Sequence record: PQ850614.1
Source of the DNA: Escherichia phage LorandFenyves_Bas91
Reading direction: 5' to 3' (one strand)
Length of the DNA stretch: 64,000 nucleotides
How positions within the stretch are numbered: the stretch's first letter is position 1; the number at the start of each line of letters is the position of its first letter. The translations under genes and the position numbers were made by a program. This document shows, piece by piece, positions 1-64,000 of the stretch. The notes under the pieces are model-generated. The model saw only the letters and a list, made by a program, of their open reading frames with translations. It searched no databases and was not told the origin of the DNA.

Positions 1-75
1 CTTGACACTATGCAGGTTGTTCAGAATTTGCTGAAGCGTGTAGAAGAGTTAGAAGCTCAACTGGCTGCTAAGTAA
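1..75 (+). CDS. 3' end of an upstream late-strand CDS (partial), heptad-like C-terminus
   Basis: Frame 1 is open from the window edge to TAA at 73-75 (...VVQNLLKRVEELEAQLAAK*). A hairpin terminator follows. Confidence 0.5.
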   Translation, partial: LDTMQVVQNLLKRVEELEAQLAAK

Positions 76-81
76 AGGATT

Positions 82-99
82 GCCCCTTCGGGGGCTTTT
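82..99 (+). terminator. intrinsic terminator
   Basis: GCCCC-ttcg-GGGGC stem-loop followed by TTTT. Confidence 0.6.
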
Positions 100-169
100 A
101 GAAGTTAAACTAGTGAATAGGTAATGAAACTAATATATCCCAAGAGGTTAATATATAGGAGACACTCAA

Positions 170-388
170 ATGAAAATGATGAAACAAGCTGCATATGGTT
201 TAATCTGTTTAGGTGCAGGTGTTGTGGTGTCAACCGCAGTTCCTGTAAGCGCAGTTCATCCACTAGTAACTGTCCCTGCTCCAGTAGAGAAGCTTAGCTC
301 TCAATGCAAGCAGAGAACAATTCAAAATAACCTAGTTGTTATTTGTCCTGATGCTGAATCTAACGCTCTAAGAAAGATACTACCTTAA
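170..388 (+). CDS. small membrane/secreted protein upstream of the endolysin (possible holin or signal-peptide protein)
   Basis: 72-aa ORF with AGGAGA RBS. N-terminal hydrophobic run AAYGLICLGAGVVVSTAVPVSA. Sits directly 5' of the lysozyme gene. Confidence 0.55.
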   Translation: MKMMKQAAYGLICLGAGVVVSTAVPVSAVHPLVTVPAPVEKLSSQCKQRTIQNNLVVICPDAESNALRKILP

Positions 389-417
389 TTTAAAGGGACC
401 ACAAAAGGAGGTTAGAA

Positions 418-909
418 ATGGATAACGTCGCATTGCCACCTGTACAATTAAACTTAAGCCCAGCTGGAATGGAATTCATCATGAAGCATGAGGGTATGAG
501 AACAAAGGCTTATAAAGATTCCGCAGGTATCTGGACTATATGTGTAGGGGCTACGCGCGATATGAATGGTTATCCGGTTAGACAAGGATTAACGTATTCT
601 ATAGAGGATTGTCTAGCTCTGCTAGATAGAGACACACAAGACTCTGTTCGTGCTACTCAGAAGAACATAAAGGTTCCTTTACTAGTTCATGAGTTTGATG
701 CACTCACTTCTTTCAACTTCAACGTTGGCAGTGGTGCTTTGAGCACATCTAAGTTAAGGAAAGTAATCAATGGAGATGTTAAGGGAGACGTTTATTCCGA
801 ATTTCTTCGTTGGGATAAAATAACGGTCAAGGGAGAGAAGCAGAGAAGTCAGGGTCTTCATAATAGAAGAGTTGCAGAAGCTAATCTTTACACCGAAGGT
901 AAATATTAA
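418..909 (+). CDS. endolysin, GH24 (T4/P22-type) lysozyme
   Basis: Core motif HEGMRTKAYKDSAGIWTICVG (catalytic Glu, Asp and Thr in the spacing typical of phage lysozymes). AAAGGAGG RBS. Confidence 0.9.
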   Translation: MDNVALPPVQLNLSPAGMEFIMKHEGMRTKAYKDSAGIWTICVGATRDMNGYPVRQGLTYSIEDCLALLDRDTQDSVRATQKNIKVPLLVHEFDALTSFNFNVGSGALSTSKLRKVINGDVKGDVYSEFLRWDKITVKGEKQRSQGLHNRRVAEANLYTEGKY

Positions 910-921
910 TGGAGGTGCCTT

Positions 922-1725
922 TTGGCTATCGAAACTAATGCGGTAGTTATTACCGATTTAAACCCACTCTATCCTAGAGACAGGGATTACATCTACGAGG
1001 GGGCGGCTCAAATCCGCCTCATTAAACAAACATTACAGAATACATTCCCCAATGTTACAGAACCAGTTGATATTGATTCTGACACCTTTAAGATTATGTC
1101 AGAGAAGCTCAAGTTTACTGGTGATGCAATGGATGTTGGTGGTCTTATGATCAAGAACGTTACTCCTGGAACTGGCGACAAGGACGTTGTTACTAAAGGC
1201 CAGATGGAAGCGTTCATGAAGAACTGGATGGAGAATAAGCTCTATCGAATTGGTTCTTACTACATCACTGAAGAAGATATTAACCCCGGTGATTCTATCT
1301 CCTTAGGGTTTGGTTCTTGGGCTAAAGTGACTGGTGTCATTATGGGTACTGGTGTAGTAAACCCTGATGGTTCTGTCCCTAATGCTCAGAGAGTTGAGTT
1401 CCAAGCAGGTGGTACTGGTGGTCGTGTCTTCAACACCATTCGAACAGAGAACGTACCTTTGATGACAGTTAATGGCTCCAGCTTCTCCTTATCCAGTAAC
1501 ACCCACAGCCACAATATGGTATTTGGTCGTGGAGATGCTAGTGGTCATAACAGCTCGCCAAACTGGTATAGCCCGGGTGGTGGTTACAGCCAGAGAACTG
1601 ATAATGACACACATACTCATACAATCTCTGGTAGTGTAAGTCTTGGTCGTGATGATATCTCTCGTCAACCTATTAACACTTTGCCACCATTCAGAGCAGC
1701 TCACATTTGGAGACGTATTAGCTAA
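922..1725 (+). CDS. tail fibre-like structural protein (TTG start)
   Basis: GGAGGTG Shine-Dalgarno 5 nt before TTG. Fibre-like N-terminus (AIETNAVVITDLNPLYP...AAQIRLIKQTLQNTFPNV). His-x-His clusters (SNTHSHN, DTHTHT) like metal-binding fibre tips. Confidence 0.7.
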   Translation: MAIETNAVVITDLNPLYPRDRDYIYEGAAQIRLIKQTLQNTFPNVTEPVDIDSDTFKIMSEKLKFTGDAMDVGGLMIKNVTPGTGDKDVVTKGQMEAFMKNWMENKLYRIGSYYITEEDINPGDSISLGFGSWAKVTGVIMGTGVVNPDGSVPNAQRVEFQAGGTGGRVFNTIRTENVPLMTVNGSSFSLSSNTHSHNMVFGRGDASGHNSSPNWYSPGGGYSQRTDNDTHTHTISGSVSLGRDDISRQPINTLPPFRAAHIWRRIS

Positions 1726-1734
1726 GGAGGAATT

Positions 1735-4700
1735 ATGGCGCTGTATCCAATAAAGTCGCTAGGTGCTGTAGGCGTTATCGCTGATCAGGCTCCGACAGAC
1801 TTAGCTCCTAATGCTTTCACTAATGCTATAAATGCTCGATTTGTTGAGCAGAGAGTATTTAAGACGGGGGGCAATGCCCCTCTTTCTTATGTAGACGAAG
1901 ATAAGGATTTAACCCCTCTGTCTTTCGTTTCTATGCCTTTCGATTATTATAGCGCAGGTAATAGCTTTCTTGTTGTAGGTACAGATAAGAAGTTATATAA
2001 ACTGACAGATGAAAGCTTGACTGATATTAGCCGTAAGGTTGCTACAGTCACCAAGAAGGCTTCTGCCTCAATTAAGATTTATCCAGTTGTTTCTCAGATC
2101 GTTCCTAAAGAATCAACTATCTCAATGAACTTCAATCAGACCAAGAATCTAGAGGTTTCTCTTCTCCCTGCCGATGCTAACAATACTGATCTTATTTGGG
2201 AGGTTAGTAATTCATCCTATGGAAGTGTTACGGTAGACCCTAGTGACTCCAAACTTGCTACTCTAACATCTTTTGAGAAAGAGGGTAATCTTGTAGTAAC
2301 TATCTCTACTGCCAATGAATCCGTAGTGGCTCAGATTGCTGTTAATATCATCGATGGTGATTCAGGCATCTTCTTGAGTCAAGATACTGTTACAATTCGT
2401 AAAGGAGGGACTACTACTCTCACGGCTGTTACTGGCAAAACCCCTGTAACTTGGTCCAGCAATAACGCTTCTATTGTATCTGTAACCCCTAACGCCAACT
2501 CTTTAACTGCTGTCATTACAGCGAATGGAGAAGGTAATGTAACAATCACTGCTGATAACGGGACTAAGACTGCTTCTTGTGAGATTGTTTCTATCCCTCA
2601 GATTGATAGTATCTCTTTAAGCCAGTCAGATGTTACTGTGAGTAGAGGTTCTCAGTATATTTTAACTGCCACCCTTTCTCCTGCTAACGCCCCTAATCAA
2701 AACATTACTTGGACCTCTTCTAACCCAAATATTGCAACAGTATCAGGGACTAGCACACAAGGGACAGTAAATGCTTTACTTGCTGGCTTTACTGAGATTA
2801 CAGCTACCACTGAAGAAGGTAATAGAGTTGCTGTCTGTACTGTACGTGTAGATTTAGCTGGAAGGACAATGAGAACAAGTGCTATGGCATTTGCTGCTCC
2901 TGTATCAGAGTCGGTAGAAACTCAAGATGAGGAAGTAGTAACTCCTCCTGAAAGTGAGGAAGTTGTTTATTTTGCTGAGCCTACATCTGGTATAGATACG
3001 TCAGGGATGTATGAAGGTAATAACTTCTATGACTACTCTAACGTGAATGATATTGAAGGTTTTGCAAGAGCTTCTTTACTGGCAACCCCTTTGTCATCTG
3101 TAACCTTAGATATTGTCAGCGCTTCTCTTGATGTTGGTGAAGAGATTGTCATTACAGCCACAGCTTCTCCAGAAGGTGAGTACTCTTATCAGTGGTCTGT
3201 TGATAAAACTGGTTATGTTTCTACAACTTCAGTTACTGGTAAATCTATCAAACTGGTTGCTCTTCGTAAAGGAGATATTAACGTAACATGTACTGTCAGT
3301 CAGATGACTCAGAAAGATTACGATGCTTTTGATGACTATCCTTGGTATCACGCTGTTATCTCTAACTGTGCAGTTGCTACAACTCACTATGAAACTCCTC
3401 AGGTAAAAGAATTCGAATCAGAATACTTTGTAGACCTTCCGGGGTGGGGTGAGCAAACAGTTGTTGATAATGATGGAAACCCTTCAGTCAAGAAGTTTAA
3501 CTGGAAATGTGAGAGAGTGAGATCTTTTAACAACCGTCTTTTTGCCCTGAATATGAGAGAGGCTAATGCTTCTGGTGTTACCACTAACTACCCGCTTCGT
3601 CTTCGTTGGTCTAACTTTGCCAATGAGAACAAGGCTCCTACACTGTGGGATGATTTTGCTTACGATCGTGTTGTGTCTTCGGACTTAGCTTCTAACATCG
3701 TAGGGCAGACTCAGGCTCTAGAGAATGGATATGCTGGTTACATTGATTTAGCTGACTCTAACGGCAGCTTGATTGATATCCTACCTCTTAAAGATTACTT
3801 GTTCGTTTATACAGAGTTTGAAACGTATATAGGTTCTCCGACTAATAACACGTACCAACCTCTAATGTTCAAGAAGCTCTTTAATGACTCTGGTATCCTT
3901 GCTCCTGAGTGTGTGGTTGAAGTAGAAGGTAGTCACTTCGTAGTTACTCAGAACGATGTAATCTTACACAATGGTGCAACCAAGAAGTCAATTGCATCTA
4001 ACCGTGTCAAGAACATGTTGATTAACGAGGTGTGTCTGGTTAACCCTCTAGCAACTCGAGTACACTTGCATCAGGATAAGAAAGAAGTTTGGGTTCTGTA
4101 CGTAGGTCCGGGAGAACCAAAAGAAAGCTTCGCTTGTACTAAAGCTGCTGTATGGAATTATGAGTTTGATACTTGGTCTTTCCGTACTATTCCATATGCT
4201 CAGTGTATCGGTCTTGTTGATCCTCCTGTTTTAGAAAGAGGTCCAATCTGGTCTGACTTCCAAGAAATCACTTGGGATGACCCATCTATTAAAGAACTTG
4301 TTTGGAGAAAGGATGCAACAAACTTCAGACAGAGGGTTACGATAGTAGGTTCGTTCTTGAGGGGATTCTATCAGGTGGATGTAGGTGCTCTTGACTATTT
4401 CTATGACAGGCTAAACGATGTTGTTATAGAGAAGCCTCTGGAAATGAGGTTGGAGAGGACTGGTATAGATTTTGATAATGTGACTAATGAGTGGAATCAG
4501 AAGCATATTAACAGGTTCCGGCCTCAGACAACCGGTTCAGGTATTTACATATTTGAAGCTGGTGGTAGTCAATTCTCAAATGAATATGGACACCCACACA
4601 CATCGAAGACTTATACAATTGGTGTTGACAGGCATGTCTCGGTGAGACTGAACCATCCATACCTTTTCTATAATGTTATAGATAATGATGTTAACAGTAA

Positions 4701-4752
4701 TGCTGCTATCAATGGTTTAACGATAGAGTTTGCTGTTGGCGGGCGGAGATAA
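1735..4752 (+). CDS. large tail protein with tandem bacterial Ig-like (Big_2-type) domains
   Basis: 1005 aa with AAGGAGG RBS. Several ~80-aa repeats of the pattern 'L..T..P.nA.n..ltW.SSN..iAtV...G.vtA...G...ItAt', typical of Big_2. The C-terminal ~500 aa is non-repetitive. Confidence 0.8.
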   Translation: MALYPIKSLGAVGVIADQAPTDLAPNAFTNAINARFVEQRVFKTGGNAPLSYVDEDKDLTPLSFVSMPFDYYSAGNSFLVVGTDKKLYKLTDESLTDISRKVATVTKKASASIKIYPVVSQIVPKESTISMNFNQTKNLEVSLLPADANNTDLIWEVSNSSYGSVTVDPSDSKLATLTSFEKEGNLVVTISTANESVVAQIAVNIIDGDSGIFLSQDTVTIRKGGTTTLTAVTGKTPVTWSSNNASIVSVTPNANSLTAVITANGEGNVTITADNGTKTASCEIVSIPQIDSISLSQSDVTVSRGSQYILTATLSPANAPNQNITWTSSNPNIATVSGTSTQGTVNALLAGFTEITATTEEGNRVAVCTVRVDLAGRTMRTSAMAFAAPVSESVETQDEEVVTPPESEEVVYFAEPTSGIDTSGMYEGNNFYDYSNVNDIEGFARASLLATPLSSVTLDIVSASLDVGEEIVITATASPEGEYSYQWSVDKTGYVSTTSVTGKSIKLVALRKGDINVTCTVSQMTQKDYDAFDDYPWYHAVISNCAVATTHYETPQVKEFESEYFVDLPGWGEQTVVDNDGNPSVKKFNWKCERVRSFNNRLFALNMREANASGVTTNYPLRLRWSNFANENKAPTLWDDFAYDRVVSSDLASNIVGQTQALENGYAGYIDLADSNGSLIDILPLKDYLFVYTEFETYIGSPTNNTYQPLMFKKLFNDSGILAPECVVEVEGSHFVVTQNDVILHNGATKKSIASNRVKNMLINEVCLVNPLATRVHLHQDKKEVWVLYVGPGEPKESFACTKAAVWNYEFDTWSFRTIPYAQCIGLVDPPVLERGPIWSDFQEITWDDPSIKELVWRKDATNFRQRVTIVGSFLRGFYQVDVGALDYFYDRLNDVVIEKPLEMRLERTGIDFDNVTNEWNQKHINRFRPQTTGSGIYIFEAGGSQFSNEYGHPHTSKTYTIGVDRHVSVRLNHPYLFYNVIDNDVNSNAAINGLTIEFAVGGRR

Positions 4753-4757
4753 CAACA

Positions 4758-4785
4758 AGGGGCTTCGTGCCCCTTTTATTGTTTT
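4758..4785 (+). terminator. hairpin plus T-run inside the late operon
   Basis: GGGGC-ttcgt-GCCCC followed by TTTT ATT GTTTT, between the 1005-aa gene stop and the next RBS. Confidence 0.5.
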
Positions 4786-4795
4786 GGAGGAACTT

Positions 4796-5764
4796 ATGGG
4801 TGCAGGTGGTTTTCGTAAGAATACTGGTCGCAACAACACCACACTCCCGTACAACGTTGGGTTTCTCAATAATGTACAGGACACAGAAACATATAACGTA
4901 GCCGTGTATGATGAATTACAAAAAGTTAGCACAGCTACTAACCAAATGTTCCAAGCTATAGATGAAATTCACGAAGAGATTGATGTTCGTATTAAAGCTC
5001 TTAATGCAATGAATCTACAATTTGATGAGCTTGAGAATAGAATTACTACAGAGATAGAAACAGCTATTGCAGATATCCAAACACAGATGGGGAATCTCTC
5101 CACTGAAGATATTTGGGATAATTCTGTTCAACCTCCTGTAAAATTAGAAAGCACTGTATCTGGCTTTAAAACAAGTATTGAGGGTAACACAACTAAGATT
5201 CAAACGGTAGAAGGTATTGTCAATGACCAAGGTCAAGAGATTGCTTTAGTTCAGACAGAGATTCAAAATATTAATGGAAGCCTATCTCAGTATATGAAGC
5301 TCTCTGAGTATGAAGCTACGTGGGGTGTTAACTCTACAGTAAACGGAAGATATGCTGGGGTCAAGTTAACTAACAACGGAACAAACAGTCAATTCCAAGT
5401 AACAGCTAACAAGTTTATTGTTGGTGATGGCAGCTCTGGTAACACACCTTTTGTGTTTGAGGGTGGTAGGGCTAGAATGGAATTCGCTGACATAAAGAAC
5501 GTCAATATCACAACAGCTCAGATTGCTAACGCTAGAATCCAATGGGCACAGATCGATAACGTATCCATCTCCAATGCTCAGATTCAGAACTTGTCAGCGG
5601 ATAAGATTACTGCTGGCTCTATGTGGGGTTCTAACTGGAGACTTACTGTTGGTGGGGACTTTGTTATGGGTGGCACAGGTGGGGCACAATTGTGGATGAA
5701 TGGTAACAGAATAGACTTCTACGATGGAAGTGGTGCTCTGAGAATCAGGATAGGGAGTTGGTAA
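4796..5764 (+). CDS. tail fibre / host-specificity protein (lambda J C-terminal-like segment)
   Basis: Start moved from the track's 4730 to ATG 4796 (GGAGGA RBS, downstream of the terminator hairpin). N-terminal coiled coil. Segment 'FQVTANKFIVGD...PFVFEGGRARMEFADIKNVNITTAQIANARIQWAQIDNVSISNAQI' resembles host-specificity fibre tips. Confidence 0.75.
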   Translation: MGAGGFRKNTGRNNTTLPYNVGFLNNVQDTETYNVAVYDELQKVSTATNQMFQAIDEIHEEIDVRIKALNAMNLQFDELENRITTEIETAIADIQTQMGNLSTEDIWDNSVQPPVKLESTVSGFKTSIEGNTTKIQTVEGIVNDQGQEIALVQTEIQNINGSLSQYMKLSEYEATWGVNSTVNGRYAGVKLTNNGTNSQFQVTANKFIVGDGSSGNTPFVFEGGRARMEFADIKNVNITTAQIANARIQWAQIDNVSISNAQIQNLSADKITAGSMWGSNWRLTVGGDFVMGGTGGAQLWMNGNRIDFYDGSGALRIRIGSW

Positions 5765-5765
5765 T

Positions 5766-6797
5766 ATGGCATACGGAATATGGACACAACCAGTAGGGCC
5801 GGGGCCAGCAACCCCCGCTCCCTTATTTATTGATAGCGGAAGCACTTTCCCTCAGTTCAAGAATAGTATAAGAGGGAGTTTTAACTTTAATGGGGCTGGG
5901 AGATCTTTCCCTATTAGTGGATGGGATGGCAGTGGTCAGATAGTTATTGTTCCTACCGGTTCTTTATGCTGGCAATGGGAAGTCCCTCCTAACCTAGTTC
6001 CTGATGTTTATTGTGTGAATAATATCTACGTAGAAAACAGTTCCTCTTTTAGAGTTACTCTGAATCAGAACCCCGGCAGTAACCCCTTATTTGACTGTGG
6101 GTTCAACGTATATCAAATATGGCCTAGAGCGGATAGGAATTACGGAATTACCTTTTCTAACACAGCAGACTACTTCTCGATATCTGATAGTGGGGTCGTC
6201 GGTCAATGTATTTGGGCTTGGCAGGGGACCATAAACAATGCCCTTCAGATACCAAATATCGGTGGGTTCAATATGACCAATGCTGTTGTGTTTGCTAATT
6301 GGTCTGATGGAGGGATAGGACTATCTTATACCTCTGATGACAGGGTTATTCGTGTTTATCAGAACAGACCTTACATAAACGGCAACACTAACGAGGGTGG
6401 TTCTGTGTTTGCTAGAGTTGCAGTATTCTGCAATGGAGCAGGAGTTCCGGAACATAATGGAGGTTTGAATATTTATTCTCCGGGTACCACGCAATGTGTC
6501 TTCTCTACTAACAGAACACCTTTCACTGTGGATACTTTTATAGGCTCAGGAGGCGGTAACACTGGAATGGCATACCCTATGATACCTCTTACCTCTGGAA
6601 TAGGTGCGATAAAAGGCCAAGGCAGTGGATGGAGATATCAGCAAATGAGATCTCACACCATGAGTGGTTCTACGATAGGAACGGGCTATGGAAGGTATTT
6701 ATTTCAGTGGGATCAGAATTACGACCTAGGAGCTGATACTGTAGTTAATTTATCAGTTCCTGTAATAAATGCAGCTAAGGTTTTTGCTGGACTATAA
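5766..6797 (+). CDS. structural protein, possibly distal fibre/receptor-binding; function unknown
   Basis: 343-aa ORF abutting the fibre gene with GGGAG RBS. Gly/Asn/Ser-rich, beta-type composition. Confidence 0.6.
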   Translation: MAYGIWTQPVGPGPATPAPLFIDSGSTFPQFKNSIRGSFNFNGAGRSFPISGWDGSGQIVIVPTGSLCWQWEVPPNLVPDVYCVNNIYVENSSSFRVTLNQNPGSNPLFDCGFNVYQIWPRADRNYGITFSNTADYFSISDSGVVGQCIWAWQGTINNALQIPNIGGFNMTNAVVFANWSDGGIGLSYTSDDRVIRVYQNRPYINGNTNEGGSVFARVAVFCNGAGVPEHNGGLNIYSPGTTQCVFSTNRTPFTVDTFIGSGGGNTGMAYPMIPLTSGIGAIKGQGSGWRYQQMRSHTMSGSTIGTGYGRYLFQWDQNYDLGADTVVNLSVPVINAAKVFAGL

Positions 6798-6809
6798 CAA
6801 GGAGATATT

Positions 6810-7592
6810 ATGGCAATTAAGATGGGTATTGAAGAACTAGACCCAATGGTTCAACAGGCTTCAAAGAAGTATGGGATTCCTGCTGCTTTGATTCATGCTG
6901 TAATCCAAAGAGAGTCTAGTGGTCGTCCTACAGTAGCCTCTGGAACTGGTCCTGTAGGCTTAATGCAGATCAGTAAAGGGTTGGCTAAAGACTACGGTTA
7001 CAAACTAGAAGACAGACTTGACCCAGCAAAGAATATTGATATGGGTGCTCGTTATATTCGAGATAACTTAAAGGCTTTTAATGGTGATGTTAAGAAAGCA
7101 ATGGTTGGTTATTCAGAAGGTATTGGTGGAGCTAAGCAAATGTTCGCTGGTAAAAAGGGATTTACACCTCAAGCCCTTGACTCAATGAACAACAAACACT
7201 TTCTTCCTTTCTATGGTGATGCAGCTTCTCAGATTGCTAACCCTATCGGAGCTTTGCAAGCTGTTCAACCAGTTAACCAATTTAGTCCGGATATTCTTGA
7301 TAGAGAGAAGGCTTCTCAAGCTCCAACTCAGGCAGAAATTGCTGCTTCTAAGACTGGTGCTTTAGGTGGTAATCCAGTAGAGTTTTACTCTGATGGGGCA
7401 CAAGAAGGGGAAGATCAGAAGCCTCAGCAGAACTTTGGTAATGCAGTATTAGGGGTAGCTGCTATGCTTGCTGGTAAACCTCCCACCTCTCAAACAGTTC
7501 AGAGGGCAAGTGCACCACATGCAGCAGGTTCTCAGTACAGCCCACAAACACAAGCAGTGCTCCGACGTCTGGCTAGCATTGGTATAAAGTAA
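6810..7592 (+). CDS. virion-associated lytic transglycosylase (SLT domain)
   Basis: SLT motifs IQRESSGRP ... GLMQIS ... Y in the N-terminal half. Confidence 0.85.
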   Translation: MAIKMGIEELDPMVQQASKKYGIPAALIHAVIQRESSGRPTVASGTGPVGLMQISKGLAKDYGYKLEDRLDPAKNIDMGARYIRDNLKAFNGDVKKAMVGYSEGIGGAKQMFAGKKGFTPQALDSMNNKHFLPFYGDAASQIANPIGALQAVQPVNQFSPDILDREKASQAPTQAEIAASKTGALGGNPVEFYSDGAQEGEDQKPQQNFGNAVLGVAAMLAGKPPTSQTVQRASAPHAAGSQYSPQTQAVLRRLASIGIK

Positions 7593-7611
7593 TAATCTTT
7601 AAGGAGGACTT

Positions 7612-8664
7612 ATGTCTTTATTTGGAAAATCAGCTTCTAGCAAAACCACAGTGGCCCCTTCCTCTCAGGTTGATGCCCTGCTGAAGCAGATTGTTGCTAA
7701 TGCTCAGAATATGCAGAACAACGATCCGGGATTCATCTCCCAACAGCTGGCTGGGTTTAATGGCAATCAACAAGGCGCTCTGAACAACTTAGCAGCTTCT
7801 ACTACTCAGAAGCAATTGGCTGATATGTACACGCCTCGTACACAGCAAGGGTTGGACCAATTAAACTCTCTTGCACAGCAGTATCAGAATATTGTCAACG
7901 GTGGTGGTCTAACTGCTGATGGTGTTAATAACTTCAGTAAAGGATTGAATAACTCAGCTCTTGCTCAAGCGACTAGTAAGGCAGCTTCCAATGTATCTCT
8001 AGGAAATGGTTCTGATTCAGGCTCTCTCCGTAGAGCTGCTGCTCAAGGTGCTGCTCTGAACAGTGCTAACACTAACCTAGCTCGTACTATTAGTGGCAAG
8101 AATATGGGAATCAGTGCTCTTCAACAAGACCAAAACTTCCAGAGGGGATTGCTTGGTGCTCAGTCAGGATTGGCTGGACAGAATCTCAACCTTGGTGCTC
8201 AAGGTGTTCAGGCAACCCAACAAGCTATCCAGAATCAACTCATGGCTGGTAATCTACAACAGCAACAAGCCCAAGCTCAAGCTGATATTAATTGGCAGAA
8301 TGCTATTGGCTCTCAACAGTATGGGTGGAATCAGCTTAACAACCAACTTAATGTATTAAATAGTGTAAGCCCAATGGCTGGGTACACGATTAAGAATGCT
8401 GCTCCGGGGGTTAATACTGGACAACAGCTCCTAGGTGCTGGTATCACTGGATTAGGTATTGCAGGGCGTATGGGTGCTTTCTCTCCTAATCAACAGACTC
8501 AGAATGCTTGGAGTTCCTATAACAACTCAGGTGGGCAATCTGGAATGGCTGGCCCTATGATTGGAGGTTCTAATCTTTCTCAACAGAGAGGTCAGTCTAA
8601 CTGGTTATCCACAGCAGGTAGTAATATCTTAGGTGGTGTTTTAGGGGCATTTGGAGCAAACTAA
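7612..8664 (+). CDS. Q/N/G-rich internal virion protein (paralog A)
   Basis: 350 aa with AAGGAGG RBS. N-terminus MSLFGKSASSKTT...GFNGNQQGALNNLA is homologous to the next gene. Low-complexity Q/N/G body. Confidence 0.7.
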   Translation: MSLFGKSASSKTTVAPSSQVDALLKQIVANAQNMQNNDPGFISQQLAGFNGNQQGALNNLAASTTQKQLADMYTPRTQQGLDQLNSLAQQYQNIVNGGGLTADGVNNFSKGLNNSALAQATSKAASNVSLGNGSDSGSLRRAAAQGAALNSANTNLARTISGKNMGISALQQDQNFQRGLLGAQSGLAGQNLNLGAQGVQATQQAIQNQLMAGNLQQQQAQAQADINWQNAIGSQQYGWNQLNNQLNVLNSVSPMAGYTIKNAAPGVNTGQQLLGAGITGLGIAGRMGAFSPNQQTQNAWSSYNNSGGQSGMAGPMIGGSNLSQQRGQSNWLSTAGSNILGGVLGAFGAN

Positions 8665-8676
8665 AGGAGATTTGAT

Positions 8677-9645
8677 ATGGGACTTTTCGGAGGAGGGGGT
8701 AGTAAAACTACTTCCCAAATGATTCGCCCTGAATACATTCAACAGTATATTGACCAGCTTAACCAGCAGATCGGTAATACTAGTTCAGGAGATTATGTTT
8801 ATCGAGATAATGTAGGGTTTAATAATAATCAGACAGAGGCACTTAATAACCTAGCACAATCTGGCGCTTTGGGCACGCTCTCACAGCAATATATGGATGC
8901 AGCAGGTCAAGGCTTGGGCTATCTAGATAATGCCTATAAAGGCTATCAGAGCCTCTCTGGACAAGGTGGGATTACTGGAGAACAGATTGGTGCTCTCGCT
9001 GGTCAACTGTATGATGATGACGCTGTGCAAGCAGCCATTACAGCTAATAATGAACAGGTTCAACAAAACTTGGCACGTAATGCTCTTCCTCAGTTAGCTC
9101 AACAGTTTGCTGGTCAACAAGGTTCAGGTGCTCGTATGGCTAAGTCTTTTGCCCAAGGCGATGCTCTGAATCAGATGCAGGGCCAAGCAACAGATATCAC
9201 CAATAGTGCCTATAACTCGGCTATTAGCCAAGCTGAAAGCATCCTCTCTGGTAATAGACAGAATCAGGCAGCTGCTCTCTCTGGTCTTTCTAATATTGGT
9301 TCTAACCTTTCTAACCTAGGTCAGCAGGGTGCTAATTTGTCTCAACAGCAAATAATGAATCAATGGAATGCAGGGTTGCAGCAACAACAGCAACAACAGA
9401 ATGAATATGATAATGCCTACCAGAATGCTCAGAACGCAGCTAATTGGGGATGGCAAGATATCAATAACCAACTCGGTGCAGCAGGTGTACTTAACGGTGC
9501 TCTCGGACAAACTACAACTACTAAAACATCTGGTGGCAAAGGTGGTTTCCTTGGTGGAGCTATGAGTGGTGCAGCAGCTGGCTCTTCCTTTGGACCTTGG
9601 GGTGCATTAGCTGGGGGTGTAATCGGTGGGTTGGCTAGTACTTAA
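8677..9645 (+). CDS. Q/N/G-rich internal virion protein (paralog B)
   Basis: 322 aa with AAGGAG RBS. N-terminus MGLFGGGGSKTT...GFNNNQTEALNNLA parallels 7612..8664. Contains a QQQQQQQ run and a Gly-rich hydrophobic C-terminus. Confidence 0.7.
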   Translation: MGLFGGGGSKTTSQMIRPEYIQQYIDQLNQQIGNTSSGDYVYRDNVGFNNNQTEALNNLAQSGALGTLSQQYMDAAGQGLGYLDNAYKGYQSLSGQGGITGEQIGALAGQLYDDDAVQAAITANNEQVQQNLARNALPQLAQQFAGQQGSGARMAKSFAQGDALNQMQGQATDITNSAYNSAISQAESILSGNRQNQAAALSGLSNIGSNLSNLGQQGANLSQQQIMNQWNAGLQQQQQQQNEYDNAYQNAQNAANWGWQDINNQLGAAGVLNGALGQTTTTKTSGGKGGFLGGAMSGAAAGSSFGPWGALAGGVIGGLAST

Positions 9646-9658
9646 TTAGGAGATAAAT

Positions 9659-11308
9659 ATGCAACAGACAACTTACGCTCAGGTCAGAAGTCGTGACCCG
9701 AGAAATACTTTCTATGGTGTTAATCCGGGAGCGGCTTCGGCCTCTCCTTATATGGCTAGACCAACTCAGACAGCAGATATTTCTATGTATCAACGTCCTG
9801 CTGTACCTGCTGGGATTTCCTCTCTTGTAGGTCAAACTTCAGTAGATTATCAGAATATGTTGAATCCCGTTCAGAGTAATGGTCTTCCTTCTGATATCCC
9901 AAATGATGTACAACCTCAAGCACAACAGGCTGTAACTCTTCCTGAGTTTGAGAATCAAGAAACCATGCAAGCTGCTGGACTTTCTCCTTCTTCTATTCCT
10001 CCAGAATCAGAACCTCTTCCGGTAACACCTCCTACTAAACCGTTAGAAGCTGGTCCTATGGAGTTTACTCCTTCTCAGGTGGAACAGGCACAAGGTGTGA
10101 TTAATACTCTTGCTCAAGGACAAGACGCTGGTGATGGAATGACTGCTGCTACTCGTGCTAAAGATCAGGAACGCGTCAACAACGATATCTTGCAAGTTGC
10201 GAAAGCTAAAGACCCTTCGGAAGCTTGGAACAAACTACAGAAAGAACCATTCTATCAGAACTCTAGTTTCTACACAGGTTTGATGGGTGTAGGTCTTTCC
10301 ATTATGTCAGGTAAGTCTCCTATTGAAGCTTTCCAGATTGGTCAGGGAATGGCTAATCAAGATGAGACTAAGAAGCAACTGGAAGCTAACCGTGATGCTC
10401 TGATTGAACAAGGCTTCTCTCAAGACTCGATCGCAGCTGCTATTGCTAACGGAGACCCATCTCTACTGAAGATGAGAGCTGTAGACCCTGCTCAGAAAGA
10501 AGCGCTGTATGCTGCTCGTGAAGAACGACAAAATGCTGAATGGGATAGACGTCAACAGATTCAAGAGCAAACTATGCGTGAGCGTGCTGATGAAACTCGT
10601 CGTGCCGCTGAAGAAAGAGCTAACATGAACTTTGAACGTCAGAAAGAGTTGATTGGTTATCGTGATAAGGTTAAGGCTGAACGTGCTGAACAAGCTGCTC
10701 AGAGTTTTAACTTTAACCCGAAAGAAGTTCGTCTTGCTCAGAATACAGCTGAAGGTACGGTTGCTAAGCAGTGGGCAGAGAAAGGTGGCCTGTTTAACCA
10801 GTCTAACAAAGACTTGGATTTGGCTGACAAGGCTGTTAAGGATAAAGACTATCAGACAGCTCGTTCTGCTTACATGCAGGCTATCATGAACTCCGCAAGG
10901 GCTGAAATCGGTGCTACTCGTTCTCTTACCGAAGAAGACTTGGGGCACTTTGCAGAAGACCCATCAATCTTCGTTCGTGTTGGCAACAAGTTTGCACTGA
11001 AATCTGGATGGCGTCCTACTGATTCTGCTCTTGCTTATGCTCGTAAGCAAGCTAACGTTGGTCACACCTCTGCAATGAAAGGTGTTGCTGATGCTAAGAG
11101 AGCTACGATTGAAGCTTACATCGGTTCTGGTATGGATAAGAAGAGAGCTACTGCATTGGTTAACCGTGCAATCCCTTCTGGTGGTTTCTATGACCCTCTA
11201 GGTGTTTTCTCTGAACAAGCAGAAGAAGCAGTTGGTGGTGCAGCAACCAATCCTAAGCTTAATGGTGCTTTATCAGCTGTCGAAGACACTAGCTGGTTTA
11301 CTCAATAA
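9659..11308 (+). CDS. internal virion / ejection protein (function inferred from position only)
   Basis: 549-aa ORF with AGGAGA RBS. Pro/Gln-rich N-terminus and a charged helical middle. Lies in the run of presumed ejection proteins. Confidence 0.65.
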   Translation: MQQTTYAQVRSRDPRNTFYGVNPGAASASPYMARPTQTADISMYQRPAVPAGISSLVGQTSVDYQNMLNPVQSNGLPSDIPNDVQPQAQQAVTLPEFENQETMQAAGLSPSSIPPESEPLPVTPPTKPLEAGPMEFTPSQVEQAQGVINTLAQGQDAGDGMTAATRAKDQERVNNDILQVAKAKDPSEAWNKLQKEPFYQNSSFYTGLMGVGLSIMSGKSPIEAFQIGQGMANQDETKKQLEANRDALIEQGFSQDSIAAAIANGDPSLLKMRAVDPAQKEALYAAREERQNAEWDRRQQIQEQTMRERADETRRAAEERANMNFERQKELIGYRDKVKAERAEQAAQSFNFNPKEVRLAQNTAEGTVAKQWAEKGGLFNQSNKDLDLADKAVKDKDYQTARSAYMQAIMNSARAEIGATRSLTEEDLGHFAEDPSIFVRVGNKFALKSGWRPTDSALAYARKQANVGHTSAMKGVADAKRATIEAYIGSGMDKKRATALVNRAIPSGGFYDPLGVFSEQAEEAVGGAATNPKLNGALSAVEDTSWFTQ

Positions 11309-11328
11309 GACCTAAGTCCTGCCTTCTA

Positions 11329-11337
11329 TAATGTATA
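11329..11337 (+). promoter_or_regulatory. TAATGTATA box (candidate phage-sigma middle/late promoter element)
   Basis: Exact 9-mer in the 67-bp gap upstream of the 1470-aa gene, 39 nt before its ATG. The same 9-mer recurs in other intergenic gaps. Confidence 0.5.
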
Positions 11338-11375
11338 TAGGGGGTAGGACATTTTTATTTATAAAAGGAGACGTT

Positions 11376-14300
11376 ATGGCTAACATTAAACCGTGGGAAG
11401 AAGCTTCCAAAGCTCCTGCGTATCTGAATGCCTCTCCGGAGCAACAAGCTCAAATGAGAGAACAATATAAGGCAGCAGGTGGCTCTATTCCTGAGGAACA
11501 ACCAGTAGCACAACCACAACAAGAAGAACGTGGTGCTATAGGTGAGTTTGCTCAAGGTGTGTCAAATGCTCTTCAATCTGGTGGTGCAAATATTGCAGCT
11601 AGTGCTGCTAAAGGTATTGGTGGTTTAGTTGAGATTGGTGAGAATCTAGCTGGAGCACAAACTAGTTATGGTAAGCGTATCCAAGAGAACTCTCAGAATC
11701 TTCTGAAAGAACGTATGGATAAGATTGAGGATGGGATTGGTAAAACTGTAGGTCAGTATGCTGGCGTTGCTGGTGATATTGGTATGACTGTTGCTAACCC
11801 ATTGGCTGCTGCTGCTATCATCGCAGGTCGTGAGACAGGTCGTGCATATGCAGACCAAACCCCTGAAGAGGGAGAAGATAAGTCTATTCTAGATGCAGCC
11901 TTAGTTGGTGGTGCTAACTATGCGGCTCAGAGAATCCTTCCGGGTGCTGTCGGTACAGCTGAGTCCACACTTGGACGTATTGTTCAGAACGTTGCTAGTA
12001 ACGCAGTGGCTGGTGCTAAAGGTGGTGCTCTTGTGGGTGCTGCTGAAGCTCAGAATAAGCACGGAGATGACACAACCTTTGCTAATGTATTAGAAGGTGC
12101 TATCGAAGAAGGTGCTATGGGTGCTGCATTCGGTGGTGCAGTTGGTGGGGTTCATGGTTTGATTAGCCGTCCGGATTCTGCTGTCTTCAAGAATACTCCA
12201 GAGTATGCGAAGACTGATATTGCTGCTGATGATGAACTAATTCGTAGTGCTAAGAATATTGATGAACTGAAAGAAGCTTACTCTAAAGCTGAAACTGCTA
12301 ACGCTGCTTCTGCTCTTAACCTTCTGGATGAGAATGGATTCCGTATTACAGATGCTGTTGCTGTAGATTCTCCTGCTGCTCAGCGTATTCTTAATACTGA
12401 CCAAGCTCGTGCTGAGAAAGCTGCTTCTGTTCAGAAAGAACATTCCAACATTCCGGGCCTTAATCCTTTAGCTTCTCCTGCTAAGACTCGTGGTAAAGCA
12501 TTTGCTGATAATGAGCACAACCAGAAGCAGGCTGTTGCTATGAAGGATGCAATGGCTGACTACACCAAAGACAACACGAAAGCTCTTACAGATGTTCTAG
12601 ATAACCTAGACCGTGAATTAACTTCTCTCCGAGCTTCTGGTGATTTTACTGGTAGTCCGATTGATATTAAGAATCGTACACAAGCTGACCGTGATTTCAT
12701 TGATGCTTACAAGACTTTCTACAATGAAGCAAATCGATTCAAAGCTCGTGATGGTGAAGACTTTAATAACTTTGTAGAGAAAGCTGCTGAACTACAGAAG
12801 ATGGCTGATAATGTTTCTCCAGAGATGAAGAAAGCTATTGGTGGGTTGAAGAAACTGAAAGGTATGCCTGAAGGTTTTAATCCTATTCAAGATGCTTATA
12901 CTCTGAACAATACAGCTAAATTCATGAGCAACCAAGATCGTGGTTGGACTTCCTTGACTGATGATGGATTCCGTGAAGCTTCTTCACCTAGTCTGGTAAT
13001 GAACACTCTTGGTGCTGCTAAGTATGCTCTGAATCGCTTCTCTTCTCAGCGTGCTCGTTCTCAACGTGTTAAGCAACAAGAATCTAACAGTGAAACTATC
13101 CGCTCTCTTGCTCGTGGTGATTTGGAAGTTGCTCGTGCTAAATCTACTGCTGATGAAGCTCGTGCTAAGATGGAAGAAGAACCAGTTGTTGATGACATTA
13201 AATTTAAGACGCAAAATGACGTGGAAACCGAACCGGTTCGGGAGCCTTCTTCTAGTACTGTGACGGAAGAAAATCTTCCTTCTTCTACTCCTCAAGAAAC
13301 CCCTCTCACAGCTCGTGATTTAGTTGCGCAAAGACGCGCTATCCGTCAGGCTGAACAGCGTCGCGCTGAAGAAGAGGCATTGGCTGCTCAAGAAGCTCCG
13401 GTCGAACAAGCTCCACAGGCTGAACCTCTCCCTGCTCGTAATCCTCTAGAGGAGCGTCGTGCAATGGAACAGCAACGTGCTCAAGAAGAGGCCGCACAGG
13501 CTCCAGAACCAACCGTAGAGGAACCAACAGTCAAAGCTGAGCCATTACCTGCTCGTGCTCCTAAAGCTCCTAAGGAAGCTGTACAGGACGTTAAACCGGC
13601 AAGTGGTGTAGAACGTTTAGCTGCTATGTCTAGTGCTGCTCGTCAGGCTACTAAAGATCGTGCAGAACGCTTTGCTCGTTCTCTGTACTCTAAGGCTGCT
13701 AAAGCTAAAGCTACTGCTGAAAACTTCTTGGCTTATAAAGGCGATCCTAAGGAACTGATGCGTCGTATTCGTCAGGAAGATAATGCTATCAACACTGAAC
13801 GTCATGAAGAAATGGCTCGTAACCAGCTGGCCTCTCAGCAAGGTATTGCTACTGCTAAGAACAACACTGTACGAACTAATTTTGCTGAATGGGTTAAAGA
13901 ACGTGGTCTGCCAGAAGACATTGCTACTAAGGCATTACGTGCTGAAGAGAAAGGTTTAGGTGGGAACGTAACTAACTTGGATAGTCTGAAACGTCGTGCT
14001 GAAAGGTTGTATCAGAAGCAGCGTGAGGATGAGTTTGATAGACTGTACCAACAAGCTCTAGAAGAGAACAAAGCTTTCGATAAGAAAGATGCTCCTAAAC
14101 TGGTTGATCAGAAGAAAGAGCTTCAGTCTGAGATTGATGCTTTGATTGATTCAGAACCTTTACGTCCTGCTCAGAAAGATGCTATGCGTAAGCTGATGAA
14201 TGACTTTGTAGATGGGAAGTTTAAATCTTCAGAGAAGGCTGGTAGGGAAGAGGCTTTGGAAGTTGGTCAGATGAAGGATATTTGGGATGGGTTTATTAAC

Positions 14301-15797
14301 ACCTACAACAGAGAAGTGAATGCCTTCAACAAAGCTAACAAGAACTCTCAGTACGAAGCTGCTGCTAAGCACTTACAGGCTCGTGAAGAACGTCTTGCTA
14401 CCCTCAGGAAAAAGGCTCAGGCTCGTTCAGATGCTAAGGCTGCTGTTGAGAATGAACGTAAAACTTTAGAGGCTATTGCAGCTCAGAAGAGTGAGATTGA
14501 GAAGATGATGGAAGGTTTACCTAAACCTGTTCGTGAGGCTCAGGAATCTCGTACATTGAAACAGTTGGCTGCTCACCATGATAAGAACTCTCCAGTTCCT
14601 CCAGAGAAGTTCCGTAGTTACATTGAACGTATCCACAACGCCGAGTCAGATTACCTTGATCGTCAGCGTCGTTTAACTGACGCAGAGGAAGATGCTCGTC
14701 AGGCCAAGTGGAACAAGATGTACGAGCAAGCGGAAGAGATGAACCGTAAGTTTGATGTGGACAAGAGAGTTAAGCGCAGTGAAGAGCTTAAAGCGGCCCA
14801 AGAGCGTGAGAATGACCTTATGGCAGTACAACGTCAACGTGATGACATTCATCGCCGCCTGATGCGTACTATGGAAGATAAGGGCATATCTAGAGAGGAT
14901 GCTGAAGCATTTGCTGGTTCCTATATGGACAACCGTTATGCACTTCTTGAGAAGCCTATGACTCCCACTGAACATCAGAATGCTCGTTCTCGTATCGAAG
15001 CTGATGTTGAGAAGTTTGCTAAGAAGTACGAATCAATGACTCCTATCGAGAAAGAGATTGTTAAGGTTACTGGAGATACTGAAGGTAAGCTTGATAACTT
15101 GGATGCGGATACTAGGAAGGCTATTGAGGAGGCTCAGAAGGTTGACTCTGATATTAAGAAACTGCAAGAGGAGGAGTTGGAGATGGAGAAGATTCGTTCT
15201 GCTCTGCCTGATGATGAAAGATCTCAAGCAAATTCTGATATCTTGGAAAGCATTAAACAACAGGAAGAGGTCTTTGCTGATAAAGTAGAGAAAGCTTTCT
15301 TGAGTGGGAAGAGCTTGGATGAGTTGGCTAGTGTGGCTGAAGTTTTAGACAGGGTTCATGGTGCAGATAAGGCTGGTAACAACCGTCGCTTTGTACGTGC
15401 ATTGCAGACTGCTGCTGAAAACAAGAAGAAGTATGGTGATAATCCAGTAGCTTGGTTTAGTGCTGATGATTACTCTGCCATTGCTAAACTTGGTGCTTCT
15501 TCCGCAGGTGGTAACAAATCCAGAGCACTGGAGAAGATCTTTGGTTCTACAGCTGAACAGGCTAAGAGTAAGTTGCTTGGTAGGGATGATGTAGCGAAGA
15601 TGAGACGTGTAATTGAAGAGAACCCTGATATTAAGATTCCTTCTTACAAGACAACGAATCGTACTGAGTACTTGCAGTTCTTGGAGAAGTTTAATGACGA
15701 AGGGAAGCCTAAGATTAAACGTGGCTCATTGTCAGAGAAGCTTGAACGCAGTAAGCGTCAATCGAGACTCCGTGTAAGAGTTCGACCTAAGGAGTGA
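11376..15797 (+). CDS. very large charged virion protein (ejection/internal protein candidate)
   Basis: Start moved to ATG 11376 (AAAGGAG RBS). The track's 11331 start lies inside the promoter box. ~1470 aa with a Gly/Ala-rich N-terminal region, then long E/K/R/A helical low-complexity. AEPLPAR is duplicated. Confidence 0.75.
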   Translation: MANIKPWEEASKAPAYLNASPEQQAQMREQYKAAGGSIPEEQPVAQPQQEERGAIGEFAQGVSNALQSGGANIAASAAKGIGGLVEIGENLAGAQTSYGKRIQENSQNLLKERMDKIEDGIGKTVGQYAGVAGDIGMTVANPLAAAAIIAGRETGRAYADQTPEEGEDKSILDAALVGGANYAAQRILPGAVGTAESTLGRIVQNVASNAVAGAKGGALVGAAEAQNKHGDDTTFANVLEGAIEEGAMGAAFGGAVGGVHGLISRPDSAVFKNTPEYAKTDIAADDELIRSAKNIDELKEAYSKAETANAASALNLLDENGFRITDAVAVDSPAAQRILNTDQARAEKAASVQKEHSNIPGLNPLASPAKTRGKAFADNEHNQKQAVAMKDAMADYTKDNTKALTDVLDNLDRELTSLRASGDFTGSPIDIKNRTQADRDFIDAYKTFYNEANRFKARDGEDFNNFVEKAAELQKMADNVSPEMKKAIGGLKKLKGMPEGFNPIQDAYTLNNTAKFMSNQDRGWTSLTDDGFREASSPSLVMNTLGAAKYALNRFSSQRARSQRVKQQESNSETIRSLARGDLEVARAKSTADEARAKMEEEPVVDDIKFKTQNDVETEPVREPSSSTVTEENLPSSTPQETPLTARDLVAQRRAIRQAEQRRAEEEALAAQEAPVEQAPQAEPLPARNPLEERRAMEQQRAQEEAAQAPEPTVEEPTVKAEPLPARAPKAPKEAVQDVKPASGVERLAAMSSAARQATKDRAERFARSLYSKAAKAKATAENFLAYKGDPKELMRRIRQEDNAINTERHEEMARNQLASQQGIATAKNNTVRTNFAEWVKERGLPEDIATKALRAEEKGLGGNVTNLDSLKRRAERLYQKQREDEFDRLYQQALEENKAFDKKDAPKLVDQKKELQSEIDALIDSEPLRPAQKDAMRKLMNDFVDGKFKSSEKAGREEALEVGQMKDIWDGFINTYNREVNAFNKANKNSQYEAAAKHLQAREERLATLRKKAQARSDAKAAVENERKTLEAIAAQKSEIEKMMEGLPKPVREAQESRTLKQLAAHHDKNSPVPPEKFRSYIERIHNAESDYLDRQRRLTDAEEDARQAKWNKMYEQAEEMNRKFDVDKRVKRSEELKAAQERENDLMAVQRQRDDIHRRLMRTMEDKGISREDAEAFAGSYMDNRYALLEKPMTPTEHQNARSRIEADVEKFAKKYESMTPIEKEIVKVTGDTEGKLDNLDADTRKAIEEAQKVDSDIKKLQEEELEMEKIRSALPDDERSQANSDILESIKQQEEVFADKVEKAFLSGKSLDELASVAEVLDRVHGADKAGNNRRFVRALQTAAENKKKYGDNPVAWFSADDYSAIAKLGASSAGGNKSRALEKIFGSTAEQAKSKLLGRDDVAKMRRVIEENPDIKIPSYKTTNRTEYLQFLEKFNDEGKPKIKRGSLSEKLERSKRQSRLRVRVRPKE

Positions 15798-15805
15798 TAA
15801 AAGAA

Positions 15806-15840
15806 AAGCCCCAACCGAAAGGAAGGGGCTTTATTTGTTT
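15806..15840 (+). terminator. intrinsic terminator at the convergence of + and - strand transcription
   Basis: AGCCCC...GGGGCT stem followed by TTATTTGTTT, immediately after the 1470-aa gene stop. Confidence 0.65.
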
Positions 15841-15885
15841 CTAAGTTTTAAAAACCATCAAATTCGTCATACATCCCAATTCTCT

Positions 15886-15978
15886 TCAGAAGTCTGGATG
15901 TTCATCTTTAAAGCATCCTGAGATACCCCCATAGAACCAATCTGATTTACTTCCAAGGATAACAACTTCTTCATTCAT
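15886..15978 (-). CDS. small ORF (30 aa), hypothetical
   Basis: Below the track threshold. AGGAGG RBS 4 nt before ATG (MNEEVVILGSKSDWFYGG...). Confidence 0.3.
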   Translation of the reverse strand: MNEEVVILGSKSDWFYGGISGCFKDEHPDF

Positions 15979-15986
15979 ATACCCTC

Positions 15987-16148
15987 CTAGATTGTGTTTA
16001 TAAAATTAGTAAGTTTCTCTTCACTTTCATCAAAAGCTTTTCCAGCTGCTTCCATCTCCCAAGTATCGGCATTGTCAATAAAGCTCTGAGCTTCTAATAG
16101 GTCGTGGATTAAGTCGAAGAGTTTATTTTTATCTGCTTGTGTGATCAT
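15987..16148 (-). CDS. small acidic protein (53 aa), hypothetical
   Basis: Below the track threshold. AGGAA RBS. MITQADKNKLFDLIHDLLEAQSF... Its stop overlaps the RBS of the next small ORF. Confidence 0.4.
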   Translation of the reverse strand: MITQADKNKLFDLIHDLLEAQSFIDNADTWEMEAAGKAFDESEEKLTNFINTI

Positions 16149-16156
16149 GTCAGTTC

Positions 16157-16384
16157 CTAGATTAAATCGTAATACTGAATAATGTCAGAGAGTTTGAACT
16201 CTCGAATCTCATCTTTCTCTACATCTATCGCTGTCATAATCCAACAAGGTTTACCACCATTATGAAAACGGGAGCTAGCAACGGAGGTTCGGAGTGGAAT
16301 AACGGACCGGTCAGCAACCTCGCCTCTCCAATTGCGATAGCGAAAGCGAAGCACTTGTTGCGTAGATTTTTGATCATCACTCAT
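16157..16384 (-). CDS. small protein with WYL-like pattern (weak call)
   Basis: Start moved to ATG 16384, which overlaps the HNH gene stop by 8 nt. Pattern RFRYRNWRGEVADRSVIPL...WIMTAID...EIREFKLSDI resembles a WYL-type beta domain, by eye only. Confidence 0.45.
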   Translation of the reverse strand: MSDDQKSTQQVLRFRYRNWRGEVADRSVIPLRTSVASSRFHNGGKPCWIMTAIDVEKDEIREFKLSDIIQYYDLI

Positions 16385-16778
16385 TTCCTTTTTTGAATTG
16401 TTTTCTTGCATCATTCTCTTCTTTTGTTTTAATCTTATGACAAGGGTCTTTACACAGAACCTGAAAACCTTCTTTCTCACACAGAGCACGAGAGATGATT
16501 TCATCCCAAGTTGCTTCATGATCTAAGGGAACTATAGGCTCTATGTGGTCAATAGCCATATCCTTTACAGGGTGGTCAGAACCACACATGGCACACTTAA
16601 AGTGCATTGCCAGTCTGCCTGTCTTTGGATTAATCTTCTGCTCTGTCTTGGCGTCTGCTAGTGCATCGAACATGGGCTTCCACTTTCTAGTCAGAGAACG
16701 AATCCCTGACTTGATGAAAGAGTTGTAACGAGCTTCAGTCCACATTCCACTACAGCGAGTCTTCTCAGACTTCGCCAT
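16377..16778 (-). CDS. HNH endonuclease
   Basis: CAMCGSDHPVKDMAIDHIEPIVPLD plus a downstream His/Cys pair. 133 aa. Confidence 0.8.
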   Translation of the reverse strand: MAKSEKTRCSGMWTEARYNSFIKSGIRSLTRKWKPMFDALADAKTEQKINPKTGRLAMHFKCAMCGSDHPVKDMAIDHIEPIVPLDHEATWDEIISRALCEKEGFQVLCKDPCHKIKTKEENDARKQFKKGNE

Positions 16779-16944
16779 AATCAGCTTCTTCCCAAACTCG
16801 TTTGTTTACACGATGGCTTACTTTACCCTCACGAGGAATACGACCAGTCCGCTGATCAAACAGTTGATGTTTAATCTTTTGGTCTTTACGAGATTCACGA
16901 TTGGAGGAGTTTTCATCATATGAACGATAATCAAATTTACCCAT
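16765..16944 (-). CDS. small basic protein (59 aa), hypothetical
   Basis: Just below the track threshold. AAGGA RBS. Fills the 16779-16957 gap and overlaps the HNH start by 14 nt. Confidence 0.5.
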   Translation of the reverse strand: MGKFDYRSYDENSSNRESRKDQKIKHQLFDQRTGRIPREGKVSHRVNKRVWEEADYGEV

Positions 16945-16957
16945 TATAATATCCTTA

Positions 16958-17776
16958 TTACCAAGATTTATCTAACCATGTCCAGTCGAACAGGTCTTCC
17001 GGAGTCTGACCAACAAAGAGAAGCCGAGCATTCTCGAGCATCTTCTCTTCATCTTCAGTATCGAACTTCTTATAATATTCCATTCGTACTATATGATACA
17101 TGGTCCACTTATCTGTAACACCAGCCAACAGTTTAGCTGCTGCTTTCTTCCCTATTCCTTGACGTCGAAGCTGGAGCTTACCACCCCACATAACTTCTTT
17201 ACGTTCTCCGCATCCGGGGATATTATCTGTACCGTCTCCAACCAGCATCTGATAGAAGAAATTTTGCCATGAAACTAAATCAGACACGTAGTGAGGGGGA
17301 ACCTCTTTCTGTCTTTCTCCACAAGCCCAACGATAATGCCATCCGGGAGTTATCAACAAATCTTTGTCTCTAGTACAGATGATAGTGTTCTTATCTCTGC
17401 GTTGCCTTTCAGCTAGTGCATCATCAGCCTCTCTCCCAAATACGTCTATGTATTCATATTTACCTTTAATGTAATCACCAACGTTTTGCCAGTGAAAAGG
17501 TCTTTCTCCGGGAGGTCTATTTGCTTTGTAGTCTTGCTGCTTAGCAACATCAAAACGGAAGTTACCACCTTCGCTGAAGTAGAACACAACCTTACTACAA
17601 CCTGAGCGAGCTATGATTGTATCAATCTTGTACTGAAGTCGTTCAATCATGAAATTGTAGTCAACTGGAACACGTCCTGTGTCAAGGAAGGGATGCTCCT
17701 GAGTAAGAGCACCCACTTCATATCGAAGAACGTCAGCATCCACTATAGCTACTTCAGGGAGCTTAACGTCTTCCAT
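16958..17776 (-). CDS. 5'-3' exonuclease / flap endonuclease (FEN, RNase H-like)
   Basis: PIN-like acidic clusters (IVDADVL, GREADDALA, TRDKDL) and H3TH motif LVGDGTDNIPGCG. Confidence 0.85.
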   Translation of the reverse strand: MEDVKLPEVAIVDADVLRYEVGALTQEHPFLDTGRVPVDYNFMIERLQYKIDTIIARSGCSKVVFYFSEGGNFRFDVAKQQDYKANRPPGERPFHWQNVGDYIKGKYEYIDVFGREADDALAERQRRDKNTIICTRDKDLLITPGWHYRWACGERQKEVPPHYVSDLVSWQNFFYQMLVGDGTDNIPGCGERKEVMWGGKLQLRRQGIGKKAAAKLLAGVTDKWTMYHIVRMEYYKKFDTEDEEKMLENARLLFVGQTPEDLFDWTWLDKSW

Positions 17777-17777
17777 A

Positions 17778-18304
17778 TTATTCTCCTAACAGCTTACGGA
17801 TTTCATTACGGAAGTTATCATACTCTTCAGGGTATTCAAACCCACATTCGAGAAGAGCGTAGTGAACAACCTTCAACAAATCCTGAGCCTTATTCTTATC
17901 CTTGTGTCGATAAGCATATTTGATCATGTTGGTTTGTTGGAAGTTCAACTGAGGGTTTGCATGGTAAAACTCAACAGGTTGAATGATTTTAGATTCAGGG
18001 TTATAATGTGCACCACCAACCATAGTGTCTAAAGCTGGACTCCTTTTGCTGGTTTGTTCAGTTGTAGCTTTAAAGCTGACTACAGGAACAGAGGAATAAA
18101 TTGGATACGCTTCACCTACTGGTGGTTTTACTATCAATCTTTTCATTGCAAATCGAATTTCTGTATCAGCGGAACATGAAGAGATTTCTTCAACAGATTT
18201 ACGATAACTGTCAATAACTGCACGTAGCATAGAGACTGTCTTAGTCTTCTCTTTTAATTTCTCTGTTAGTACAATAACTTCTGCTTTTTTGGATTCAAAC
18301 TCGT

Positions 18305-18314
<10 letters not shown>
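17778..18314 (-). CDS. DUF3310 (SaV-like) domain protein
   Basis: C-terminal pattern GGAHYNP...IQPVEF...IKYAYRHKDKNKAQDLLKVVHYAL matches my memory of DUF3310. The N-terminus is coiled coil. Confidence 0.6.
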
Positions 18315-19800
<1,486 letters not shown>

Positions 19801-19801
<1 letters not shown>

Positions 19802-20061
19802 TATTTTATTCCACGTTCTTTCAGAGCTTCTAACAATCCATTGTGATTGGCAGCACATTCTGTGTACTGGTCCTGATACCACTCCAACGTAGTGGCTAGT
19901 GCTTTTCCTTGAGCACTTTCTAAAAGAGGTAGGTCAACCCTACATTCAGCTTTTAGGTTTGTTGGTAAGGGCATTGATTGCCTGCTGTTGTCGCTCATTG
20001 AACAAGCTGACAAACTCATCGCTAGCGCAGACATTATAAAAAACTGGTTTAGTTTTCTCAT
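19801..20061 (-). CDS. outer-membrane lipoprotein, o-spanin (Rz1-like) candidate
   Basis: Start at ATG 20061 (MRKLNQFFIMSALAMSLSAC) with lipobox L-S-A-C. Overlaps the 3' part of the i-spanin candidate in another frame. Confidence 0.6.
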
Positions 20062-20296
20062 AATGCATCTCTTTATAAATAGTTTCCGTGTTCTTCTTCC
20101 AGTTAGATAAACCGGTAAGAACCCTCTGAGCAACTTCATCAGCTGCCCTACTTCTTTCAATCTCTAACTCTTGCTGGTGCTTCTCTTTGTCCAGATTACT
20201 GCTGTCTGTTTGGTACTCGTTAAACTTCATACCACCAAAGAATACAAGAGCTGAGAAAACGATAAACCCTAAGTTATCACTTAATGTGTTTTGCAT
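19946..20296 (-). CDS. i-spanin (Rz-like) candidate
   Basis: Start at ATG 20296 (GGAGA RBS, just after the SSB terminator). N-terminal TMD LGFIVFSALVFFGG followed by a charged coiled coil. Confidence 0.6.
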   Translation of the reverse strand: MQNTLSDNLGFIVFSALVFFGGMKFNEYQTDSSNLDKEKHQQELEIERSRAADEVAQRVLTGLSNWKKNTETIYKEMHYEKTKPVFYNVCASDEFVSLFNERQQQAINALTNKPKS

Positions 20297-20308
20297 GTTG
20301 TCTCCAAC

Positions 20309-20334
20309 GAAAAAAGCCACCCGGAGGTGGCTAA
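20309..20334 (-). terminator. intrinsic terminator after the SSB gene
   Basis: Minus strand AGCCACC-tccg-GGTGGCT followed by TTTTTT. Confidence 0.65.
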
Positions 20335-20353
20335 GCTATAACAAGGAGAGTTA

Positions 20354-21100
20354 TTAGAACGGGCTAGAGTCGTCATCTTCATAAGTAGAAGCTGGTTCTT
20401 TGTCAATCGTAGGGATTGAAGGAGTAGCTTCTTTCTGCTCTGTTTCAGAAGCACGAGTAATTTCACGACCAGCCAGAGGCATGTTCTTAGCGTCATTAGC
20501 TTGAGTAAGCAGGTTGCGCTGGAACGGGAACATCAGTTGATAGGATGCTACGTTCTCATCGGTTTCAGCATACGGTTCGAAAAATACCAGAGGGCTACGA
20601 GCTTCACCAACTGCTGCACGATATTTGGTTGGGATTGGAGAAATGGTTTTGATGGAGTTTTTAACTTCACCAGCTTTGTTAGTGTAAGAGTTAACCAGAA
20701 TGTTAACAGGCTGACCTAACAGCACATCCTTGAACCAAGACAGATCACCTTTCAGTGCTTGAATACTTGGGTCAATCATCTTGCAAAGATCAAGAATACC
20801 AGAGTTCTTAGCTCGTGGGTTTACATCATAACTCTTGAACTGGCAAGCCGGACGTGGTTCTAATGCCTTACCATCGGAATCTTTACCAGTAGCATCAACA
20901 CCAATCAGCTCGAAAGCCAAATCCATACGGAAAGCCGGATTCTTAGGAGTTACTGCTTTGGTCTTCGGGTCAATCCAAGGGTCACGATTGTGAACACCCA
21001 AACCTACTACACGAACGATACGTGCTTCGTATTCACCATCAGGGATTACATCGTAGTTGGATTTACGGGAAGCAGTTGCGATAGTTGGAATCATAGACAT
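20354..21100 (-). CDS. ssb: single-stranded DNA-binding protein (T7 gp2.5-like)
   Basis: 248 aa. The acidic C-terminal tail ending in an aromatic residue (...YEDDDSSPF) is typical of phage SSBs. Located in the replication region. Confidence 0.65.
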   Translation of the reverse strand: MSMIPTIATASRKSNYDVIPDGEYEARIVRVVGLGVHNRDPWIDPKTKAVTPKNPAFRMDLAFELIGVDATGKDSDGKALEPRPACQFKSYDVNPRAKNSGILDLCKMIDPSIQALKGDLSWFKDVLLGQPVNILVNSYTNKAGEVKNSIKTISPIPTKYRAAVGEARSPLVFFEPYAETDENVASYQLMFPFQRNLLTQANDAKNMPLAGREITRASETEQKEATPSIPTIDKEPASTYEDDDSSPF

Positions 21101-21159
21101 ATTTTAATTTCCTTATTTAATTTGAAAGATTGTTGCTCTCTTTGAGCGGTTATGTATAG

Positions 21160-21168
21160 TATACATTA
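21160..21168 (-). promoter_or_regulatory. TAATGTATA box upstream of ssb
   Basis: Exact 9-mer on the minus strand, 60 nt before the ssb ATG. Confidence 0.45.
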
Positions 21169-21231
21169 CGCTTATACCGATAAGAGTACTATATAATATA
21201 AGTATCTTTGGTAGTAGATATAACACACTAG

Positions 21232-21240
21232 TAATGTATA
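21232..21240 (+). promoter_or_regulatory. TAATGTATA box in + orientation (no + strand ORF downstream)
   Basis: Exact 9-mer, divergent from the 21160 copy. It points into an ORF-free, hairpin-rich 275-bp tract. Confidence 0.35.
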
Positions 21241-21336
21241 TATTGTATAGCTGATAAAGTTATTGCAGGCTTGTATATTGGGCAATTCACAGAATCCCTT
21301 GCAAGTACCGAAGGGCAGGAGCCACCTGCGAGATAA

Positions 21337-21402
21337 AAATAGAGAATTAAGGAATCCTTGATTTAGGTTGTAGGGACTCCTAGGGACTTTGATTCTCTAT
21401 TT
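21337..21402. other. nested stem-loop with internal TAGGGACT direct repeat
   Basis: AAATAGAGAAT (21337-47) pairs with ATTCTCTATTT (21392-402). Inside are AAGGA/TCCTT and TAGGGACTCC-TAGGGACTTT. On the minus strand it is followed by TTTTTAT (terminator-like). Confidence 0.5.
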
Positions 21403-21516
21403 AAAAGAATATTAATTACTTATTACCTAAATAATTAACTAACTTACTTAAACCAAATTCAAGAATAATAGATAAAAAGATTATTCCTAAGAAAGCTAAA
21501 AAGTAAAGGATATAAG

Positions 21517-21699
21517 TTACCATTCAAGTAAACCTTTAAAGTTAGTTTGTTCTACTATCCTCTGATAATGAAGATTAGAATCAGCTTGTTTCTTTAACAT
21601 CTCATTATATTGATCTCTGATAGAGTCTTTATAAACTACAGGTTCTTTAAATACTGAGATCTTCTTTTTCTCAGAGTTCAGAGGTATATTTTCTTTCAT
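21517..21699 (-). CDS. hypothetical protein (60 aa)
   Basis: Track ORF that overlaps the upstream HNH gene end by 29 nt. No motif recognised. Confidence 0.4.
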   Translation of the reverse strand: MKENIPLNSEKKKISVFKEPVVYKDSIRDQYNEMLKKQADSNLHYQRIVEQTNFKGLLEW

Positions 21700-22153
21700 A
21701 TTCCACTCTATTTTTAGTTGCTTCTTCTAAAGTATCAAAAGACCCTAAGTACTTAGTTCTACCCTTAATTGAGATGTTTGATATGTATTTACCCTTTCTG
21801 TTTAGATAAACACCTTTTACACCAGAGGTGTTATTAATGTTCAACCCTTTATTCCAAGAGTTTACTTCATTATTAACTTCCCTTAGATTAGAGATAGAGT
21901 CATTTGAAGGGTTTCTATCAATATGGTCTATCTGATCTTCAGGTAAATAACCCTTAGCAGAGTACCAAATCACATGATACCTGTACACTTGATGGCCTTT
22001 AATCCTTATCAGGCATCTTCCGTCTTTTCTGATAGACCCTACTTCCATTCCTTTCCTACATTTTGTCCCGTTATGAACCTTCCAGAAAACTTTCCCAGAA
22101 GATAAATCACAATCAAAATATTTGTCAAGGAGTTCCTCTATCATATCAAACAT
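21671..22153 (-). CDS. HNH homing endonuclease with AP2-type DNA-binding domain
   Basis: HVIWY...DQIDHIDRNPSNDSISNLREV (HNH_3-like), then SGVKGVYLNRKGKYISNISIKGRTKYLGSFDTLEEA (AP2-like). Confidence 0.8.
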   Translation of the reverse strand: MFDMIEELLDKYFDCDLSSGKVFWKVHNGTKCRKGMEVGSIRKDGRCLIRIKGHQVYRYHVIWYSAKGYLPEDQIDHIDRNPSNDSISNLREVNNEVNSWNKGLNINNTSGVKGVYLNRKGKYISNISIKGRTKYLGSFDTLEEATKNRVEYERKYTSEL

Positions 22154-22356
22154 CCATCACAGGTAAGATCTCCGAGAAGGGACAGTGATAACAAACGAGA
22201 CTGCTCATCGCTATACAGTTGATCAATCTCTTCTTTAAGTTTTGCCAACTCAATGAAATTGATAAGTTGACCATGTTCAAGACAGTCTGTTTTTAGTATA
22301 AATAAAACTTCAGCGTCTGTTGAATCTTCACTTGAATATTTATCAATGTATTCCAT
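22141..22356 (-). CDS. hypothetical protein (71 aa)
   Basis: Track ORF packed against same-strand neighbours. Confidence 0.55.
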   Translation of the reverse strand: MEYIDKYSSEDSTDAEVLFILKTDCLEHGQLINFIELAKLKEEIDQLYSDEQSRLLSLSLLGDLTCDGCLI

Positions 22357-22358
22357 TT

Positions 22359-22580
22359 TTATGCCACATCTCCTTGTTTGTTGTTAATAACATCCAGTGC
22401 TGTATACGCTTTACCTGTTCCTAAGTATTCTAGAACTGGAGGACTCTTCTTTTCTTCAGCGACTACATAAGGTGTGATCTTCCCTTTCAGTACAGCCTGA
22501 GATGCTTTAGCACTGTCTTCAGATATGTGAATAGTAGTAAGCCCTTTCTTTCCAATTCTATAAGTGTGAACCCAAATCAT
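22359..22580 (-). CDS. hypothetical protein (73 aa)
   Basis: Track ORF with a 4-nt overlap with the next gene. Confidence 0.55.
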   Translation of the reverse strand: MIWVHTYRIGKKGLTTIHISEDSAKASQAVLKGKITPYVVAEEKKSPPVLEYLGTGKAYTALDVINNKQGDVA

Positions 22581-22744
22581 ACTTCTTCCTTATATTCCCA
22601 ATTTCTTTCATAATACCCAGAGTTGTAGTTTAGGGCGCACCTCTCGGCCTCTTCTATGTCGTCAGTGTTTAGGATATTTACCCATCCTCCAACTTCATCA
22701 AAACCTTCTTCTACTTCGTTAACCCATACACTATACTTTTTCAT
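22577..22744 (-). CDS. hypothetical protein (55 aa)
   Basis: Start moved to ATG 22744 (MKKYSVWV...), forming an ATGA overlap with the upstream small ORF. Confidence 0.5.
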   Translation of the reverse strand: MKKYSVWVNEVEEGFDEVGGWVNILNTDDIEEAERCALNYNSGYYERNWEYKEEV

Positions 22745-22917
22745 CGAGAAGTTCTTCCCCAATCTTTTACATAGCATCGACCGTTAACCCACTTTGTCTC
22801 TGACTTAAATTCTTGAGACAATCTCACTTCACAGTCTTCTCTACTGGCATCTCCTCCGATATCAATCAGATACAGGAATAGAGCTATACCTAAAGCCCAA
22901 AGAATTATCTTCTTCAT
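22741..22917 (-). CDS. small membrane protein (58 aa)
   Basis: Below the track threshold. MKKIILWALGIALFLYLIDIGG (TMD/signal). ATGA overlaps at both ends. Confidence 0.5.
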   Translation of the reverse strand: MKKIILWALGIALFLYLIDIGGDASREDCEVRLSQEFKSETKWVNGRCYVKDWGRTSR

Positions 22918-23306
22918 CGAATCACCAAAGGCTCTTCAGAGTACACAGGAGCGGCTATTTCTACAGGAGGTGCTGCCCTAAGGTCATTAAGTCTTACGCC
23001 CTTCAGCATACCGTCTAGGTGGTCCTTTTTGGGGATTCCAACAGGGAAGTCGTCAATCCAGATATCTACAAAGAAACCTAGCTGTCGGCATACCTCATCC
23101 TTCTGGACACCATTACAAAAGATGATAGGAATCTGCAAACACTCTGCATCAATCTTGATGTCATGATTATCGTACCCATTAGGCTCTGCAAAGCGATAAG
23201 TTACAAAGCGTACATCATAGCCCTTTTCTTGCATTAATGCCACCACAGAGCGCCACAGCTTTTTATCTGAGGTGTAAGTGTCATCGTAATCTAAACCAAT
23301 ATTCAT
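22914..23306 (-). CDS. HAD-superfamily phosphatase-like protein
   Basis: Start moved to ATG 23306 (AAGGA RBS after the terminator). N-terminal DxDxT motif (GLDYDDTYT). Confidence 0.55.
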   Translation of the reverse strand: MNIGLDYDDTYTSDKKLWRSVVALMQEKGYDVRFVTYRFAEPNGYDNHDIKIDAECLQIPIIFCNGVQKDEVCRQLGFFVDIWIDDFPVGIPKKDHLDGMLKGVRLNDLRAAPPVEIAAPVYSEEPLVIR

Positions 23307-23323
23307 GTCAAATCCTTTAGACA

Positions 23324-23348
23324 AGAAAAGCCGCCCGAAGGCAGCTTC
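23324..23348 (-). terminator. intrinsic terminator
   Basis: Minus strand GCTGCC-ttcg-GGCGGC followed by TTTTCTT. Confidence 0.55.
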
Positions 23349-23352
23349 TTAT

Positions 23353-23529
23353 TTAACTGTTCACTTTAGCTTCAAGTGTTTCGTTTTCAATACTCAAGTC
23401 AATCACTACACCAGTAAGCTCAACGACTGCTTGGCGAAGGGCATCTTTACCCATAGAGTGTACTTGAGATAAGAAGAAAGCTTTACCTTCTTCAGTGGAT
23501 AGGGTTTCTTTTAATTCAGAAGCAGTCAT
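23353..23529 (-). CDS. small helical protein (58 aa), hypothetical
   Basis: Below the track threshold. AAGGA RBS. MTASELKETLSTEEGKAFFLSQVH... Confidence 0.5.
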   Translation of the reverse strand: MTASELKETLSTEEGKAFFLSQVHSMGKDALRQAVVELTGVVIDLSIENETLEAKVNS

Positions 23530-23538
23530 TGATATTCC

Positions 23539-23706
23539 TTATGTTATGTTATAAATTCGCATGATTGTACCACCATTGGCTTCAATAGCAGCAACCATTT
23601 GGTTTCGTTCTTCATCCGTGTAAACTAACACACTTCTAAACTCACCTGTTGCATCAGTATAAAGGATGTTATATTTCGGAGGTGGCTTACGGTAAATACC
23701 TTCCAT
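23539..23706 (-). CDS. hypothetical protein (55 aa)
   Basis: Start moved to ATG 23706 (GGAGAAAGAG RBS). Confidence 0.5.
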   Translation of the reverse strand: MEGIYRKPPPKYNILYTDATGEFRSVLVYTDEERNQMVAAIEANGGTIMRIYNIT

Positions 23707-23834
23707 CACTCTTTCTCCTCTCGCTCTTTCCACAGTTCGGCTAGCTCTAGATAGAACTCAGCCTCATCAGGACGACCTTGTTCATTACAGATGGCGCTCT
23801 GACGATAACACCAATCCGATGGCATCTCTTCCAC
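23706..23834 (-). CDS. small ORF (42 aa, GTG start), hypothetical
   Basis: AAGGAG RBS 6 nt before GTG. Its stop overlaps the next ATG (TGATG). Confidence 0.35.
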   Translation of the reverse strand: MEEMPSDWCYRQSAICNEQGRPDEAEFYLELAELWKEREEKE

Positions 23835-23889
23835 TTCAATCTCCTTGTTACGAACCAATCAATAAGAATAGTTCATTCGTCTTATTTAT

Positions 23890-24084
23890 TCACTCTACCA
23901 ATGCAGGTACTTCTATCCTTTTAACTGTGAATGTCTTGTTTGGAAACTTTCGAACTAGCTCTGCTGCTTTGGTTATTGCTAAGTTCTCTGTCTCAAAGAT
24001 ACACAGTTGACCATTTAATGCTACGAGAGTGGAGCCACCGCTGAAGACGGCCCAAGATTCATAATAACCACGAACACTCATCAC
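23890..24084 (-). CDS. hypothetical protein (64 aa)
   Basis: Track ORF with a 4-nt overlap with its upstream neighbour. Confidence 0.55.
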   Translation of the reverse strand: MMSVRGYYESWAVFSGGSTLVALNGQLCIFETENLAITKAAELVRKFPNKTFTVKRIEVPALVE

Positions 24085-24449
24085 TCAACCTCGATACTAT
24101 ATAGAGTTTTCAGTGTATCTTTAATCCAAGCCCGTCGTTTTGGATTCTTATGATGTGCCCCGTTTTCCCTATCTCTAAAATACTGATCACATCCGAATGG
24201 GTATGTTGGGTCCAAAAACTTTTCTTGATTAAACATATTCTTCATGTCGTCAATATCTAAATGCTTTGTGAAATAGTAATACCTCTTATAACAGCGAAAG
24301 TTGAAGCATAATCCGTGATCTTCACTAAACCATTTTGGATAAATTCCAGTCTTAGTTATTTCATAATATTGGAGGAGGAAATCCTCCATCCCCCTCTCTT
24401 TAGCTAAACATCTCAATGTTCTGTAGATGATATTGGTTTCTTTCATCAC
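24081..24449 (-). CDS. hypothetical protein (122 aa)
   Basis: Track ORF immediately downstream of the polymerase gene. Confidence 0.6.
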   Translation of the reverse strand: MMKETNIIYRTLRCLAKERGMEDFLLQYYEITKTGIYPKWFSEDHGLCFNFRCYKRYYYFTKHLDIDDMKNMFNQEKFLDPTYPFGCDQYFRDRENGAHHKNPKRRAWIKDTLKTLYSIEVE

Positions 24450-24454
24450 TCACC

Positions 24455-26299
24455 TTAGTGTGTATGCATCCAGTTAAGTCCAATCTGACAATCAGATGCC
24501 AGAGGACATTCCATATTCAGATACTCGCCAGCTTTCTTAACACAAAGCTCGGTGTGCTCTTTGAGTTTCTGTACATCATTACGGTTTACTGAGAATTGAC
24601 CTTCATCGTGCATATCAATTACCTTAGCACAACGAACCTTATCTTTCTCAATCCACTTGTTAAGGAACATCATAGCATATTTCATAACAACAGCACCAGC
24701 ACATTGCAGGAGTGTGTTAAGGGCTTTATGAACCATAACCTTACCAGTGGCATCCCGTCTCATTGTAATCTTACGACCATCAACTCCAATCAAGTATCCT
24801 TGAGCAGCTTTCTCTGTCATACGATCAATGAGGATTGCAATACATGGATTCTCTGCCAAGAAACGTGCTCGCATCACTGAACCTTCGTCAGCCCCACCAC
24901 CTACAATTGAACCAAGCTTAGCGTCGCCAGCACCATAGTTAAATGCATAGATAAACGTCTTAGCGTTGTCACGAGTAGGAAGACCAGCAAGTTTCTGGTT
25001 GTGGGAGTGGATATCACCTTCAAGGAGAATATCACGATACATAATAGCAGAAGCTAAACCACGTTCTGCCAGAGCTTTCTTAGCTGGGTTGTTCTCTTCG
25101 ATTGCCTCAGCAAGCATATCCCTACACTCTTTAATGAGGTAGTGAGCGAGCATACGAAGTTCAAGTCCAGAACCATCATACCCTAAGAATACTTCTTTAC
25201 CAGCGGGTATGTAATATTTGTAAGCGCCTACAGGTTTGTCTTTCTTCCCCGGCTTACCTTTCTCGTAAATTACGTTAGTACCTTTTCGTATATAACAACC
25301 ATCAGGAACAACGTTAGTAATAACGAAAGGACGAGAGTGATCACTGTCTGAGTTATAGTCAGACTCAAACAAACTGCGACACTCGTGACCAAACAGACCA
25401 CGGGAGGGAATATTAACCACGATACGATGTTTGAATCGAAAAGTCGGCGTAGCGCAGCTGTTAGCTTCTGCCGAAAGTTTACCATCTTCGCGTTCCTTTG
25501 CTATGAGTCCACTGATAAGACCTAGCCTGTGAGCCGCTACAACGCGTCTCTTAAGCAAACTTCCGACACTCCCTAGCTCACCCCCTAACCCTTCTTCAAG
25601 AGTCTCCTCGAGGTTTGTAGGAGCTGTAGGCCACTTGTTTGATGTGGCTAGTGCTTTCTTAATCTCATCAAACGTTACAGGATTACGGCGATTAGGGTTC
25701 AACCCCAAACCAAATACGTAAGCCTTCATGTAATTCTTAGTCTTAAACCTGAAATGCTTTTCTAAGAACTTCTTAATATCAGCGTCAACCATCTCGGCTG
25801 TCTGCTTCTGCTTAGCATTGCCTCGCATCCAAGCAGTATACCATGCTTGGTATGTTCCATACTTTCTCATATCTTTCTTAATTTCGAAAGTATTCCAAGG
25901 CTTCTTAGATACGTTAAACTCTGGAGGAAGAAAGCCCTCATCCATAAGAGCTTCTTTAACTCGTGCATCTTTCGATGGGTCAAAGTCTACGTATTCGACA
26001 CAGGTGAAAGCTCCACCAATATCTTCTCTCTTCAGCCCAACCCTATCACAATAGGCTTGAGGCCACTTCTGTAAAGCTCCAGACTTCTTAAATGGCTTCA
26101 TGTAAGTAGAGCCATCTAATCTCATCTTAGGTAAGAGAGGAATCAACTCTCTGTCAATATTAACAATAATCTCTTTAAGGAGGTGAACATACCACCGAGC
26201 ATTTCTTCGGTTGAAACTCACTCCGTGCTTTGCTTGCTTAGAGATTATATCAGCGACAGTCATCTCTGTCAAAAATGGAAGAGCGTCCGGGTTGCTCAC
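24455..26299 (-). CDS. family A DNA polymerase, polymerase (thumb/palm/fingers) portion only
   Basis: Motif A LGYDGSGLELRMLAHY, motif B RDNAKTFIYAFNYGAG, motif C VIDMHDEGQF. No exonuclease motifs in this ORF. Confidence 0.9.
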   Translation of the reverse strand: MSNPDALPFLTEMTVADIISKQAKHGVSFNRRNARWYVHLLKEIIVNIDRELIPLLPKMRLDGSTYMKPFKKSGALQKWPQAYCDRVGLKREDIGGAFTCVEYVDFDPSKDARVKEALMDEGFLPPEFNVSKKPWNTFEIKKDMRKYGTYQAWYTAWMRGNAKQKQTAEMVDADIKKFLEKHFRFKTKNYMKAYVFGLGLNPNRRNPVTFDEIKKALATSNKWPTAPTNLEETLEEGLGGELGSVGSLLKRRVVAAHRLGLISGLIAKEREDGKLSAEANSCATPTFRFKHRIVVNIPSRGLFGHECRSLFESDYNSDSDHSRPFVITNVVPDGCYIRKGTNVIYEKGKPGKKDKPVGAYKYYIPAGKEVFLGYDGSGLELRMLAHYLIKECRDMLAEAIEENNPAKKALAERGLASAIMYRDILLEGDIHSHNQKLAGLPTRDNAKTFIYAFNYGAGDAKLGSIVGGGADEGSVMRARFLAENPCIAILIDRMTEKAAQGYLIGVDGRKITMRRDATGKVMVHKALNTLLQCAGAVVMKYAMMFLNKWIEKDKVRCAKVIDMHDEGQFSVNRNDVQKLKEHTELCVKKAGEYLNMECPLASDCQIGLNWMHTH

Positions 26300-26315
26300 T
26301 TTATACTCCTTTAAA

Positions 26316-26738
26316 TTATTGGTAAAGTAAATCTGTAAATGCTTGGTTATCTTCTACTACATTCAACATGGTAGCTTCATCACTATAAGCCCTAACCGTC
26401 CCGTTGACAACTGTCCAAGGAGGAGGTGGAGGTGGTGTATGGTTAGCCCTAGCTTCACGAGGTTGCTCTCGTACTAAATGAGCCACAACCCTTTGGTTAG
26501 CGACTTCTTCTCTTTCTCTAATAGCTCTCTGGATATAGGCCAGCTTCATGCCCCAAGCTTCTTCAAACTCTTGAGGATGCTTATCACTGATAACCACATA
26601 CTGACGTTCAGAAATACCAGAGCGAATCTCTGATAATAATTCATGGAACAAATCTAGTTCGTGCTCAGTGAGATTCATTTCAATATCATCCCACTTTAGA
26701 ACTAGGAAACGGTTTTGGTGTCTAGCTGGTAATGGCAT
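26316..26738 (-). CDS. hypothetical protein (140 aa)
   Basis: Track ORF containing a PPPPPP run. No recognisable domain. Confidence 0.6.
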   Translation of the reverse strand: MPLPARHQNRFLVLKWDDIEMNLTEHELDLFHELLSEIRSGISERQYVVISDKHPQEFEEAWGMKLAYIQRAIREREEVANQRVVAHLVREQPREARANHTPPPPPPWTVVNGTVRAYSDEATMLNVVEDNQAFTDLLYQ

Positions 26739-26741
26739 AAC

Positions 26742-27026
26742 TCAACCTCTTGGGAATGGCATCAAAAATTCCACAGCAGATTTAATTTCACTATTGATTC
26801 TTGAATCACGATAAGAGATAAACTTACCTTTGCTATCACGTAACATCACATGAGTTCTGGCTGTTTTGTGAGGGAGTAGTGTGACACTAGTTGGGATAGT
26901 ATCAATCCCTACAGCGTATTTGTCAATAGTCTTACTTTCAGCCAACAGATAAGACCAAGTACGCGGTTTCTTCTCCGGGCGGTTGGGGTATGTGTCTCGA
27001 ATCTGTACCATAGCTAACTTATTCAT
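26742..27026 (-). CDS. hypothetical protein, tandem paralog 1
   Basis: C-terminus KTARTHVMLRDSKGKFISYRDS...SAVEFLMPFPRG matches the next gene. Confidence 0.6.
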   Translation of the reverse strand: MNKLAMVQIRDTYPNRPEKKPRTWSYLLAESKTIDKYAVGIDTIPTSVTLLPHKTARTHVMLRDSKGKFISYRDSRINSEIKSAVEFLMPFPRG

Positions 27027-27027
27027 A

Positions 27028-27282
27028 TTAAACTCCTTTAGGGAATGGAATGAGATTTTCTACTGCAACACGGAAAGATTTTTCTACGTTCTTATTCTTA
27101 TAAGAGATAAATTTTCCATCAGCTCCGCGAAGGAGTACGTTAGTGCGAGCTGTTTTTGGGTTAATCTCAATCATCCGTTCGATGATCTTGTTTGATTTGT
27201 TGTGGTGGTTAGTGAAAGTCCACTTAACAACCTTGCCATCTCTGGTTACATCAAAAATATTTACGATTTTTACAATAGACAT
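27028..27282 (-). CDS. hypothetical protein, tandem paralog 2
   Basis: C-terminus KTARTNVLLRGADGKFISYKNK...VAVENLIPFPKGV. Confidence 0.6.
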   Translation of the reverse strand: MSIVKIVNIFDVTRDGKVVKWTFTNHHNKSNKIIERMIEINPKTARTNVLLRGADGKFISYKNKNVEKSFRVAVENLIPFPKGV

Positions 27283-27314
27283 ACTTATTACCTAGGAAGT
27301 TTAGTTTGGTTTAT

Positions 27315-27347
27315 ATAAAAGAAAAGGCCACCCATTTGGGTAGCCTT
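27315..27347 (-). terminator. intrinsic terminator
   Basis: Minus strand AAGGCTACCC-aaat-GGGTGGCCTT followed by TTCTTTT. Confidence 0.6.
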
Positions 27348-27350
27348 ATA

Positions 27351-27668
27351 TTACGATGAGCTTAAAGCTCCTTTGCGTGCTCCAGCTGCTTTTCCAGCTC
27401 GATCACCACTTTTGCCGCCGTTTGAACGGTTTGAGCTGACTGATTCAACACGTAAGTTGCTTGACGCATTAGAGCCTCCAGACTTGACAGCTCGTTTGTG
27501 TCCAACGTCTTTACCTCTGACAGCAGCTTTTCCATCGCGCTTTTCAACGATGCGACGTGCACGGTGGCGCTGAGCATCTCCGCTCTTGCTCCCAACGCCT
27601 GTCTCACCACGGGCAATTGCGGTACGTCTTTCTTGTGCATAATCTCTCTTTCCTACATGGTCTGCCAT
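27351..27668 (-). CDS. highly basic G/K/R/S/A-rich small protein
   Basis: AAGGAG RBS 6 nt before ATG, preceded by a TAATGTATA box and followed by a terminator. 105 aa, low complexity. Confidence 0.65.
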   Translation of the reverse strand: MADHVGKRDYAQERRTAIARGETGVGSKSGDAQRHRARRIVEKRDGKAAVRGKDVGHKRAVKSGGSNASSNLRVESVSSNRSNGGKSGDRAGKAAGARKGALSSS

Positions 27669-27704
27669 TTAGAACTCCTTAATATATCAGTGTACACTAA
27701 GGAG

Positions 27705-27713
27705 TATACATTA
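27705..27713 (-). promoter_or_regulatory. TAATGTATA box
   Basis: Exact 9-mer on the minus strand, 37 nt before ATG 27668, in the gap after phoH. Confidence 0.5.
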
Positions 27714-27724
27714 TAAGTTACTGT

Positions 27725-28462
27725 TTAAGCTTTCTTTTCCATTGCTTTAACAATCGCCTTACAGAAACCAGAACGAACAATATCATCCGATTCACCGTCT
27801 ACAATCTCAGCAAACTCATACAGATCATGTTCATCAATAAAGTTGGTAGCCCAAGTAAGACCACTCTCACGACCACGCATATCATGCTGGTTAGTATCAC
27901 CCATGCAGAACAGCTGAGAGGTTTCTCCCAATCGAGTCATGATTGAGAAGGCTTCATCTTTAGTGGTGTTCTGGAACTCATCAACAATAACAATAGCATC
28001 ATTGAAAGAACGACCACGGAGATATTCCAGAGGTACGAACTCAATGTTGCTATTACCAAGTTGGCATTCATAGAACCCCTTACCATATCGCTGAGTGATA
28101 ACATCAATGATAGGCATCAGGTATGGTTCAAACTTCTCACGCATTCCTCCCGGAAGTAACCCAAGAGAGTTGCCCATGCCAACCGAAGGGCGACTCAGAA
28201 TGATCTTCTGAATCTTACCACTCTTCAGTGCATCAATAACCGTGGAAGTGATTACAAAGGTCTTACCACAGCCCGCAGGAGCGTCTGTGAACACAACTTG
28301 TTTAGTCTTAATAGCATTGAGTAGCTCAGACTGAAACTGGTTCTGAGGGACTACAGGCTTTGCTAAAAGCACCTCTTCATACTCTCGCTTACCTTTACGA
28401 GTAACAAGTGCTTCCCGACGAAGGTCTTTCCGTGATTCTTTCCGTGATTGACGACGACTCAT
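27725..28462 (-). CDS. phoH: PhoH-like ATPase
   Basis: Walker A APAGCGKTF, Walker B IVIVDEFQN, and the PhoH-typical LGLLPG...EK motif. Confidence 0.85.
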   Translation of the reverse strand: MSRRQSRKESRKDLRREALVTRKGKREYEEVLLAKPVVPQNQFQSELLNAIKTKQVVFTDAPAGCGKTFVITSTVIDALKSGKIQKIILSRPSVGMGNSLGLLPGGMREKFEPYLMPIIDVITQRYGKGFYECQLGNSNIEFVPLEYLRGRSFNDAIVIVDEFQNTTKDEAFSIMTRLGETSQLFCMGDTNQHDMRGRESGLTWATNFIDEHDLYEFAEIVDGESDDIVRSGFCKAIVKAMEKKA

Positions 28463-28644
28463 TTACGCTCTCCAATTTCTTCGTAATGACACTCAGTAGT
28501 TAAGCAGTCTTTACAGATTGCTGTATAAACCCTGACGTTAGTAAATCGTTTATTCTTCCCTTTGGTTGGAGAGCCTTTGGCAAGCTCTCTGATAACCTTG
28601 TTACTTAAATGAAGGTTTGTTCCTTCACATCTAGAGCACTTCAT
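28459..28644 (-). CDS. zinc-ribbon protein (61 aa)
   Basis: CSRC...CKDC cysteine pairs. Confidence 0.55.
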   Translation of the reverse strand: MKCSRCEGTNLHLSNKVIRELAKGSPTKGKNKRFTNVRVYTAICKDCLTTECHYEEIGERK

Positions 28645-28960
28645 GGTTCATATCTTTATGAATCCTGTAAACAGCTGTCGCCATACAAGCAACAGCCTCA
28701 TTATGTGGGAGGTGCATTCCTGTAGAACCATCCCAATCTTTGAACTCAGCGTCAAAGACTCCGGTAGGCTCTGGATACAGAGCTTGCAGCTCCACTAGAT
28801 CATTAGCAACTTGTTGCCATTTATCATCAGACCAGATAGGGTCATCCAACCAGTAATACAAATAGGAATGGATGATCAATTGCCTTCTATACCGATTGAT
28901 TACTTCAGCTGGACTTATCTCACTTCCATTTGAAGTCCTAAATGTATTACCGTCGATCAT
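28631..28960 (-). CDS. hypothetical protein with a segment resembling the N-terminal Ia domain of NAD-dependent DNA ligase
   Basis: LIIHSYLYYWLDDPIWSDDKWQQVANDLVELQALYPE resembles the LigA pattern YY..D.P.isD.eYD.L...L..lE..yPe, by eye only. Confidence 0.55.
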   Translation of the reverse strand: MIDGNTFRTSNGSEISPAEVINRYRRQLIIHSYLYYWLDDPIWSDDKWQQVANDLVELQALYPEPTGVFDAEFKDWDGSTGMHLPHNEAVACMATAVYRIHKDMNHEVL

Positions 28961-29163
28961 TATGAAAATTTCCGTTCTGTTAAAAAGTATATAACTTCAC
29001 CATCCGGAGACCGAACTTTCTCTCCGTTTACCAACTTCTTGGCGTCTTCATATGAAGAACAATCTAAAGCAGGGTTATCAGGTGTTGGTTTCCTTAGGAA
29101 ATATTTCCAAGTCCAACGCTCTCCGTCATCGTCTTGGCAGTCAAGAGTCCACAAAGTTTTCAT
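28960..29163 (-). CDS. hypothetical protein (67 aa)
   Basis: Track ORF packed against its neighbours. Confidence 0.55.
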   Translation of the reverse strand: MKTLWTLDCQDDDGERWTWKYFLRKPTPDNPALDCSSYEDAKKLVNGEKVRSPDGEVIYFLTERKFS

Positions 29164-29345
29164 TTCACAACCTTAAATTTGAATGTTGTTGGGTGATAAT
29201 AGTGCAACCTGTTAATGGTGTGCTTTGTTTCAAGATATATCCTACAAGAGTGACACATGACATGAGACAGACCAGTCACAGAGTTGGGTTTGAAGTTGGC
29301 GATAGGCTTCTCTTTCTTACAGAAGCTACAGACTTTCTTTTCCAT
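29160..29345 (-). CDS. zinc-finger protein (61 aa)
   Basis: Start moved to ATG 29345 (GGAGAAAAG RBS). CSFC...CHSC. Confidence 0.5.
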   Translation of the reverse strand: MEKKVCSFCKKEKPIANFKPNSVTGLSHVMCHSCRIYLETKHTINRLHYYHPTTFKFKVVK

Positions 29346-38066: not shown

Positions 38067-39269
38067 TTAGTAGTTTACAACAGTGCCGTCATTCAAGGTA
38101 AGGCTATTAATCTGCAACACACGACCAAGCTGACGATCACTAATTGGTGCGTTCCAGCCAGATCGGTAGAAGTTACGACCGCAGAAGAAAACGATTACAT
38201 TACTTGCTACAGTTGAACCGTTTTCAGGGTGCTTGATGTTAGCGATGTAATAACCACGACGCAGATTACGACGGGTGATCGGGGTGATCTCTAACCCTTG
38301 TTCTTCAACTTGCATTGTTTCAGGAACAGGTTCCGATGATTCTTCAACAACCGGCTCAGAGCTTTCCGCTGATAGTGCGAAATTCTCATCATCTGCTGAT
38401 TCAGCAAACTCTTCCACTTCTTCAATAGGCAGTTCGTAAGCAACGCGGTAGTCAGGATCAACACCAGAGAAACTCTTAACAAACTCAACGATGTTGTGAG
38501 TGTAAGTTTCCAGAGTTGTTCCAGTCAGGCCCGGAGCTGTATTAACTTCCAGAACCCAAGCGTTAGTACCTTTGCTAATCAGGTCAACAGCACCGAAGTT
38601 CAAACCCAGAGCAGATACAGCTTTGTGAGCTTGAATCAGAACCTGATCAGGCGGCGCATCTTGGAAGTTTGAAGAATAAACCCAACCAGTATGATGGTTT
38701 CGAACGTCTTCACGATAGGAAGGATCTTCACGATAACCATTACGGCGAATCTTTTTCTGAACATAGGTGATAACACCTTCAAACACATGAACACGCCATT
38801 CACGACGTGGGCCTAGAATGCCACGGGTATAGAGAGGGGCGGGAGCTACACCTTCACCCTGAAGACGAACAGTGATACCTTCTCCAGAATGACCATTCAG
38901 AATAGCACGTTCATAAACAACACTATCCAGAGTCCACTCTGAAGCCTGAGCAGCACTGTCTGTGTATTCTACAGTATGTACCCCAGCAGCTTCCAAAGTT
39001 TGAAATGCTGTCATTTTGTTAGCGGCTCGGTTCAAGGCAACCACAGAGTTCAATACAGTTGCACCGCCAAAGAAAGCATCATTATATCGACGGTTTCCAT
39101 AGTTGACAACAATATCACCAACTCGAGAACGATAACGAGAGCCTTCTGATACCAGAGACATTACGTTAGCATTTAAGCGAAGTTCCTGAATCTTAGTGTT
39201 AATTGCAGAAGTAAGTTCACGAACTGAATCAGAAGGGCCATAAGGAAGAACACGGATACGAGTAGTCAT
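38067..39269 (-). CDS. ATP-grasp ligase (RimK-like) with acidic linker and extra C-terminal domain
   Basis: REWRVHVFEGVITYVQKK ... GAVDLISKGTNAWVLEVNTAPGL (ATP-grasp core). An acidic E/S-rich linker precedes a ~70-aa C-terminal module. Confidence 0.8.
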   Translation of the reverse strand: MTTRIRVLPYGPSDSVRELTSAINTKIQELRLNANVMSLVSEGSRYRSRVGDIVVNYGNRRYNDAFFGGATVLNSVVALNRAANKMTAFQTLEAAGVHTVEYTDSAAQASEWTLDSVVYERAILNGHSGEGITVRLQGEGVAPAPLYTRGILGPRREWRVHVFEGVITYVQKKIRRNGYREDPSYREDVRNHHTGWVYSSNFQDAPPDQVLIQAHKAVSALGLNFGAVDLISKGTNAWVLEVNTAPGLTGTTLETYTHNIVEFVKSFSGVDPDYRVAYELPIEEVEEFAESADDENFALSAESSEPVVEESSEPVPETMQVEEQGLEITPITRRNLRRGYYIANIKHPENGSTVASNVIVFFCGRNFYRSGWNAPISDRQLGRVLQINSLTLNDGTVVNY

Positions 39270-39271
39270 TG

Positions 39272-39496
39272 TTAGATACCTTTAAGTTTAAGAATTTCGT
39301 TACGAGTTTTTTGAATCTGAGCTTCAATTTCGAAGTAGTCATTGAACGCATCGTTCTCTACTTCATCGGATGGTGCATCAATCAGACCGAAAGCGAACGG
39401 ATACAGCTTTCGCTGCTCCGTTACTAGTTCGATATGAACTCCTATGTAATACTGTAGGAGAGTAATCTTCGGTTTCTTAGGAACCAGATTTGACAT
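39272..39496 (-). CDS. hypothetical protein (74 aa)
   Basis: Track ORF between the amidotransferase and ATP-grasp genes. Confidence 0.55.
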   Translation of the reverse strand: MSNLVPKKPKITLLQYYIGVHIELVTEQRKLYPFAFGLIDAPSDEVENDAFNDYFEIEAQIQKTRNEILKLKGI

Positions 39497-39710
39497 GAGG
39501 TTCTACCTTAATGCCTTTGATTTTTACATAATCAGCAAGTACGTTGTTGATCACCGTTGGGAAAGGAACCTCAACCTGTGTTTCAAGTACTTGACCAATA
39601 CCAGCTTGCATCCACTTTTGGATTGCACGAAGGTTATCACATCCTGTGCTCGTCATCGGGATACGTCGAGTAGTTACAACGTTATCCAGCATCATCTTAC
39701 GAATTTCCAT
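39477..39710 (-). CDS. hypothetical protein (77 aa)
   Basis: Track ORF immediately downstream of the amidotransferase gene. Confidence 0.55.
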   Translation of the reverse strand: MEIRKMMLDNVVTTRRIPMTSTGCDNLRAIQKWMQAGIGQVLETQVEVPFPTVINNVLADYVKIKGIKVEPHVKSGS

Positions 39711-39712
39711 AC

Positions 39713-41743
39713 TTAACCTCTATTCAATGAACATTTAGGGGAATTACAATAAACTTGATTCATAGAACCAAGCGTACAACTTTCAGCATCGCGCCACGGA
39801 ATCTGCTTAAAACACTCTGAGCAGTATCCGAGGGTTGACCACATGGCTTTGGTGAAGTCAGTGCTTCGGTTTCCGTCGAAGCTGACAACAGTTTTGCGGA
39901 GAGCTGTTCGTGATTCAGGAAACACACCTGCTTTCTCAGCAGGTTCCTCCTTTTTTGGCTTAGTTGAGATTGCAAAAATACTGTTGCTACGTTTCTCAAC
40001 ATAAGCATCAACAACATCCTCCAGAGTGATGCCTGTCTGTTTCGCTGAGGAAGGTAATACAGTCATACGACCAATCATTTCTTCAGTTACACGTAAAGCA
40101 AATTCAGGACGACGGGCGTTTGTTGTATCTGTTGCTTTAATCCATACATAACCATCTTTGATCGTAGCATTAGATACTTTCTTCTTTACTTCTACAGCGC
40201 AGACTTTACAGATATCTTCTCCACGAAGACGACTAAGCTCATCATCGAACTCATTCTCTGTTTTAACTTCACCACAGATTTCACAAACACCAATAGGAGT
40301 CTCCTCCTCTTCTTCCTCTTTAGGTTTAGTCAAACCTTCCAGACATTCAGGATGCCAGTAGCACTGATATGCGAAGACTGCTTTAGGTGCATCCTTCCAG
40401 TCAATGTGCTTGTCACAACCACCACAATCACCATGAGAGTGTGCTTCCCAGAATTTACGAGTGATAGTAACGCCATTCTTGTTGACGAAACTATCATTCA
40501 TATCAAAAGGGATATCATCATCGAAGTCAGCAGTAGTTGACTCAGGCTCCTTTTTCTCCAGAGACGGGTCAACAAAACGACCTGCTGTGATCACTAAACG
40601 AACCATAGCATTAACTTCGGAGATGCAGGATACTGTCCCACGGTAAACAATTTTAGGGTCTTTCAGTGCGTCCTGATAAGCCTTAATGTCTACGTTATGA
40701 ACATCACCTTCGATGTATTCTTGAGATTTCTCATCGTAGATATAGCCAATCATCTTACCACGAGAAGGAACAGCACCAGCAGTCGCATAAGGAACAAACT
40801 CATGTGGTGTGATTTCCACAGTCATATCGCGGCGGATATCAATGTTTCGATCGCTTGCGATTTTGTTTTGACTTACCACTGCGTTTCTTCGACGAACGTC
40901 TGCCGCTGTCACACCCGGCTTCGTGTCGTAAGGATTGCTTGTATTGCTTTTTGAGGAACTTTGATAGTTGCTTTGGCTGTAGTTGTTCGAGTAATAACTG
41001 CCCCAACGATTGGCTACCGTAAAAACCGGAAGCTCGTGGGCGACCTCTTCAACCAGAGTCATGCTGTTGTTTGACATATCAAAGATATATTCTGTACCAA
41101 CTTTACATTCAAAATGCTCGTCAATACGGTTCTTATGGGACTTAGAACGCTTCAGAATCCACATCAACATATCTTCTTCAGAAGCACCAAACCAATCTCT
41201 GTTACAACGTGCGAGATGGAAAGGACGCTCTTCGTTACGAATGATATGAAGGCGGTTATCAGAAGCATCATGCCAGATTAAGGTGAAAGCACCATCCAGC
41301 TTTTGAATAGTCTCTGCTGCACCAATAGTGTTAATAGAGTGGCAGATGTTCTCACTGTCTACCTCGAAGTTTTTGCTGTCAGGTAACAGATCTTGGTCCA
41401 TCAAGGTTCCATTATGAACCAGAGTGATGTTACCATGTTGGAAAGGATGGGCGTTCTTGGCGTTAACTGCACCTTTCGTTGCATGACGACTGTGACCAAC
41501 AATCCATGAAGGTGCTACAGTGTAAGCTGTTTCACCAGTGGTGTGCTTCTTGTACTCATCTTGTAGGATGAATGCGAAAGAAGGAAGAGCTTCTTTATAA
41601 GTGAAGACTTCCTTAGTACTTTTACGCTGACCAAAGATACCGGAGGAATGTTGTCCTCGGAATACTCCAGCATAAAAGAGTTGGTTAAATACGTCTAAAT
41701 CAGTGCTTGACAGATTACCGCCAGCTAATACGATGCCACAAAT
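39713..41743 (-). CDS. class II (Ntn) glutamine amidotransferase fused to three Zn-ribbon modules; proposed ATT start
   Basis: The frame stays open 339 nt upstream of the track's TTG 41404, up to a TAG at 41749-41747, and encodes CGIVLAGG...GHSRHATKG...NAHPF...HNGTL. No in-frame ATG, GTG or TTG exists there. AGGTGG lies 8 nt before ATT 41743, and the next codon is the nucleophile Cys. C-terminal part: CGGC...CYWHPEC, CEIC...CKVC, CSEC...CNSPKC. Confidence 0.7.
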   Translation of the reverse strand: MCGIVLAGGNLSSTDLDVFNQLFYAGVFRGQHSSGIFGQRKSTKEVFTYKEALPSFAFILQDEYKKHTTGETAYTVAPSWIVGHSRHATKGAVNAKNAHPFQHGNITLVHNGTLMDQDLLPDSKNFEVDSENICHSINTIGAAETIQKLDGAFTLIWHDASDNRLHIIRNEERPFHLARCNRDWFGASEEDMLMWILKRSKSHKNRIDEHFECKVGTEYIFDMSNNSMTLVEEVAHELPVFTVANRWGSYYSNNYSQSNYQSSSKSNTSNPYDTKPGVTAADVRRRNAVVSQNKIASDRNIDIRRDMTVEITPHEFVPYATAGAVPSRGKMIGYIYDEKSQEYIEGDVHNVDIKAYQDALKDPKIVYRGTVSCISEVNAMVRLVITAGRFVDPSLEKKEPESTTADFDDDIPFDMNDSFVNKNGVTITRKFWEAHSHGDCGGCDKHIDWKDAPKAVFAYQCYWHPECLEGLTKPKEEEEEETPIGVCEICGEVKTENEFDDELSRLRGEDICKVCAVEVKKKVSNATIKDGYVWIKATDTTNARRPEFALRVTEEMIGRMTVLPSSAKQTGITLEDVVDAYVEKRSNSIFAISTKPKKEEPAEKAGVFPESRTALRKTVVSFDGNRSTDFTKAMWSTLGYCSECFKQIPWRDAESCTLGSMNQVYCNSPKCSLNRG

Positions 41744-41822
41744 TTTCTAATCCACCTGAAGGGTAAACCCTTTCATCTAATTAACCTTTAAATTGTGCCC
41801 CTTTATCAGAGGCACCCATTGA

Positions 41823-42926
41823 TTACAGCGCTTGCTCTAACTGATTTTCCAGATGGTCTGGAATGTACCCTGTGATATTGCTATCACTGTGACCAGACTC
41901 ACGTAGTAAGTCAAAAATAGCACGAATACGTTGTTCTGGAGCGTGTCTTACTTGAGATAGGTCTGCTGTACGAAGCATAACCAAAATCTCTTGATACAAG
42001 TTGTTAGCGTTCCCTCGAACATATCCAAGGAATCCATAGAAGTCTGACATAAGACGTAAGTCAACAAGAACCTCTCCGTTGGAGTTGGTTCGACGTAAAC
42101 GAATACGACCAGACTGTTCTACTTCATGAGAACGGCAATACAAAACATCACGGGCCATACAATACCCTGAATGCAAATCAGATTCATCCAGATTGTAATC
42201 CAGAGGAAGGTAAGGAAGCATTGGGGCAAATCGTACAGTATTTAAGTGCTCAATAAACTGATCATTGCTCATATCTGCGTTATCTAAAGCCAGCTTCTTC
42301 AACATCAAGAAGCGGTTAACCAGATTGAGAAGTTGACCACGTTTCCACTTAGGCTCACTGATACGGAACTCAATTGAACCGTATTGGGCAAGTGGCAGAA
42401 GGTTCAGAGATGTATATTTATCCCATGAACGAACCAGACGGTTGAAGAATTCTTCACCATCGTAGTTAAATGCGTCAGAGGCATTCATTACCTGTGCTTG
42501 TACCACTGCAAACGCAGGGCAGAAATTGCTACGGTAACGATGGTAGCCTGAACACTTGAACAGCATCTTTTCATAGAAGGTCCAAGCAAGGATGGTCTTC
42601 TTGAGGATATTACTATCAGCATCCCTCATATCCATATGAACGTGAGTAGAGCAACGCCAAGTCCCCTCGGCGTGCGATTCAGCTACTGCTTCACTCAGGT
42701 TGTTGATAGCGTCTAACAACTCCTGTCCGTTGTAAGGTCGTGAACATACCATTTCACAACCGTTACGCAGGGAACCATCCTCTGTGCAATCCCACATATC
42801 TGCTTCGATATGTTCAGAACCTTCGAGTTCAAGCTCAATACCGACACCGCACTGAAGTGCAATTGAACTATGCGCCTCAGTTAAACGACCTTCTCGATAT
42901 CCAAAAGTTTGCGCTACAGTTGTCAT
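41823..42926 (-). CDS. amidoligase (glutamine-synthetase/GCS2-like 'Amidoligase_2' type)
   Basis: N-terminal GVGIELELEG strand motif plus downstream His/Glu/Arg positions resembling the putative amidoligase family, by eye. Confidence 0.6.
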   Translation of the reverse strand: MTTVAQTFGYREGRLTEAHSSIALQCGVGIELELEGSEHIEADMWDCTEDGSLRNGCEMVCSRPYNGQELLDAINNLSEAVAESHAEGTWRCSTHVHMDMRDADSNILKKTILAWTFYEKMLFKCSGYHRYRSNFCPAFAVVQAQVMNASDAFNYDGEEFFNRLVRSWDKYTSLNLLPLAQYGSIEFRISEPKWKRGQLLNLVNRFLMLKKLALDNADMSNDQFIEHLNTVRFAPMLPYLPLDYNLDESDLHSGYCMARDVLYCRSHEVEQSGRIRLRRTNSNGEVLVDLRLMSDFYGFLGYVRGNANNLYQEILVMLRTADLSQVRHAPEQRIRAIFDLLRESGHSDSNITGYIPDHLENQLEQAL

Positions 42927-43540
42927 AACGAATCCACCAACGTAATATTATAATTGCTAAGGTTTTCAGAAATGTGATGAAAGTGTTCCAGAAGTCGCAT
43001 CGGTTGCTGACCGTAAGAGTCACGAGGTGCTTCCAGATCTACTTGTCCTACCAGTGCACCTTTATAATGCACTTTACCATCTGTAGGATTGATGTAAATA
43101 TAACGAGTAACCAATCCATCAAATTCAGGATTGAACAGACTGTAAACCATTTCACCAGAGATCGAACGACCAATCCCCGGAGCGTTTCGAATCTTGTTAC
43201 CCATCAAACCCTTCGCTCTCTGACGAACAGGATTGATATGAGTCCAGCTTACAGTGTTACCGTTATGGAACAGATAACCAACATCAGGTGATTCAAGAAT
43301 CAAGGTTGGGTCGAACACTGGAATATTCATCGTAGTGTTTCGGAGATTCCCATGCTCGTTCTTGTACCACTGCTCTACAACAAAATACAGAGCCTGTTCT
43401 GCTTCATGCGAGAAGTCATCGCTGCGGAAGTTACCGCTCTGCTCAACACCAATCACAAAACACGGAAGGTTGATATTGCCTGCTCGTTTAGCAATCCATG
43501 TACCATTATAGTAATGAGAAAAATCAGCTACTAAGCTCAC
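42923..43540 (-). CDS. hypothetical protein of the ligase cluster (205 aa)
   Basis: Track ORF with a 4-nt overlap with the amidoligase gene. Confidence 0.6.
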   Translation of the reverse strand: MSLVADFSHYYNGTWIAKRAGNINLPCFVIGVEQSGNFRSDDFSHEAEQALYFVVEQWYKNEHGNLRNTTMNIPVFDPTLILESPDVGYLFHNGNTVSWTHINPVRQRAKGLMGNKIRNAPGIGRSISGEMVYSLFNPEFDGLVTRYIYINPTDGKVHYKGALVGQVDLEAPRDSYGQQPMRLLEHFHHISENLSNYNITLVDSL

Positions 43541-43549
43541 GATAACCTC

Positions 43550-44356
43550 TTATGCTACCTGAAGGAGTTTGATCTGCTGGTCAGCTTCTTTAACGTTGTT
43601 CCCGTTAATGATTTCATGAAGCTTCTCAATCGGAAGGCGAGAGTGCAATGCCATCAGAGTGGACATATCACACTGCTGAACAACCTTGTCAACCTGATCG
43701 TAAACAAACTTACGGTTTTCACGATCACTAATCCAGAAGTTAGACAGAGAACGGTATTCAATACCATAGTCTTTATAACGGATTGCAGATGCTTTACCGT
43801 AGAGTTCTTTACGGCGAGTATCTTTGTCCATAATTACTGCTGGGAGAGACAGGAAGTAGTCACACAGCACACCCAGCATCATCTGAGTTTGCAGAGTGAT
43901 ATCCAAAGCACCAACTACGCCAAGATGTACGTGACCACCGGCAGTACGAAGTCCCTTATTCTGAGAAGTCGGGGATGGGTTTTTCTGACCAGTGAAGGCG
44001 TTGAAATCAGGAGTGCACCCGAAGATGAACGCTGATTCATTAAAGGTCTTCATCTCTTCTTCAGTGAAGATGTGAGAGCTAACACCCGGAGCTGTTTCCA
44101 TGTCCAGTTTGTTCAGGACATTATTGGTGAGATCAATACCACGTTGCATGTTATCGTTAAACGCTTCAAAACCGCTCTGTGGGTCAATATCAAACTCAGC
44201 CAGTACGTTGTCCTCTTGGAGACGAACATCCTTAGCCAGAGCGATCTTATCGTCCTTAGAGCAGCCTAATAAACCGGCTACAGAAGTGATGATACCATTG
44301 CTAGTACGAACAAACATTTCAGGGTCAGAGCCGATAAGGAATTTGCGCTTAGTCAT
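43550..44356 (-). CDS. COOH-NH2 ligase (phiEco32-like type 2, GCS2 superfamily)
   Basis: N-terminus FLIGSDPEMFV and ...GGHVHLG... match my memory of the phage COOH-NH2 ligase family. Confidence 0.6.
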   Translation of the reverse strand: MTKRKFLIGSDPEMFVRTSNGIITSVAGLLGCSKDDKIALAKDVRLQEDNVLAEFDIDPQSGFEAFNDNMQRGIDLTNNVLNKLDMETAPGVSSHIFTEEEMKTFNESAFIFGCTPDFNAFTGQKNPSPTSQNKGLRTAGGHVHLGVVGALDITLQTQMMLGVLCDYFLSLPAVIMDKDTRRKELYGKASAIRYKDYGIEYRSLSNFWISDRENRKFVYDQVDKVVQQCDMSTLMALHSRLPIEKLHEIINGNNVKEADQQIKLLQVA

Positions 44357-45320
44357 TATAATACTCCACTAGTTCAGAAAAGAGAGATGAGATTGTGTTA
44401 CCAACTTCTTCAAGAGTAAGACCGGAATCTGCTCCAGTTCTTTGAATCAGTCGGGCTGTAAAGTTTTGTACTGTAATGTTTCCCAACTTGTCGTCTATTG
44501 CTTCACGTTTGTGACCATAACAGTTGGACCAGAGTCTTAACCACTCTGACATTGTTTCATACTCGTCCGGGTCTTGATCTTTAGCACGAGCAAATCTTCG
44601 TAAGGCATCTTGGTTATGGTTACGAACATAACCATTCTCGTTGTCGCCAACACCGAAGGGGTTTTGAACCCATACTTGCTTCGTGTATTCATCAGAGTCT
44701 ACAACCAAAGGAAGGAATGCTGCTGCTGACATATTGTTGTTAATAACAATAGAGGTGCTCTCGCTACTCCCATTGGCTCTTCCTCGTTGAGACCATCCAC
44801 CGAAGAAGTCACGACCCAACCCAGCTAACACTAGAGCGATGCCGATGCGTTTACGCTTCAGCCACTCTTCCCTGTCTTCAATTCCTTCTGCTAGGAAATC
44901 CATTCCACGATATTGCCCTTCCAGAATACTACGAAAGAGCATAAGTCCTGTGAAGATCTGATCTGCTGGATGCTCACGAAGGTTGACAGCAACACTATTC
45001 GCTGAAGTGATCGTAAATACGTCACGATAGCAAGACATGGAGTTCATAATGTCTGCTGTTTCAACCAAGTTCTTTTCAATATCAGATGCAACATGACCGT
45101 GAAAAGAGTGAGTCCAGTAATTCAACATCTCCAGTTGCAAGTTGATATCACGGTTGAAGCGACGATAACGCCCTTCTTCCGAGATAACTTCACCATTAAT
45201 GTCATTTACACACTGGCCTTGCATGTAGTTGTGGATACCGAAGCACCCACGACCTAAGAACTTCTGTTCCCCTAAATCCTGTTGAAGATTAAGAGGTACG
45301 ATCGTTGTGGAGATTGACAT
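44349..45320 (-). CDS. hypothetical protein of the ligase cluster (323 aa)
   Basis: Track ORF with an 8-nt overlap with the downstream ligase gene. Confidence 0.6.
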   Translation of the reverse strand: MSISTTIVPLNLQQDLGEQKFLGRGCFGIHNYMQGQCVNDINGEVISEEGRYRRFNRDINLQLEMLNYWTHSFHGHVASDIEKNLVETADIMNSMSCYRDVFTITSANSVAVNLREHPADQIFTGLMLFRSILEGQYRGMDFLAEGIEDREEWLKRKRIGIALVLAGLGRDFFGGWSQRGRANGSSESTSIVINNNMSAAAFLPLVVDSDEYTKQVWVQNPFGVGDNENGYVRNHNQDALRRFARAKDQDPDEYETMSEWLRLWSNCYGHKREAIDDKLGNITVQNFTARLIQRTGADSGLTLEEVGNTISSLFSELVEYYND

Positions 45321-45330
45321 AACTAACCTT

Positions 45331-46527
45331 TTATTTTCCTAAAAATAATCCGCTCATAATACCATCCCACTCAGAGGACGGAATCACTGAATACTCCGAA
45401 CTTTGGTCCAGAGTTCCGCTACTGAATCGCTGAACAATATTATAAATATTGAACATATCTTTAGTCTCAGCGCGATAAGCGTAGACTAATCTGTCAGCTG
45501 TTCTTTCATCTTTAGATACCCGACGAGCAAAGGTAACCAGAAGGTTGTCACCTTTGAGTATTTCTGACTCATCTTTTACTAGATCAGGGTGCATAACCGG
45601 CAAGAACATTGAGTTGTTCACTCGTAACTCTGCTGTTTCATCATTCTCATAATGAATCCATTTAAAATCTTCATCACGAAAGTGACCGCATCCATCTCTG
45701 TATGACTGTTGACGCCAAGGCACTTGAAATGCTTCAGCGTATTTATCAGCCATGCCAACCGTAAATAGTGACGCTGGGAAAATACAAGCATCCCAATCGT
45801 TACCAACCAGAGTTGCTTTCTTTTCGCTCAAGAGGTTAGTGTAAGTGCTAACCATTCGTGAGTAAACATAAGCCTGAAGGATTGTCCAGCCTTCAACCAA
45901 CCATTTATGGAGGAAGGTTTCAACTTGACTCTCTTCATCTTCACAATAGAAGGTTCGGTCTAACATCAAATAGAACAGACAACGATCAGCAGGGATATTC
46001 TCAGTTGCTACCCCCATAAAACCTTTATCGTGCCAGCGTAAACAGGAGGGACGATCTTTGTCCACAAATGCTTCCATAGCTTCCAGTACAGCACGAGGTG
46101 TGGTTCGGTGTTCAGGGTTTTTGTCGTTCCAACGTTCGATGTTATTTTTAGGAGGTGTGTCTTCATCTTCATATGAACACCAACTCAAAGCTTCAGCTAC
46201 GTGCTTTTCATCACGCCAACGTCTAAAGCCTAACATCTTCATATGAGTTCCAGAGTTCCAGATATGCTTAATACTGCTCATATCCATCTCTCGACTTAAT
46301 AAGAACTCTTCCCCATCAGCACTACGAACGTTAGCATCTTCATGCCACACTCGAACGTGCATGTTCCATCCATGAGTTGCCTCATACATGTTAGGGTCGA
46401 AGTAGTCATCATCTTCGTCGTCTTCATCAACGCCACCATTATAGTTGCGAAGCTGAAGGAACCCATAACAAGGAGGGTTGACCGTTAAAACATTACCTTC
46501 AGTATCTTCTAATGTTACTGGAAACAT
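45331..46527 (-). CDS. hypothetical protein of the ligase cluster (398 aa)
   Basis: Track ORF. Trp/acidic-rich, with no recognised motif. Confidence 0.6.
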   Translation of the reverse strand: MFPVTLEDTEGNVLTVNPPCYGFLQLRNYNGGVDEDDEDDDYFDPNMYEATHGWNMHVRVWHEDANVRSADGEEFLLSREMDMSSIKHIWNSGTHMKMLGFRRWRDEKHVAEALSWCSYEDEDTPPKNNIERWNDKNPEHRTTPRAVLEAMEAFVDKDRPSCLRWHDKGFMGVATENIPADRCLFYLMLDRTFYCEDEESQVETFLHKWLVEGWTILQAYVYSRMVSTYTNLLSEKKATLVGNDWDACIFPASLFTVGMADKYAEAFQVPWRQQSYRDGCGHFRDEDFKWIHYENDETAELRVNNSMFLPVMHPDLVKDESEILKGDNLLVTFARRVSKDERTADRLVYAYRAETKDMFNIYNIVQRFSSGTLDQSSEYSVIPSSEWDGIMSGLFLGK

Positions 46528-46538
46528 TATACCAACCT

Positions 46539-46901
46539 CTATTGGTTTTTAATCAACTCAATCGACTTACGGATATAAAGAATATCTCGGAAGTTTCGAT
46601 AGTTGTTCATAAATTGGTGCTTCTGGAAAGTAGCTTCTTCCAGCGCTTTCTTTGCTTCTGCGTAGCTTTTACGGGCAAGATGTACAACCCGTTCTGGTAA
46701 CATGTTTGCATGACGGATGACATACTTGTGAGCTTTCATGTTGCTTTGCTCACGAGCAATCTTACCTTTAGCAACTTTGATACCATTTGCAATCCAAGCA
46801 AGTTCTTGCTCAAGCTCATCGTTGGACATTCCACCGAGGTTTGATGCAACCTTGTTCAGAGTTTCAATATTAACGTTGCCCTTGATGGGACGTGTATTCA
46901 T
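46539..46901 (-). CDS. hypothetical protein (120 aa)
   Basis: Track ORF. Helical and basic. Confidence 0.6.
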   Translation of the reverse strand: MNTRPIKGNVNIETLNKVASNLGGMSNDELEQELAWIANGIKVAKGKIAREQSNMKAHKYVIRHANMLPERVVHLARKSYAEAKKALEEATFQKHQFMNNYRNFRDILYIRKSIELIKNQ

Positions 46902-46903
46902 AC

Positions 46904-47056
46904 TTACTCCTGTTGTTTACACTCGTCAATAACCCACTGATAAGTGGATTGCCCAGAAAAGAAACACTGAATAAATCCAGATGTTCTCTGCGTTACCAGT
47001 GCTAGTGCACAAATCACTATCGCTGCTGCTAGCAGTTTTAAATCTAATTTAGACAT
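46904..47056 (-). CDS. small membrane/secreted Cys-containing protein (50 aa)
   Basis: Below the track threshold. GAGAGGGAAT RBS after a terminator. LLAAAIVICALALV hydrophobic segment. Confidence 0.45.
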   Translation of the reverse strand: MSKLDLKLLAAAIVICALALVTQRTSGFIQCFFSGQSTYQWVIDECKQQE

Positions 47057-47074
47057 ATTCCCTCTCGTTGAATT

Positions 47075-47100
47075 TAAAAAAGGACTCTCCGAAAAGAGTC
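47075..47100 (-). terminator. intrinsic terminator
   Basis: Minus strand GACTCT-tttcgg-AGAGTC followed by CTTTTTT. Confidence 0.6.
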
Positions 47101-47163
47101 AAGCTTTAAATACAAAAAGATATTACCCAATATCTGTGGATAACCTGCTCTTAAAATATCTAT

Positions 47164-47203
47164 CCGACGGATGTTCGAGGGATGTTCCTCTCCCTAGCAT
47201 CGG
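47164..47203 (-). other. conserved stem-loop element, copy 1
   Basis: Minus strand CCGATG-CTAGGGAGAG-gaacatcc-CTCGAACATC-CGTCGG. The outer 6-bp helix encloses blocks shared with the copy at 53184. Confidence 0.5.
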
Positions 47204-47254
47204 CCCCATACGGGAAATATATTAAGATTAGGTTAGTTGAGTCAGAATAACTCA

Positions 47255-47278
47255 TATAGCCCTCCGAAGAAGGCTATA
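47255..47278 (-). other. TATAGCC/GGCTATA hairpin after the gene stop (module copy 1)
   Basis: 7-bp stem 5 nt after the stop of 47283..47750. The counterpart is at 53262-53289. Confidence 0.5.
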
Positions 47279-47282
47279 GATG

Positions 47283-47750
47283 TTACTCTATCTTAACTGA
47301 AGGACAATACTTCTCTTTCTTGCTGCGATACATAACAACAATCCAGTTTGAATCACGACGCTCTTTCTTACGTCGTTTCTTTTCAGCACGAGTTTCATAT
47401 GTGCTAGTTCGGTGGTCACGGTATATTCCACGAAGTTCATAAAATGCCCAACCACCACCAAACACTACACCAGCCAAAGCAGCCAAAGATGAGGCACCAA
47501 GAGCAGGGGCAGCGAACCATGTCCACCAGTCAAAGGTTGACACGTCGTTGTGCCCGAGGAGTGTCCCACCTACTCCAGTAAGTGCCGCACATATAACAGA
47601 TAAGAATCCAGACAGTATAACAAAACGCAAAACTGTTCGCCAGAAGTATTCACAAAAGTTAGTCATGTTGTCCCAATAGGAATCAGAGAGACTTGACGTA
47701 GCTTTGTTGAATCTGTGCAACCATCCGTTCTTATTAACCTTAATCATCAT
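47283..47750 (-). CDS. membrane protein (155 aa) with basic C-terminal tail
   Basis: Two or three hydrophobic helices (FVILSGFLSVICAALTGVGG, AAPALGASSLAALAGVVFGGGWAF), then KKRRKKERR. Confidence 0.65.
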   Translation of the reverse strand: MMIKVNKNGWLHRFNKATSSLSDSYWDNMTNFCEYFWRTVLRFVILSGFLSVICAALTGVGGTLLGHNDVSTFDWWTWFAAPALGASSLAALAGVVFGGGWAFYELRGIYRDHRTSTYETRAEKKRRKKERRDSNWIVVMYRSKKEKYCPSVKIE

Positions 47751-47980
47751 TCGCCTTTCTTAGCACGATCTTTGGCAGTTTTACCGGTGCGAATGCGATG
47801 GGAAACGTTAACCAGAGTGCCACCATCAACTACGGTAACGCTCTTGTTTTTAGCCAGATCGAACACAGTTTTCTCCGTGCCACCCAAGCGAATTTGCTTA
47901 GGCTCACTGAAGGTTTGGGTTGATTTGGATTGGAACTGGAACGGTTGACGGATTGCATCAATTGCACTTACTTTAGACAT
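47747..47980 (-). CDS. hypothetical protein (77 aa)
   Basis: Track ORF with a 4-nt overlap downstream. Confidence 0.55.
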   Translation of the reverse strand: MSKVSAIDAIRQPFQFQSKSTQTFSEPKQIRLGGTEKTVFDLAKNKSVTVVDGGTLVNVSHRIRTGKTAKDRAKKGE

Positions 47981-48052
47981 AGGGGAAATTCCTTAAAAAG
48001 TCATGGCTGCGTAGAGGGAATTCCCTACGCAAATTGGGCCGCCCACAGAGAG

Positions 48053-48070
48053 GCGTCATAGTACTAAAAG
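48053..48070. repeat. 18-mer GCGTCATAGTACTAAAAG, copy 1 of 2
   Basis: An identical 18-mer occurs at 55307-55324. Both lie just 3' of a minus-strand stop codon. Confidence 0.6.
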
Positions 48071-48086
48071 GAGGAGAGAAGAGGGC

Positions 48087-48203
48087 TTATTTAGCTACCT
48101 TTTTCTGTCCGTTTACGAACCAGATAATTGAACCGTCAGGCTGTCGTTGACCGAAGCCTTTCTGGTTAATCATATCGTCATAAGAATATGCTTTACGTCT
48201 CAT
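48087..48203 (-). CDS. small ORF (38 aa), hypothetical
   Basis: ATGA overlap with the stop of 48200..48460. Confidence 0.35.
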   Translation of the reverse strand: MRRKAYSYDDMINQKGFGQRQPDGSIIWFVNGQKKVAK

Positions 48204-48460
48204 TTGTTTTCCTGTGGAGTTAAGATAATTTCAGCTTTACTAAACTTCTCACCAACAACCATATCACCAGAGATGACACGCAGTTCTCCAGTGCCTAAGT
48301 TAACAGCTCCAGCAGGTTGACAGCCCCTGCTCTTAGCTGTAAGCATATAAATCTTTTGATCCTTACATTCTTGGAGTGTGAATACGTCAGCCATGCTTAG
48401 GTCTTTAACATGGAGGATTATTTCCTCCTTGCTTTTAACTTTAATGTGAATAGTGCTCAT
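48200..48460 (-). CDS. small beta-rich protein, 8-member paralog family
   Basis: Family pattern L..(G/A)D.F ... hydrophobic strand ... (V/C).NL..G. Here: LSMADVFTL...GAVNLGTGEL. Confidence 0.65.
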   Translation of the reverse strand: MSTIHIKVKSKEEIILHVKDLSMADVFTLQECKDQKIYMLTAKSRGCQPAGAVNLGTGELRVISGDMVVGEKFSKAEIILTPQENK

Positions 48461-48462
48461 GA

Positions 48463-48708
48463 TTACTCCTGAACCACTGACATACGAATCACTTCAACTG
48501 GGGCATCACTTTTCATAACACCTAATACACCAGTAAGAAGATTAACTGTCGTAATCCAACCATCTTCTACAGAGATTTTGTTGGACACATTATTGACACG
48601 GATGTAATACTGAGGGGATGCCGTTCCTCTCTGAACTACGAAAGGGTTTCCGGGAATAATTGTAGCCAGTGAAACCGTGTTATCTTTAATCTTTGGGATG
48701 ATCTTCAT
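48463..48708 (-). CDS. small beta-rich protein, 8-member paralog family
   Basis: IIPGNPFVV...ITTVNLLTGVL. Confidence 0.65.
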   Translation of the reverse strand: MKIIPKIKDNTVSLATIIPGNPFVVQRGTASPQYYIRVNNVSNKISVEDGWITTVNLLTGVLGVMKSDAPVEVIRMSVVQE

Positions 48709-48959
48709 TTAGAGTCCTTAATAACGTTAGCTTCAACCTTAACAGGAATAACAGAGATACCCTCTACCGGAGCACTTAGGAATCCATCTTCTAGATTGAC
48801 ACACACAACTCGATCTCGTGCAACTTCTACCCAATCAGTGCATTCCGCAGTACAAACCATATGCACTACACCGTCTTCTTTCAATCTAAAGGTATCACCC
48901 TTCTTCAGAGTGCGGAGCTTTGCCGTCTTGATGGTTTTGTTCAACTCGTTAACTTTCAT
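48705..48959 (-). CDS. small beta-rich protein, 8-member paralog family
   Basis: LKKGDTFRL...VVCVNLEDGFL. Confidence 0.65.
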   Translation of the reverse strand: MKVNELNKTIKTAKLRTLKKGDTFRLKEDGVVHMVCTAECTDWVEVARDRVVCVNLEDGFLSAPVEGISVIPVKVEANVIKDSK

Positions 48960-48967
48960 ATTGATTC

Positions 48968-49279
48968 CTATTTAAGTTTGAGGCTAATATTAAGGTGCAT
49001 ACATGCCCTGTTCTGTACAGCAGCATAACTTCTACCGAGCATGTCAGCCATTCTCTGAATAGACATGAACCCAGCATTACGGATAAGGAACTGGTCTTCT
49101 TCTTCAGACCACTTAACTCGGATTGAAGCTCTTGATATTCCGAACTTAGTGCAAGCTGTGTTAACAGCATTCTCCGTTACATTCATAATCTGAGCAACTT
49201 CTTGAACCGAGTACTCTTTGATCAATCTCCGAAGATTTTCAATCTGCATCGGAGTCCATATAGTTCTTCGTGCTTTCAT
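48968..49279 (-). CDS. DNA-binding protein with two Myb/SANT-like HTH repeats
   Basis: Start moved to ATG 49279 (GGAGGA RBS). Repeats WTPMQIENLRRLIKEYSVQEVAQIMNVTENAV and WSEEEDQFLIRNAGFMSIQRMADMLGRSYAAV. Confidence 0.6.
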   Translation of the reverse strand: MKARRTIWTPMQIENLRRLIKEYSVQEVAQIMNVTENAVNTACTKFGISRASIRVKWSEEEDQFLIRNAGFMSIQRMADMLGRSYAAVQNRACMHLNISLKLK

Positions 49280-49330
49280 ACATCCTCCAATTAAACATTT
49301 ATATAAGACTTGCTTAGATAAAGATTCAAT

Positions 49331-49358
49331 AAAATAGGGGGAGGGGACGAATCCTCCC
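49331..49358 (-). terminator. intrinsic terminator closing the structured ORF-free tract
   Basis: Minus strand GGGAGG-attcgtcc-CCTCCC followed by CCTATTTTATT. Confidence 0.5.
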
Positions 49359-49378
49359 ATATCCTATTAATTAAGTTT

Positions 49379-49503
49379 GCATGTAAGATCTAACAATCGG
49401 TTGCCTTTGTAGGAATAGGTGTAAAGCCAATCCAGCACTAAACTCCCGCCCCCTTAGTGGGCTGGGTTATTAAAGGGTAACGCCCTTATGGGCTAGTTAC
49501 ATG
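49379..49503 (-). ncRNA. candidate structured RNA (unclassified)
   Basis: A long-range 7-bp helix CATGTAA/TTACATG encloses ~110 nt. Inside is a 10-bp bulged hairpin (49431-49465) and short GC hairpins. No ORF. A terminator lies downstream. Confidence 0.35.
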
Positions 49504-49569
49504 AATGTTAGTTTGATAGGAGATCTGAAGTCCTATCTCAAAGGACTCTCGTAAGAATCCTTCACGATA

Positions 49570-49701
49570 TTACTTATTCATTTTTCGTCGGCTATCTCTC
49601 CAAGCCAACCAAGTGTAGGTTTTCAACTCTTCTAAACTTTCTGGAGTGAATAGGTATTCTTTGAAGGTGTCACTAAACCACTCTAAAAATTCTTCAGTCA
49701 T
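49570..49701 (-). CDS. small ORF (43 aa), hypothetical
   Basis: Below the track threshold. MTEEFLEWFSDTFKEYLF... Weak RBS. Confidence 0.35.
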   Translation of the reverse strand: MTEEFLEWFSDTFKEYLFTPESLEELKTYTWLAWRDSRRKMNK

Positions 49702-49710
49702 AATAACATC

Positions 49711-49956
49711 TCATTTCTTAGGTAGAATAATATCCCACAGCCATGCCCACAAAATAAGTGATATAAAAATCACAGCAATGATGGGCCATAGAAAAACTAT
49801 AATTGCTATCTTTGATAAGTTTGGTTCGTTATCCCACCCTCTGAACTCGATACTGCCCTTTACATCAAGATATCTTACCAGAGCTGAAACTATCACAATA
49901 CCTATCAGGTAAACAATCAAGACACTAACAGGACTGATCACAAGGTTGATCTCCAC
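49711..49956 (-). CDS. two-TMD membrane protein (start uncertain)
   Basis: ISPVSVLIVYLIGIVIVSALV and IAIIVFLWPIIAVIFISLILWAWLW. The GTG start lies inside the upstream Cys-rich ORF, and later GTG/TTG starts are possible. Confidence 0.55.
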   Translation of the reverse strand: MEINLVISPVSVLIVYLIGIVIVSALVRYLDVKGSIEFRGWDNEPNLSKIAIIVFLWPIIAVIFISLILWAWLWDIILPKK

Positions 49957-50098
49957 ATGTTTTACAAATCACTGGTGAATAACTACAGGCAGGATATACT
50001 GACACACCATCAAACGTTTCACACCTACAATCAGGGCACTCACCATTGGATTCCATGTCATCATCATCATACACTTCTCCACCACCATAACAGCTCAT
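49925..50098 (-). CDS. Cys-rich small protein (57 aa, 12 Cys)
   Basis: Below the track threshold. TAAGGAG RBS 5 nt before ATG. ...ECPDCRCE...ICKTCGDQPCDQSC. Confidence 0.55.
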   Translation of the reverse strand: MSCYGGGEVYDDDDMESNGECPDCRCETFDGVSVYPACSYSPVICKTCGDQPCDQSC

Positions 50099-50107
50099 AT
50101 GAACTCC

Positions 50108-50329
50108 TTAGTAAACTAAACCTATAGCCTTTGCATCAGGCTGAGGGACTACTTTTGCACTAGGGCGATAGCCATCCACTGAGCCATTCCAAAGATTGAC
50201 ACAGGTGATATACCCATCGTTCAAGTAGTCTGTTTTAATCCAGAAGTGTTTATCATGACCAAAAATACTTCCGTTTGGCAGAGTGGACAGCTCAACGGTT
50301 TTAAGCGACTGCTTAGAGTCTAGTTTCAT
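50108..50329 (-). CDS. small beta-rich protein, 8-member paralog family
   Basis: LPNGSIFGHDKHFWIKTD...ITCVNLWNGSV. Confidence 0.65.
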   Translation of the reverse strand: MKLDSKQSLKTVELSTLPNGSIFGHDKHFWIKTDYLNDGYITCVNLWNGSVDGYRPSAKVVPQPDAKAIGLVY

Positions 50330-50336
50330 AATAACC

Positions 50337-50585
50337 TCAATTATCGTAGCATGTATTCCAATACATGTAGTTAACGTACGTTCTCGGTTTGATTCCGTAC
50401 ATGATGAAGTGAGTCTTCTTAATCCTTTCCTTCAGCGTGTAATAAAGGCCATCACTGAAGTTACCAATCTTTACTTGGAAGCGTAAGGAGCGAGCATCCA
50501 TTCGAAGCATAGAGATTAGCTGTACCCTACTACCTCCAGCCATCTCTTCAAGAAGCTTCTTTGTATTCCAATAATGAGCTGTCAT
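50337..50585 (-). CDS. hypothetical protein (82 aa)
   Basis: Track ORF. Confidence 0.55.
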   Translation of the reverse strand: MTAHYWNTKKLLEEMAGGSRVQLISMLRMDARSLRFQVKIGNFSDGLYYTLKERIKKTHFIMYGIKPRTYVNYMYWNTCYDN

Positions 50586-50586
50586 A

Positions 50587-50868
50587 TTACCACTCCTTAC
50601 CGGTTGTTGTTACAGAACCACCACACCACTGCGCATCGGATAAGGTTTTAGTCTCCTCATCTACTGCTGCACCATTCAGGCATGAGATACCACTGTAACG
50701 CATATCAATTTCACCAGAAGGAACCTTCTCGCCCTTATGCCAGCGAGAAACACAAACACCTTCCACTGCTACTGCACACCATCCATCAGGACGGCTCTGT
50801 ACGCAGCCTGTAAGGGCCACACAGACAAGGAAGATACAGATTAAGGATATTACACCACCCCAACTCAT
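50587..50868 (-). CDS. lipoprotein (93 aa)
   Basis: Signal peptide with lipobox: ICIFLVCVALTGC. Confidence 0.65.
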   Translation of the reverse strand: MSWGGVISLICIFLVCVALTGCVQSRPDGWCAVAVEGVCVSRWHKGEKVPSGEIDMRYSGISCLNGAAVDEETKTLSDAQWCGGSVTTTGKEW

Positions 50869-50887
50869 AACTACCTCCTATTTGATT

Positions 50888-51002
50888 TGGTGGACTATCT
50901 GGAATCGAACCAGAAGCTCACTAAGAAAGTAATTCCCACTGTTATAAAAGCACTTGCCTCAACAGGGATACACTAACTCTGGTGCCGTACCCATACTAGC
51001 CC
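50888..51002 (-). other. 115-nt tRNA-like element (acceptor, D-arm-like and T-arm present; no canonical anticodon arm found by eye)
   Basis: 3' end TCTGG-TTCGATT-CCAGA + TAGTCCACCA. The 5' GGGCTA pairs with TAGTCC. It lies 11 nt downstream of tRNA-Arg on the same strand. The central ~64 nt does not fit a cloverleaf. Confidence 0.3.
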
Positions 51003-51013
51003 TTGTTTAAAAT

Positions 51014-51089
51014 TGGTCGGGACGGAAGGATTCGAACCCTCGTAAGGCGAGTTAGAAGCTCGCTGCCTGTTCCACTAGACTACGCCCCG
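51014..51089 (-). tRNA. tRNA-Arg(UCU): tRNA-Arg (anticodon UCU), CCA encoded
   Basis: Hand-folded 76-nt cloverleaf. Acceptor CGGGGCG/CGTCCCG. Anticodon arm GCGAG-CTTCTAA-CTCGC. T-arm GAGGG-TTCGAAT-CCTTC. Discriminator A + CCA. Confidence 0.85.
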
Positions 51090-51502
51090 ATAGATTTGAA
51101 ACCGTTATACTTACCTGCACATGATCTGTTACAAAAAGAATTTGCATATTTAACATTTCGCTTTTCTTTTTCAAAAGATCTTCCACAATAAGAGCAAACA
51201 ACTGAAATCATTGTTCTTCCAGTAGTTGCTTCTAATGTTGACTTCTTTCTGTGATTTTCTATGGAAAGTATCTGAAGATTAGATATGTCATCATTAGTTT
51301 TATTTCTGTCAATATGATCAACCTCCTCGTCTTCAGTTAGGTACCTGCCTATGTGACAAGACATTAAATATCTTGCGTAAGAAATGGTTGTCCTCTCCGT
51401 GTCGGTATTATACAAATCAACACGCTTCCTACCATCTCTGCTTGTTCTTAAGTAGCCCAATCGCCAGTCATTAACGAAGGGGTATTCTAACTCTATCTTC
51501 AA
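51080..51502 (-). CDS. HNH homing endonuclease
   Basis: EEVDHIDRNKTNDDISNLQILSIENHRKK plus a C-terminal CSYCG...CNRSC zinc motif. The last 10 nt overlap the tRNA 5' end. Confidence 0.8.
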   Translation of the reverse strand: MKIELEYPFVNDWRLGYLRTSRDGRKRVDLYNTDTERTTISYARYLMSCHIGRYLTEDEEVDHIDRNKTNDDISNLQILSIENHRKKSTLEATTGRTMISVVCSYCGRSFEKEKRNVKYANSFCNRSCAGKYNGFKSIGA

Positions 51503-51536
51503 AACCCCTCCATTGAGCTAAGGGTGCTGAGTTTGT

Positions 51537-51746
51537 TTAACTAAAGATACGCAAGGCCACATCGTGACCGATATGACCGGGAACTTTATGCTGTTCTATT
51601 TTCAAACAGCGCTTACAGACACGAGATACACGAGACTCTTTTCTCTCGACTGGAGTGTCTTTAGCGTGAGTGATTTGAAGGTTTTCAGTGATCACCCACT
51701 CGTGTTTACATCCAGAATCTTCGGGCTTTTTCTTACGAAAGAACAT
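51537..51746 (-). CDS. small Zn-ribbon protein (H-x-W...CxxC family)
   Basis: Start moved to ATG 51746 (AAGGGG RBS). CKHEW...CKRC. Confidence 0.55.
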   Translation of the reverse strand: MFFRKKKPEDSGCKHEWVITENLQITHAKDTPVERKESRVSRVCKRCLKIEQHKVPGHIGHDVALRIFS

Positions 51747-51754
51747 AACACCCC

Positions 51755-51919
51755 TTAGATCAGATCTGTTTTCTTGTGCAGACCACAAACTTTACAGCGA
51801 GAGTAGATACGCAACCCTTGTCGCTCTCTGTCAGTAAGTTTATTTGTGATCGTCAGTTCATAAGTAGAAAGATCTTCCCACTCATGGAAATGAAAGAAGC
51901 GTTTGAACCATTTGATCAT
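51755..51919 (-). CDS. small Zn-ribbon protein (H-x-W...CxxCG family, 54 aa)
   Basis: Below the track threshold. MIKWFKRFFHFHEW...CKVCG is a clear paralog of 51929..52090. Confidence 0.55.
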   Translation of the reverse strand: MIKWFKRFFHFHEWEDLSTYELTITNKLTDRERQGLRIYSRCKVCGLHKKTDLI

Positions 51920-51928
51920 AATGATTCC

Positions 51929-52090
51929 TTAGATTACATCACGATGACTAACATCACCACACACCTTACACTGAATAACGTAACGTGTGCCCTTGTCATT
52001 ATTCCCATCTGAATCTGTATAGACCAGAGGGCGAGTATCAATAATCTTCCAATCATGACAATGAAAGACACGCTTTAGCCACTTGAACAT
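51929..52090 (-). CDS. small Zn-ribbon protein (H-x-W...CxxCG family, 53 aa)
   Basis: Start moved to ATG 52090 (GAGGT RBS). MFKWLKRVFHCHDW...CKVCG. Confidence 0.55.
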   Translation of the reverse strand: MFKWLKRVFHCHDWKIIDTRPLVYTDSDGNNDKGTRYVIQCKVCGDVSHRDVI

Positions 52091-52097
52091 ATTAACC

Positions 52098-52349
52098 TCA
52101 AGCACAAGCAGGGAGTGTGATGATCTTATACTTACCATCAAACTCTCCAAATAAACCTAAGAATGTAGGACTGTAAGTACCAGTACAAACAAACTCATCA
52201 AACAATGCGTTATAGCTAGGCTTAATCTTCCAAGCCCATACATAACCCATCTTGTCAATTGCAATGTAACGAGTGTTCAGAGGAACAGTCATTATTACAC
52301 CATCAACTTCGATCACTTTAGTTATTGGTGCAGCTTGAAAGTTTTTCAT
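52098..52349 (-). CDS. hypothetical protein (83 aa)
   Basis: Track ORF with an ATGA overlap with the upstream small ORF. Confidence 0.55.
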   Translation of the reverse strand: MKNFQAAPITKVIEVDGVIMTVPLNTRYIAIDKMGYVWAWKIKPSYNALFDEFVCTGTYSPTFLGLFGEFDGKYKIITLPACA

Positions 52350-52522
52350 ACTTTACCTTTAATGAAAATGTCATTACCACATACACAGCATGAACGAACA
52401 ACAGTAGCGCCGCGCTGAACGATACGAACCTCTTCTTTAACCAGATTGACACGAGCACTACAACAAGGAGAGTTAACATAAGAGTAACCAGCTTGTGTAT
52501 TCTTGATTGTTTGCTTAGACAT
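52346..52522 (-). CDS. small Zn-ribbon protein (58 aa)
   Basis: Below the track threshold. AAGAGGAA RBS after a terminator. SPCCSA...SCCVCG. Confidence 0.5.
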   Translation of the reverse strand: MSKQTIKNTQAGYSYVNSPCCSARVNLVKEEVRIVQRGATVVRSCCVCGNDIFIKGKV

Positions 52523-52565
52523 TTGAGCTTCCTCTTGTTAGTTTAAGTAAGAGCTGACCCTTAAT

Positions 52566-52597
52566 TAAAACAACAAAGGCCGCCCGAAGGCAGCCTC
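52566..52597 (-). terminator. intrinsic terminator
   Basis: Minus strand AGGCTGCC-ttcg-GGCGGCCT followed by TTGTTGTTTT. Confidence 0.6.
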
Positions 52598-52600
52598 TCT

Positions 52601-52810
52601 TTATTGACTAACACCACGAATCAGATGATTCTGTAGCATTTCATCTTCTGCATTATACAGGAATGCAAACATCAACTCCTTAGCCACATCTCTTGAGCAA
52701 TTAAGACACTTAGAGATTTGCGTTAGTTGCATGTTGCGTTCTGTGTGTTCCATCAAGGCAATGCGAATGATCTCTCGCATACCTATCACATGGGTTGTCT
52801 TAACCGGCAT
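52601..52810 (-). CDS. small HTH-like protein (69 aa)
   Basis: Start moved to ATG 52810. MQLTQISKCLNCSRDVAKELMFAF resembles an HTH. The track start 52852 would overlap the upstream small ORF. Confidence 0.5.
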   Translation of the reverse strand: MPVKTTHVIGMREIIRIALMEHTERNMQLTQISKCLNCSRDVAKELMFAFLYNAEDEMLQNHLIRGVSQ

Positions 52811-52940
52811 AGGTCCAATTGCCTTGTTTGTTACGGATGGCTGACATTGCATGAATCCAGAAGCCTTCCAGTTTCAGAGCACCATTAGCTACTGCATCCA
52901 TACGTTCAGGGCGGTTCATACGTTTGGTTGATACTTTCAT
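52800..52940 (-). CDS. small ORF (46 aa), hypothetical
   Basis: Below the track threshold. GAGAGATAGG RBS. MKVSTKRMNRPERMDAVANGALKLEGFW... Confidence 0.4.
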   Translation of the reverse strand: MKVSTKRMNRPERMDAVANGALKLEGFWIHAMSAIRNKQGNWTYAG

Positions 52941-53183
52941 ACCTATCTCTCTTTGTTAGTGGAGGCATTATTGCCAGTTGATATAAGGGATAGCCCTAGT
53001 CAGTAGACTAATCCTGACCGCGTACTCATTGCCGACCTTCTCTGCCTAAGAGTTCAGGTTCTAGAGCTATCTCTTATTCCAACTGGTGAAGACTCCCTAC
53101 CCCTAGGAAGTCTCCTGAATCCCAAACCAATACGTACCCCTACATATCGGAAAGTCTTTCGAAAATTAACAGGTTTTAGTCTA

Positions 53184-53219
53184 ACACCGGATGTTCGAGC
53201 AAGCTCTCCCTAGCGGTGT
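53184..53219 (-). other. conserved stem-loop element, copy 2
   Basis: Minus strand ACACCG-CTAGGGAGAG-cttg-CTCGAACATC-CGGTGT. The outer helix sequence differs from copy 1, but pairing is kept. Confidence 0.5.
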
Positions 53220-53261
53220 GGCATATGCCTGAATTAATAAGTTAATGAGGAACACCCTCAC

Positions 53262-53289
53262 ATAGCCCTCTGATAAACACAAGGGCTAT
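53262..53289 (-). other. ATAGCCCT/AGGGCTAT hairpin after the gene stop (module copy 2)
   Basis: 8-bp stem 10 nt after the stop of 53299..53517. Confidence 0.5.
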
Positions 53290-53298
53290 AAGTCGGTG

Positions 53299-53517
53299 TT
53301 ACTTTTGGGATAAACACAGATCAGGGCGTGGCATAACAGTGGTTGATAGACCGAAAACTTCAACAGAACCACTATTCAGATTAGCGGCCTTGCACAAACC
53401 ATCAGGAGTTTTATCTTCTAACATTAGCCAGAAACGTCTATCGTAGGAGAAAACATCACCACTTTTAACATCTTCTGCATTTGCATATTTAGGATAATCA
53501 ACTACTTTAATTTCCAT
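53299..53517 (-). CDS. small beta-rich protein, 8-member paralog family
   Basis: VKSGDVFSYDRRFWLMLE...LCKAANLNSGSV. Confidence 0.65.
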   Translation of the reverse strand: MEIKVVDYPKYANAEDVKSGDVFSYDRRFWLMLEDKTPDGLCKAANLNSGSVEVFGLSTTVMPRPDLCLSQK

Positions 53518-53527
53518 CTACTTACCC

Positions 53528-53746
53528 TTATTGGTTGATGGTTAGGTGAACTAGCTTATTCACATGAGCGAAGTTAGGTAGGATTTGCATTTCATTATTG
53601 AAGATATTAAAACAACGAACCCCGCCCTCTACAGCATAAGCAGATTTCTGAAACAGACTACCTCCCCACACAAATACATCATGTGTTTCAAGAGATCGTA
53701 ACTGAACAGCCTCGTCAACAACCTTCTTTTCAATGTTCATAATCAC
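53528..53746 (-). CDS. small beta-rich protein, 8-member paralog family
   Basis: LETHDVFVWGGSLFQKS...VRCFNIFNNEM. Confidence 0.6.
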   Translation of the reverse strand: MIMNIEKKVVDEAVQLRSLETHDVFVWGGSLFQKSAYAVEGGVRCFNIFNNEMQILPNFAHVNKLVHLTINQ

Positions 53747-53997
53747 TTCCGATTAGTAATAACAACGTCATGAAGAAGAACAACCTTGCTTTTCGAGCTG
53801 AGCTTAAGGACTTGCTTGTTTGTTAGACTAAGGACGACACAACCACCATCAGAAGGCTTAGTCTCCTCGACCTGCGATCTAAACAGGTGAACAACCATGT
53901 AGAAATCTGCTCGTGTTTCCCTGATTTGGAATACATCTCCAAGTTTGAGATCACCAACACACAAAGACGGTTCATTTACTTCAAGATTAATCTTCAT
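53743..53997 (-). CDS. small beta-rich protein, 8-member paralog family
   Basis: LKLGDVFQIRETRADFYMVV...GGCVVLSLTNKQV. Confidence 0.65.
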   Translation of the reverse strand: MKINLEVNEPSLCVGDLKLGDVFQIRETRADFYMVVHLFRSQVEETKPSDGGCVVLSLTNKQVLKLSSKSKVVLLHDVVITNRK

Positions 53998-54250
53998 CTT
54001 TAACCTCTACCTCTACGTTGGTTATGTGGAGATCGTTACGAACTTGGCAGACCTCATTTCGGTTAATAGGGACAAGCTTTCCATAGACCACATCAACGCA
54101 TTTAACATGATAATCAGATGTTGAGTCTGTTCTGATATAGAGTTTTTCTCGGAAAGAAAACAAAACTCCCGGCCTCATGTTATTTAAACGAAGGTGATGG
54201 CCTGTTTCTTGGATATTAACTTTCACTGTTGATCTCCTGCTGTTTAGCAA
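53987..54250 (-). CDS. small beta-rich protein, 8-member paralog family
   Basis: MRPGVLFSFREKLYIRTD...VKCVDVVYGKL. Confidence 0.65.
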   Translation of the reverse strand: MLNSRRSTVKVNIQETGHHLRLNNMRPGVLFSFREKLYIRTDSTSDYHVKCVDVVYGKLVPINRNEVCQVRNDLHITNVEVEVKDED

Positions 54251-54512
54251 TAGCTACTCGCAAGTCTTCATTAGCACGAGCAAGGCGTTTAACTTCATGA
54301 TCAAGGCTGATAAGGCGCTTGTTTCTGTCTTCAACTTGCATAATAAGATCGTTGAGTGTTACTTTAACTTTCTCATTATACATCTCATCTACTCGGACAA
54401 GAGATTTATACATTCTCTCCCAGCTTGCTGCTTTGTTTCTTAGGATAATAAATCCTAGAACGCTGATAGTTAAACAGATTACAAAAAGGAATTTATATAC
54501 TTCTAAAGTCAT
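54216..54512 (-). CDS. N-terminally anchored coiled-coil membrane protein (98 aa)
   Basis: TMD FLFVICLTISVLGFIIL followed by a heptad-rich charged region. Confidence 0.6.
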   Translation of the reverse strand: MTLEVYKFLFVICLTISVLGFIILRNKAASWERMYKSLVRVDEMYNEKVKVTLNDLIMQVEDRNKRLISLDHEVKRLARANEDLRVAIAKQQEINSES

Positions 54513-54711
54513 ATTATTTACCCTTTATCAGAGATTAAAAGTAATATTATTTAAGTAAGTTATATTTAGTAAATTTATTTTCTAAGAAATTTTCAAAGGG
54601 TCTATATACAGAGCATTACCCATAGTCCCAGAATACTGCCATCTTTTTCAATAAATTTACTAAGTGGTTGGTTTATAAAGGAATTTAGTTTGTTAAATCT
54701 GGCACTAGAGA

Positions 54712-55101
54712 TTATTCCCTAGAGCTATTATCGAACACTAAATCACCACAATACATAGGATTGGCATACCATTTTGGCACCCCTTCGCTCTTACTCTGAA
54801 AGTAAGTCCCACTATAAAGCGGAACATAATTCTTCGTAAGGGCACGTTTAGCTAGCCGCTCGCTTTCTCCAATGGCTTGCTTAGTCATCGGATTTTTATC
54901 ACGAATCAGCTTTACATAACGTTTATAAGGTTTCTCCTGTTTTAATAGTACCGAAATCCACTCAAACTGGTTCTTTTGTCTTATCACCTGTTCAGCGGTC
55001 AGTTTTCGTTGGGCCATTCTATTTATCACGGTATCCGCAACTAAAGCCTTACATGCGGTTGGCTGATTCCCTGCCTCATAATAAATAGTCAATGTCAACA
55101 T
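54712..55101 (-). CDS. cell-wall hydrolase, SleB/Hydrolase_2-like
   Basis: IYYEAGNQP...ALVADTVINRM...VIRQKNQFEW pattern. The start is uncertain because the only strong SD (AGGAGG) lies 30 nt upstream of the ATG. Confidence 0.65.
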   Translation of the reverse strand: MLTLTIYYEAGNQPTACKALVADTVINRMAQRKLTAEQVIRQKNQFEWISVLLKQEKPYKRYVKLIRDKNPMTKQAIGESERLAKRALTKNYVPLYSGTYFQSKSEGVPKWYANPMYCGDLVFDNSSRE

Positions 55102-55149
55102 TAGCTGTGCCGTTGTTATCAGAACTTGATACCTCCTGTTTTACGGGCA

Positions 55150-55176
55150 TAAAAAAGCCCCAGCCGTAGCCGGGGC
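55150..55176 (-). terminator. intrinsic terminator
   Basis: Minus strand GCCCCGGC-tacg-GCTGGGGC followed by TTTTTT. Confidence 0.65.
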
Positions 55177-55237
55177 AAACCTGAAAGCAACACATGACCG
55201 TTGCTATAAATACACTCGCAAATGCACTTATAGCAAC

Positions 55238-55262
55238 GCAAAAAGCCGCTCAAAGGCGGCTA
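55238..55262 (-). terminator. intrinsic terminator
   Basis: Minus strand AGCCGC-ctttga-GCGGCT followed by TTTTT. Confidence 0.65.
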
Positions 55263-55306
55263 TGCGGAAGCTTCAAATGGGGAGAGGGCACGACGCTACA
55301 GAAAGA

Positions 55307-55324
55307 GCGTCATAGTACTAAAAG
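55307..55324. repeat. 18-mer GCGTCATAGTACTAAAAG, copy 2 of 2
   Basis: Identical to 48053-48070. It lies 18 nt 3' of the stop of 55342..55785. Confidence 0.6.
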
Positions 55325-55341
55325 AGGGGGCTATATTCCTA

Positions 55342-55785
55342 CTACTTAACCCTTGCCTCTTTGATGGGGTCAATGTATTTTTCAACGCCCCACTTGTGTT
55401 TACTATCTGCGTAGAAAACATCAGGTGCACACTGGCTTGTCTTAGGGAAAGCCTGCGGGTCTTTCGTGCTACCCTTAAACTTCTGTTTACCACGGGTGCG
55501 ACCATTACAGAAGATTTCTAACTTCTTCTCTTCTTCTGTTTTAGCGCCCCCGCTCTGTAACAAAGAACGTTTATGATCAGCTAATAACAACGCATCAGCA
55601 CGATGGACACGATGGCCTACACGTTTTGCCACACTGGAAGGAACATGGGATTCAGCCTCAGCCTTTGCAGCACGACGTTTTAAACTACGCTTACTAACGT
55701 GATTAGCTGCCTTCGGTTTCTCTTTCTCTAGTTCAGAGATAGCAAAACAACGCCCGCCCTTCATGCTGATTTTAGATTTAGCCAC
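55342..55785 (-). CDS. basic hypothetical protein (147 aa, GTG start)
   Basis: AGGAA RBS before the GTG. Lys/Arg-rich. Confidence 0.6.
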   Translation of the reverse strand: MAKSKISMKGGRCFAISELEKEKPKAANHVSKRSLKRRAAKAEAESHVPSSVAKRVGHRVHRADALLLADHKRSLLQSGGAKTEEEKKLEIFCNGRTRGKQKFKGSTKDPQAFPKTSQCAPDVFYADSKHKWGVEKYIDPIKEARVK

Positions 55786-55808
55786 AATCTTATTCCTTTT
55801 AGTGATAA

Positions 55809-55838
55809 ATTATATCGGGCAAGCCCATCAAGGTGACA
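55809..55838 (-). promoter_or_regulatory. sigma70-type promoter candidate (perfect -10)
   Basis: Minus strand TGTCAC-N18-TATAAT, about 25 nt before the GTG of 55342..55785. The -35 is weak. Confidence 0.35.
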
Positions 55839-55854
55839 GGCTTGAACAAATAAC

Positions 55855-56064
55855 TTAATCGAGTAAACTAAATGACTTCCAACTGCGTAGCAGGATTGTA
55901 CCATCATCCATAGCCACGCATAACTTTAACAGCTTCTTGTTAGCACTACTCACCGTTGTAATTCGTCCGGTTGTACATTTACCTTTATTGCTATAAAGAT
56001 ACACTACACGACGACCTAACAGACGAGAGGGAGCTTTCTTAAACTCTGAAATATTAGTGATCAT
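55855..56064 (-). CDS. hypothetical protein (69 aa)
   Basis: Track ORF. Confidence 0.55.
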   Translation of the reverse strand: MITNISEFKKAPSRLLGRRVVYLYSNKGKCTTGRITTVSSANKKLLKLCVAMDDGTILLRSWKSFSLLD

Positions 56065-56285
56065 AATGCTTGATACCTTTGAATATGTTCAATACGGGTG
56101 GATTGAGCAAATGACGCTTTAACAGCCATTTTCCTAACTTCTTCTTTACGCTGGTTAGTGTGTACAGTATCCCAATGATTGTTATCACGTTGGCGCTGTA
56201 ATATCTTACTACATTTGCGATGGTTTCCCGTGCTGCGATGTTTCTCGCAAATAGGACACTTGCCAAAATTATTACTGAATATCAT
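56061..56285 (-). CDS. small zinc-binding basic protein (74 aa)
   Basis: CPICEKHRSTGNHRKC. Chosen over the overlapping 56054..56266 frame. Confidence 0.5.
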   Translation of the reverse strand: MIFSNNFGKCPICEKHRSTGNHRKCSKILQRQRDNNHWDTVHTNQRKEEVRKMAVKASFAQSTRIEHIQRYQAL

Positions 56286-56509
56286 TTTCTCAATCCCAAC
56301 TTTCTTAAGATACGGCCTAACGTTGTTTCTTGCGTGATAATATAGCTGATCGCTTCACGTTCCAATGTTTCAATCTTCATTGGTGACGGATACCATTCAC
56401 CGGTAATAACACATTTACATTCAACGCCATACTTTTTAGATAGGCGGTAATGTTGACCGTTGACAAGATTCCGATAAATCGTGGTATGCGTAATTAACAT
56501 GATCATCAC
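56282..56509 (-). CDS. hypothetical protein (75 aa)
   Basis: Track ORF with a 4-nt overlap downstream. Confidence 0.55.
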   Translation of the reverse strand: MMIMLITHTTIYRNLVNGQHYRLSKKYGVECKCVITGEWYPSPMKIETLEREAISYIITQETTLGRILRKLGLRK

Positions 56510-56552
56510 CTTTGATTAGATTCTTTGATTAATGCACTGAATCAATGCACTG

Positions 56553-56590
56553 ATAAAAGAAAAGGCGCTACCCGTTAAGATAGCGCCTTA
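56553..56590 (-). terminator. intrinsic terminator
   Basis: Minus strand AAGGCGCTA-tcttaacgg-TAGCGCCTT followed by TTCTTTT. Confidence 0.65.
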
Positions 56591-56611
56591 TGTTTATTCA
56601 AATTGTCTTAC

Positions 56612-57511
56612 TTATGCCGCCTGACGTGCCGCCATAATTTCAGCCGCTTTACGCAATACTTCTTCCTCTTCTGCTTTCGCCGCTTGTTCGGTACGGGTAG
56701 CAACCGTTGAAGAGATACGACCGCGCAGACTTTCTAACTTCTCCTGCATAGCTGCAACAGTCTTTTCCATTTCATCAGCATATGAATCGAGTGATTCTAA
56801 TTCCTTGCTTGATGCGTTCATCAGGTAGTTATCAGAGATCGCTACCGTTGAGGCCGTGACTTTCTTGATGAGTGAATCAAAGGACTTTTTAACCTTGCCT
56901 ACTTCTTCACTTAAGGCAATGGTGTTATCACTAGTTGCGCCGTTGCGCTCATCAGCCAGTAATTTGGCTTCAATACGGATTGCATTCAAGCGTTCAACCA
57001 AAGCGTAAATATCTTGGTTAAAATCTTCCTTGTTTTTCGCCGGAATTTGCAGGTGTGCCGCCACGTTGTCATTACAACCCTTGTAAAAGTTAGGATTATC
57101 GACTTCAATTTCACGGCCTAAAGCAAAGTTTTCGAAAGCGTTTGACCAGCGAGCGCGGTTTTGTTCCATTTTGGTTTTAATTTGCGCTTCTTTCGCGTCT
57201 TCTTTAGCTTTCGCCTCACCTTCCAGATTAATCCACTTTTTACGACCATTTGCCGCATCGGTGTTAAACTTGATAGGAGTTAAGAAAGTAATTGCGGTAG
57301 CGATAACATCCATATCACGGAAACGTTCGGTTAACAGGAAGTCAACCGCCGCCTGCAATACATCTAACTTCTTACCATTACTGCGGAAGTGCTGTAAGTG
57401 CCCTAACAGGAAGTTAGAAACATCTTGTTTGATCGCCGCGTTATTGCTACGAATGTTGTTAGCCAGTGCATTAAAACCGGATTCGTTAACCAGAGTAAAG
57501 ATTTTAGCCAT
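56612..57511 (-). CDS. early protein, helical/coiled-coil (299 aa), function unknown
   Basis: Start taken as ATG 57511 (AAAGGTG RBS). First gene downstream of the promoter-rich ORF-free tract. Confidence 0.65.
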   Translation of the reverse strand: MAKIFTLVNESGFNALANNIRSNNAAIKQDVSNFLLGHLQHFRSNGKKLDVLQAAVDFLLTERFRDMDVIATAITFLTPIKFNTDAANGRKKWINLEGEAKAKEDAKEAQIKTKMEQNRARWSNAFENFALGREIEVDNPNFYKGCNDNVAAHLQIPAKNKEDFNQDIYALVERLNAIRIEAKLLADERNGATSDNTIALSEEVGKVKKSFDSLIKKVTASTVAISDNYLMNASSKELESLDSYADEMEKTVAAMQEKLESLRGRISSTVATRTEQAAKAEEEEVLRKAAEIMAARQAA

Positions 57512-58336
57512 AATATTCACCTTTCAATTGTAAGGGCGCTATTGCCCCGCTCTCTATGAGCTTGTTTAAGTCACTATTAACTTATCTCTAACCACTCACT
57601 TTTTAAGTAGTTACAGGTAAGCGAGGCGGTCTTATCAGGAGTTAACCTTGCCGCCTCCTTATCCGTGATGTTTCATCTGGTATCTTTAATTAGTCGCTAT
57701 AAACGAAGCCGACCTGATAGCGATGATCAATCATCACAATAAGGCAGTGCGTCCGACTCTAATTAGTTACGTTATTGTAACCGTCGGCAATATCGTTTAC
57801 TTTGCTTTCGCTCTCGCCTATCCTTTTGTATCAACTCTCAATCGCTAGTCATCGCCCACTACGGGATACTATTGCGAAAGAGTCATTGACCGTCTAATGT
57901 TCCGACGTTTTATATCTTTCGGCAAGTTTACTACATAAACCGACTATGTACTTTCATCATAAGATGAATCTCAAGCCGTTCACATCGTAAACGTTCACAC
58001 TAAACCTTATTGTTAAATAGCAATTTGCCACTTTTTAACCACTCCCCGCCGCTCTCAATTGAGCGTTAATTCGTCGGGATTGCCTACCCTGATTAACTTC
58101 TTTCACCGTAGCACCGTTTTAGCGATGACCGCCGCTACCCTTAACCGTGGGCGATTAGCTTAAGTCTTTGCGTGTACTCGATGAATCCGTTTTATCAGTG
58201 GTGACGTTTCCAGTAAGGGAATGTAAGATTGTTTTCTCTGATAGTTTAGAGAATCTTACACCGTTTTATCTGGTATGTTATCTGATGGTTATTATCATCT
58301 AACATATTCAACCGATATAGGAGAATGTTTAAATTA

Positions 58337-58347
58337 TTAAAGAGCGG
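58337..58347. repeat. TTAAAGAGCGG 11-mer, copy 1
   Basis: Same 11-mer at 58568-58578 and 58987-58997. The variant TTAAAGAGCTGG is at 58879-58890. Confidence 0.6.
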
Positions 58348-58433
58348 TAAATCTGTCAGTGTGCTTTCTCACACTACGCAACTGTTAGCCGTTGTTACGC
58401 TTTCCTTAAGCGGTGATTTGCTTAAGTGTGCTC

Positions 58434-58462
58434 ATTATGAATCATGTTGTTTTCGCTGTCAA
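58434..58462 (-). promoter_or_regulatory. strong sigma70-type promoter (early)
   Basis: Minus strand TTGACA-N17-CATAAT followed by GAGCA. Near-identical core to 58920-58948. Confidence 0.65.
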
Positions 58463-58567
58463 CCACTTTTTTAATCTTTTTCGTCGTTCCCGCTATTGGG
58501 AGGATATATCAATCAGCTTTATTTGATTGAAGACTAAGCGGTGATGCTTATCTTATGATTCATATTG

Positions 58568-58578
58568 TTAAAGAGCGG
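58568..58578. repeat. TTAAAGAGCGG 11-mer, copy 2
   Basis: Exact repeat. Confidence 0.6.
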
Positions 58579-58591
58579 TTACTACATTTAC

Positions 58592-58619
58592 AGCTTAACA
58601 CATCGTGTTAGCTTGTCAA
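58592..58619 (-). promoter_or_regulatory. sigma70-type promoter candidate
   Basis: Minus strand TTGACA-N16-TAAGCT, with TG two nt upstream of the -10. Confidence 0.4.
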
Positions 58620-58878
58620 CTCTTTTTATCATCTTCTTTTAATTCCTTTCCCTTGTCTCGCGTGAATCTATGCGAAAGGGCAAGATGATAAGTCTGATTT
58701 GTCTTTTAGGAATCTAGTGCGCTTTCAAGCATTGACCATTTGAAAGTATCGAACAAATGAGGCTTATTTTGTTGCTCATCGTCCGCCTGTTCACGTATGA
58801 ATCAGGAATCAATTCTAGTGGTCAACTAAGCGCCTTATAGTAATGACGTTCCCGCCACCTGTAAGACAAATCATATTT

Positions 58879-58890
58879 TTAAAGAGCTGG
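58879..58890. repeat. TTAAAGAGCTGG variant of the 11-mer, copy 3
   Basis: One-nt insertion variant. Confidence 0.5.
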
Positions 58891-58919
58891 ATGTTTCACG
58901 TCATCGCTGACTTATGCTC

Positions 58920-58948
58920 ATTATGTATCAGGCTTTTTCTAGTGTCAA
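58920..58948 (-). promoter_or_regulatory. strong sigma70-type promoter (early)
   Basis: Minus strand TTGACA-N17-CATAAT followed by GAGCA. Confidence 0.65.
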
Positions 58949-58986
58949 TACTCTTTTTCAAGTATTTTCACTTTCTAGCCTGATTT

Positions 58987-58997
58987 TTAAAGAGCGG
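58987..58997. repeat. TTAAAGAGCGG 11-mer, copy 4
   Basis: Exact repeat, about 40 nt upstream (minus sense) of the 58943 -35 box. Confidence 0.6.
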
Positions 58998-59045
58998 GGC
59001 AATTTCTTGCCTTGTATGTTTTACATCGTACCCGATGAAATGAAG

Positions 59046-59054
59046 TATACATTA
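59046..59054 (-). promoter_or_regulatory. TAATGTATA box at the head of the ORF-free tract
   Basis: Exact 9-mer on the minus strand, between the 59230 terminator and the sigma70-type promoters. Confidence 0.4.
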
Positions 59055-59229
59055 ATCAGATGAGGTTGCAATAGGGTAAAGCAAATTATTTTAAACTTTT
59101 TTTGAAAGGTGGGAAGTATAAGAGAATGCGCGCGGGATAACATACGCAAAACAGGCTGTAAATCACTTTCTAACGTCCTGTAAGCCATTCTAACGAGCTA
59201 AAAGGGAGTAAGGTATACAATCACCTTAG

Positions 59230-59258
59230 AAAAGAAAAAAGCCTCATAGTGAGGCTTA
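59230..59258 (-). terminator. intrinsic terminator
   Basis: Minus strand AAGCCTCA-cta-TGAGGCTT followed by TTTTTCTTTT. Confidence 0.65.
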
Positions 59259-59333
59259 TAGGAAGGATTTAAAGCATCAGATAAATTATGACCATAGGCA
59301 TGACTACGGCACAATAAAGAAGAAAGATTAAGC

Positions 59334-59699
59334 CTATGGATTTACACATTGACCGTTACCGGATGCCATTTCATTCATGGACTCATCAAAGAGCGTCAAC
59401 GATGAGCGCATCAAGTGATCCACCGTAATTTGTTTACCGGTAGTTTCATTTACCAGTTGAATAGTTTTAGCGTATGATTGTACATGTTCAAAATCATCAA
59501 CATGCAAAATAATAACTTTAGGTGACTGTTTACCAGTTTCATAGTTTTCTATCAAATAGGTGCACTGTAAACCGTCAACCATATCAGGGGAGAATGTTGC
59601 AGCCTTTACACTACCCATAGCCGATAGCAGGACACCTAACAGGAGAACAACCAGAAAGAAGCCTACAACCGTTTTAACGACGAATTTAATAAACCACAT
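59334..59699 (-). CDS. membrane-anchored/exported early protein (121 aa)
   Basis: N-terminal hydrophobic anchor VVGFFLVVLLLGVLLSAMG. Confidence 0.6.
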   Translation of the reverse strand: MWFIKFVVKTVVGFFLVVLLLGVLLSAMGSVKAATFSPDMVDGLQCTYLIENYETGKQSPKVIILHVDDFEHVQSYAKTIQLVNETTGKQITVDHLMRSSLTLFDESMNEMASGNGQCVNP

Positions 59700-59794
59700 A
59701 GCAATAAACCTTTAGTTAGAAAACGTAAGAATACATCATATCAGTAATGAACAGCAGGAAGGTCGCACCAAACAAGCAACGCCAAAAATAATCA

Positions 59795-60073
59795 CTATTC
59801 ATCGTTGCTATTCTCGCCAAAAAATGCTACGCTAATCTGTTCCACTTCTTCCAGCGACAGGAGAATCCCGCGTTGGGCTAAATACTTCCCAACAGTTAGA
59901 TAATCTTGCACTAAGCAGACAATAGGAAAGCGGATAGTTTGTATCTCACCTTTGGAAAGAAAAGACAAATAACCAACGTCGGTTGATTCATCAAAGGATA
60001 GTGTAACGCCACCGTAATTATGCGTAGCAATTAACGCAATAGTTTCATTTCCCATAACGTTTCCAATCCTCAT
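59795..60073 (-). CDS. hypothetical early protein (start uncertain; alternative ATG 60055)
   Basis: Track ORF that overlaps the upstream gene end. Confidence 0.5.
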   Translation of the reverse strand: MRIGNVMGNETIALIATHNYGGVTLSFDESTDVGYLSFLSKGEIQTIRFPIVCLVQDYLTVGKYLAQRGILLSLEEVEQISVAFFGENSNDE

Positions 60074-60266
60074 AATGATTAACTAGTGCCTGATAATCGT
60101 CAGATGATAACTCACCGCCTAAATAGGCAACGGTTATGCGTGCTTTGTATTCTGACAAACTGCATAGCGCGGGAGCGGATAACCTGCTTTCGCCATAACA
60201 TCCTAGCACTTCAACGATACAACCGTTTAAAGATACTGATTTATTAATCACGATATGGTTAGCCAT
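60045..60266 (-). CDS. hypothetical early protein (73 aa)
   Basis: Start moved to ATG 60266 (AAGGA RBS), which overlaps the upstream stop. Confidence 0.55.
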   Translation of the reverse strand: MANHIVINKSVSLNGCIVEVLGCYGESRLSAPALCSLSEYKARITVAYLGGELSSDDYQALVNHYEDWKRYGK

Positions 60267-60522
60267 TAATATCATCCTTAATTAGCCCATGATTGAGCAG
60301 GTTAGCCAGTGATAAGCCACCGTCAAAATAAACAGAACGAAAATCAGCGCGGGTAATTTCAAGGCCAGCAAACTTCAACCAGTTTTTAGCTGATTGAAAA
60401 TCCATTTTGCAAAAAGTAATAATAGGAACAGTAAGCTGACCATCGAGCGTATTAAACATAATAGCGGTATCGCCAATAAAACAAGAAAAGCCACTAGATA
60501 ATCTAATTTCTTTAATAGCCAT
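60259..60522 (-). CDS. hypothetical early protein (87 aa)
   Basis: GGGAG RBS. Confidence 0.55.
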   Translation of the reverse strand: MAIKEIRLSSGFSCFIGDTAIMFNTLDGQLTVPIITFCKMDFQSAKNWLKFAGLEITRADFRSVYFDGGLSLANLLNHGLIKDDING

Positions 60523-60558
60523 TATTTATACTCCCAAAAGATTGGCAAATTAATTTAT

Positions 60559-61431
60559 TCACTTACTAGCCTTAATACAGTTGGCTAAATTAACGTGAAC
60601 GGTATAAACAGCGTTATCAGCGTTATTGTAAACAGTCGTGGCGATCATCGACTCATTGATCGGGCCATAGCTAACAAGGTTAGTAACGGCTTTAACGTCT
60701 TCATAACGTTGTACAGTGCCGAAAGTCACCATATCCGCATCGTTATCAGTACGCTTAAGCACTAAATCACTGTTAGGCTGATTATCTAACGTTTTAGATT
60801 GAAAGAGAACGCCATCATTAGTAACGTTGCTAAATTTCATCTTTAGCACGATATTATTGCCGTCACTATCCGCACCGTTGCAAATCATCCAACCCTTATT
60901 GATGGAACTAGAGAAGACACTAGCGGCATCAGTTGCAGGAGCAGGACTAGCGATAGCCTTATCAGAAAGAGATGTGACCAGTGCACTAACACCAATAGCT
61001 GCAACCAGTGCATAACTTGCCAGATTAACAGACTTCATAATCTTACTTGCAACAGTAGGCTTGATTGGCTGTTTCTTGTTTTTCTTATTCCATGCTTCAA
61101 CCATGACAGACAAGCGGGATAATTCAGCTTTCACATCGCGGCATGACTCAGGCCAATCCTTCTGATTCCAGCTATCTAAATTTGCTTGAATGTAGCAATT
61201 AATAGCGTCCTGCATATCGGTAAAACCGTTCTCTTTGAACGTGCTTTCATCTTCACACTGTAAAGCGTTCGCAGTAGAGTTAATGATCAAGCAAGCCAGC
61301 ATTACAGAGTTTTTGAATCCTTTACGTGCACTTTCGTTTTCCATCCACGCATCAGGACTACCAACGGTTAAGCCTAAAGAGGAAAGGCTTTCGTTTGCTT
61401 TGTTCAAGTGGTTAATTGCTACTTTAGACAT
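60559..61431 (-). CDS. bitopic membrane early protein (290 aa)
   Basis: GAAGGAA RBS. Helical N-terminal domain, central TMD LASYALVAAIGVSALVTSL, and a beta-type C-terminal domain. First gene after the 61476-61503 promoter. Confidence 0.65.
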   Translation of the reverse strand: MSKVAINHLNKANESLSSLGLTVGSPDAWMENESARKGFKNSVMLACLIINSTANALQCEDESTFKENGFTDMQDAINCYIQANLDSWNQKDWPESCRDVKAELSRLSVMVEAWNKKNKKQPIKPTVASKIMKSVNLASYALVAAIGVSALVTSLSDKAIASPAPATDAASVFSSSINKGWMICNGADSDGNNIVLKMKFSNVTNDGVLFQSKTLDNQPNSDLVLKRTDNDADMVTFGTVQRYEDVKAVTNLVSYGPINESMIATTVYNNADNAVYTVHVNLANCIKASK

Positions 61432-61475
61432 TTGATATTCCTTCTGGTTGATGAAAACTACAAACTACACTCGCA

Positions 61476-61503
61476 ACTATATATTAAAGGAAAAGGCTGT
61501 CAA
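61476..61503 (-). promoter_or_regulatory. strong sigma70-type promoter (leftmost early promoter in transcription order)
   Basis: Minus strand TTGACA-N16-TATAGT, 45 nt before ATG 61431. Confidence 0.65.
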
Positions 61504-61646
61504 CCATTTATTTTCTAACTTTCTTGCATCCTACTGAAAACTAAAGGAATTTAATTTACTAAACTTTCTATACTCAGGGTATCAGCTTACTAGCTATTGT
61601 TACTTTATAACACCAATTCTACGGGCAGCAGACCAACAGACCAGGA

Positions 61647-61683
61647 CACGGGGAGCATACAACCGCAGGACAGACCACGGGGA
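61647..61683. repeat. two CACGGGGA repeats (iteron-like)
   Basis: ACGGGGA at 61648-61654 and 61677-61683, with the same orientation as the 62037-62070 copies. Confidence 0.6.
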
Positions 61684-62035
61684 AATATAGCAAGATAGTG
61701 CGGTAATAATATACCACTTAAATAATTGTATAACTCAAACATCAAAGACGTTCGTACTTCGTACTCACAAAGGCACGCTGAAAAAGAAAGTAATAAAAGA
61801 AACAATTAAAAGAAATACAATCATCCACTTAATTAATACATATATCATTATTGCACTCATAATCATTACTATTGAAACTATTATCAACGTAACTATGGGG
61901 AGCTGAACGGTAACAATACGGTATTATTAGACCTGTTATTATCACGCCTTAACAGACCGTTATCAGAGTATAGCCTTTCTCTCACTCTTTAAAGGGGAAC
62001 TAAATAAACGGGTAGCTAATGTATTGGGTAGTATA

Positions 62036-62070
62036 CACGGGGAAATAATTACGGGGAGTAGGCACGGGGA
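62036..62070. repeat. three (C/T)ACGGGGA repeats spaced 13-14 nt (iteron-like)
   Basis: ACGGGGA at 62037, 62051 and 62064. An AT-rich ~300-bp tract separates them from the 61648/61677 pair. Confidence 0.6.
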
Positions 62071-62223
62071 ACGCTGGAACGTTGAAAGGGAAGGTAAAGG
62101 CATTGCCAATAACCCTTTTTTAAATGAGGACTCCCCCTTTTTAGGAAACGCGCGGCGAGCGGCTAGCCCCATTAGGTCAAATCAGAATTTTAAACTCTTA
62201 TATATAAGGTTGAAAGAGAACTT

Positions 62224-62388
62224 ATGTGGAAAATTAAGTTAATCATTAAGCAATTCAAATGTGATCATGAGTACTATCGGATACGCAAAGCTTACGGGGA
62301 TGAAAGAGTTCACACCCTTTATAAGTCCACTTGGAGATGTAGTAAATGTGGTAAGCTTAAACACAGCACATGGATGGATAGGCCTTAA
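62224..62388 (+). CDS. small Zn-ribbon protein (54 aa), + strand member of the H-x-(W/Y)...CxxCG family
   Basis: Below the track threshold. MWKIKLIIKQFKCDHEYY...CSKCG parallels the 51755/51929 proteins. Preferred over the out-of-frame track ORF 62261..62479. Confidence 0.45.
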   Translation: MWKIKLIIKQFKCDHEYYRIRKAYGDERVHTLYKSTWRCSKCGKLKHSTWMDRP

Positions 62389-62397
62389 CGTGACATG

Positions 62398-62497
62398 GCC
62401 TTTATGGGGGTGCCTTTATGACAAGCCCTTTACTTCAGCGTACACGGGTTGTTGGTATGGGGTGGCCTTTACGGGTTAGATATGCCTAGCCCTTTAT
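62398..62497. repeat. five GCC(C)TTTA(T/C) repeats
   Basis: Copies at 62398, 62412, 62425, 62465 and 62489. Several are followed by (T/C)GGGG/GGGTT, echoing the ACGGGGA motif. Confidence 0.5.
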
Positions 62498-62521
62498 ACT
62501 CTTATTCAGAGGAGAAGAATT

Positions 62522-62776
62522 ATGAATTTAGTATTAGACTTTCTATCAGAGATGGTGCCTCGGTTTAGAACGGAGACATACGCTTTCGTGGTCAATAGTG
62601 ACTCTGAAGAAGGGATGGAAGCTACATGCTTAGGTCGTCTTGTTGATTTAGATGATGAAACAGATTTCGATATTACAATTGATGTAAGTAGTTTTGGTTG
62701 GCTCTTCTTCAGAGCATTCCGCACTTACAGAAAAGAAACATACAAAGATTACAGCAAGGGAGATACAAATGAATAA
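62522..62776 (+). CDS. acidic hypothetical protein (84 aa)
   Basis: GAGGAGAAG RBS. Confidence 0.6.
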   Translation: MNLVLDFLSEMVPRFRTETYAFVVNSDSEEGMEATCLGRLVDLDDETDFDITIDVSSFGWLFFRAFRTYRKETYKDYSKGDTNE

Positions 62777-63401
62777 TTTAATCCAAGCGATGGACCTTAA
62801 CGAGTACAATTCACAGCTATGTCGTTCTGGTTGTAGCTTACAGCATTTAGAAACTATGGGAAATGTTTCAGGATTGGCTGTACAAGATTTATATAGTGGA
62901 AGTATTCTTAAACCAACTATTACGGAGAAGAAAGATATGATGAGTTTAGTAGAACAATACCGTGGACTTCAAGTCGGTACTATTGGTGATAAATATGAGA
63001 ACTACTACAAAGATCGCTCAAAAGTACTTGAAGAAGTTGCACGGGCTAAGCCTTCTACTCTGGAGGTAGTTGAATATGAATCTACTAAACATGATCACCT
63101 CCCTGATTATGCTCGCGCAATGATTGAGATGATTGAAGAAGCTGAATATGAAATGCTCCATGATTACATTACCTCCAAAGATGAATGGCATCGTGATGTT
63201 CGAATCGAAGAAGATGGTACAGAAACAATTACGTGGATTCACAAGAGTGAGTTAGTAGACGACGCACTGCGAGACTACGAAAAATTTTTGGTCGACGGCT
63301 CTATTCTTTTAGAGGAAGAGAAGGGTGCAGAACTTCCGTGGGAAGGTGAGACGATTGCTCTAGGTAAGATGTTTAACCTGTCCGTTGGTGATTGTAAGTA
63401 A
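62769..63401 (+). CDS. hypothetical protein (210 aa)
   Basis: Start moved to ATG 62769 (AAGGGAGA RBS), which overlaps the upstream stop. Confidence 0.6.
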   Translation: MNNLIQAMDLNEYNSQLCRSGCSLQHLETMGNVSGLAVQDLYSGSILKPTITEKKDMMSLVEQYRGLQVGTIGDKYENYYKDRSKVLEEVARAKPSTLEVVEYESTKHDHLPDYARAMIEMIEEAEYEMLHDYITSKDEWHRDVRIEEDGTETITWIHKSELVDDALRDYEKFLVDGSILLEEEKGAELPWEGETIALGKMFNLSVGDCK

Positions 63402-63406
63402 TATTT

Positions 63407-63427
63407 GCCTCCGTTGGGAGGCTTTTT
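63407..63427 (+). terminator. intrinsic terminator
   Basis: GCCTCC-gttg-GGAGGC followed by TTTTT. Confidence 0.65.
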
Positions 63428-63457
63428 GTGTTGTTGATAATGTAGAAGGAGTATAAA

Positions 63458-63931
63458 ATGTTTGGAGAAAACGGAGAACTCACGCCTGCACAGGTAGCTG
63501 AGATTACAGGAAGATTACCCGGAGTAACGGAAGAACTCGAAAGCCGTGGTATGAACCCAAGCAATGGGAAGTTTCAAAAGGGAAATAAATTCGGACGACC
63601 CAGAGGTAGTAGAGGTAAACTGACACAATTAATGTTGGACCGTGTTGCTGCAAGTCATTTGTCTCCTGATGAAGTGTTAATTCAAATTTACGAAGATCCT
63701 AATATTCCACCTGATCTTAGATTCAAGGCTGCATCAAAAGTTGCAGATCTGGTATATCCTAAGGCGGCCTCTGTTGAAGTTAAGATTGAGGAAGAGAATG
63801 TAATCAACGAAGAATCATTGAATGCACAAATCAAGGACTTCTTGACTGGAGCACTTGGTATCGACGTTATGCCTCCAGAAGAAGACAACTCTGAGGACGC
63901 TGAAAAGGGGGAGGAAGCGGACGAGAGTTAA
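63458..63931 (+). CDS. hypothetical protein; small terminase subunit is a positional guess only
   Basis: AAGGAG RBS. Basic HTH-like N-terminal region (TPAQVAEITGRLPG...KFGRPRGSRGK) and acidic C-terminus. It opens the rightward block. Confidence 0.55.
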   Translation: MFGENGELTPAQVAEITGRLPGVTEELESRGMNPSNGKFQKGNKFGRPRGSRGKLTQLMLDRVAASHLSPDEVLIQIYEDPNIPPDLRFKAASKVADLVYPKAASVEVKIEEENVINEESLNAQIKDFLTGALGIDVMPPEEDNSEDAEKGEEADES

Positions 63932-64000
63932 GTAAAGGAAAGAAGGGGAGGTTCTTTGACGAAGGGACTTTCCCTTTTCTATTTTTAAACTGGAGGAAGC

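Follow-up and report, generated by a model that had tools for sequence, protein, structure and literature searches.

A probable AUU start before the catalytic cysteine of a Kuravirus amidotransferase gene, within an invariant leader

Escherichia phage LorandFenyves_Bas91 (PQ850614.1) carries a gene for an Ntn-type amidotransferase domain in an open reading frame (ORF) where AUU occupies the sole position at which the complete domain could start, and no canonical codon offers an alternative there. The codon stands in a 55-nt leader block that is invariant among related phages. We consider it likely that the AUU start is directed by AGGUGG, that Cys1 is exposed after fMet removal, and that the invariant leader module tunes the use of the weak codon. 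The window, a stretch of 64,000 nucleotides, comes from a phiEco32/SU10-like E. coli podophage (Kuravirus). The features discussed below, in window coordinates, are:

39713–41743, minus strand: CDS of the amidotransferase-domain protein (= phi32_83 / SU10_085), on which the GenBank CDS of SU10 and phiEco32 map exactly
41012–41740, minus strand: class II (Ntn) glutamine amidotransferase domain, residues 1 to ~243, as predicted with Pfam, AlphaFold and Foldseek
41402–41404, minus strand: TTG, the first canonical start in frame; an internal Leu codon, residue 114 from ATT
41738–41740, minus strand: TGT, codon for Cys1, the nucleophile of the Ntn amidotransferase domain, which does not vary in alignment A1 and hardly does in A2
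41741–41743, minus strand: ATT, the inferred initiation codon; apart from AAA, no other sense codon separates the in-frame TAG from the Cys codon
41736–41790, minus strand: invariant leader block of 55 nt, from TTTAAAGG through codon 2 of the gene, identical in 96 records
41752–41757, minus strand: Shine-Dalgarno-like AGGTGG, 8 nt before ATT
41759–41772, minus strand: hairpin AAGGG-TTTA-CCCTT, 1 nt before the Shine-Dalgarno sequence, invariant in 96 records
41747–41776, minus strand: upstream ORF (uORF) of nine codons, ATG AAA GGG TTT ACC CTT CAG GTG GAT TAG (MKGFTLQVD*)
41795–41815, minus strand: stem-loop after the upstream amidoligase gene, GTGCCTCT-GATAA-AGGGGCAC, from folding
41823–42926, minus strand: Amidoligase_2 family gene, phi32_84 / SU10_086, upstream in the same cassette (Pfam PF12224 and annotation)

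As an annotation, the ATT start is not new. The GenBank CDS phi32_83 (phiEco32) and SU10_085 (SU10) begin at ATT, with coordinates and start identical to those of the present CDS, and the start proposed in the original prediction is a rediscovery of that deposited annotation. These records give the start codon without any comment, and the leader module and its recurrence are unannotated. Literature searches on an ATT start in phage amidotransferases gave nothing relevant; the phiEco32 genome and transcription papers (PMC2587145, PMC3275717) were outside their coverage. New here are the invariance of the 55-nt leader, the recurrence of its core module, and the independent ATT/ATC starts with hairpins.

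The catalytic domain and the position of its start

Read directly on the minus strand, TAG (41749–41747) is followed by AAA (41746–41744), ATT (41743–41741) and TGT (41740–41738), and all coordinates of the original prediction hold. It had stated that no ATG, GTG or TTG occurs in frame between TAG and TTG, in agreement with the ORF list, which opens the frame at TTG 41404: the ORF 39713–41746 lacks these codons over 114 codons with AAA counted, or 113 from ATT to the codon preceding TTG. The amidotransferase motifs that it named (CGIVLAGG, GHSRHATKG, NAHPF and HNGTL) are present in the translation, and AGGTGG lies at 41757–41752 at the distance from ATT that it gave. The codons upstream of TTG specify the first half of the class II amidotransferase domain. 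Of all open frames in the window that span 150 codons or more, the runner-up has 27 open codons before its first canonical start; a stretch of 114 is far from chance. Counted from ATT, the product has 676 codons, the mature form being 675 aa long with Cys first. The calculated mass of the ATT-start protein is 76.1 kDa, compared with 63.8 kDa for the TTG-start form.

The Pfam model GATase_6 (PF13522) matches residues 76–176 with 55 bits (cutoff 27). The match straddles the TTG, which sits in its middle within the HNGTL-MDQ segment; GATase_7 (PF13537, 27.4 against a cutoff of 25) and GATase_4 matched as well. In the AlphaFold model (pLDDT 89.6, pTM 0.88) order extends to approximately residue 243, and the first β-strand is formed by residues 2–7, directly preceded by Cys1. 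A sequence search of the PDB with the whole protein found no match, whereas the fold search with Foldseek found relatives. The best PDB matches are the glutaminase domain of GlmS (1xff, E = 9e-14), PurF (1ao0 and 1ecf), ASNS and EgtC, all with a probability of 1.00. Model and matches agree with the four-layer alpha-beta-beta-alpha architecture of Ntn enzymes, in which the nucleophile opens a central strand. Residues R85 (GHSRHAT), N110-G111 (HNG) and D128 (VDSE) are invariant in alignments A1 and A2. In GlmS, the glutamine-binding and oxyanion residues are Arg73, Asn98-Gly99 and Asp123, and from motif context, not superposition, we infer that the phage residues are their equivalents. Cys1 aligns to position 2 in the profiles of PHROGs 4736, 18128 and 14519, and most homologues have MC- as their N-terminus.

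Judged by predicted fold and sequence, the phage domain is a class II (Ntn) glutamine amidotransferase or amidohydrolase. Its N-terminal Cys nucleophile, predicted Ntn fold and conserved Arg, Asn-Gly and Asp residues are shared with GlmS, PurF, AsnB and EgtC. In contrast to the GlmS/PurF/AsnB class, the protein lacks a SIS, PRTase or synthetase domain and has instead a C-terminal region of ~430 residues with several CxxC pairs; Pfam found no domains other than the GATase models in the 676 residues. The GlmS product name (L-glutamine-D-fructose-6-phosphate aminotransferase), used for RefSeq phi32_83 and in several records, is unsupported because the SIS domains are absent. By analogy with EgtC, the putative activity could be that of a gamma-glutamyl amidohydrolase. 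The gene's cassette contains Amidoligase_2, COOH-NH2 ligase and ATP-grasp-like genes.

Over the 113 N-terminal codons, dN/dS is about 0.06–0.07, with dS above 2 (saturated) relative to other genera, and dN/dS is equal on both sides of TTG 41404. The three-base periodicity of substitutions starts exactly at TGT. Frameshifts or decay of the upstream region in homologues, which would have spoken for a pseudogene remnant, were looked for, and neither stops nor frameshifts occur in any genus. This pattern of substitutions indicates that the domain upstream of TTG is translated. In a published proteome of SU10 the protein was detected with 9 peptides, but the database entry was the TTG-start sequence (563 aa, 63.8 kDa) and the data are therefore silent on the N-terminus.

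All 96 related phage records, from E. coli and Shigella phages, carry the same ATT, as do 7 metagenome contigs; on this comparison the codon is fixed and not an error. Sister phages carry ATG at the same position: ATG-TGT is found in Proteus, Vibrio, Salmonella and Aeromonas phages (by name Privateer, Vp_R1, SE131 and LAh_9) and in a metagenomic relative with 70% identity. The original prediction had suggested such an alignment as a check on its view that translation most likely starts at ATT, and every comparative test points to that codon.

Among IMG/VR homologues, ATT directly precedes the Cys codon in 11 and ATC in 4, with GGAGGA or a similar Shine-Dalgarno sequence 6–8 nt upstream of the start and, in several, an in-frame stop 2–7 codons upstream. 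The ATT/ATC homologues include Pseudomonas phage O4 and Klebsiella phage Klyazma, both with internal deposited starts. One homologue (L086) counts against an ATT start: an in-frame GTG lies three codons upstream without an intervening stop (GTG ACT AAA ATT TGT), and could give an MTKI propeptide instead. The comparison indicates that Zobellviridae-like homologues gained their ATT/ATC starts independently; almost all of these starts are accompanied by a strong Shine-Dalgarno sequence and, directly adjoining it, a covarying hairpin. Two phages of the genus Citrovirus differ in both respects: Klyazma combines ATC with a hairpin, and Pecta has ATG and no hairpin.

The leader block and its recurrence

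The 96 records are at least 99% identical over the leader, with zero mismatches within the 55 nt. EP335 (Nieuwekanaalvirus) matches the 55 nt exactly, although flanking synonymous sites are saturated, and the Aeromonas phage BUCT695 (family Grimontviridae) is 91% identical. The uORF lies in frame with the main gene, its TAG ending 3 nt before ATT. The uORF, the hairpin and the invariance of the leader were not part of the original prediction.

The core module, consisting of hairpin, Shine-Dalgarno sequence, in-frame stop and ATT, recurs in BUCT695 and in a third lineage (L090). In BUCT695 the hairpin stem is kept and the loop is changed to TTAA, while in L090 the stem is longer by a matched A/T insertion (AAGGGA-TTTA-TCCCTT). 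The Shine-Dalgarno equivalents, in the same register, are AGGCGG in BUCT695 and GGAGAGG in L090. The Kuravirus sequence is a moderate one, with its central base mismatched (GGUGG; GGCGG in BUCT695). BUCT695 keeps the uORF with equal length and frame, as MKGLTLQAD*, and L090 has neither the uORF nor an ATG. Conservation across the three lineages is confined to the hairpin, the Shine-Dalgarno sequence, GATTAG and ATT.

Other homologues that start with ATT or ATC have analogous covarying hairpins at the corresponding place. When a window of fixed position immediately 5' of the Shine-Dalgarno sequence was folded, each of the 13 distinct ATT/ATC leaders gave an energy between -3.5 and -8.3 kcal/mol, compared with a median of -0.7 kcal/mol for 33 ATG leaders (Mann-Whitney p = 1.8e-6, uncorrected for phylogeny). 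As the association reflects about two origins and a few correlated losses, phylogenetic inertia could inflate it. In the triloop subgroup both sides are changed in 6 of 6 stem pairs, counted over segments centred on the predicted hairpins, a choice that favours pairing. There are exceptions in both directions: L091 has an ATT start without the hairpin, and L093 a TTG start with it.

The fold of the whole leader is not significant (z = -1.46). An alternative hairpin that would sequester the Shine-Dalgarno sequence (GGUUUACC with GGUGGAUU) was rejected, as both BUCT695 substitutions break its pairing. At a permissive threshold, an Rfam search of 41500–42000 gave only a chance-level match to astro_FSE (14 bits against a cutoff of 70). 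No second copies of the leader halves were found in the window, and pattern scans of viral and metagenome sequences for leader variants returned identical copies only.

Further upstream, the stem-loop at 41795–41815 resembles a terminator but has no clear T-run, and the terminator scan made no call. Its stem changes on both sides between genera (GGGTGCC/GGGGCAC versus GGGCGC/GGGCGC). The promoter scan gave a plus-strand consensus match at 41707–41734, with no gene to serve.

Proposed initiation at AUU and competing readings

We propose that translation initiates at AUU 41743–41741, directed by AGGUGG 8 nt upstream. The initiator tRNA would insert fMet at AUU, and deformylase and methionine aminopeptidase would then remove it, exposing the catalytic Cys1. 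Because AUU is a weak start codon against which IF3 discriminates, low or conditional translation of the gene would be expected, by analogy with E. coli infC and pcnB. The leader module (5-bp hairpin, 1 nt, Shine-Dalgarno sequence, in-frame stop, AAA and AUU) may determine how efficient initiation at this weak codon is. Stacking of the hairpin on the helix between the Shine-Dalgarno and anti-Shine-Dalgarno sequences is one conceivable mechanism, and insulation of that helix from other structure is another. In Kuravirus, ribosomes that finish the 9-codon uORF, 3 nt upstream, may contribute. Sequence and comparison establish the domain, the selection on it, where its start lies and that the module is conserved, whereas fMet initiation, low expression and the roles of hairpin and uORF are presumed.

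A larger part for the uORF is conceivable, with AUU initiation mainly by coupling: ribosomes would translate from AUG 41776, melt the hairpin, stop at UAG and reinitiate 3 nt downstream, de novo initiation being minor. The uORF is invariant in the 96 records, and its frame, length and stop position are unchanged in BUCT695. The succession of stop, 3-nt gap and AUU is the layout of the thrS-infC junction, where the shares of reinitiation and de novo initiation are about equal (PMC3592434), and in four other leaders (L046, L054, L059 and L061) a short ORF or a gene upstream ends 4 nt before ATH. However, a start codon for a uORF is missing in L090, which retains the hairpin, Shine-Dalgarno sequence, stop and ATT, and the BUCT695 uORF has no Shine-Dalgarno sequence of its own. 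Six other ATT/ATC leaders have no upstream ORF ending nearby, and a universal rule of uORF or stop coupling for such starts was rejected on this ground. The uORF shows no synonymous variation, which means that the nucleotide sequence itself is conserved; this is uninformative on its translation. It may also be a relic of an ancestral TTTAAAGG-N8-ATG initiation region, as seen in L087. We regard coupling as the main route as rather unlikely, while preferring direct initiation at AUU.

The 55-nt block might instead be conserved for a reason other than the start, as a promoter, an RNA processing site or a protein-binding operator. Its invariance does reach 5' of the hairpin, to TTTAAAGGTTAATTAG, AUUAGA flanks the hairpin on both sides, and other exact blocks of 50–130 nt are common to EP335 elsewhere in the genome. 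On the other hand, the phiEco32 gp36 promoter element tAATGTAtA is not matched, and the gp36 promoters that have been mapped precede genes 6, 13, 26, 40, 58 and 68, not gene 83 (PMC8948821). The SU10 promoter table has no entry between CDS85 and CDS86, and the promoter scan found no sigma-70-like site on the minus strand. The absence of an Rfam family match and of a second copy in the window also speaks against such an element, as does the restriction of three-lineage conservation to the parts of the core module. A purpose unrelated to the start is improbable on balance, more so than coupling.

Initiation at AUG 41776 with low-frequency readthrough of UAG would yield a 12-residue propeptide, to be removed autocatalytically by the Ntn domain as in B. 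subtilis PurF. The ATG is in frame with the gene, and the L086 sequence can be read free of stops from its GTG. B. subtilis PurF is made with a propeptide, and its structure (1ao0) is among the fold matches. However, TAG is an ordinary stop in this genome, ending 5 of 49 long ORFs, and no suppressor tRNA was found, tRNA-Arg being the sole tRNA in the window; recoding of TAG was ruled out on these two grounds. L090 has tandem in-frame stops, TAG TAA, abutting ATT. Synonymous changes are absent from the uORF codons, whereas the codons around them are saturated, and the uORF is therefore not evolving as coding sequence of the amidotransferase-domain protein. The Shine-Dalgarno sequence stands 6–8 nt before ATT/ATC in the 13 leaders examined. 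We consider readthrough very improbable.

Least credible of all is the alternative, raised in the original prediction, that the catalytic domain is not made, translation starting at TTG 41404 or ATG 41401 behind an untranslated remnant of 113 codons: gene callers and most deposited annotations do begin downstream (22 of 27 annotated relatives, a spread sample, have no CDS over ATT) and the SU10 paper gives the lower mass, but the selection on these codons contradicts it, a start at 41404 would cut GATase_6 mid-sheet, and the TTG has no preceding Shine-Dalgarno sequence.

Known AUU starts and implications

AUU and AUC have been found to initiate at ~1–2% of AUG, with N-terminal Met, and two AUU starts are confirmed in E. 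coli, those of infC and pcnB (bioRxiv 10.1101/063800). In another system, initiation at AUU/AUC was 6–8 fold below AUG (PMC3592434). E. coli infC and the phage gene both have an AUU start without a canonical alternative, and in both a stop lies 3 nt before AUU, in thrS UAA GGU AUU and in the phage UAG AAA AUU (PMC3592434). Sensitivity to IF3 discrimination and low basal translation would be expected in both. The frame upstream is a full gene, thrS, in the case of infC and a 9-codon uORF in the phage. Whereas infC is autoregulated by its own product, the phage gene has no counterpart to this regulation; unlike infC, it has a predicted hairpin abutting the Shine-Dalgarno sequence.

The phage gene may also be likened to E. 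coli pcnB and Enterococcus faecalis ebpA, in which the rare ATT start attenuates expression. The annotated start of ebpA was a downstream ATG, and its ATT was first predicted from sequence (PMC4447247); the same type of mis-annotation recurs in the phage gene. In contrast to pcnB and ebpA, the phage gene has a start whose position follows independently from the chemistry of the enzyme, which requires Cys as residue 1, and the same solution is found in several phage lineages.

We speculate that the arrangement of hairpin, 0–3 nt, Shine-Dalgarno sequence, 6–8 nt and AUU/AUC is a dedicated, undescribed control module that phages acquired repeatedly for Ntn amidotransferases, in which the hairpin enables the use of an otherwise rejected start, for example through stacking on the helix of Shine-Dalgarno and anti-Shine-Dalgarno sequences. 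This proposal is tentative, and we regard it as less likely than not. If it is true, expression of a potentially harmful glutaminase would track the IF3 and ribosome state of the infected cell, and the gene family, in which Cys must be residue 1, would therefore be a built-in ruler for non-canonical starts that gene callers miss elsewhere.

The correct gene start in these phage genomes is most probably ATT or ATC. In most deposited genomes of the Kuravirus group and of Zobellviridae (O4, Klyazma) the gene is truncated, the catalytic Cys is lost and the product is mislabelled or hypothetical. A well-studied group of coliphages thus offers a candidate AUU start at a position set by the chemistry of the enzyme, which makes it a clean test case, and the hairpin module is a candidate cis element, cheap to test, that may tune the usage of a weak start codon.

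Open frame and position of the start codon

The amidotransferase gene occupies 39713-41743 on the minus strand, counted from ATT, and its leader has the following layout.

41776-41747 (-): upstream ORF (uORF), ATG 41776 to TAG 41749-41747, nine codons (MKGFTLQVD), in frame, ending 3 nt before ATT
41772-41759 (-): hairpin, AAGGG-TTTA-CCCTT
41757-41752 (-): Shine-Dalgarno sequence AGGTGG, one base after the hairpin
41749-41738 (-): TAG 41749-41747, AAA, ATT 41743-41741, TGT 41740-38 (Cys1), then GGC ATC GTA

The original prediction held that the called ORF begins at TTG 41404, with no ATG, GTG or TTG upstream in the open frame. A mechanical ORF list agrees: TTG is codon 114 from ATT, and because the list starts the frame there, none of the three codons occurs in the preceding 114 open codons. 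This stretch before the first canonical start is an outlier: of the window's open frames of 150 codons or more, the runner-up has 27 such codons. The amidotransferase motifs quoted in that prediction are all found in the translation, and AGGTGG lies 8 nt before ATT, as had been read. The in-frame TAG is separated from Cys1 by AAA and ATT alone. In this genome TAG serves as a normal stop, terminating 5 of 49 long ORFs.

Comparison with related phages, proposed earlier as a check, reveals both ATT and ATG at this position. ATG-TGT is found in sister phages (Proteus phage Privateer, Vibrio phage Vp_R1, Salmonella phage SE131 and Aeromonas phage LAh_9) and in a 70%-identical metagenomic relative, and three PHROG profiles align Cys1 to position 2. 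Around ATT, 55 nt (41736-41790) match at 99% or better in 96/96 phage records from E. coli and Shigella, so that a stretch this short can hold no mismatch; 5 IMG/VR genomes and 7 metagenome contigs carry the same 55 nt unchanged. ATT is fixed in these phages. Judged from these comparisons, initiation at ATT 41743-41741 is likely. A 65%-identical locus, L086 (Logan contig SRR34434937_1013038, 1700-1725), reads GTG ACT AAA ATT TGT with no stop; its start is ambiguous, either GTG with a 4-residue propeptide MTKI or ATT with AGGTG 6-7 nt upstream, and it may be an intermediate between start-codon types.

The catalytic domain and its neighbourhood

The Pfam family GATase_6 matches residues 76-176, straddling TTG, with 55 bits (cutoff 27), and GATase_7 also scores above its cutoff. 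Residues 1-258 were modelled with AlphaFold from a 19-sequence alignment; the model (pLDDT 89.6, pTM 0.88) has a β-strand beginning at residue 2 and is ordered to about residue 243. Compared with PDB by Foldseek, it matches the GlmS glutaminase domain (1xff, E = 9e-14), PurF, asparagine synthetase and the Ntn hydrolase EgtC. Homologue alignments show little or no variation at Cys1, R85, N110, G111 and D128. In every respect that can be tested, the domain conforms to a class II Ntn amidotransferase, its predicted activity. According to the model, a product begun at 41404 would have no nucleophile and would lose half of the sheet.

The alternative that the catalytic domain is not made, or is a decaying pseudogene remnant, is contradicted by selection: when the window is compared with phages of other genera (EP335, Bas87, two IMG/VR genomes), dN/dS over the first 113 codons is 0.06-0.07 with dS >2, equal to that of the next 125 codons, and in the same comparison the every-third-base substitution pattern sets in exactly at TGT. 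By this measure the upstream stretch is an expressed domain and not a decaying remnant. Selection, the ATG-TGT homologues and the fixation of ATT all back translation from ATT; the original observation was real and its interpretation correct.

GlmS identity was rejected, because no SIS domains were found with Pfam; the product name 'L-glutamine-D-fructose-6-phosphate aminotransferase' is unsupported for the same reason. In the EP335 RefSeq record (L003 / L076), it is the Amidoligase_2 gene that is labelled 'putative L-glutamine-D-fructose-6-phosphate aminotransferase-like protein'. The C-terminal ~430 residues (39713-41010, -) gave no Pfam family match. They hold several CxxC pairs (CGGC, CEIC...CKVC, CSEC). 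The distant-homologue consensus has CxxC pairs towards its C-terminal end as well, suggesting zinc-ribbon-like modules.

The region matches Escherichia phage vB_EcoP_SU10 (99.9%) and phiEco32 (98%; Kuravirus, Gordonclarkvirinae), in which the gene is named SU10_085 and phi32_83, respectively. It belongs to a leftward early cassette:

Gene 1: COOH-NH2 ligase gene
Gene 2: hypothetical gene
Gene 3: Amidoligase_2 gene, directly before the amidotransferase gene
Gene 4: amidotransferase gene SU10_085 / phi32_83
Genes 5-6: two small ORFs
Gene 7: ATP-grasp-like gene
Further along: gamma-glutamyl cyclotransferase (GGCT) gene

With amidoligase, ATP-grasp and GGCT neighbours, and EgtC among the fold matches, the domain may act as a gamma-glutamyl amidohydrolase. 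A stem-loop lies 3' of the amidoligase gene (41795-41815, -), both stem sides differing between genera (GGGTGCC/GGGGCAC vs GGGCGC/GGGCGC); a canonical intrinsic terminator was ruled out there, the T-run being absent. The sole tRNA of the window, tRNA-Arg(TCT) (51014-51089, -), is annotated in EP335 too.

The leader module and its recurrence

Between genera, synonymous sites flanking the leader are saturated, yet no change is seen from TTTAAAGG through the second codon. Ranked by length among the exact matches that the window shares with 46.6 kb of EP335, the leader comes 18th. Stretches of 81-131 nt shared without mismatch with this divergent phage, each longer than the leader block (49502-49632, 30021-30137, 21323-21409, 53242-53325 and 47100-47180), include several from the early region; they may represent non-coding elements under conservation or sequence exchanged recently.

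Two more distant lineages also carry the module. In Aeromonas phage BUCT695 (Grimontviridae; L077 2495-2556), whose N-terminal protein sequence is like Grimontviridae-type homologues and unlike Kuravirus, the leader is 91% identical to that of Kuravirus and reads ...ATTAGATGAAAGGGTTAACCCTTCAGGCGGATTAGAAAATTTGT; the hairpin loop and the central Shine-Dalgarno base are altered, and the stem, the length and frame of the uORF, the stop, AAA and ATT are kept. L090, a phage contig in a Herbiconiux assembly (60% identity), reads AAAGGGA-TTTA-TCCCTT GGAGAGG ATTAG TAA ATT TGC, its stem longer through a matched insertion. What both keep defines the conserved core: hairpin, Shine-Dalgarno sequence, stop(s) and ATT. 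An obligatory role of the uORF in ATT use would fit its retention in BUCT695, but L090, in which the uORF ATG is absent, counts against it. Readthrough of the in-frame stop into the gene is opposed by the two tandem in-frame stops adjoining ATT in L090. A predicted alternative hairpin sequestering the Shine-Dalgarno sequence in the Kuravirus leader was dropped, since it is broken in BUCT695. In the 70%-identical relative that starts with ATG, the sequence is TTTAAAGGA-N7-ATG-TGT. The ancestral initiation region may therefore survive in Kuravirus as the uORF ATG and its AAAGG, with the 33-nt module between it and the Cys codon.

Among 56 IMG/VR homologues, the codon before Cys is ATG in 38 (plus one MCC case), ATT in 11, ATC in 4 and TTG in 2. 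The ATT/ATC cases outside Gordonclarkvirinae form a largely separate clade that includes O4 and Klyazma (Zobellviridae). ATC/ATT directly precedes Cys1 in L073 (Pseudomonas phage O4, NC_031274), L074 (Klebsiella phage Klyazma, OP125547) and the IMG/VR loci L044-L048, L054, L056, L058 and L061; in these, GGAGGA stands 7 nt upstream and is adjoined by a covarying hairpin. Leaders of this clade have a GGAGGA-type Shine-Dalgarno sequence 6-8 nt upstream of ATT/ATC, and several members have an in-frame stop 2-7 codons upstream and no canonical start.

All distinct ATT/ATC leaders (13/13) contain a 4-6 bp hairpin that stops 0-3 nt short of the Shine-Dalgarno sequence. In a fixed 27-nt window directly 5' of that sequence, the median fold is -6.1 kcal/mol, compared with -0.7 for 33 ATG leaders (Mann-Whitney p = 1.8e-6, kinship ignored). 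Stem sequences vary from lineage to lineage; in seven triloop members, both sides change in 6/6 pairs, and 93% of cells pair vs 57% in shuffles, for segments centred on the predicted hairpins, a choice that favours pairing. The hairpin is absent in the ATG clade-mates L052 and L053, in the ATG-start Erwinia phage Pecta, of the same genus as Klyazma, and in three further ATG phages; by this comparison, losses of the ATT/ATC start and the hairpin go together. Exceptions are an Alcanivorax-MAG homologue (ATT without hairpin), locus L093 (TTG with hairpin) and the ambiguous L086. General upstream-ORF coupling among ATT/ATC starts is not supported by the leaders compared.

Proposed mechanism and annotation

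By analogy with infC and pcnB, AUU would be initiated with fMet, and output would be low and IF3-sensitive. Because an AUU start would place Met at the N-terminus, and fMet-Cys is a good substrate of methionine aminopeptidase, Met removal would, again by analogy, expose the required Cys1. In E. coli, AUU/AUC have ~1-2% of AUG activity, and N-terminal Met was found (bioRxiv 10.1101/063800); in another system AUU is 6-8 fold below AUG (PMC3592434). We speculate that the hairpin reinforces or insulates the SD-antiSD interaction, making a weak codon usable, and that uORF termination supplies reinitiating ribosomes, similar to thrS-infC, where reinitiation follows a stop 3 nt upstream (PMC3592434).

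The ATT start is already known as an annotation, since the phiEco32 record (NC_010324, phi32_83); the deposited CDSs of SU10 (KM044272, SU10_085) and Bas87 also begin exactly there. Of 30 leader-bearing records in a spread sample, a CDS covers ATT in 5 and is missing at that place in 22; the other 3 carry no annotation. The amidotransferase gene is begun at residue 58, and thus truncated, in EP335 RefSeq (NC_070979); the BUCT695 CDS (NC_070977) starts at an internal ATG, losing Cys1, and the O4 and Klyazma CDSs lack their first 36 and 16 codons, respectively. Proteomics of SU10 lists CDS85 at 63.8 kDa with 9 peptides (Table 2; PMC4281155). Such a mass corresponds to the 563-aa TTG-start form, whereas the full form has 76.1 kDa; the peptides are therefore silent on the N-terminus. 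Table S1 of the same paper gives 677 for CDS85 (PMC4281155); the GenBank CDS has 676 aa. Our literature search, which did not reach the two likeliest phiEco32 papers, found no mention of the ATT start, and no published description of the hairpin/Shine-Dalgarno/ATT-ATC module was found in the literature searched.

Sequence comparison establishes the domain, the selection on it and the position of its start, and shows the module to be both conserved and recurrent. Our analysis adds proof by comparison that expression of the domain begins at the ATT position, shows that most related records are mis-annotated at the start, and describes a hairpin, Shine-Dalgarno and ATT/ATC module that is conserved and convergent.

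Follow-up and report, generated by a model that had tools for sequence, protein, structure and literature searches.

In the early regions of T4-type phages, the promoter-early stem-loops (PeSL) are repeated intergenic stem-loop cassettes at mosaic junctions among small early ORFs. Among structured RNA sites, purine-rich internal loops are the kind bound by arginine-rich peptides, while RNase III and RNase E require little specific sequence. The putRNA of phage HK022, present in two copies, is ~70 nt long and folds into two stem-loops, the second of which (stem II) contains non-canonical G·A and C·A pairs midway along its length (PMC9378689), and (X)nCUUCGG(Y)n intergenic hairpins, found in the same phage group as that considered here, have been proposed in the phage 7-11 paper to be stabilising or processing elements. 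Escherichia phage LorandFenyves_Bas91, a phiEco32-like coliphage (Kuravirus), carries in the 64-kb stretch analysed here (the window) two look-alike stem-loops, which are real and constitute the core (H2 and H3) of a ~215-nt multi-hairpin non-coding RNA module. This module is under strong purifying selection on structure and, in three families of coliphage-like viruses, is a conserved part of the early operon; the literature has yielded no paper on such an element, which is apparently undescribed, and no Rfam family was found for it.

The two copies, A and B, lie on the minus strand, the sense strand of the early genes (Table 1). Each begins at AGTAAC, in which the stop codon of the gene upstream is included and taken in by the first stem (H1), and continues through successive hairpins, five or six in all; in copy A these are H1, H1b, an AT-rich linker, H2, H3, H4 and H5, the last being a terminator. 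An AU-rich single-stranded linker is universal among the copies compared. The covariance model retrieved only copies A and B from the window, with scores of 78 and 59.8 bits (E ~1e-19 and ~1e-14). The original prediction had described a homology of two parts, a hairpin behind the stop codon and a stem-loop further on, and this has to be replaced by a homology running ~215 nt from AGTAAC through additional hairpins; the gap between the two parts, given as about 50 nt, is 52 nt in copy A and shorter, 42 nt, in copy B.

Table 1. Features of the two module copies in the window (the limits of the whole copies are approximate)
Feature	Position	Strand	Description	Basis
Copy A, whole	47075..47287	-	Module, AGTAAC to terminator	Homology with copy B and copies in other phages; RNAalifold consensus of 22 A-type sequences
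A-H1	47256..47277	-	ATAGCCTTC-UUCG-GAGGGCTAT; part 1 of the original prediction	Sequence, folding, RNAalifold
A-H1b	47239..47253	-	GAGT-TATTCTG-ACTC small hairpin	RNAalifold, 22 A-type sequences
A-H2	47205..47214	-	CCC-GTAT-GGG mini-hairpin, one nucleotide 5' of A-H3	Alignment
A-H3	47164..47203	-	7x7 internal loop CTAGGGA x GAACATC, inner GAGG/CCTC, apical loop AACATC; part 2 of the original prediction	Sequence, pattern search, folding, covariance model and alignment
DnaA-box-like 9-mer	47135..47143	-	TTATCCACA, perfect	Present in all A-type and Moazamivirus copies
A-H4	47118..47135	-	AGATATT-GGGT-AATATCT, G-rich loop	Read from sequence, compared with B-H4
A-H5	47075..47100	-	Intrinsic terminator GACTCTTTTCGGAGAGTC, then CTTTTTT	Terminator scan and covariation
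Copy B, whole	53088..53303	-	Module	Sequence comparison with copy A and other copies
B-H1	53251..53300	-	Lower and upper stems	B-type alignment, folding
B-H2	53220..53229	-	GGC-ATAT-GCC mini-hairpin, abuts B-H3 directly	Sequence, alignments
B-H3	53184..53219	-	7x7 internal loop as in A-H3, inner GAG/CTC, CTTG loop; part 2 of the original prediction	Sequence, pattern search, folding, covariance model and alignment
B-H4	53127..53150	-	CCGATATGTA-GGGG-TACGTATTGG hairpin	B-type alignment
B-H5	53088..53115	-	GGAGACTTCC-TAGGGGTA-GGGAGTCTTC hairpin	B-type alignment; loop motif located

All of the sequences previously reported for the two stem-loops are present at their places on the minus strand. The pattern CTAGGGAGAG-N-CTCGAACATC has exactly two matches (47170-47197 and 53190-53213), and none was found in 100 dinucleotide shuffles. 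The 6-bp closing helix of H3 is, as claimed, fully paired both in copy A (CCGATG/CGTCGG, 47203-47198 with 47169-47164) and in copy B (ACACCG/CGGTGT, 53219-53214 with 53189-53184), and the inner GAG(G)/(C)CTC helix is present; the outer and inner helices together are the minimum-free-energy folds of both hairpins folded in isolation. The only places with the ATAGCC...GGCTAT hairpin are 47256-47277 and 53262-53289 (0.07 expected). It begins 5 nt past the stop codon of ORF 47283-47750 and 9 nt past that of ORF 53299-53517, two unrelated genes between which BLASTP gave no alignment. A-H1 has no U-run behind it, and its base may extend to GTAAC/GTTAT, taking in the stop codon 47285-47283. In B-H1, the lower stem AACACC/GGTGTT (53300-53295 with 53256-51) holds two bases of the stop codon 53301-53299, and the upper stem is ATAGCCCT/AGGGCTAT (53289-82 with 53269-62). 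In B-type H1 a 5x5 loop separates a stem of 6 bp from one of 8-10 bp. The copy B counterpart of A-H1b is GAGG/CCTC, an alternative hairpin at 53259-53247.

The argument that a conserved loop framed by compensatory changes indicates a functional structure, put forward on two copies, holds with 31 distinct copies (~40 loci). In these, 97.1% of helix cells are paired vs 80.8% in shuffles, none of 500 shuffles reaching the observed value, and the covariation score is 0.414, whereas shuffles give 0.140 and sliding the partners gives no more than 0.105. The outer helix of H3 has double-sided changes in four of its six pairs, and a distant copy, L049, surrounds the same loops with an outer helix (ATAGCG/CGCTAT) that is wholly different. 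At the loop-closing position A·G is found in 18 copies, C·A in 11, A·A in two and C·G in none; two of the copies, L028 and L018, differ only at the two loop-closing positions. H2 arms are CCC/GGG, GGC/GCC or GCC/GGC depending on the lineage (pair 6-15: CG 17, GC 14). Further covarying helices appear in the A-type and B-type alignments, in H1, H1b, H4 and H5: A-H1 pairs are invariant or changed on one or both sides (UG/CG/UA, UA/AU; RNAalifold), pair 46-54 of A-H1b is UA in 17 sequences and CG in five, a double-sided change, and pair 8-49 in the lower stem of B-H1 is CG in 12, UG in four and UA in two. Among full-length homologues, no case of an unpaired closing helix, named beforehand as refuting evidence, was found; the matches to the pattern only, in which this helix is missing, have none of the module's other features either and score at chance level. 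The invariance of the H3 internal loop is partly ascertained, since most copies were gathered by a pattern fixing 12 of its 14 bases; every copy that was found by overall similarity in phage records and read also fits the loop pattern.

Downstream of H3, the AGGTTA part of the DnaA-box-like 9-mer is paired with TAACCT of the linker (RNAalifold), and A-H4 is missing in phage 7-11. The terminator lies 55-65 nt past H3 in 22 of 22 A-type sequences, with the next ribosome-binding site directly behind, which in the window, together with the ATG of gene 46904-47056, falls within ~20 nt; the 7-11, SU7 and 4E8 records annotate a terminator at the site homologous to A-H5. B-H4 has several one-sided changes with pairing retained (GU/GC/AU, UG/UA/CG) and B-H5 double-sided changes in four pairs.

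Copies of the module were found in Kuravirus, Suseptimavirus, Moazamivirus and Citrovirus-like phages. Between Kuravirus and Moazamivirus, nucleotide identity is 72% in the module vs 34% protein identity in the neighbouring gene. Klebsiella citroviruses carry homologous modules, behind the first five to seven small genes counted from the early end, and in the more diverged homologue of CVT22 the architecture is retained and the sequence of the H3 loop is not; hence, the partner of the loop may be lineage-specific. The genes upstream vary among phages, with at least six different sequences for copy B and seven for copy A, and the junction is always AAGTAAC. The early promoters predicted or validated in SU10 and 7-11 are right-end sigma-70 promoters only, and the interior of the early operon contains several intrinsic-terminator-like sites.

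That the module is a functional structured RNA appears highly probable. On the gene-sense strand the helices contain many G·U pairs (pair 21-52, for instance, is U·G in 21 of 31 sequences, and H1, H4 and H5 have more), which would be A·C mismatches on the opposite strand; the module is thus strand-specific, which points to RNA. A coding reading was rejected because of 2-nt indels within H3, and identity with a gp36 or a sigma-70 promoter was rejected as well. An element acting as DNA is very improbable, whether a replication origin or single-strand initiation (primosome) site, with hairpins extruded in single-stranded DNA and the DnaA box of copy A, or mainly a conserved linker for homologous recombination and gene shuffling like the T4 PeSL. 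The perfect TTATCCACA does stand beside AT-rich DNA, single-stranded DNA also tolerates G·T wobbles, and the constant AAGTAAC behind changing genes would suit a linker. However, copy B, L049 and the citroviruses have no DnaA box, the AGGTTA part is explicable as an RNA helix strand, and isosteric switching among A·G, A·A and C·A is more in keeping with RNA tertiary motifs than with DNA; a recombination linker would call for identical sequence and not for compensatory changes, which alter it, and gene shuffling at the edges is the expected by-product of any conserved intergenic block.

Within the RNA readings, a stable small RNA is improbable. It would span H2, H3, (H4) and the terminator (~130 nt in copy A), be released by processing of the upstream transcription unit at its 3' end or start at a weak internal promoter, and use its conserved single-stranded loop sequences to act in trans on targets or proteins of host or phage. 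The A-type end, a Rho-independent terminator behind an A/U-rich stretch, is typical sRNA anatomy, Moazamiviruses encode a ProQ/FinO-family protein, and AT-rich, -10-like hexamers stand ahead of H2 in every lineage, copy A having one sigma-70-like match (CTGACT-18-TATATT) ending ~7 nt before H2; but the -35-like element and its spacing are unconserved (SU7-type A copies have a 3-nt insertion, B-type copies and 7-11 no -35), no terminator closes copy B, the window shows no enrichment of sequences complementary to the loops, and a start at H2 leaves the equal conservation of H1 and H1b unexplained. Punctuation of RNA processing or stability is rather unlikely, as a cleavage and protection cassette similar to the T7 early RNase III sites, in which H1 (~20 bp-equivalents, irregular, with an internal loop) would be cut or protect the 3' end of the upstream mRNA, the AU-rich linker be an RNase E site and H2-H3 stabilise the 5' end of the mRNA downstream. 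The start of H1 close to the stop codon with no U-run, the B-type H1 architecture, the C(UUCG)G tetraloop of A-H1, of the type discussed in the 7-11 paper, the universal AU-rich linker and the location of both copies within one very long operon are all consistent with it. Nevertheless, given how little specific sequence these nucleases need, it leaves unexplained the 14 invariant loop nucleotides and an isosteric non-Watson-Crick covariation seen in H3, and five or six helices are more than stabiliser hairpins require.

Our preferred reading, with a probability of about 0.35, is that H2-H3 may be a cis-acting binding platform at operon punctuation points, controlling read-through or 3'-end formation at the terminator of the ancestral copy. 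The module would be transcribed as a segment of the long polycistronic early RNA that phiEco32-like phages make from sigma-70 promoters, and H2-H3 would specifically bind RNA polymerase itself, or a phage or host protein, with an effect in cis on the machinery that transcribes or processes the RNA at gene boundaries. Most likely it would set the extent of read-through at adjacent, and perhaps also at downstream, terminators, on the model of a put/nut-style antitermination site or a protein-controlled attenuator, while H1 would be a 3' protective or processing hairpin for the message upstream. Control of the terminator specifically is a tentative proposal, suggested by anatomy and position: the A-type copy, regarded as ancestral, ends in an intrinsic terminator with the ribosome-binding site of the next gene immediately behind. 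Against it, the last hairpin of copy B, having no U-run, is not a terminator, H2 is only 3 bp long and, in contrast to put and nut sites, the Kuravirus module is 5-11 kb away from the early promoters known. No conserved alternative (antiterminator) pairing with the terminator was found, and the terminator-like sites 56589, 55261 and 55176 are upstream of copy B, so the module cannot explain read-through at them.

Among known systems, the T4-type PeSL are likewise repeated intergenic stem-loop cassettes among small early ORFs and coincide, as the module does, with mosaic gene-content junctions; unlike them, the module has no conserved early promoter, is much larger and is repeated in a compensatory rather than identical form. 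With the (X)nCUUCGG(Y)n hairpins, including that of 7-11 gene 47/48, it shares UUCG-type loops in A-H1 (GCCUUC-UUCG-GAGGGC) and in the terminator, but the tetraloop is unconserved in other copies, in which H1 loops range from 4 to 12 nt, and the conserved features are instead the base of H1 and the H3 loop. Like the module copies, the T7 early RNase III sites are irregular, paralogous hairpins that contain internal loops and separate the cistrons of a long early transcript for which the host RNA polymerase is responsible, and the hairpin would in both cases stay on the 3' end of the upstream message; however, for RNase III the H3 helices are short (6 + 3-5 bp), the loop sequence is invariant and the helices are many more. 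Lambda-type nut sites (boxA and boxB, with the N protein) are, like the module, intergenic RNA sites of early operons upstream of terminators, and the internal loop of the module is purine-rich. In copy B, CUCAUUAAC, with a small hairpin behind, is what we take to be a weakly boxA-like sequence (~8 of 12 positions, by eye against the consensus), but these bases are inside the H1b stem and are not retained in L049 or citroviruses, the H2 loop is RUAU and not a GNRA-like pentaloop, and no N-like protein was identified. In HK022, the covariance model found no match in positions 22000-40751, where the put sites are expected, and thus no homology of sequence or structure; moreover, H2 has only 3 bp with no triplex-forming 5' strand identified, the Kuravirus module is kilobases from promoters, and the two stem-loops are embedded in a unit of six hairpins and 215 nt starting at a stop codon. 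Nonetheless, like the cis-acting RNA antiterminators putL and putR, the module is present as two related copies per genome in early operons transcribed by the host RNA polymerase, each with a pair of neighbouring stem-loops separated by no more than one nucleotide. In both systems these lie upstream of terminators, their helices vary from copy to copy, and halfway along the second stem there are conserved positions that are either unpaired or form non-canonical G·A and C·A pairs (PMC9378689).

Alignment of the two intergenic regions and of their homologues delimits, on the minus strand, a structured RNA module of ~215 nt that is apparently undescribed and widely conserved, and of which the window holds two copies, A and B. 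The original prediction had drawn a two-part module, a hairpin behind the stop codon (here H1) and a stem-loop further on (H3), downstream of two unrelated genes; both parts stand, while its extent does not, since the homology continues through further hairpins. All the sequences quoted were found in their places, the computed folds of the isolated hairpins agree with the structures drawn, and the proteins encoded upstream of copies A and B are indeed unrelated to each other. The paired loop blocks of H3 (CTAGGGAGAG-N-CTCGAACATC) occur twice in the window and in 0 of 100 shuffles, and ATAGCC-N-GGCTAT is present at two sites only; the single 10-mers, with up to 2 mismatches, are not commoner in the window than expected by chance and, therefore, there are no weak additional copies of the module.

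Read on the sense strand, the module starts with the edge AGTAAC (AATAAC or GAGTGAC in some homologues), which in all homologues holds the stop codon of any upstream gene, followed by H1 (ATAGCC...GGCTAT), H1b (GAGN...NCTC), an AT-rich linker, H2 (a 3-bp hairpin with an RTAT loop), H3, the stretch WTAGA, H4 with a G-rich loop and H5, the last hairpin. Only A-H5, the H5 of copy A, is a GC-rich hairpin followed by a U-run, and hence an intrinsic terminator, with the RBS and ATG of the next gene directly behind it; the U-run is missing after H1, H3 and B-H5, the latter having a TAGGGGTA loop. RNAalifold recovers the helices of the module, with double-sided changes in 12 pairs among 22 A-type sequences and in 7 pairs among 18 B-type ones. 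In the B-type copies the lower stem of H1, AACACC/GGTGTT, covaries (CG 12, UG 4, UA 2), so that the stop codon sits within the base of H1. At least six (copy B) and seven (copy A) distinct upstream sequences are joined precisely at AAGTAAC, which identifies the module edge as a mosaic recombination junction; the module also marks sites of gene-content shuffling. Two local sequence features were also observed. The apical loop of A-H3 repeats GGAACATCC, giving a third AACATC besides those of the stop-codon end (GTAACATC) and of the 3' loop strand of H3; this is seen in this phage only, apical loops being different elsewhere. A perfect DnaA-box-like 9-mer, TTATCCACA, is kept in all the A-type and Moazamivirus copies and is not found in copy B or in the citrovirus copies; in the fold given by RNAalifold, its AGGTTA is paired with TAACCT of the linker.

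Coordinates of the module and of neighbouring features (window positions unless another sequence is named)
Feature	Position	Strand	Remark
Copy A	~47287-47075	-
Copy B	~53303-53088	-
Edge AGTAAC	47282-47287; 53298-53303	-	copies A; B
ATAGCC-N-GGCTAT (H1)	47256-47277; 53262-53289	-	copies A; B
CTAGGGAGAG-N-CTCGAACATC (H3)	47170-47197; 53190-53213	-	copies A; B
Apical loop of A-H3	47180-47188	-
TTATCCACA	47135-47143	-	copy A
TTATCCACA in other sequences	L007 ~19181-19189; L008 ~19486-19494
A-H5	47100-47083	-	followed by T6
ATG behind A-H5	47056
Terminator-like hairpins	59257, 56589, 55261, 55176, 52598, 47100	-	55261 and 55176 in tandem
TTGACA-17-CATAAT	58948; 58462	-	near-consensus sigma-70
TTGACA-16-TATAGT	61503 (~61480-61503)	-	near-consensus sigma-70
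Non-coding stretch	57533-59334	-	~1.8 kb
tRNA-Arg(TCT)	51014-51089	-	between copies A and B
GGGAGGATTCGTCCCCTCCC hairpin	49334-49363	-	then CCTATTTTAT
ProQ/FinO-family protein	L008 13041-13769		pSal-SNUABM-01 gp128
Small ORFs of L049	L049 2100-5700
Stop/start overlap	L049 ~2855-2864		GAAGAAAACGAATGA
Cys-rich ORF of Pecta	L056 17455-17620	-	MGCCDGWRLEKGEEINGECPDCGEE...CDGSC

Searched with a covariance model of H2+H3, the window yields exactly two copies and each Moazamivirus early region yields one. The covariation that the original prediction had noticed between two copies was tested on a model-based alignment of 46 matches, corresponding to 31 distinct sequences, and it holds: 97.1% of the cells are paired in comparison with 80.8% in shuffles (the observed value was reached by 0 of 500), and covariation scores 0.414, whereas shuffles give 0.140 and sliding the partners gives 0.105 at most. 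In the outer helix of H3, pairing is 98.9%, with double-sided changes at four of the six pairs. The cautious reading of a functional structure is, therefore, supported by the copies and their covariation, and extended. Where the internal loop of H3 closes beside the inner helix, 18 sequences have A·G, 11 have C·A and 2 have A·A, while none has C·G; this switch is seen in the A and B lineages and in that of Moazamivirus, and two sequences (L028 and L018) differ solely at these two positions. From RNA isostericity, we take the pattern to suit a sheared-type non-Watson-Crick pair. Most copies were gathered by a pattern in which the remaining 12 loop bases are fixed; among overall-similarity matches in phage records, every copy read also fits that pattern. 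On the gene-sense strand, G·U pairs are common (outer-helix U·G in 21 of the 31 sequences, and more in H1, H4 and H5) and, since they would be A·C mismatches on the opposite strand, the structure is assigned to the sense strand and thereby to the early transcript. A protein-coding gene was rejected, as only ORFs of 20-33 aa cross the modules, and the homologues show 2- and 4-nt indels in H3 as well as compensatory changes.

Both copies are present in ~100 Kuravirus and Suseptimavirus records, and a single A-type copy, with ~72% nucleotide identity, is found in the Salmonella phages 7-11, SE131 and pSal-SNUABM-01 (Moazamivirus, a different family), where the adjoining membrane protein shows only 34% identity. 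Scanning IMG/VR, metagenomes and representative genomes by pattern yielded further copies. One of them belongs to a distant relative (L049), a contig of 48.7 kb placed in a Flavobacterium MAG bin, in which a 446-aa ORF has 41% identity to gp67 of Citrobacter phage CVT22; in this copy H2, the inner helix and both loop strands are kept and the outer helix is wholly different (ATAGCG/CGCTAT). In Klebsiella phage Klyazma, a marginal covariance-model match (E = 0.17) led to a full homologous module read in the sequence, made up of TATAGC..GGCTATGTG, GGGA..TCCC, the linker, a small hairpin, CAGCG-CTAGGAA...CATCC-GCTG and a final hairpin (GTAGGGGTA loop, T-rich tail); two related Klebsiella phages also have the module, and CVT22 retains the architecture with a diverged H3 internal loop. 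Citroviruses and phiEco32-like phages have in common the sigma factor, the primase/helicase and the ATP-grasp/amidoligase/amidotransferase gene set, and in citroviruses the module lies after the first 5-7 early genes. It was not found in Aeromonas phage APT65, Salmonella phage PKM.Hi.22.6 and Erwinia phage Pecta; in the latter, the equivalent gap holds an unannotated Cys-rich ORF. Pattern-only matches in soil, archaeal and Pseudomonadales contigs and in L010, without the outer helix and H2 and scoring 15-22 bits over the pattern region, were attributed to chance. Two observations concern the relatives themselves. Seven small ORFs among those listed in L049, a citrovirus-like contig, end in ...(D/E)EENE, which looks like a repeated junction sequence; at the sole such junction read as DNA, the stop overlaps the start of the next ORF. 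In Moazamiviruses the same early region also contains a gene annotated as coding for a ProQ/FinO-family RNA-binding protein (pSal-SNUABM-01 gp128, homologous to gp122 of 7-11), a possible partner for structured RNAs.

By Megablast, the segment 46000-54500 of the window matches the Kuravirus phages vB_EcoP-CHD5UKE1 (97.6%), SU10 (97.3%) and phiEco32 (~91%). This segment contains small minus-strand genes; according to the SU10 paper (PMC4281155), these are early genes whose promoters lie at the right genome end and are used by the host sigma-70 RNA polymerase, and the early promoters predicted or validated in SU10 and 7-11 lie at the right end only. The near-consensus sigma-70 promoters of the window, some of them in a non-coding stretch, agree with the early promoters listed for SU10. 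Intrinsic-terminator-like hairpins occur at six sites on the early strand, all within one described early transcription unit. The tRNA-Arg gene has the same location in phiEco32 and relatives. A further conserved terminator-like hairpin (GGGAGGATTCGTCCCCTCCC), also present in L005, L014, L016 and L017, surfaced as a fuzzy motif match and has no relation to the module.

Comparison with known families, membership being judged by the gathering score or by E≤10 in local sensitive scans, gave no assignment: Rfam 15 reports only the tRNA-Arg in the whole window, and sensitive scans of 500 nt round each copy returned only chance-level matches to unrelated families (E 6.3 and 9.5), none of them in the stem-loop. 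A literature search, the reach of which did not extend to the main phiEco32 papers (PMC3275717 and PMC2587145), found no published description. Promoters were considered too. A sigma-70 promoter, defined by -35 and -10 hexamers 16-18 bp apart and conserved among homologues, was rejected: copy A has a 9/12 match (CTGACT-18-TATATT) and copy B none, the spacing shifts by 3 nt in SU7-type homologues and the -35 is missing in 7-11. The module is not a gp36 promoter either. The middle/late promoters that depend on phiEco32 gp36 have tAATGTAtA as their only element, situated 6-8 bp ahead of the start site (PMC8948821); the best likeness within the module, TAATATATT (7/9, by eye), occurs in copy A only and is missing from copy B and the other lineages. 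Nor does the module correspond to a lambda nut site, which comprises a single-stranded boxA and a boxB hairpin whose pentaloop is GNRA-like, and has its cognate N protein; the likeness to boxA is weak, since CUCAUUAAC agrees by eye at ~8/12 positions, lies inside the H1b stem and is not kept in L049 or the citroviruses, and H2 has a GUAU or AUAU loop. As for RNA motifs, in a kink-turn tandem sheared G·A and A·G pairs come after a 3-nt bulge, and the sarcin-ricin motif has AGUA opposite GAA. By eye, no strand has a 3-nt bulge then GA in the kink-turn register, and the GAA following the inner helix faces GGGA, not AGUA. A T7-promoter-like CTA(TA)GGGAGA was dismissed because phiEco32-like phages are not known to encode a single-subunit RNA polymerase. 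Compared by eye only, the hammerhead, tetraloop-receptor, SRP domain IV, CsrA GGA sites and CRISPR-repeat mimicry (H2 against a type I-F repeat) showed no fit. Neighbouring proteins gave no informative Pfam or PHROG function, and no recognisable likeness to Hok is seen in the small hydrophobic proteins of 50 aa encoded downstream (phi32_90-like, Klyazma orf075).

We tentatively favour the interpretation of the module as a cis-acting binding platform that would control read-through or 3'-end formation at gene boundaries, because H2-H3 recalls the putRNA of phage HK022. H1 would provide the 3' hairpin for the upstream message. In every case the ancestral A-type module finishes with a terminator that has the next RBS directly behind it, so that expression of the downstream genes needs read-through. 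Against a read-through platform, copy B lacks a terminator and has three terminator-like sites upstream of it, the Kuravirus module is far from the promoters, and no conserved antiterminator pairing was found, complementarities between module and terminator being of only 4-5 nt and not conserved.

It is possible, though doubtful, that the module instead serves as processing or stability punctuation; T7-type RNase III sites are irregular duplexes of roughly two turns, with an internal loop, that lie between cistrons and are cut by RNase III, and the shape of B-H1 (6 bp, a 5x5 loop, then 8-10 bp) fits. A terminator-linked small RNA is unlikely; the complements of the loop sequences, as trans targets, are not enriched in the window. 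A role at the DNA level, to which the DnaA-box-like 9-mer of the A-type copies and the variable upstream genes with their exact junction would point, appears very improbable.

The phiEco32-like phages are a model for phage reprogramming of the host RNA polymerase (gp36 sigma factor, gp79), and their early operons of 25-50 kb have few right-end promoters and several intrinsic terminators to pass, for which the module is a candidate for the missing cis element. Its conservation in three families, far above that of the surrounding proteins, together with covarying helices round an invariant loop, makes it a concrete and testable candidate. At minimum, it is a new phage RNA family fit for Rfam and, since most therapeutic Kuravirus genomes have it, it is relevant to engineering insertion sites for early-region payloads.

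More specifically, H2-H3 may represent, with a probability of roughly one in five, a new class of nascent-RNA element that would bind the elongation complex of the host RNA polymerase, or a small phage factor on it, and confer resistance to terminators: a put-like processive antiterminator of unrelated fold, in sigma-factor-encoding podophages of three families, in which the stop-codon-bearing H1 would couple folding to upstream translation. No homology to put itself was found: model R1, with filters off, gave no plausible match (best E 2.5) in HK022 22000-40751, the expected put region, in a record where put sites are unannotated. HK022 put RNA is ~70 nt long, has two stem-loops with bulges and non-canonical pairs, and occurs in two copies per genome (PMC9378689); it acts in cis on RNA polymerase, through the beta' zinc-binding domain, suppressing pausing and termination. 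H2+H3 differs from put in that H2 has just 3 bp and both belong to a larger module; it recalls put in its 57-61 nt, its adjacent hairpins with at most one junction nucleotide, its two copies per genome, its drifting helices and its invariant purine-rich internal loop with a position of G·A / C·A type in H3.

Follow-up and report, generated by a model that had tools for sequence, protein, structure and literature searches.

Eight small open reading frames in the window, by which we mean the whole 64,000-nt stretch of DNA analysed, encode true relatives that belong to one protein family. The source genome is a Kuravirus resembling phiEco32 and SU10, and the family reaches far beyond this group, into lytic and temperate phages of unrelated families.

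Organization of the locus

All eight ORFs named in the original prediction exist on the minus strand, with the starts of two of them refined as described below. They lie inside the early-gene region in a 3 + 1 + 4 arrangement. The proposed mixture of three clusters with an HNH gene and a tRNA is borne out by an HNH gene at 51080–51502 and a tRNA-Arg gene at 51014–51089, the tRNA being the sole match in an Rfam scan of 46–58 kb. Within the runs of three and four, neighboring genes either overlap at start and stop or are separated by 1–10 nt, which makes co-translation probable. A Shine–Dalgarno-like motif precedes each of the eight genes, and none of the eight proteins has a transmembrane-like or signal-like segment. 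The early genes of SU10 are CDS 69–125 (PMC4281155), and those of phiEco32 are transcribed by host RNA polymerase from four sigma-70 promoters (PMC8948821).

Homology of the eight proteins

In leave-one-out profile searches, the omitted member ranked first among the 323 ORFs of the window in all eight cases, with E values of 3e-3 to 9e-12, while the best non-member had an E value of at least 0.007 and was always below the omitted member. A second profile was made from 121 metagenomic relatives and contained no Kuravirus sequences (here called the distant-only profile). It recovered exactly the same eight ORFs, at significant E values of 2.4e-21 to 4.6e-10; the ninth-ranked ORF had an E value of 0.39, and the window has no ninth member at E < 0.1. 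The suggestion of a single β-rich family is therefore confirmed.

Each window protein matches its own PHROG at E values of 1e-23 to 1e-51, and its cross-matches to the PHROGs of the other members are collinear and full-length. Pairwise hhalign probabilities among members run from 96% down to less than 1%, and the family is connected via the 50108 protein. The most conserved columns in an alignment of 129 sequences are L17-x-x-G20-D21-x-F23, Y30-[IM]-K-T33 and C43-V44-N45-L46-x-T-G49, which coincide with the scaffold motif first noticed by inspection. They are mostly hydrophobic or Gly/turn positions, together with the polar or aromatic residues D21, Y30, K32, T33, and N45, which are also conserved across the family.

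In the first run, the ORF at 48200–48460 (86 aa, phrog_12612, distant-only profile E 4.9e-11) has phiEco32 gp95 and SU10 gp96 as orthologues, and is one of the two most divergent copies, with a leave-one-out E value of 2.9e-4. Next to it, 48463–48708 (81 aa, phrog_7431, E 1.9e-13) corresponds to phiEco32 gp96 and SU10 gp97; its orthologue is the sole copy kept by the small-genome phage Bas94, where it adjoins a D5-like regulator gene. It shares 4 nt, at start and stop, with 48705–48959 (84 aa, phrog_7832, E 6.7e-15), at whose position phiEco32 has a different allele with 26% identity.

The solitary gene at 50108–50329 (73 aa, phrog_6570, E 2.4e-21; phiEco32 gp104, SU10 gp102) is the hub of the family, matching the 53299 group with an hhalign probability of 96.5% and the 53987 group with 94.8%. 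The last run begins with 53299–53517 (72 aa, phrog_6570, E 6.8e-16), which is 100% identical to phiEco32 gp113. It is followed by 53528–53740 (70 aa, phrog_33163, E 2.3e-10), a copy without counterpart in either phiEco32 or SU10, whose start is most likely the ATG at 53740 (MNIE...). The ORF at 53743–53997 (84 aa, phrog_9955, E 4.6e-10) has 55% identity to phiEco32 gp114 and 94% to SU10 gp112, with a leave-one-out E value of 5e-6. Finally, 53987–54226 (79 aa, phrog_16423, E 1.1e-14) is about 62% identical to phiEco32 gp115, and most likely starts at the GTG at 54226 (MKVN..., with AGGAG 7 nt upstream) rather than at the TTG at 54250.

Breadth of the family

The family comprises about 1,300 metagenomic clusters at 50% identity. 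PHROGs divides it among roughly nine separate families of unknown function (among them 6570, 7832, 8365, 7431, 16423, 12612, 9955, and 33163), the first five of which are each matched by 85–122 of the 129 aligned members. Among cultured phages, the profile matches N4 gp21 (E 6e-18), LUZ24 gp7 (E 7e-12), PaP3 ORF.65 (E 5e-10), and four proteins of Salmonella phage 7-11 (gp110, gp112, gp131, and gp133; E 2e-12 to 2e-4). These are annotated as hypothetical proteins, have the same length as the window members and align collinearly with them. They overturn an earlier result from tblastn with 40 concatenated distant members, which had indicated that among cultured phages the family was confined to Kuraviruses. 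The RpoS binder gp70.1 of PaP3 (131 aa) was considered as a two-domain member, and was rejected because the profile does not match it; in PaP3 only ORF.65 matches.

Of the 144 distant representatives listed, 15 have 110–175 aa and contain two matched stretches each, and a few giant proteins contain repeats. Both observations fit a modular binding domain. A second, word-index protein search with the family alignment made few additions, and a search for related loci with the single proteins P0181 and P0132 found nothing. Two family alignments taken as queries for such loci contained no conserved stretch of 7–10 columns. A strict degenerate DNA motif (MKI...GDVF...YIKT) gave three matches in IMG/VR and 15 in metagenomes, 13 of the 18 being true members, and none in 185,579 bacterial and archaeal genomes; this last result is weak evidence, since the motif covers a narrow slice of the family.

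Pfam-A, NCBIfam, and PADLOC, which served as a proxy for known anti-defence and defence-related families, gave no significant match for any of the 129 members and no enzyme or other domain signature. The family profile found no PDB chain at E < 0.3, and the literature that we searched describes neither the family nor an array of paralogues in phages like phiEco32. On this point the original reader, who did not recognize the family, is supported.

Predicted structure

AlphaFold2 predicted the 50108 protein as a small SH3-like (KOW/Tudor-like) β-barrel, with a pLDDT of 81.6. The model is a highly bent antiparallel five-strand barrel of about 60–70 residues, and known barrels match it structurally. 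The remaining seven members are assigned the same fold on the basis of sequence. For 48200, a prediction from the shallow alignment of its own 13 orthologues was all-β but of low confidence, with a pLDDT of 46. N4 Gp21 and PaP3 ORF.65 were found as full-length Foldseek matches.

The best structural neighbors of the 50108 model are domain I of EF-P/eIF5A, the C-terminal domain of uL2, and the KOW domain of Spt5. The likeness to such barrels, including Tudor, is at the level of fold only, with no sequence relationship, and the same is true of VapX, FeoA, the SH3-like domain of DtxR, the C-terminal domain of UvrD, and CarD. The family members stand alone and are not domains within larger proteins. 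EF-P carries a loop with a modified Lys, where the family instead has a short, variable, and often acidic loop. Homology to EF-P domain I was ruled out, as hhalign of the family against E. coli EF-P gave a probability of 0.3%. Pfam KOW (PF00467) and EFP_N (PF08207) match none of the eight window proteins, and across the 129 members the only hit to either is one to EFP_N, at a below-threshold E value of 1.2e-3.

Selection, age, and copy number

The ORFs were originally described as a rapidly diversifying arsenal. The part of this that stands is the presence of eight copies of one scaffold in an accessory early-gene zone; the rapid diversification is not supported. Orthologues have dN/dS ratios of 0.12–0.32, in the same range as neighboring non-family genes, with high dS values of 0.2–1.2, and the ratios indicate purifying selection. 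For each paralogue, some of the 121 distant metagenomic sequences give higher scores than any other member in the same genome does, although for 53299 the best matches (P0121 and P0123) may be Kuravirus-like orthologues. This comparison indicates that the paralogues are ancient lineages rather than a recently duplicated, fast-evolving array. Where this genome departs from phiEco32 and SU10, the pattern resembles allele replacement together with gain and loss of copies, not fast evolution in situ.

Within Gordonclarkvirinae the number of copies ranges from one to nine: eight in this genome, nine each in phiEco32 and SU10, and one in Bas94, a related Kuravirus of 69.8 kb. Most Kuraviruses have eight or nine, compared with four in 7-11, one or two in LUZ24, and one in N4, PaP3, and most gut-metagenome loci. 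That Bas94 keeps only one supports the dispensability of most copies, in keeping with the description of the region as an accessory zone.

Possible functions

The explanation that we favor, tentatively and at slightly less than even confidence, is that the proteins are soluble, non-enzymatic, and non-lethal binders for host modulation or counter-defence, ancient and accessory, shuffled by recombination and retained by selection. The products would be cytoplasmic single-domain proteins of about 70–86 residues, made early in infection from the early-gene cluster. Conserved positions would serve the core and turns of the barrel; the parts that vary, the surfaces and the loop linking strands 3 and 4, would let each paralogue bind a macromolecule of its own from the host (or the phage). 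The outcome would be to tune the infected cell or to neutralize its defences, not to kill it. Individual copies would be dispensable, with recombination between related phages shuffling them and purifying selection keeping them.

The only experimental datum found concerns LUZ24. When 13 of its early proteins were expressed in P. aeruginosa, growth was inhibited only by gp4, gp6, gp9, and gp11, and not by the family member gp7 (PMC4635203). This argues against a lethal host shut-off and is neutral on anti-defence, and the non-toxicity of one Pseudomonas homologue may not carry over to the E. coli paralogues. The role originally suggested, as host-factor inhibitors or anti-defence proteins, is plausible. 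By strand alternation, some of D21, Y30, K32, T33, and N45 probably face outward. If so, they would point to one ligand or partner shared by the family and not to diversified targets, and would count against the favored explanation.

A more far-reaching version, which we consider rather unlikely, is that the family is a phage-wide scaffold of stand-alone SH3-like binders, whose members would inhibit host immunity or hub proteins specifically or act on them as sponges, with the Kuravirus copies forming a multi-target counter-defence battery. Adjacent copies might then act as hetero-oligomers, as hinted by the two-domain fusions. Resistance to restriction-modification and to most of the defence systems tested is unusually strong in Gordonclarkvirinae, and no known inhibitor has been found in them, although the resistance to restriction-modification may stem from DNA modification instead (PMC11990801). 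If the version is true, a battery of eight or nine copies would help to explain the resistance of this subfamily to nearly all tested defence systems.

Two other explanations are less likely still, and about equally so. The first is that the proteins bind nucleic acids, as KOW, Sm, cold-shock, and Tudor-like barrels do, and serve phage or host RNA or DNA as chaperones, translational regulators, or transcript protectors. The closest structural neighbors are indeed RNA- or ribosome-associated barrels, and the pI values of the window members lie in the neutral to basic range, reaching 9.2. However, the wider family has a median pI of 4.9 and 82% of its members are net negative, the profile lacks a conserved basic patch, and the KOW/EFP_N signature is absent as described above. 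The second is that neighboring paralogues come together, by Rosetta-stone logic, as the subunits of a single hetero-oligomeric complex and are not eight independent effectors. Oligomerization is common in SH3-like barrels, Sm and Hfq being examples, and both the tightly packed runs and the two-domain representatives would fit, as would the sets of two or three adjacent paralogues in other phages (L003, L004, and L007/L008). The variation in copy number, down to single copies, and the independent swapping or loss of copies at individual positions argue against it.

It is improbable that the proteins are accessory factors of transcription, Tudor-like barrels that dock on RNA polymerase like CarD, Mfd-RID, or the C-terminal domain of UvrD. 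Dozens of unrelated barrels match the fold at least as well, the neighborhood links are inconsistent across phages, and the factors described as acting on host RNA polymerase in phiEco32 are gp36 and gp79 (PMC8948821, PMC12276001). Like the family members, the latter is small (about 82 aa) and comes from this phage group; its target lies in the host, where it binds RNA polymerase and displaces sigma. A link to gp79 was ruled out: it is an all-α, four-helix protein (PMC12276001) from a middle gene (PMC8948821), unrelated to the family in sequence and fold, and its orthologue in the window, 100% identical to phiEco32 gp79, is a separate gene at 37812–38060 without a match to the family profile. 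A role in the virion or in morphogenesis has very little probability, as has the idea that the ORFs are non-functional filler, and nothing was found in favor of either. The genes lie in the early cluster, none of the family is among the 34 proteins that mass spectrometry detected in a concentrated SU10 lysate (PMC4281155), and the low dN/dS ratios and conservation across unrelated phage families exclude junk ORFs.

Significance

Nothing found suggests a new kind of mechanism. Some nine PHROGs of unknown function and the metagenomic clusters are now joined as one definable domain family. The fold of one member is modelled with confidence, and the family is represented in genetically tractable phages (N4, LUZ24, phiEco32/SU10, and BASEL phages Bas86–94). 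The natural variation in copy number inside one phage subfamily provides a ready comparison for phenotypes. If the proteins are counter-defence or host-modulating binders, they would form a large new effector family; if they are not, the family would still merit consideration as a new Pfam/DUF entry.

Homology and sequence features of the eight proteins

All eight ORFs named in the original prediction are present on the minus strand of the window. Two starts were moved on the basis of orthologue alignments and ribosome-binding sites, ORF 53987 to GTG 54226 (MKVN) and ORF 53528 to ATG 53740 (MNIE). A Shine-Dalgarno-like motif precedes each of the eight starts, and adjacent family genes either overlap by 4-11 nt or are separated by 1-10 nt. 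A search of the eight proteins for hydrophobic segments of the membrane-anchor type found none (maximum KD19 ≤ 1.06).

Single-sequence comparisons with phmmer give weak links between members, except for 50108 and 53299 (E 1e-8). With leave-one-out profiles, the omitted member was the top match among 323 window ORFs every time (E 3e-3 to 9e-12), which places all eight above every non-member. Each protein also matches the PHROG it belongs to, and its cross-matches to the PHROGs of the other members are collinear and full-length. What we regard as the cleanest homology test used a deep profile made from 121 metagenomic relatives, with Kuravirus sequences left out. Against it the eight ORFs reach E 2.4e-21 to 4.6e-10, and the best of the remaining window ORFs E 0.39.

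Pairwise profile-profile comparison gives a hub-and-spoke arrangement around 50108 (53299 96.5%, 53987 94.8%, 53528 71%, 48705 68%, 48463 53%), with the weakest links to the groups of 48200 and 53743. The motif originally picked out by eye corresponds to the most conserved alignment columns, namely L17, G20 (97%), D21, F23 (100%), Y30, I/M31, K32, T33, C43, V44, N45, L46, G49 (96%) and V60 (93%). A 58-aa ORF at 52346-52522 (minus strand) gave the best non-member match to the small family profile (E 0.007-0.3) but finds no support in the deep profile (E 5). It has a CC...CxxC pattern and is the orthologue of phiEco32 gp110.

Distribution and architecture of the family

Searched exhaustively with a profile, 1.84 billion representatives yielded 1,308 clusters at E ≤ 1e-3. 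Most of the proteins are stand-alone and 65-90 residues long, with the consensus MKI...v.L..L..GDvF...g.YikTd....cVNL.tG......V.Pv.A.lvi. Among the 144 distant representatives listed, 15 have 110-175 residues and two matched stretches apiece, while six exceed 175 residues, five of these having four to six matched stretches. Several family-like repeats occur in giant proteins of 478-3,223 aa (metagenomic representatives P0125, at 5001-14672 of contig L002, P0136, P0164 and P0196). One giant repeat protein is encoded on a phage-like contig where both strands have long ORFs in several frames, and in P0164 five family-like repeats accompany a SprT-like protease domain.

The family had not been recognised from sequence, and the libraries agree: none of 129 sampled members matches Pfam, NCBIfam, PADLOC or PDB sequences. 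PHROGs cover it almost wholly through those families that also hold Kuravirus proteins, every one of them marked "unknown function". In BFVD, Foldseek matched uncharacterised proteins from many cultured phages over the full length (TM 0.7-0.88); these proteins have about 60-90 residues. Profile searches on fetched genomes confirmed N4 gp21 (E 6e-18), LUZ24 gp7 (E 7e-12), PaP3 ORF.65 (E 5e-10) and four genes of Salmonella phage 7-11 (E 2e-12 to 2e-4). In LUZ24, an unannotated 72-aa ORF between gp13 and gp14 (5115-5333, plus strand; E 1.9e-4) may be a second member.

The contexts of the metagenomic loci are all phage-like. On a lytic-type contig a phage sigma factor lies immediately upstream of two adjacent members, temperate siphophage contigs (integrase, S24 repressor) carry three adjacent members, and a low-GC gut prophage-like contig carries a member together with a serine recombinase, RecT, YqaJ and a Lin1244-like gene.

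Genomic setting

In the window the structural genes are plus-strand genes at about 0.4-15.8 kb, and from about 16 to 61 kb everything is on the minus strand. The 6.5-kb region containing the family is 97% identical to Escherichia phages vB_EcoP-CHD5UKE1 and vB_EcoP_SU10, and matches 106 phage records, nearly all from Escherichia or Shigella phages; the matches listed are phiEco32-like, SU10-like and related phages (Kuravirus, Gordonclarkvirinae). The eight ORFs fall in the stretch equivalent to SU10 CDS 96-114 and phiEco32 gp95-115. In SU10, CDS 69-125 form the early class (PMC4281155). Four promoters at the head of the cluster serve the phiEco32 early genes, which the host sigma-70 RNA polymerase transcribes; the cluster is described as varying more than any other part of the genome and as having a "likely" role in host takeover (PMC8948821).

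A 140-aa HNH endonuclease ORF (51080-51502, minus strand) abuts and slightly overlaps tRNA-Arg(TCT) (51014-51089, minus strand). The equivalent site of phiEco32 and SU10 lacks a counterpart of this ORF, suggesting that a homing endonuclease has inserted here. Three consecutive small minus-strand ORFs (51537-51788, 51755-51919 and 51929-52150) share a W[FL]KR.FH.H.W ... CK.CG pattern and, judged by this pattern, look like another mini-family, of zinc-ribbon-like type; of the three, only 51755-51919 is matched in phiEco32 and SU10, weakly (about 44%).

Divergence and copy number

Most non-family window genes are 95-100% identical to phiEco32 at the protein level; divergence is also seen in a few early genes outside the family (44-89%). 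The family genes, in coordinate order, are 84, 68, 26 (a different allele), 93, 100, absent, 55 and 62% identical. The family was originally read as a rapidly diversifying arsenal. Neither relaxed nor positive selection accounts for the divergence: by the Nei-Gojobori method, family orthologues have dN/dS of 0.12-0.32 and neighbouring controls 0.06-0.30, with large dS (0.2-1.2, one pair saturated). Each window copy is matched better by 3 to 52 of the 121 distant metagenomic representatives than by any of its seven genome-mates. For 53299 the best matches, P0121 and P0123, may be Kuravirus-like orthologues. The original interpretation stands in part: it holds as regards a real accessory family lacking curated annotation, but not as regards rapid diversification, and an inhibitory role is putative.

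Copy number differs widely among related phages: eight in this window, nine each in phiEco32 and SU10 (eight strong matches and one weak), four in Salmonella phage 7-11, one or two in LUZ24, and one each in N4 and Bas94, a 69.8-kb Kuravirus. The weak ninth member, phiEco32 gp109/SU10 gp107, has 74 aa (GDVF...YMKV...AICINN; E about 1e-4) and is found at 21857-22081 of sequence L009 and 6580-6804 of sequence L001. It is cleanly missing from the window between the gp108 and gp110 orthologues (junction 52346-52349). In ManiMatter_Bas94 the single member of the early region, at 8977-9222, is the 48463 orthologue and adjoins a D5-like regulator gene, making this phage a natural low-copy comparator. 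The picture is one of old paralogues kept by selection, and exchanged, gained and lost via recombination.

Possible functions

The reading we favour, as possible though somewhat short of probable, is that the proteins are non-lethal host-modulating or counter-defence binders. They would be soluble, non-enzymatic binder modules, produced at the onset of infection. This view fits the generic protein- or nucleic-acid-binding fold and the absence of a catalytic or known binding signature, as well as early expression, individual dispensability and the finding of members in tandem, as fused pairs and as repeats. The conserved polar and aromatic residues D21, Y30, K32 and N45 may form a common exposed site, which, if real, would suggest a shared ligand rather than diversified targets.

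The sole experimental datum found on the family concerns LUZ24 gp7: it was included in a set of 13 early proteins produced in P. aeruginosa, of which gp4, gp6, gp9 and gp11 alone inhibited growth (PMC4635203). No family member is among the 34 proteins detected by mass spectrometry in concentrated SU10 lysate. Gordonclarkvirinae are reported to show remarkable resistance to restriction-modification and to every defence system tested bar Fun/Z, with no known inhibitor (PMC11990801), which leaves room for undiscovered counter-defence genes; DNA modification is an equally open explanation. On two metagenomic phage contigs, genes of known counter-defence types (an Acb2/Tad1-hairpin gene and a Lar restriction-alleviation gene; L005 5580-5981, L006 3392-3778) lie within about 1-5 kb of a family member, a proximity that is suggestive but confined to two cases.

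As alternatives to the favoured reading, the proteins could be subunits of a hetero-oligomer, or RNAP accessory factors. A different gene of the window, at 37812-38060 (minus strand), encodes an orthologue with 100% protein identity to phiEco32 gp79, an RNAP-binding factor that both displaces sigma-70 and stabilises gp36, the phage sigma factor (PMC12276001). Nucleic-acid binding is a further alternative, which the neutral to basic window copies (pI 4.9-9.2) would suit, but a general role of this kind is argued against by the mostly acidic wider family (median pI 4.9, 82% net negative).

The original observation is confirmed and extended. The family is an uncharacterised one within a familiar class, the small SH3-like phage early proteins, and is notable for its size, its absence of curated annotation and its eight- to ninefold presence in Kuraviruses.

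Follow-up and report, generated by a model that had tools for sequence, protein, structure and literature searches.

The closest analogues in architecture and position that we recognize for the RNA gene described here are, by comparison of their layouts, two small RNAs of phage T4. In T4 the segB homing endonuclease gene is followed by a tRNA-Arg (loop CUUCUAA) and then by RNA D (species 2, 119 nt) and RNA C (species 1, 139 nt), whose function is still unknown (PMC3014915, PMC9697503, PMC12685909). In RNA C, whose folding z score is -4.57, a stem resembling an acceptor is followed by two hairpins, the first long and irregular, and by a GGUUCGAAUCC T-arm. A comparable plan has been built artificially in the engineered tRNA scaffolds that Ponchon and Dardel reportedly described in 2007, in which an RNA of interest replaces the anticodon arm; such scaffolds are correctly processed and highly stable in E. 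coli. Phage DS6A, jakobid mitochondria, and two plastids have tmRNAs that lack the coding sequence, and the TLD-only tmRNA of DS6A inhibits tmRNA in E. coli, perhaps by titrating SmpB (PMC4131195, PMC11915505). AlaRS, for which the G3·U70 pair and A73 are the keys, is the only synthetase that acts on tmRNA (PMC3968760).

The element reported here occupies positions 50888–51002 on the minus strand of the window, which is the whole 64-kb stretch of phage DNA that was analyzed. It is a real, conserved, and so far unannotated tRNA-like RNA gene of 115 nt, located directly downstream of a tRNA-Arg gene.

The tRNA-Arg locus and its HNH cassette

The window region and Escherichia phage vB_EcoP-CHD5UKE1 (species Kuravirus SU10) share 99.7% identity, and the 96 related records are phiEco32-like podoviruses of the subfamily Gordonclarkvirinae. 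The sole tRNA called by ARAGORN in the 64 kb is tRNA-Arg(tct) at 51014–51089 on the minus strand, which scores 52.9 bits with the Rfam tRNA model against a gathering score of 29; both programs agree with the initial annotation of a tRNA-Arg(UCU), and the CCA is encoded in the sequence. The same HNH-linked allele is found in YW01. Its CCA is separated from the 115-nt element by a spacer of 11 nt (51003–51013, minus strand), as initially described, and in SU10-type phages the corresponding spacer is the 6-nt CAUUUA. The downstream gene (50587–50868, minus strand) encodes a member of phage lipoprotein family PF24052, and its ribosome-binding site starts 11 nt past the CCA of the element. No promoter or terminator was found between the tRNA-Arg, the element, and the downstream gene. 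About two thirds of the related phages are without the 115-nt element; in phiEco32, NJ01, and others of this kind, the tRNA-Arg fills the same slot and homology resumes directly after its CCA.

The HNH_3 endonuclease ORF upstream of the tRNA (51080–51502, minus strand) encodes 140 residues and matches Pfam HNH_3 (PF13392) with 27.5 bits (cutoff 24.8). It has a GGAGG sequence ahead of its TTG start and a TAG stop inside the tRNA, and the 10-nt overlap with the tRNA 5' end that had been noted earlier is borne out by the ORF. Directly before the HNH gene lies a 19-nt stub (GCACCCTTAGCUCAAUGGA; 51509–51527, minus strand) that aligns with nucleotides 1–19 of the SU10/IME267-type tRNA-Arg and whose final bases now serve as the ribosome-binding site of the HNH gene. 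The cassette of HNH gene and tRNA-Arg is also present in YW01, KM01, TH43, and CHD5UKE1, and in TH38 the 3' half of the SU10/IME267-type tRNA-Arg has been left behind yet another tRNA-Arg allele. As judged from these alignments, the HNH gene and its own tRNA-Arg allele replaced nucleotides 20–76 of the resident tRNA-Arg. The arrangement is consistent with a free-standing homing endonuclease accompanied by a copy of its target gene that presumably resists cleavage, and the stub of the replaced allele supports the earlier assignment of the HNH gene to this class of enzymes. The cassette illustrates a homing endonuclease that replaces a tRNA allele while supplying its own copy. The 115-nt element sits just outside the replaced tract.

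Like RNA C and RNA D of T4, to which it is similar in size, the element directly follows a tRNA-Arg at the end of a tRNA cluster. The two loci differ in their endonucleases, which are of the GIY-YIG type in T4 (segB) and of the HNH type in the window, and the phage families are unrelated. Unlike the element, RNA C has no G3·U70 pair, no encoded CCA, and no D-arm. MAFFT alignment gave no convincing similarity between the element and T4 rnaC or rnaD, and a model built on the element (R2) gave no hit in the T4 locus at E ≤ 1.

Architecture and conservation of the element

Positions within the element are given as 51003 minus the window coordinate, and all of its parts lie on the minus strand. The 5' strand of the acceptor, GGGCUA (positions 1–6, 50997–51002), pairs with UAGUCC at 50892–50897, which together with the discriminator A and the encoded CCA makes up positions 106–115 (50888–50897). 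The six pairs, G1-C72, G2-C71, G3·U70, C-G, U-A, and A-U, are all invariant. U8 and A9 are followed by the D-arm-like UGG-GUACGGCA-CCA (positions 10–23, 50980–50993), a predicted 3-bp stem with a loop that contains GG. In a constrained fold, positions 24–80 (50923–50979) form a long irregular hairpin with the apical loop AAGU, and the unpaired 8-nt AGUGAGCU (positions 81–88, 50915–50922), which is invariant in all copies, takes the place of the variable region. The T-arm, UCUGG-UUCGAUU-CCAGA, spans positions 89–105 (50898–50914). The T-arm, A73, and CCA of a tRNA are present, and the acceptor has only six pairs, so that the stack is of 11 bp with a G7 × A mismatch. The features listed in the initial annotation, namely the T-arm TCTGG-TTCGATT-CCAGA, the helix GGGCTA/TAGTCC, the terminal A and CCA, and TGG-GTACGGCA-CCA, can all be read in the sequence. 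The T-loop motif GGTTCRANTCC occurs twice in the 64 kb, once in the tRNA and once in the element, as compared with 0.17 expected occurrences, and for a pattern that combines both ends with the T-loop the expected number of chance matches is 0.

The initial annotation had failed to fold an anticodon arm in the center and had recommended the intron and tmRNA modes of ARAGORN. Neither these modes nor the default and mitochondrial modes call the element, and Rfam at E ≤ 10 gives no tRNA match to the element alone; the Rfam tmRNA families yield fragments of 8–11 bits over the T-arm. ARAGORN reports the element only when the threshold is lowered to 70%, and then as a forced "tRNA-Asn" whose extra arm is unpaired and which carries a 22-nt intron at 34/35. 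If the helices of the acceptor, D-arm, and T-arm are imposed on the fold, a single long, irregular hairpin forms from the center (positions 24–80); its apical loop has 4 nt, and it is followed by eight unpaired nucleotides. This fold (-31.4 kcal/mol) is favored by 4.7 kcal/mol over that with a 4-bp anticodon-like arm (-26.7 kcal/mol), and the pair probabilities are 0.70–1.00 along the long hairpin; in the comparison of the two folds they are 0.86–0.95 for the hairpin and 0.02–0.03 for the 4-bp arm, which has the loop UUUCUUA with U at position 37 and is the best candidate for an anticodon arm. Folded alone, the central hairpin has a z score of -2.14. The unconstrained minimum (-35.9 kcal/mol, z = -1.83) is a rod, with pairing between the D region and the T region, and it is more stable than the cloverleaf-like fold; the variant G24A would break a G-C pair of the rod and keeps an A24-U80 pair in the cloverleaf-like fold. 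On these predictions the element is without an anticodon arm and is not a decoding tRNA. Two tag-like reading frames were picked out by eye in the center, one of which enters the T-arm while the other ends in RQVLL and a stop; neither is convincing.

Copies of the element with 97–100% identity occur in 29 phage records, none of which annotates it. Those sampled represent the three genera Kuravirus, Suseptimavirus, and Nieuwekanaalvirus. In all 28 pairs among eight phages, the identity of the element is 97.4–100%, whereas that of the next 300 nt ranges from 28 to 99% (mostly 65–83%) and that of the 90-nt upstream tRNA region from 38 to 98%. The element is retained beside four different tRNA-Arg(UCU) alleles and with either of two genes downstream; in UKE3 the downstream gene differs and the element is unchanged. 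High identity of this kind could partly stem from recent lateral spread instead of selection. The initial annotation had also suggested a degenerate tRNA, a reading that is contradicted by the sequence comparison, since the element is nearly identical where its flanks diverge and since the true remnants at the locus, the 19-nt 5' stub in the window and the 3' half in TH38, look different.

Six distinct sequences of the element were found, with variation at four sites, positions 15, 24, 48, and 73. Position 15 is in the D-loop and position 48 in the apical loop, and the other two changes keep their pairs (G24·U80 to A-U and U31-A73 to U·G). All 34 modeled pairs stay paired across the copies, and the four variable sites are all compatible with the predicted cloverleaf-like fold. 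No compensatory double change occurs in the 34 modeled pairs among these six sequences, so that covariation is uninformative and the fold rests on thermodynamics and the two one-sided changes. Variation is as low in the center, including its loops, as in the frame.

The alanine-type acceptor and related elements

The acceptor of the element, GGG-CUA/UAG-UCC-A-CCA, corresponds to that of E. coli tRNA-Ala (GGGGCUA/UAGCUCC-A-CCA) minus the 4:69 pair and closely resembles that of tmRNA (ssrA, GGGGCUG/CAGCUCC-A-CCA). By this comparison the element carries G1-C72, G2-C71, G3·U70, A73, and CCA, and the first four of these features are invariant in all copies. In a set of 446 distinct phage tRNAs from the loci fetched, G3·U70 together with A73 was found in 16 of the 19 tRNA-Ala but in only 4 of the 427 others (0.9%). 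E. coli tRNA-Ala and the element also have in common the T-loop UUCGAU, U8 A9, and a GG-containing D-loop; the element differs in its length of 115 nt, its 6-bp acceptor, the lack of an anticodon arm, and the lack of decoding. AlaRS is said to charge acceptor minihelices without an anticodon (Hou and Schimmel in 1988, Francklyn and Schimmel in 1989), and the missing anticodon arm would therefore be no obstacle to charging. Two features could reduce recognition, the acceptor/T stack of 11 bp instead of 12 and a 4:69 pair that is C-G instead of G-C. Judged from the acceptor sequence, we put the chance that the element can be charged with alanine at about even. The alanine identity set of G3·U70 and A73 had been overlooked in the initial annotation.

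The TLD-only tmRNA of DS6A and the element are both phage-encoded and anticodon-less, both have G3·U70, A73, CCA, and a T-arm, and neither has a tag ORF. A helix of the element leaves the body at the place of tmRNA helix 2. However, the element is without the hallmarks of a TLD (a GGAUUCGAC-type D-loop and GGAC before the T-arm) and has a predicted UGG/CCA D-stem instead, its 115 nt compare with ~65 nt in the organellar TLD-only forms, and, unlike a TLD-only tmRNA, it is recognized neither by ARAGORN nor by the Rfam tmRNA models. Because the TLD motifs are absent and a D-stem is predicted, we do not count the Kuravirus element among the TLD-only tmRNAs. With a covariance model derived from six clear mini-TLDs the element scored 19.7 bits (E = 0.015), over the T-arm and 3' end only, a value that does not discriminate because plain tRNA-Ala reached 18.5 bits and E. 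coli ssrA only 12.4. A full-length tmRNA was considered and rejected, because ARAGORN -m makes no call and 115 nt are too short for a resume codon, a tag ORF with its stop, and pseudoknots. A mini or permuted tmRNA was suspected from an ARAGORN "tmRNA*" call in contig L024, which shares the 3' module, and was rejected because Rfam gives no match there and the supposed tag is part of a protein ORF. The window contains no detectable SmpB homolog (best tblastn E value, 0.61).

The element is absent from E. coli genomes, plasmids, 185k species genomes, and JGI metagenome contigs. Comparison with relatives had been proposed as a way to find an uninterrupted version; no canonical-size tRNA with the ends of the element was found in any collection searched, including the 185k species genomes and IMG/VR, which together with the unfavorable energy of the 4-bp arm and the lack of any arm found by the programs argues against the intron- or insertion-bearing tRNA initially considered. 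IMG/VR contained one distant relative only, an element of 131 nt at 2352–2482 (minus strand) of contig L021, which sits within a cluster of 14 tRNAs in an uncultured phage. In common with the element it has GGGCUARUA, UGGGUACG, AGUU(U)AGUG, the T-loop, and GAUAGUCC-A-CCA. The T-stem of L021 differs but is still paired (UUGGG/CCCGA), and the center differs. In its D region UGGGUACG is kept and the CCA strand is absent, so that the D-stem of the element remains predicted only. When the model built on the element was applied to 126 loci (1.1 Mb), no locus with the same center was found; the matches covered the acceptor and T-arm only and scored at most 30.5 bits, a level no different from that of ordinary tRNAs, which score ~20 bits. 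The 3' 24 nt of the element match a Jiaodavirus tRNA-Gln at 23 of 24 positions, a likeness that was set aside as probably convergent in the common T-arm and acceptor sequence; the two differ in discriminator and in register.

A looser pattern (T-loop, 6 nt, UCC-A-CCA), one pair shorter than in canonical tRNA-Ala or tmRNA, was also scanned and matched at least 120 viral contigs. Among the matches listed, 113 of 121 are not called by ARAGORN and 46 have a complementary 5' strand. At least about 20 of these 46 start with GGG, which gives G3·U70, have three or more tRNA genes within 3 kb, and are 57–131 nt long. These at least 20 further uncalled Ala-type elements, from tRNA clusters of uncultured phages, include look-alikes of TLD-only tmRNA: one group of 66–69 nt has the tmRNA-TLD motifs GGAUUCGACG and GCGGAC without a coding domain, and it has no match among cultured phages.

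Possible roles of the element

The element is likely to be a functional, stable tRNA-like RNA. Among the options that had been raised for it, the evidence favors a tRNA-like decoy, and the G3·U70 and A73 set is the key clue. Our preferred explanation, held tentatively and with a little less than even confidence, is that it is a processed, non-decoding, probably alanine-chargeable tRNA mimic. The element would be co-transcribed with the tRNA-Arg in the leftward gene cluster, and RNase P and 3' trimming would excise it as they do a tRNA. It would then adopt an L-like shape in which the 57-nt hairpin replaces the anticodon arm. Charging with alanine is proposed because AlaRS reads only the acceptor end, and a role as a mimic or decoy because the element cannot read a codon; the factors addressed would be those that read Ala-tRNA-like ends, AlaRS, EF-Tu, or SmpB/tmRNA. 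A possible mode is that by which a TLD-only tmRNA inhibits trans-translation, although an action on ribosome rescue in particular, which is suggested by analogy, seems to us rather unlikely.

The main rival is a "natural tRNA scaffold" with an active cargo hairpin, in which the tRNA-like frame would provide processing and stability, the central hairpin would be the protein- or RNA-binding cargo, and the alanine marks would be an irrelevant inheritance from an ancestral frame. The element would then be essentially a stable RNA of the T4 RNA C type. It has the acceptor/T/D frame of the engineered scaffolds with a hairpin in the place of the anticodon arm, but those are artificial, whereas the element is natural and conserved. 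The invariance of the center, which equals that of the frame, agrees with a cargo function, as do L021, which shares the frame only, the other uncultured phages that carry the same type of frame with varied centers (57–131 nt), and T4 RNA C, which has its acceptor-like stem, long irregular hairpin, and T-arm with no alanine marks. No target was found, however: the window has no antisense match to the element of 12 nt or more (the single 11-nt match is at chance level), and E. coli genomes and plasmids show no similarity to it. In addition, the combination of G3·U70 and A73 is rare in non-Ala tRNAs, and its retention in every copy and in L021 would be unexpected if it were irrelevant. We regard the scaffold as possible but doubtful. 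A cis-acting element is improbable. It would supply processing or punctuation, as an RNase P or RNase E cleavage signal that frees or stabilizes the downstream mRNA, in keeping with the position of the CCA 11 nt before the downstream ribosome-binding site, with the tRNA-Arg of phiEco32 that holds exactly this position, and with the lack of a promoter or terminator between the genes. Such a site would already be supplied by the neighboring tRNA-Arg, though, and the needs of processing leave 60 invariant central nucleotides unexplained, as well as the unchanged element before the different gene of UKE3.

Decoding by the element would imply either that ~45 nt are inserted after the D-arm, ahead of a short anticodon arm with loop UUUCUUA and anticodon UCU, or that an intron is removed after transcription. 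A 4-bp stem with a 7-nt loop that contains UCU can be drawn at positions 71–85, and the 70% threshold of ARAGORN yields an intron model; against these stand the energy and pair probabilities of that arm, the U at position 37, a variable region of only 2–3 nt, and the lack of an Rfam tRNA score. Moreover, E. coli is without a splicing system for such an insert, and a tRNA with alanine identity and an Arg anticodon would miscode. We consider a decoding tRNA very improbable, and we give as little credence to a functionless pseudogene or recombination scar. The locus is indeed a hotspot of tRNA-allele replacement that leaves scars, and most related phages lack the element, but real scars there are truncated pieces, whereas both acceptor strands, the T-arm, and the CCA of the element are intact in every copy, no frame-breaking mutation is seen in any of the 29 records, and identity stays at 97–100% across genera while the flanks diverge.

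The element is a new variant among the non-decoding tRNA-like RNAs of phage tRNA loci, and its alanine-type acceptor is its most telling feature. More speculatively, and with low confidence, it may be the first case in a cultured coliphage of a wider unannotated class of alanine-charged, anticodon-less mimics in tRNA operons, which would act in trans on the host machinery that recognizes Ala-tRNA, above all on SmpB/tmRNA rescue, in favor of the phage. phiEco32, SU10, and the BASEL phage Bas90 are well studied, yet their genome papers all report "a single tRNA"; the element also shows that the usual programs for tRNAs and tmRNAs overlook a class of tRNA-like genes in phage genomes. Provided that the RNA is made and is charged with alanine, the element would offer a tractable E. 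coli model for the roles of the "extra" RNAs of phage tRNA clusters, through which the role of T4 RNA C and RNA D, a question since the 1970s, would become approachable. It would likewise be a model for the manipulation of ribosome rescue or of AlaRS and EF-Tu by phage tRNA mimics, and for the building of natural tRNA scaffolds.

Alternative folding of the alanine-type element

In the 115-nt element, the D region (element positions 10-25, window 50980-50993) and the T region (positions 89-103, window 50898-50914), both read on the minus strand, are almost complementary to each other, and the sequence CCAGA is present twice in the element. This near-complementarity and the repeat give rise to an alternative, rod-like fold that exceeds the cloverleaf-like fold in stability by 4.5 kcal/mol and that could be a conformational switch or could reflect chance. 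A relative from IMG/VR (L010, IMGVR_UViG_2595698804, 77,315 nt) has an element of ~95 nt after its tRNA-Arg (about 2251-2345) that is unlike that of the window. It folds into a long hairpin of very high stability (-44.4 kcal/mol, z = -4.97) with the 3' end CUACCA, has no Rfam match and is followed by an extra small ORF.

Uncalled tRNA-like RNAs in phage tRNA clusters

Large phage tRNA clusters contain further tRNA-like elements with alanine-type ends (GGGC.../...GUCC-A-CCA), none of which is called by standard tRNA finders. They comprise elements of 57 nt (loci L079 4911-4967, L074 7308-7364, L129 5180-5236, L122 12872-12928 and L065 49-105) and of 105-122 nt (L127 4728-4842, L109 6609-6730, L066 4984-5096, L124 9252-9363 and L098 8746-8850). 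Locus L024 has two uncalled alanine-type elements in tandem, the 3' ends of which lie at 4845 and about 4736. ARAGORN also reports a permuted tmRNA in this locus (4456-4935, minus strand), which is probably false because Rfam gives no hit there and the "tag" falls within a protein ORF.

Six IMG/VR RNAs of 66-69 nt (L064 1508-1576, L117 5538-5606, L087 10328-10396, L113 321-389, L059 4082-4147 and L101 5242-5309) carry the motifs of the tRNA-like domain (TLD) of tmRNA, namely GGAUUCGACG, GCGGAC, G3·U70 and ACCA, and lack a coding domain. Several are located in tRNA clusters of uncultured phages, and none has a match among cultured phages. They look like TLD-only tmRNAs, a type with one reported phage example to date, DS6A (PMC4131195, PMC11915505).

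Turnover at the tRNA-Arg(UCU) slot

Directly upstream of the HNH ORF (window 51080-51502) lies a 19-nt 5' stub of a tRNA-Arg of the SU10/IME267 type (window 51509-51527, minus strand), the final bases of which supply the HNH ribosome-binding site. The HNH gene, together with another, full-length tRNA-Arg allele, has taken the place of the remainder of this old tRNA. TH38 (L015) shows a scar of another kind at this hotspot: there the 3' half of the SU10-type tRNA-Arg, from anticodon loop to CCA (about 653-694), persists behind a new tRNA-Arg allele (541-615). The gene order of the window matches that of T4 (L017 1409-2419, T4 70908-71918), in which a homing endonuclease, segB, is followed by tRNA-Arg(UCU) and the small stable RNAs D and C. 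The two phages belong to unrelated families.

The phiEco32-type tRNA-Arg(UCU) (L001 1789-1865 in phiEco32; also L008 2405-2481) has the acceptor GCGCCCU/AGGGUGC, with a G3·U70 pair that is unusual for a non-alanine tRNA, but it pairs C2 with G71 and has G73 as its discriminator. Across otherwise similar phages, the site preceding the lipoprotein gene carries no fewer than five highly divergent alleles of tRNA-Arg(UCU) (L001 and L006 2405-2481, L007 2407-2481, L008 2405-2481, L003 1910-1985, L015 541-615 and window 51014-51089), a diversity that suggests repeated allele replacement, whether through homing or perhaps in the course of an arms race against tRNA-targeting defences.
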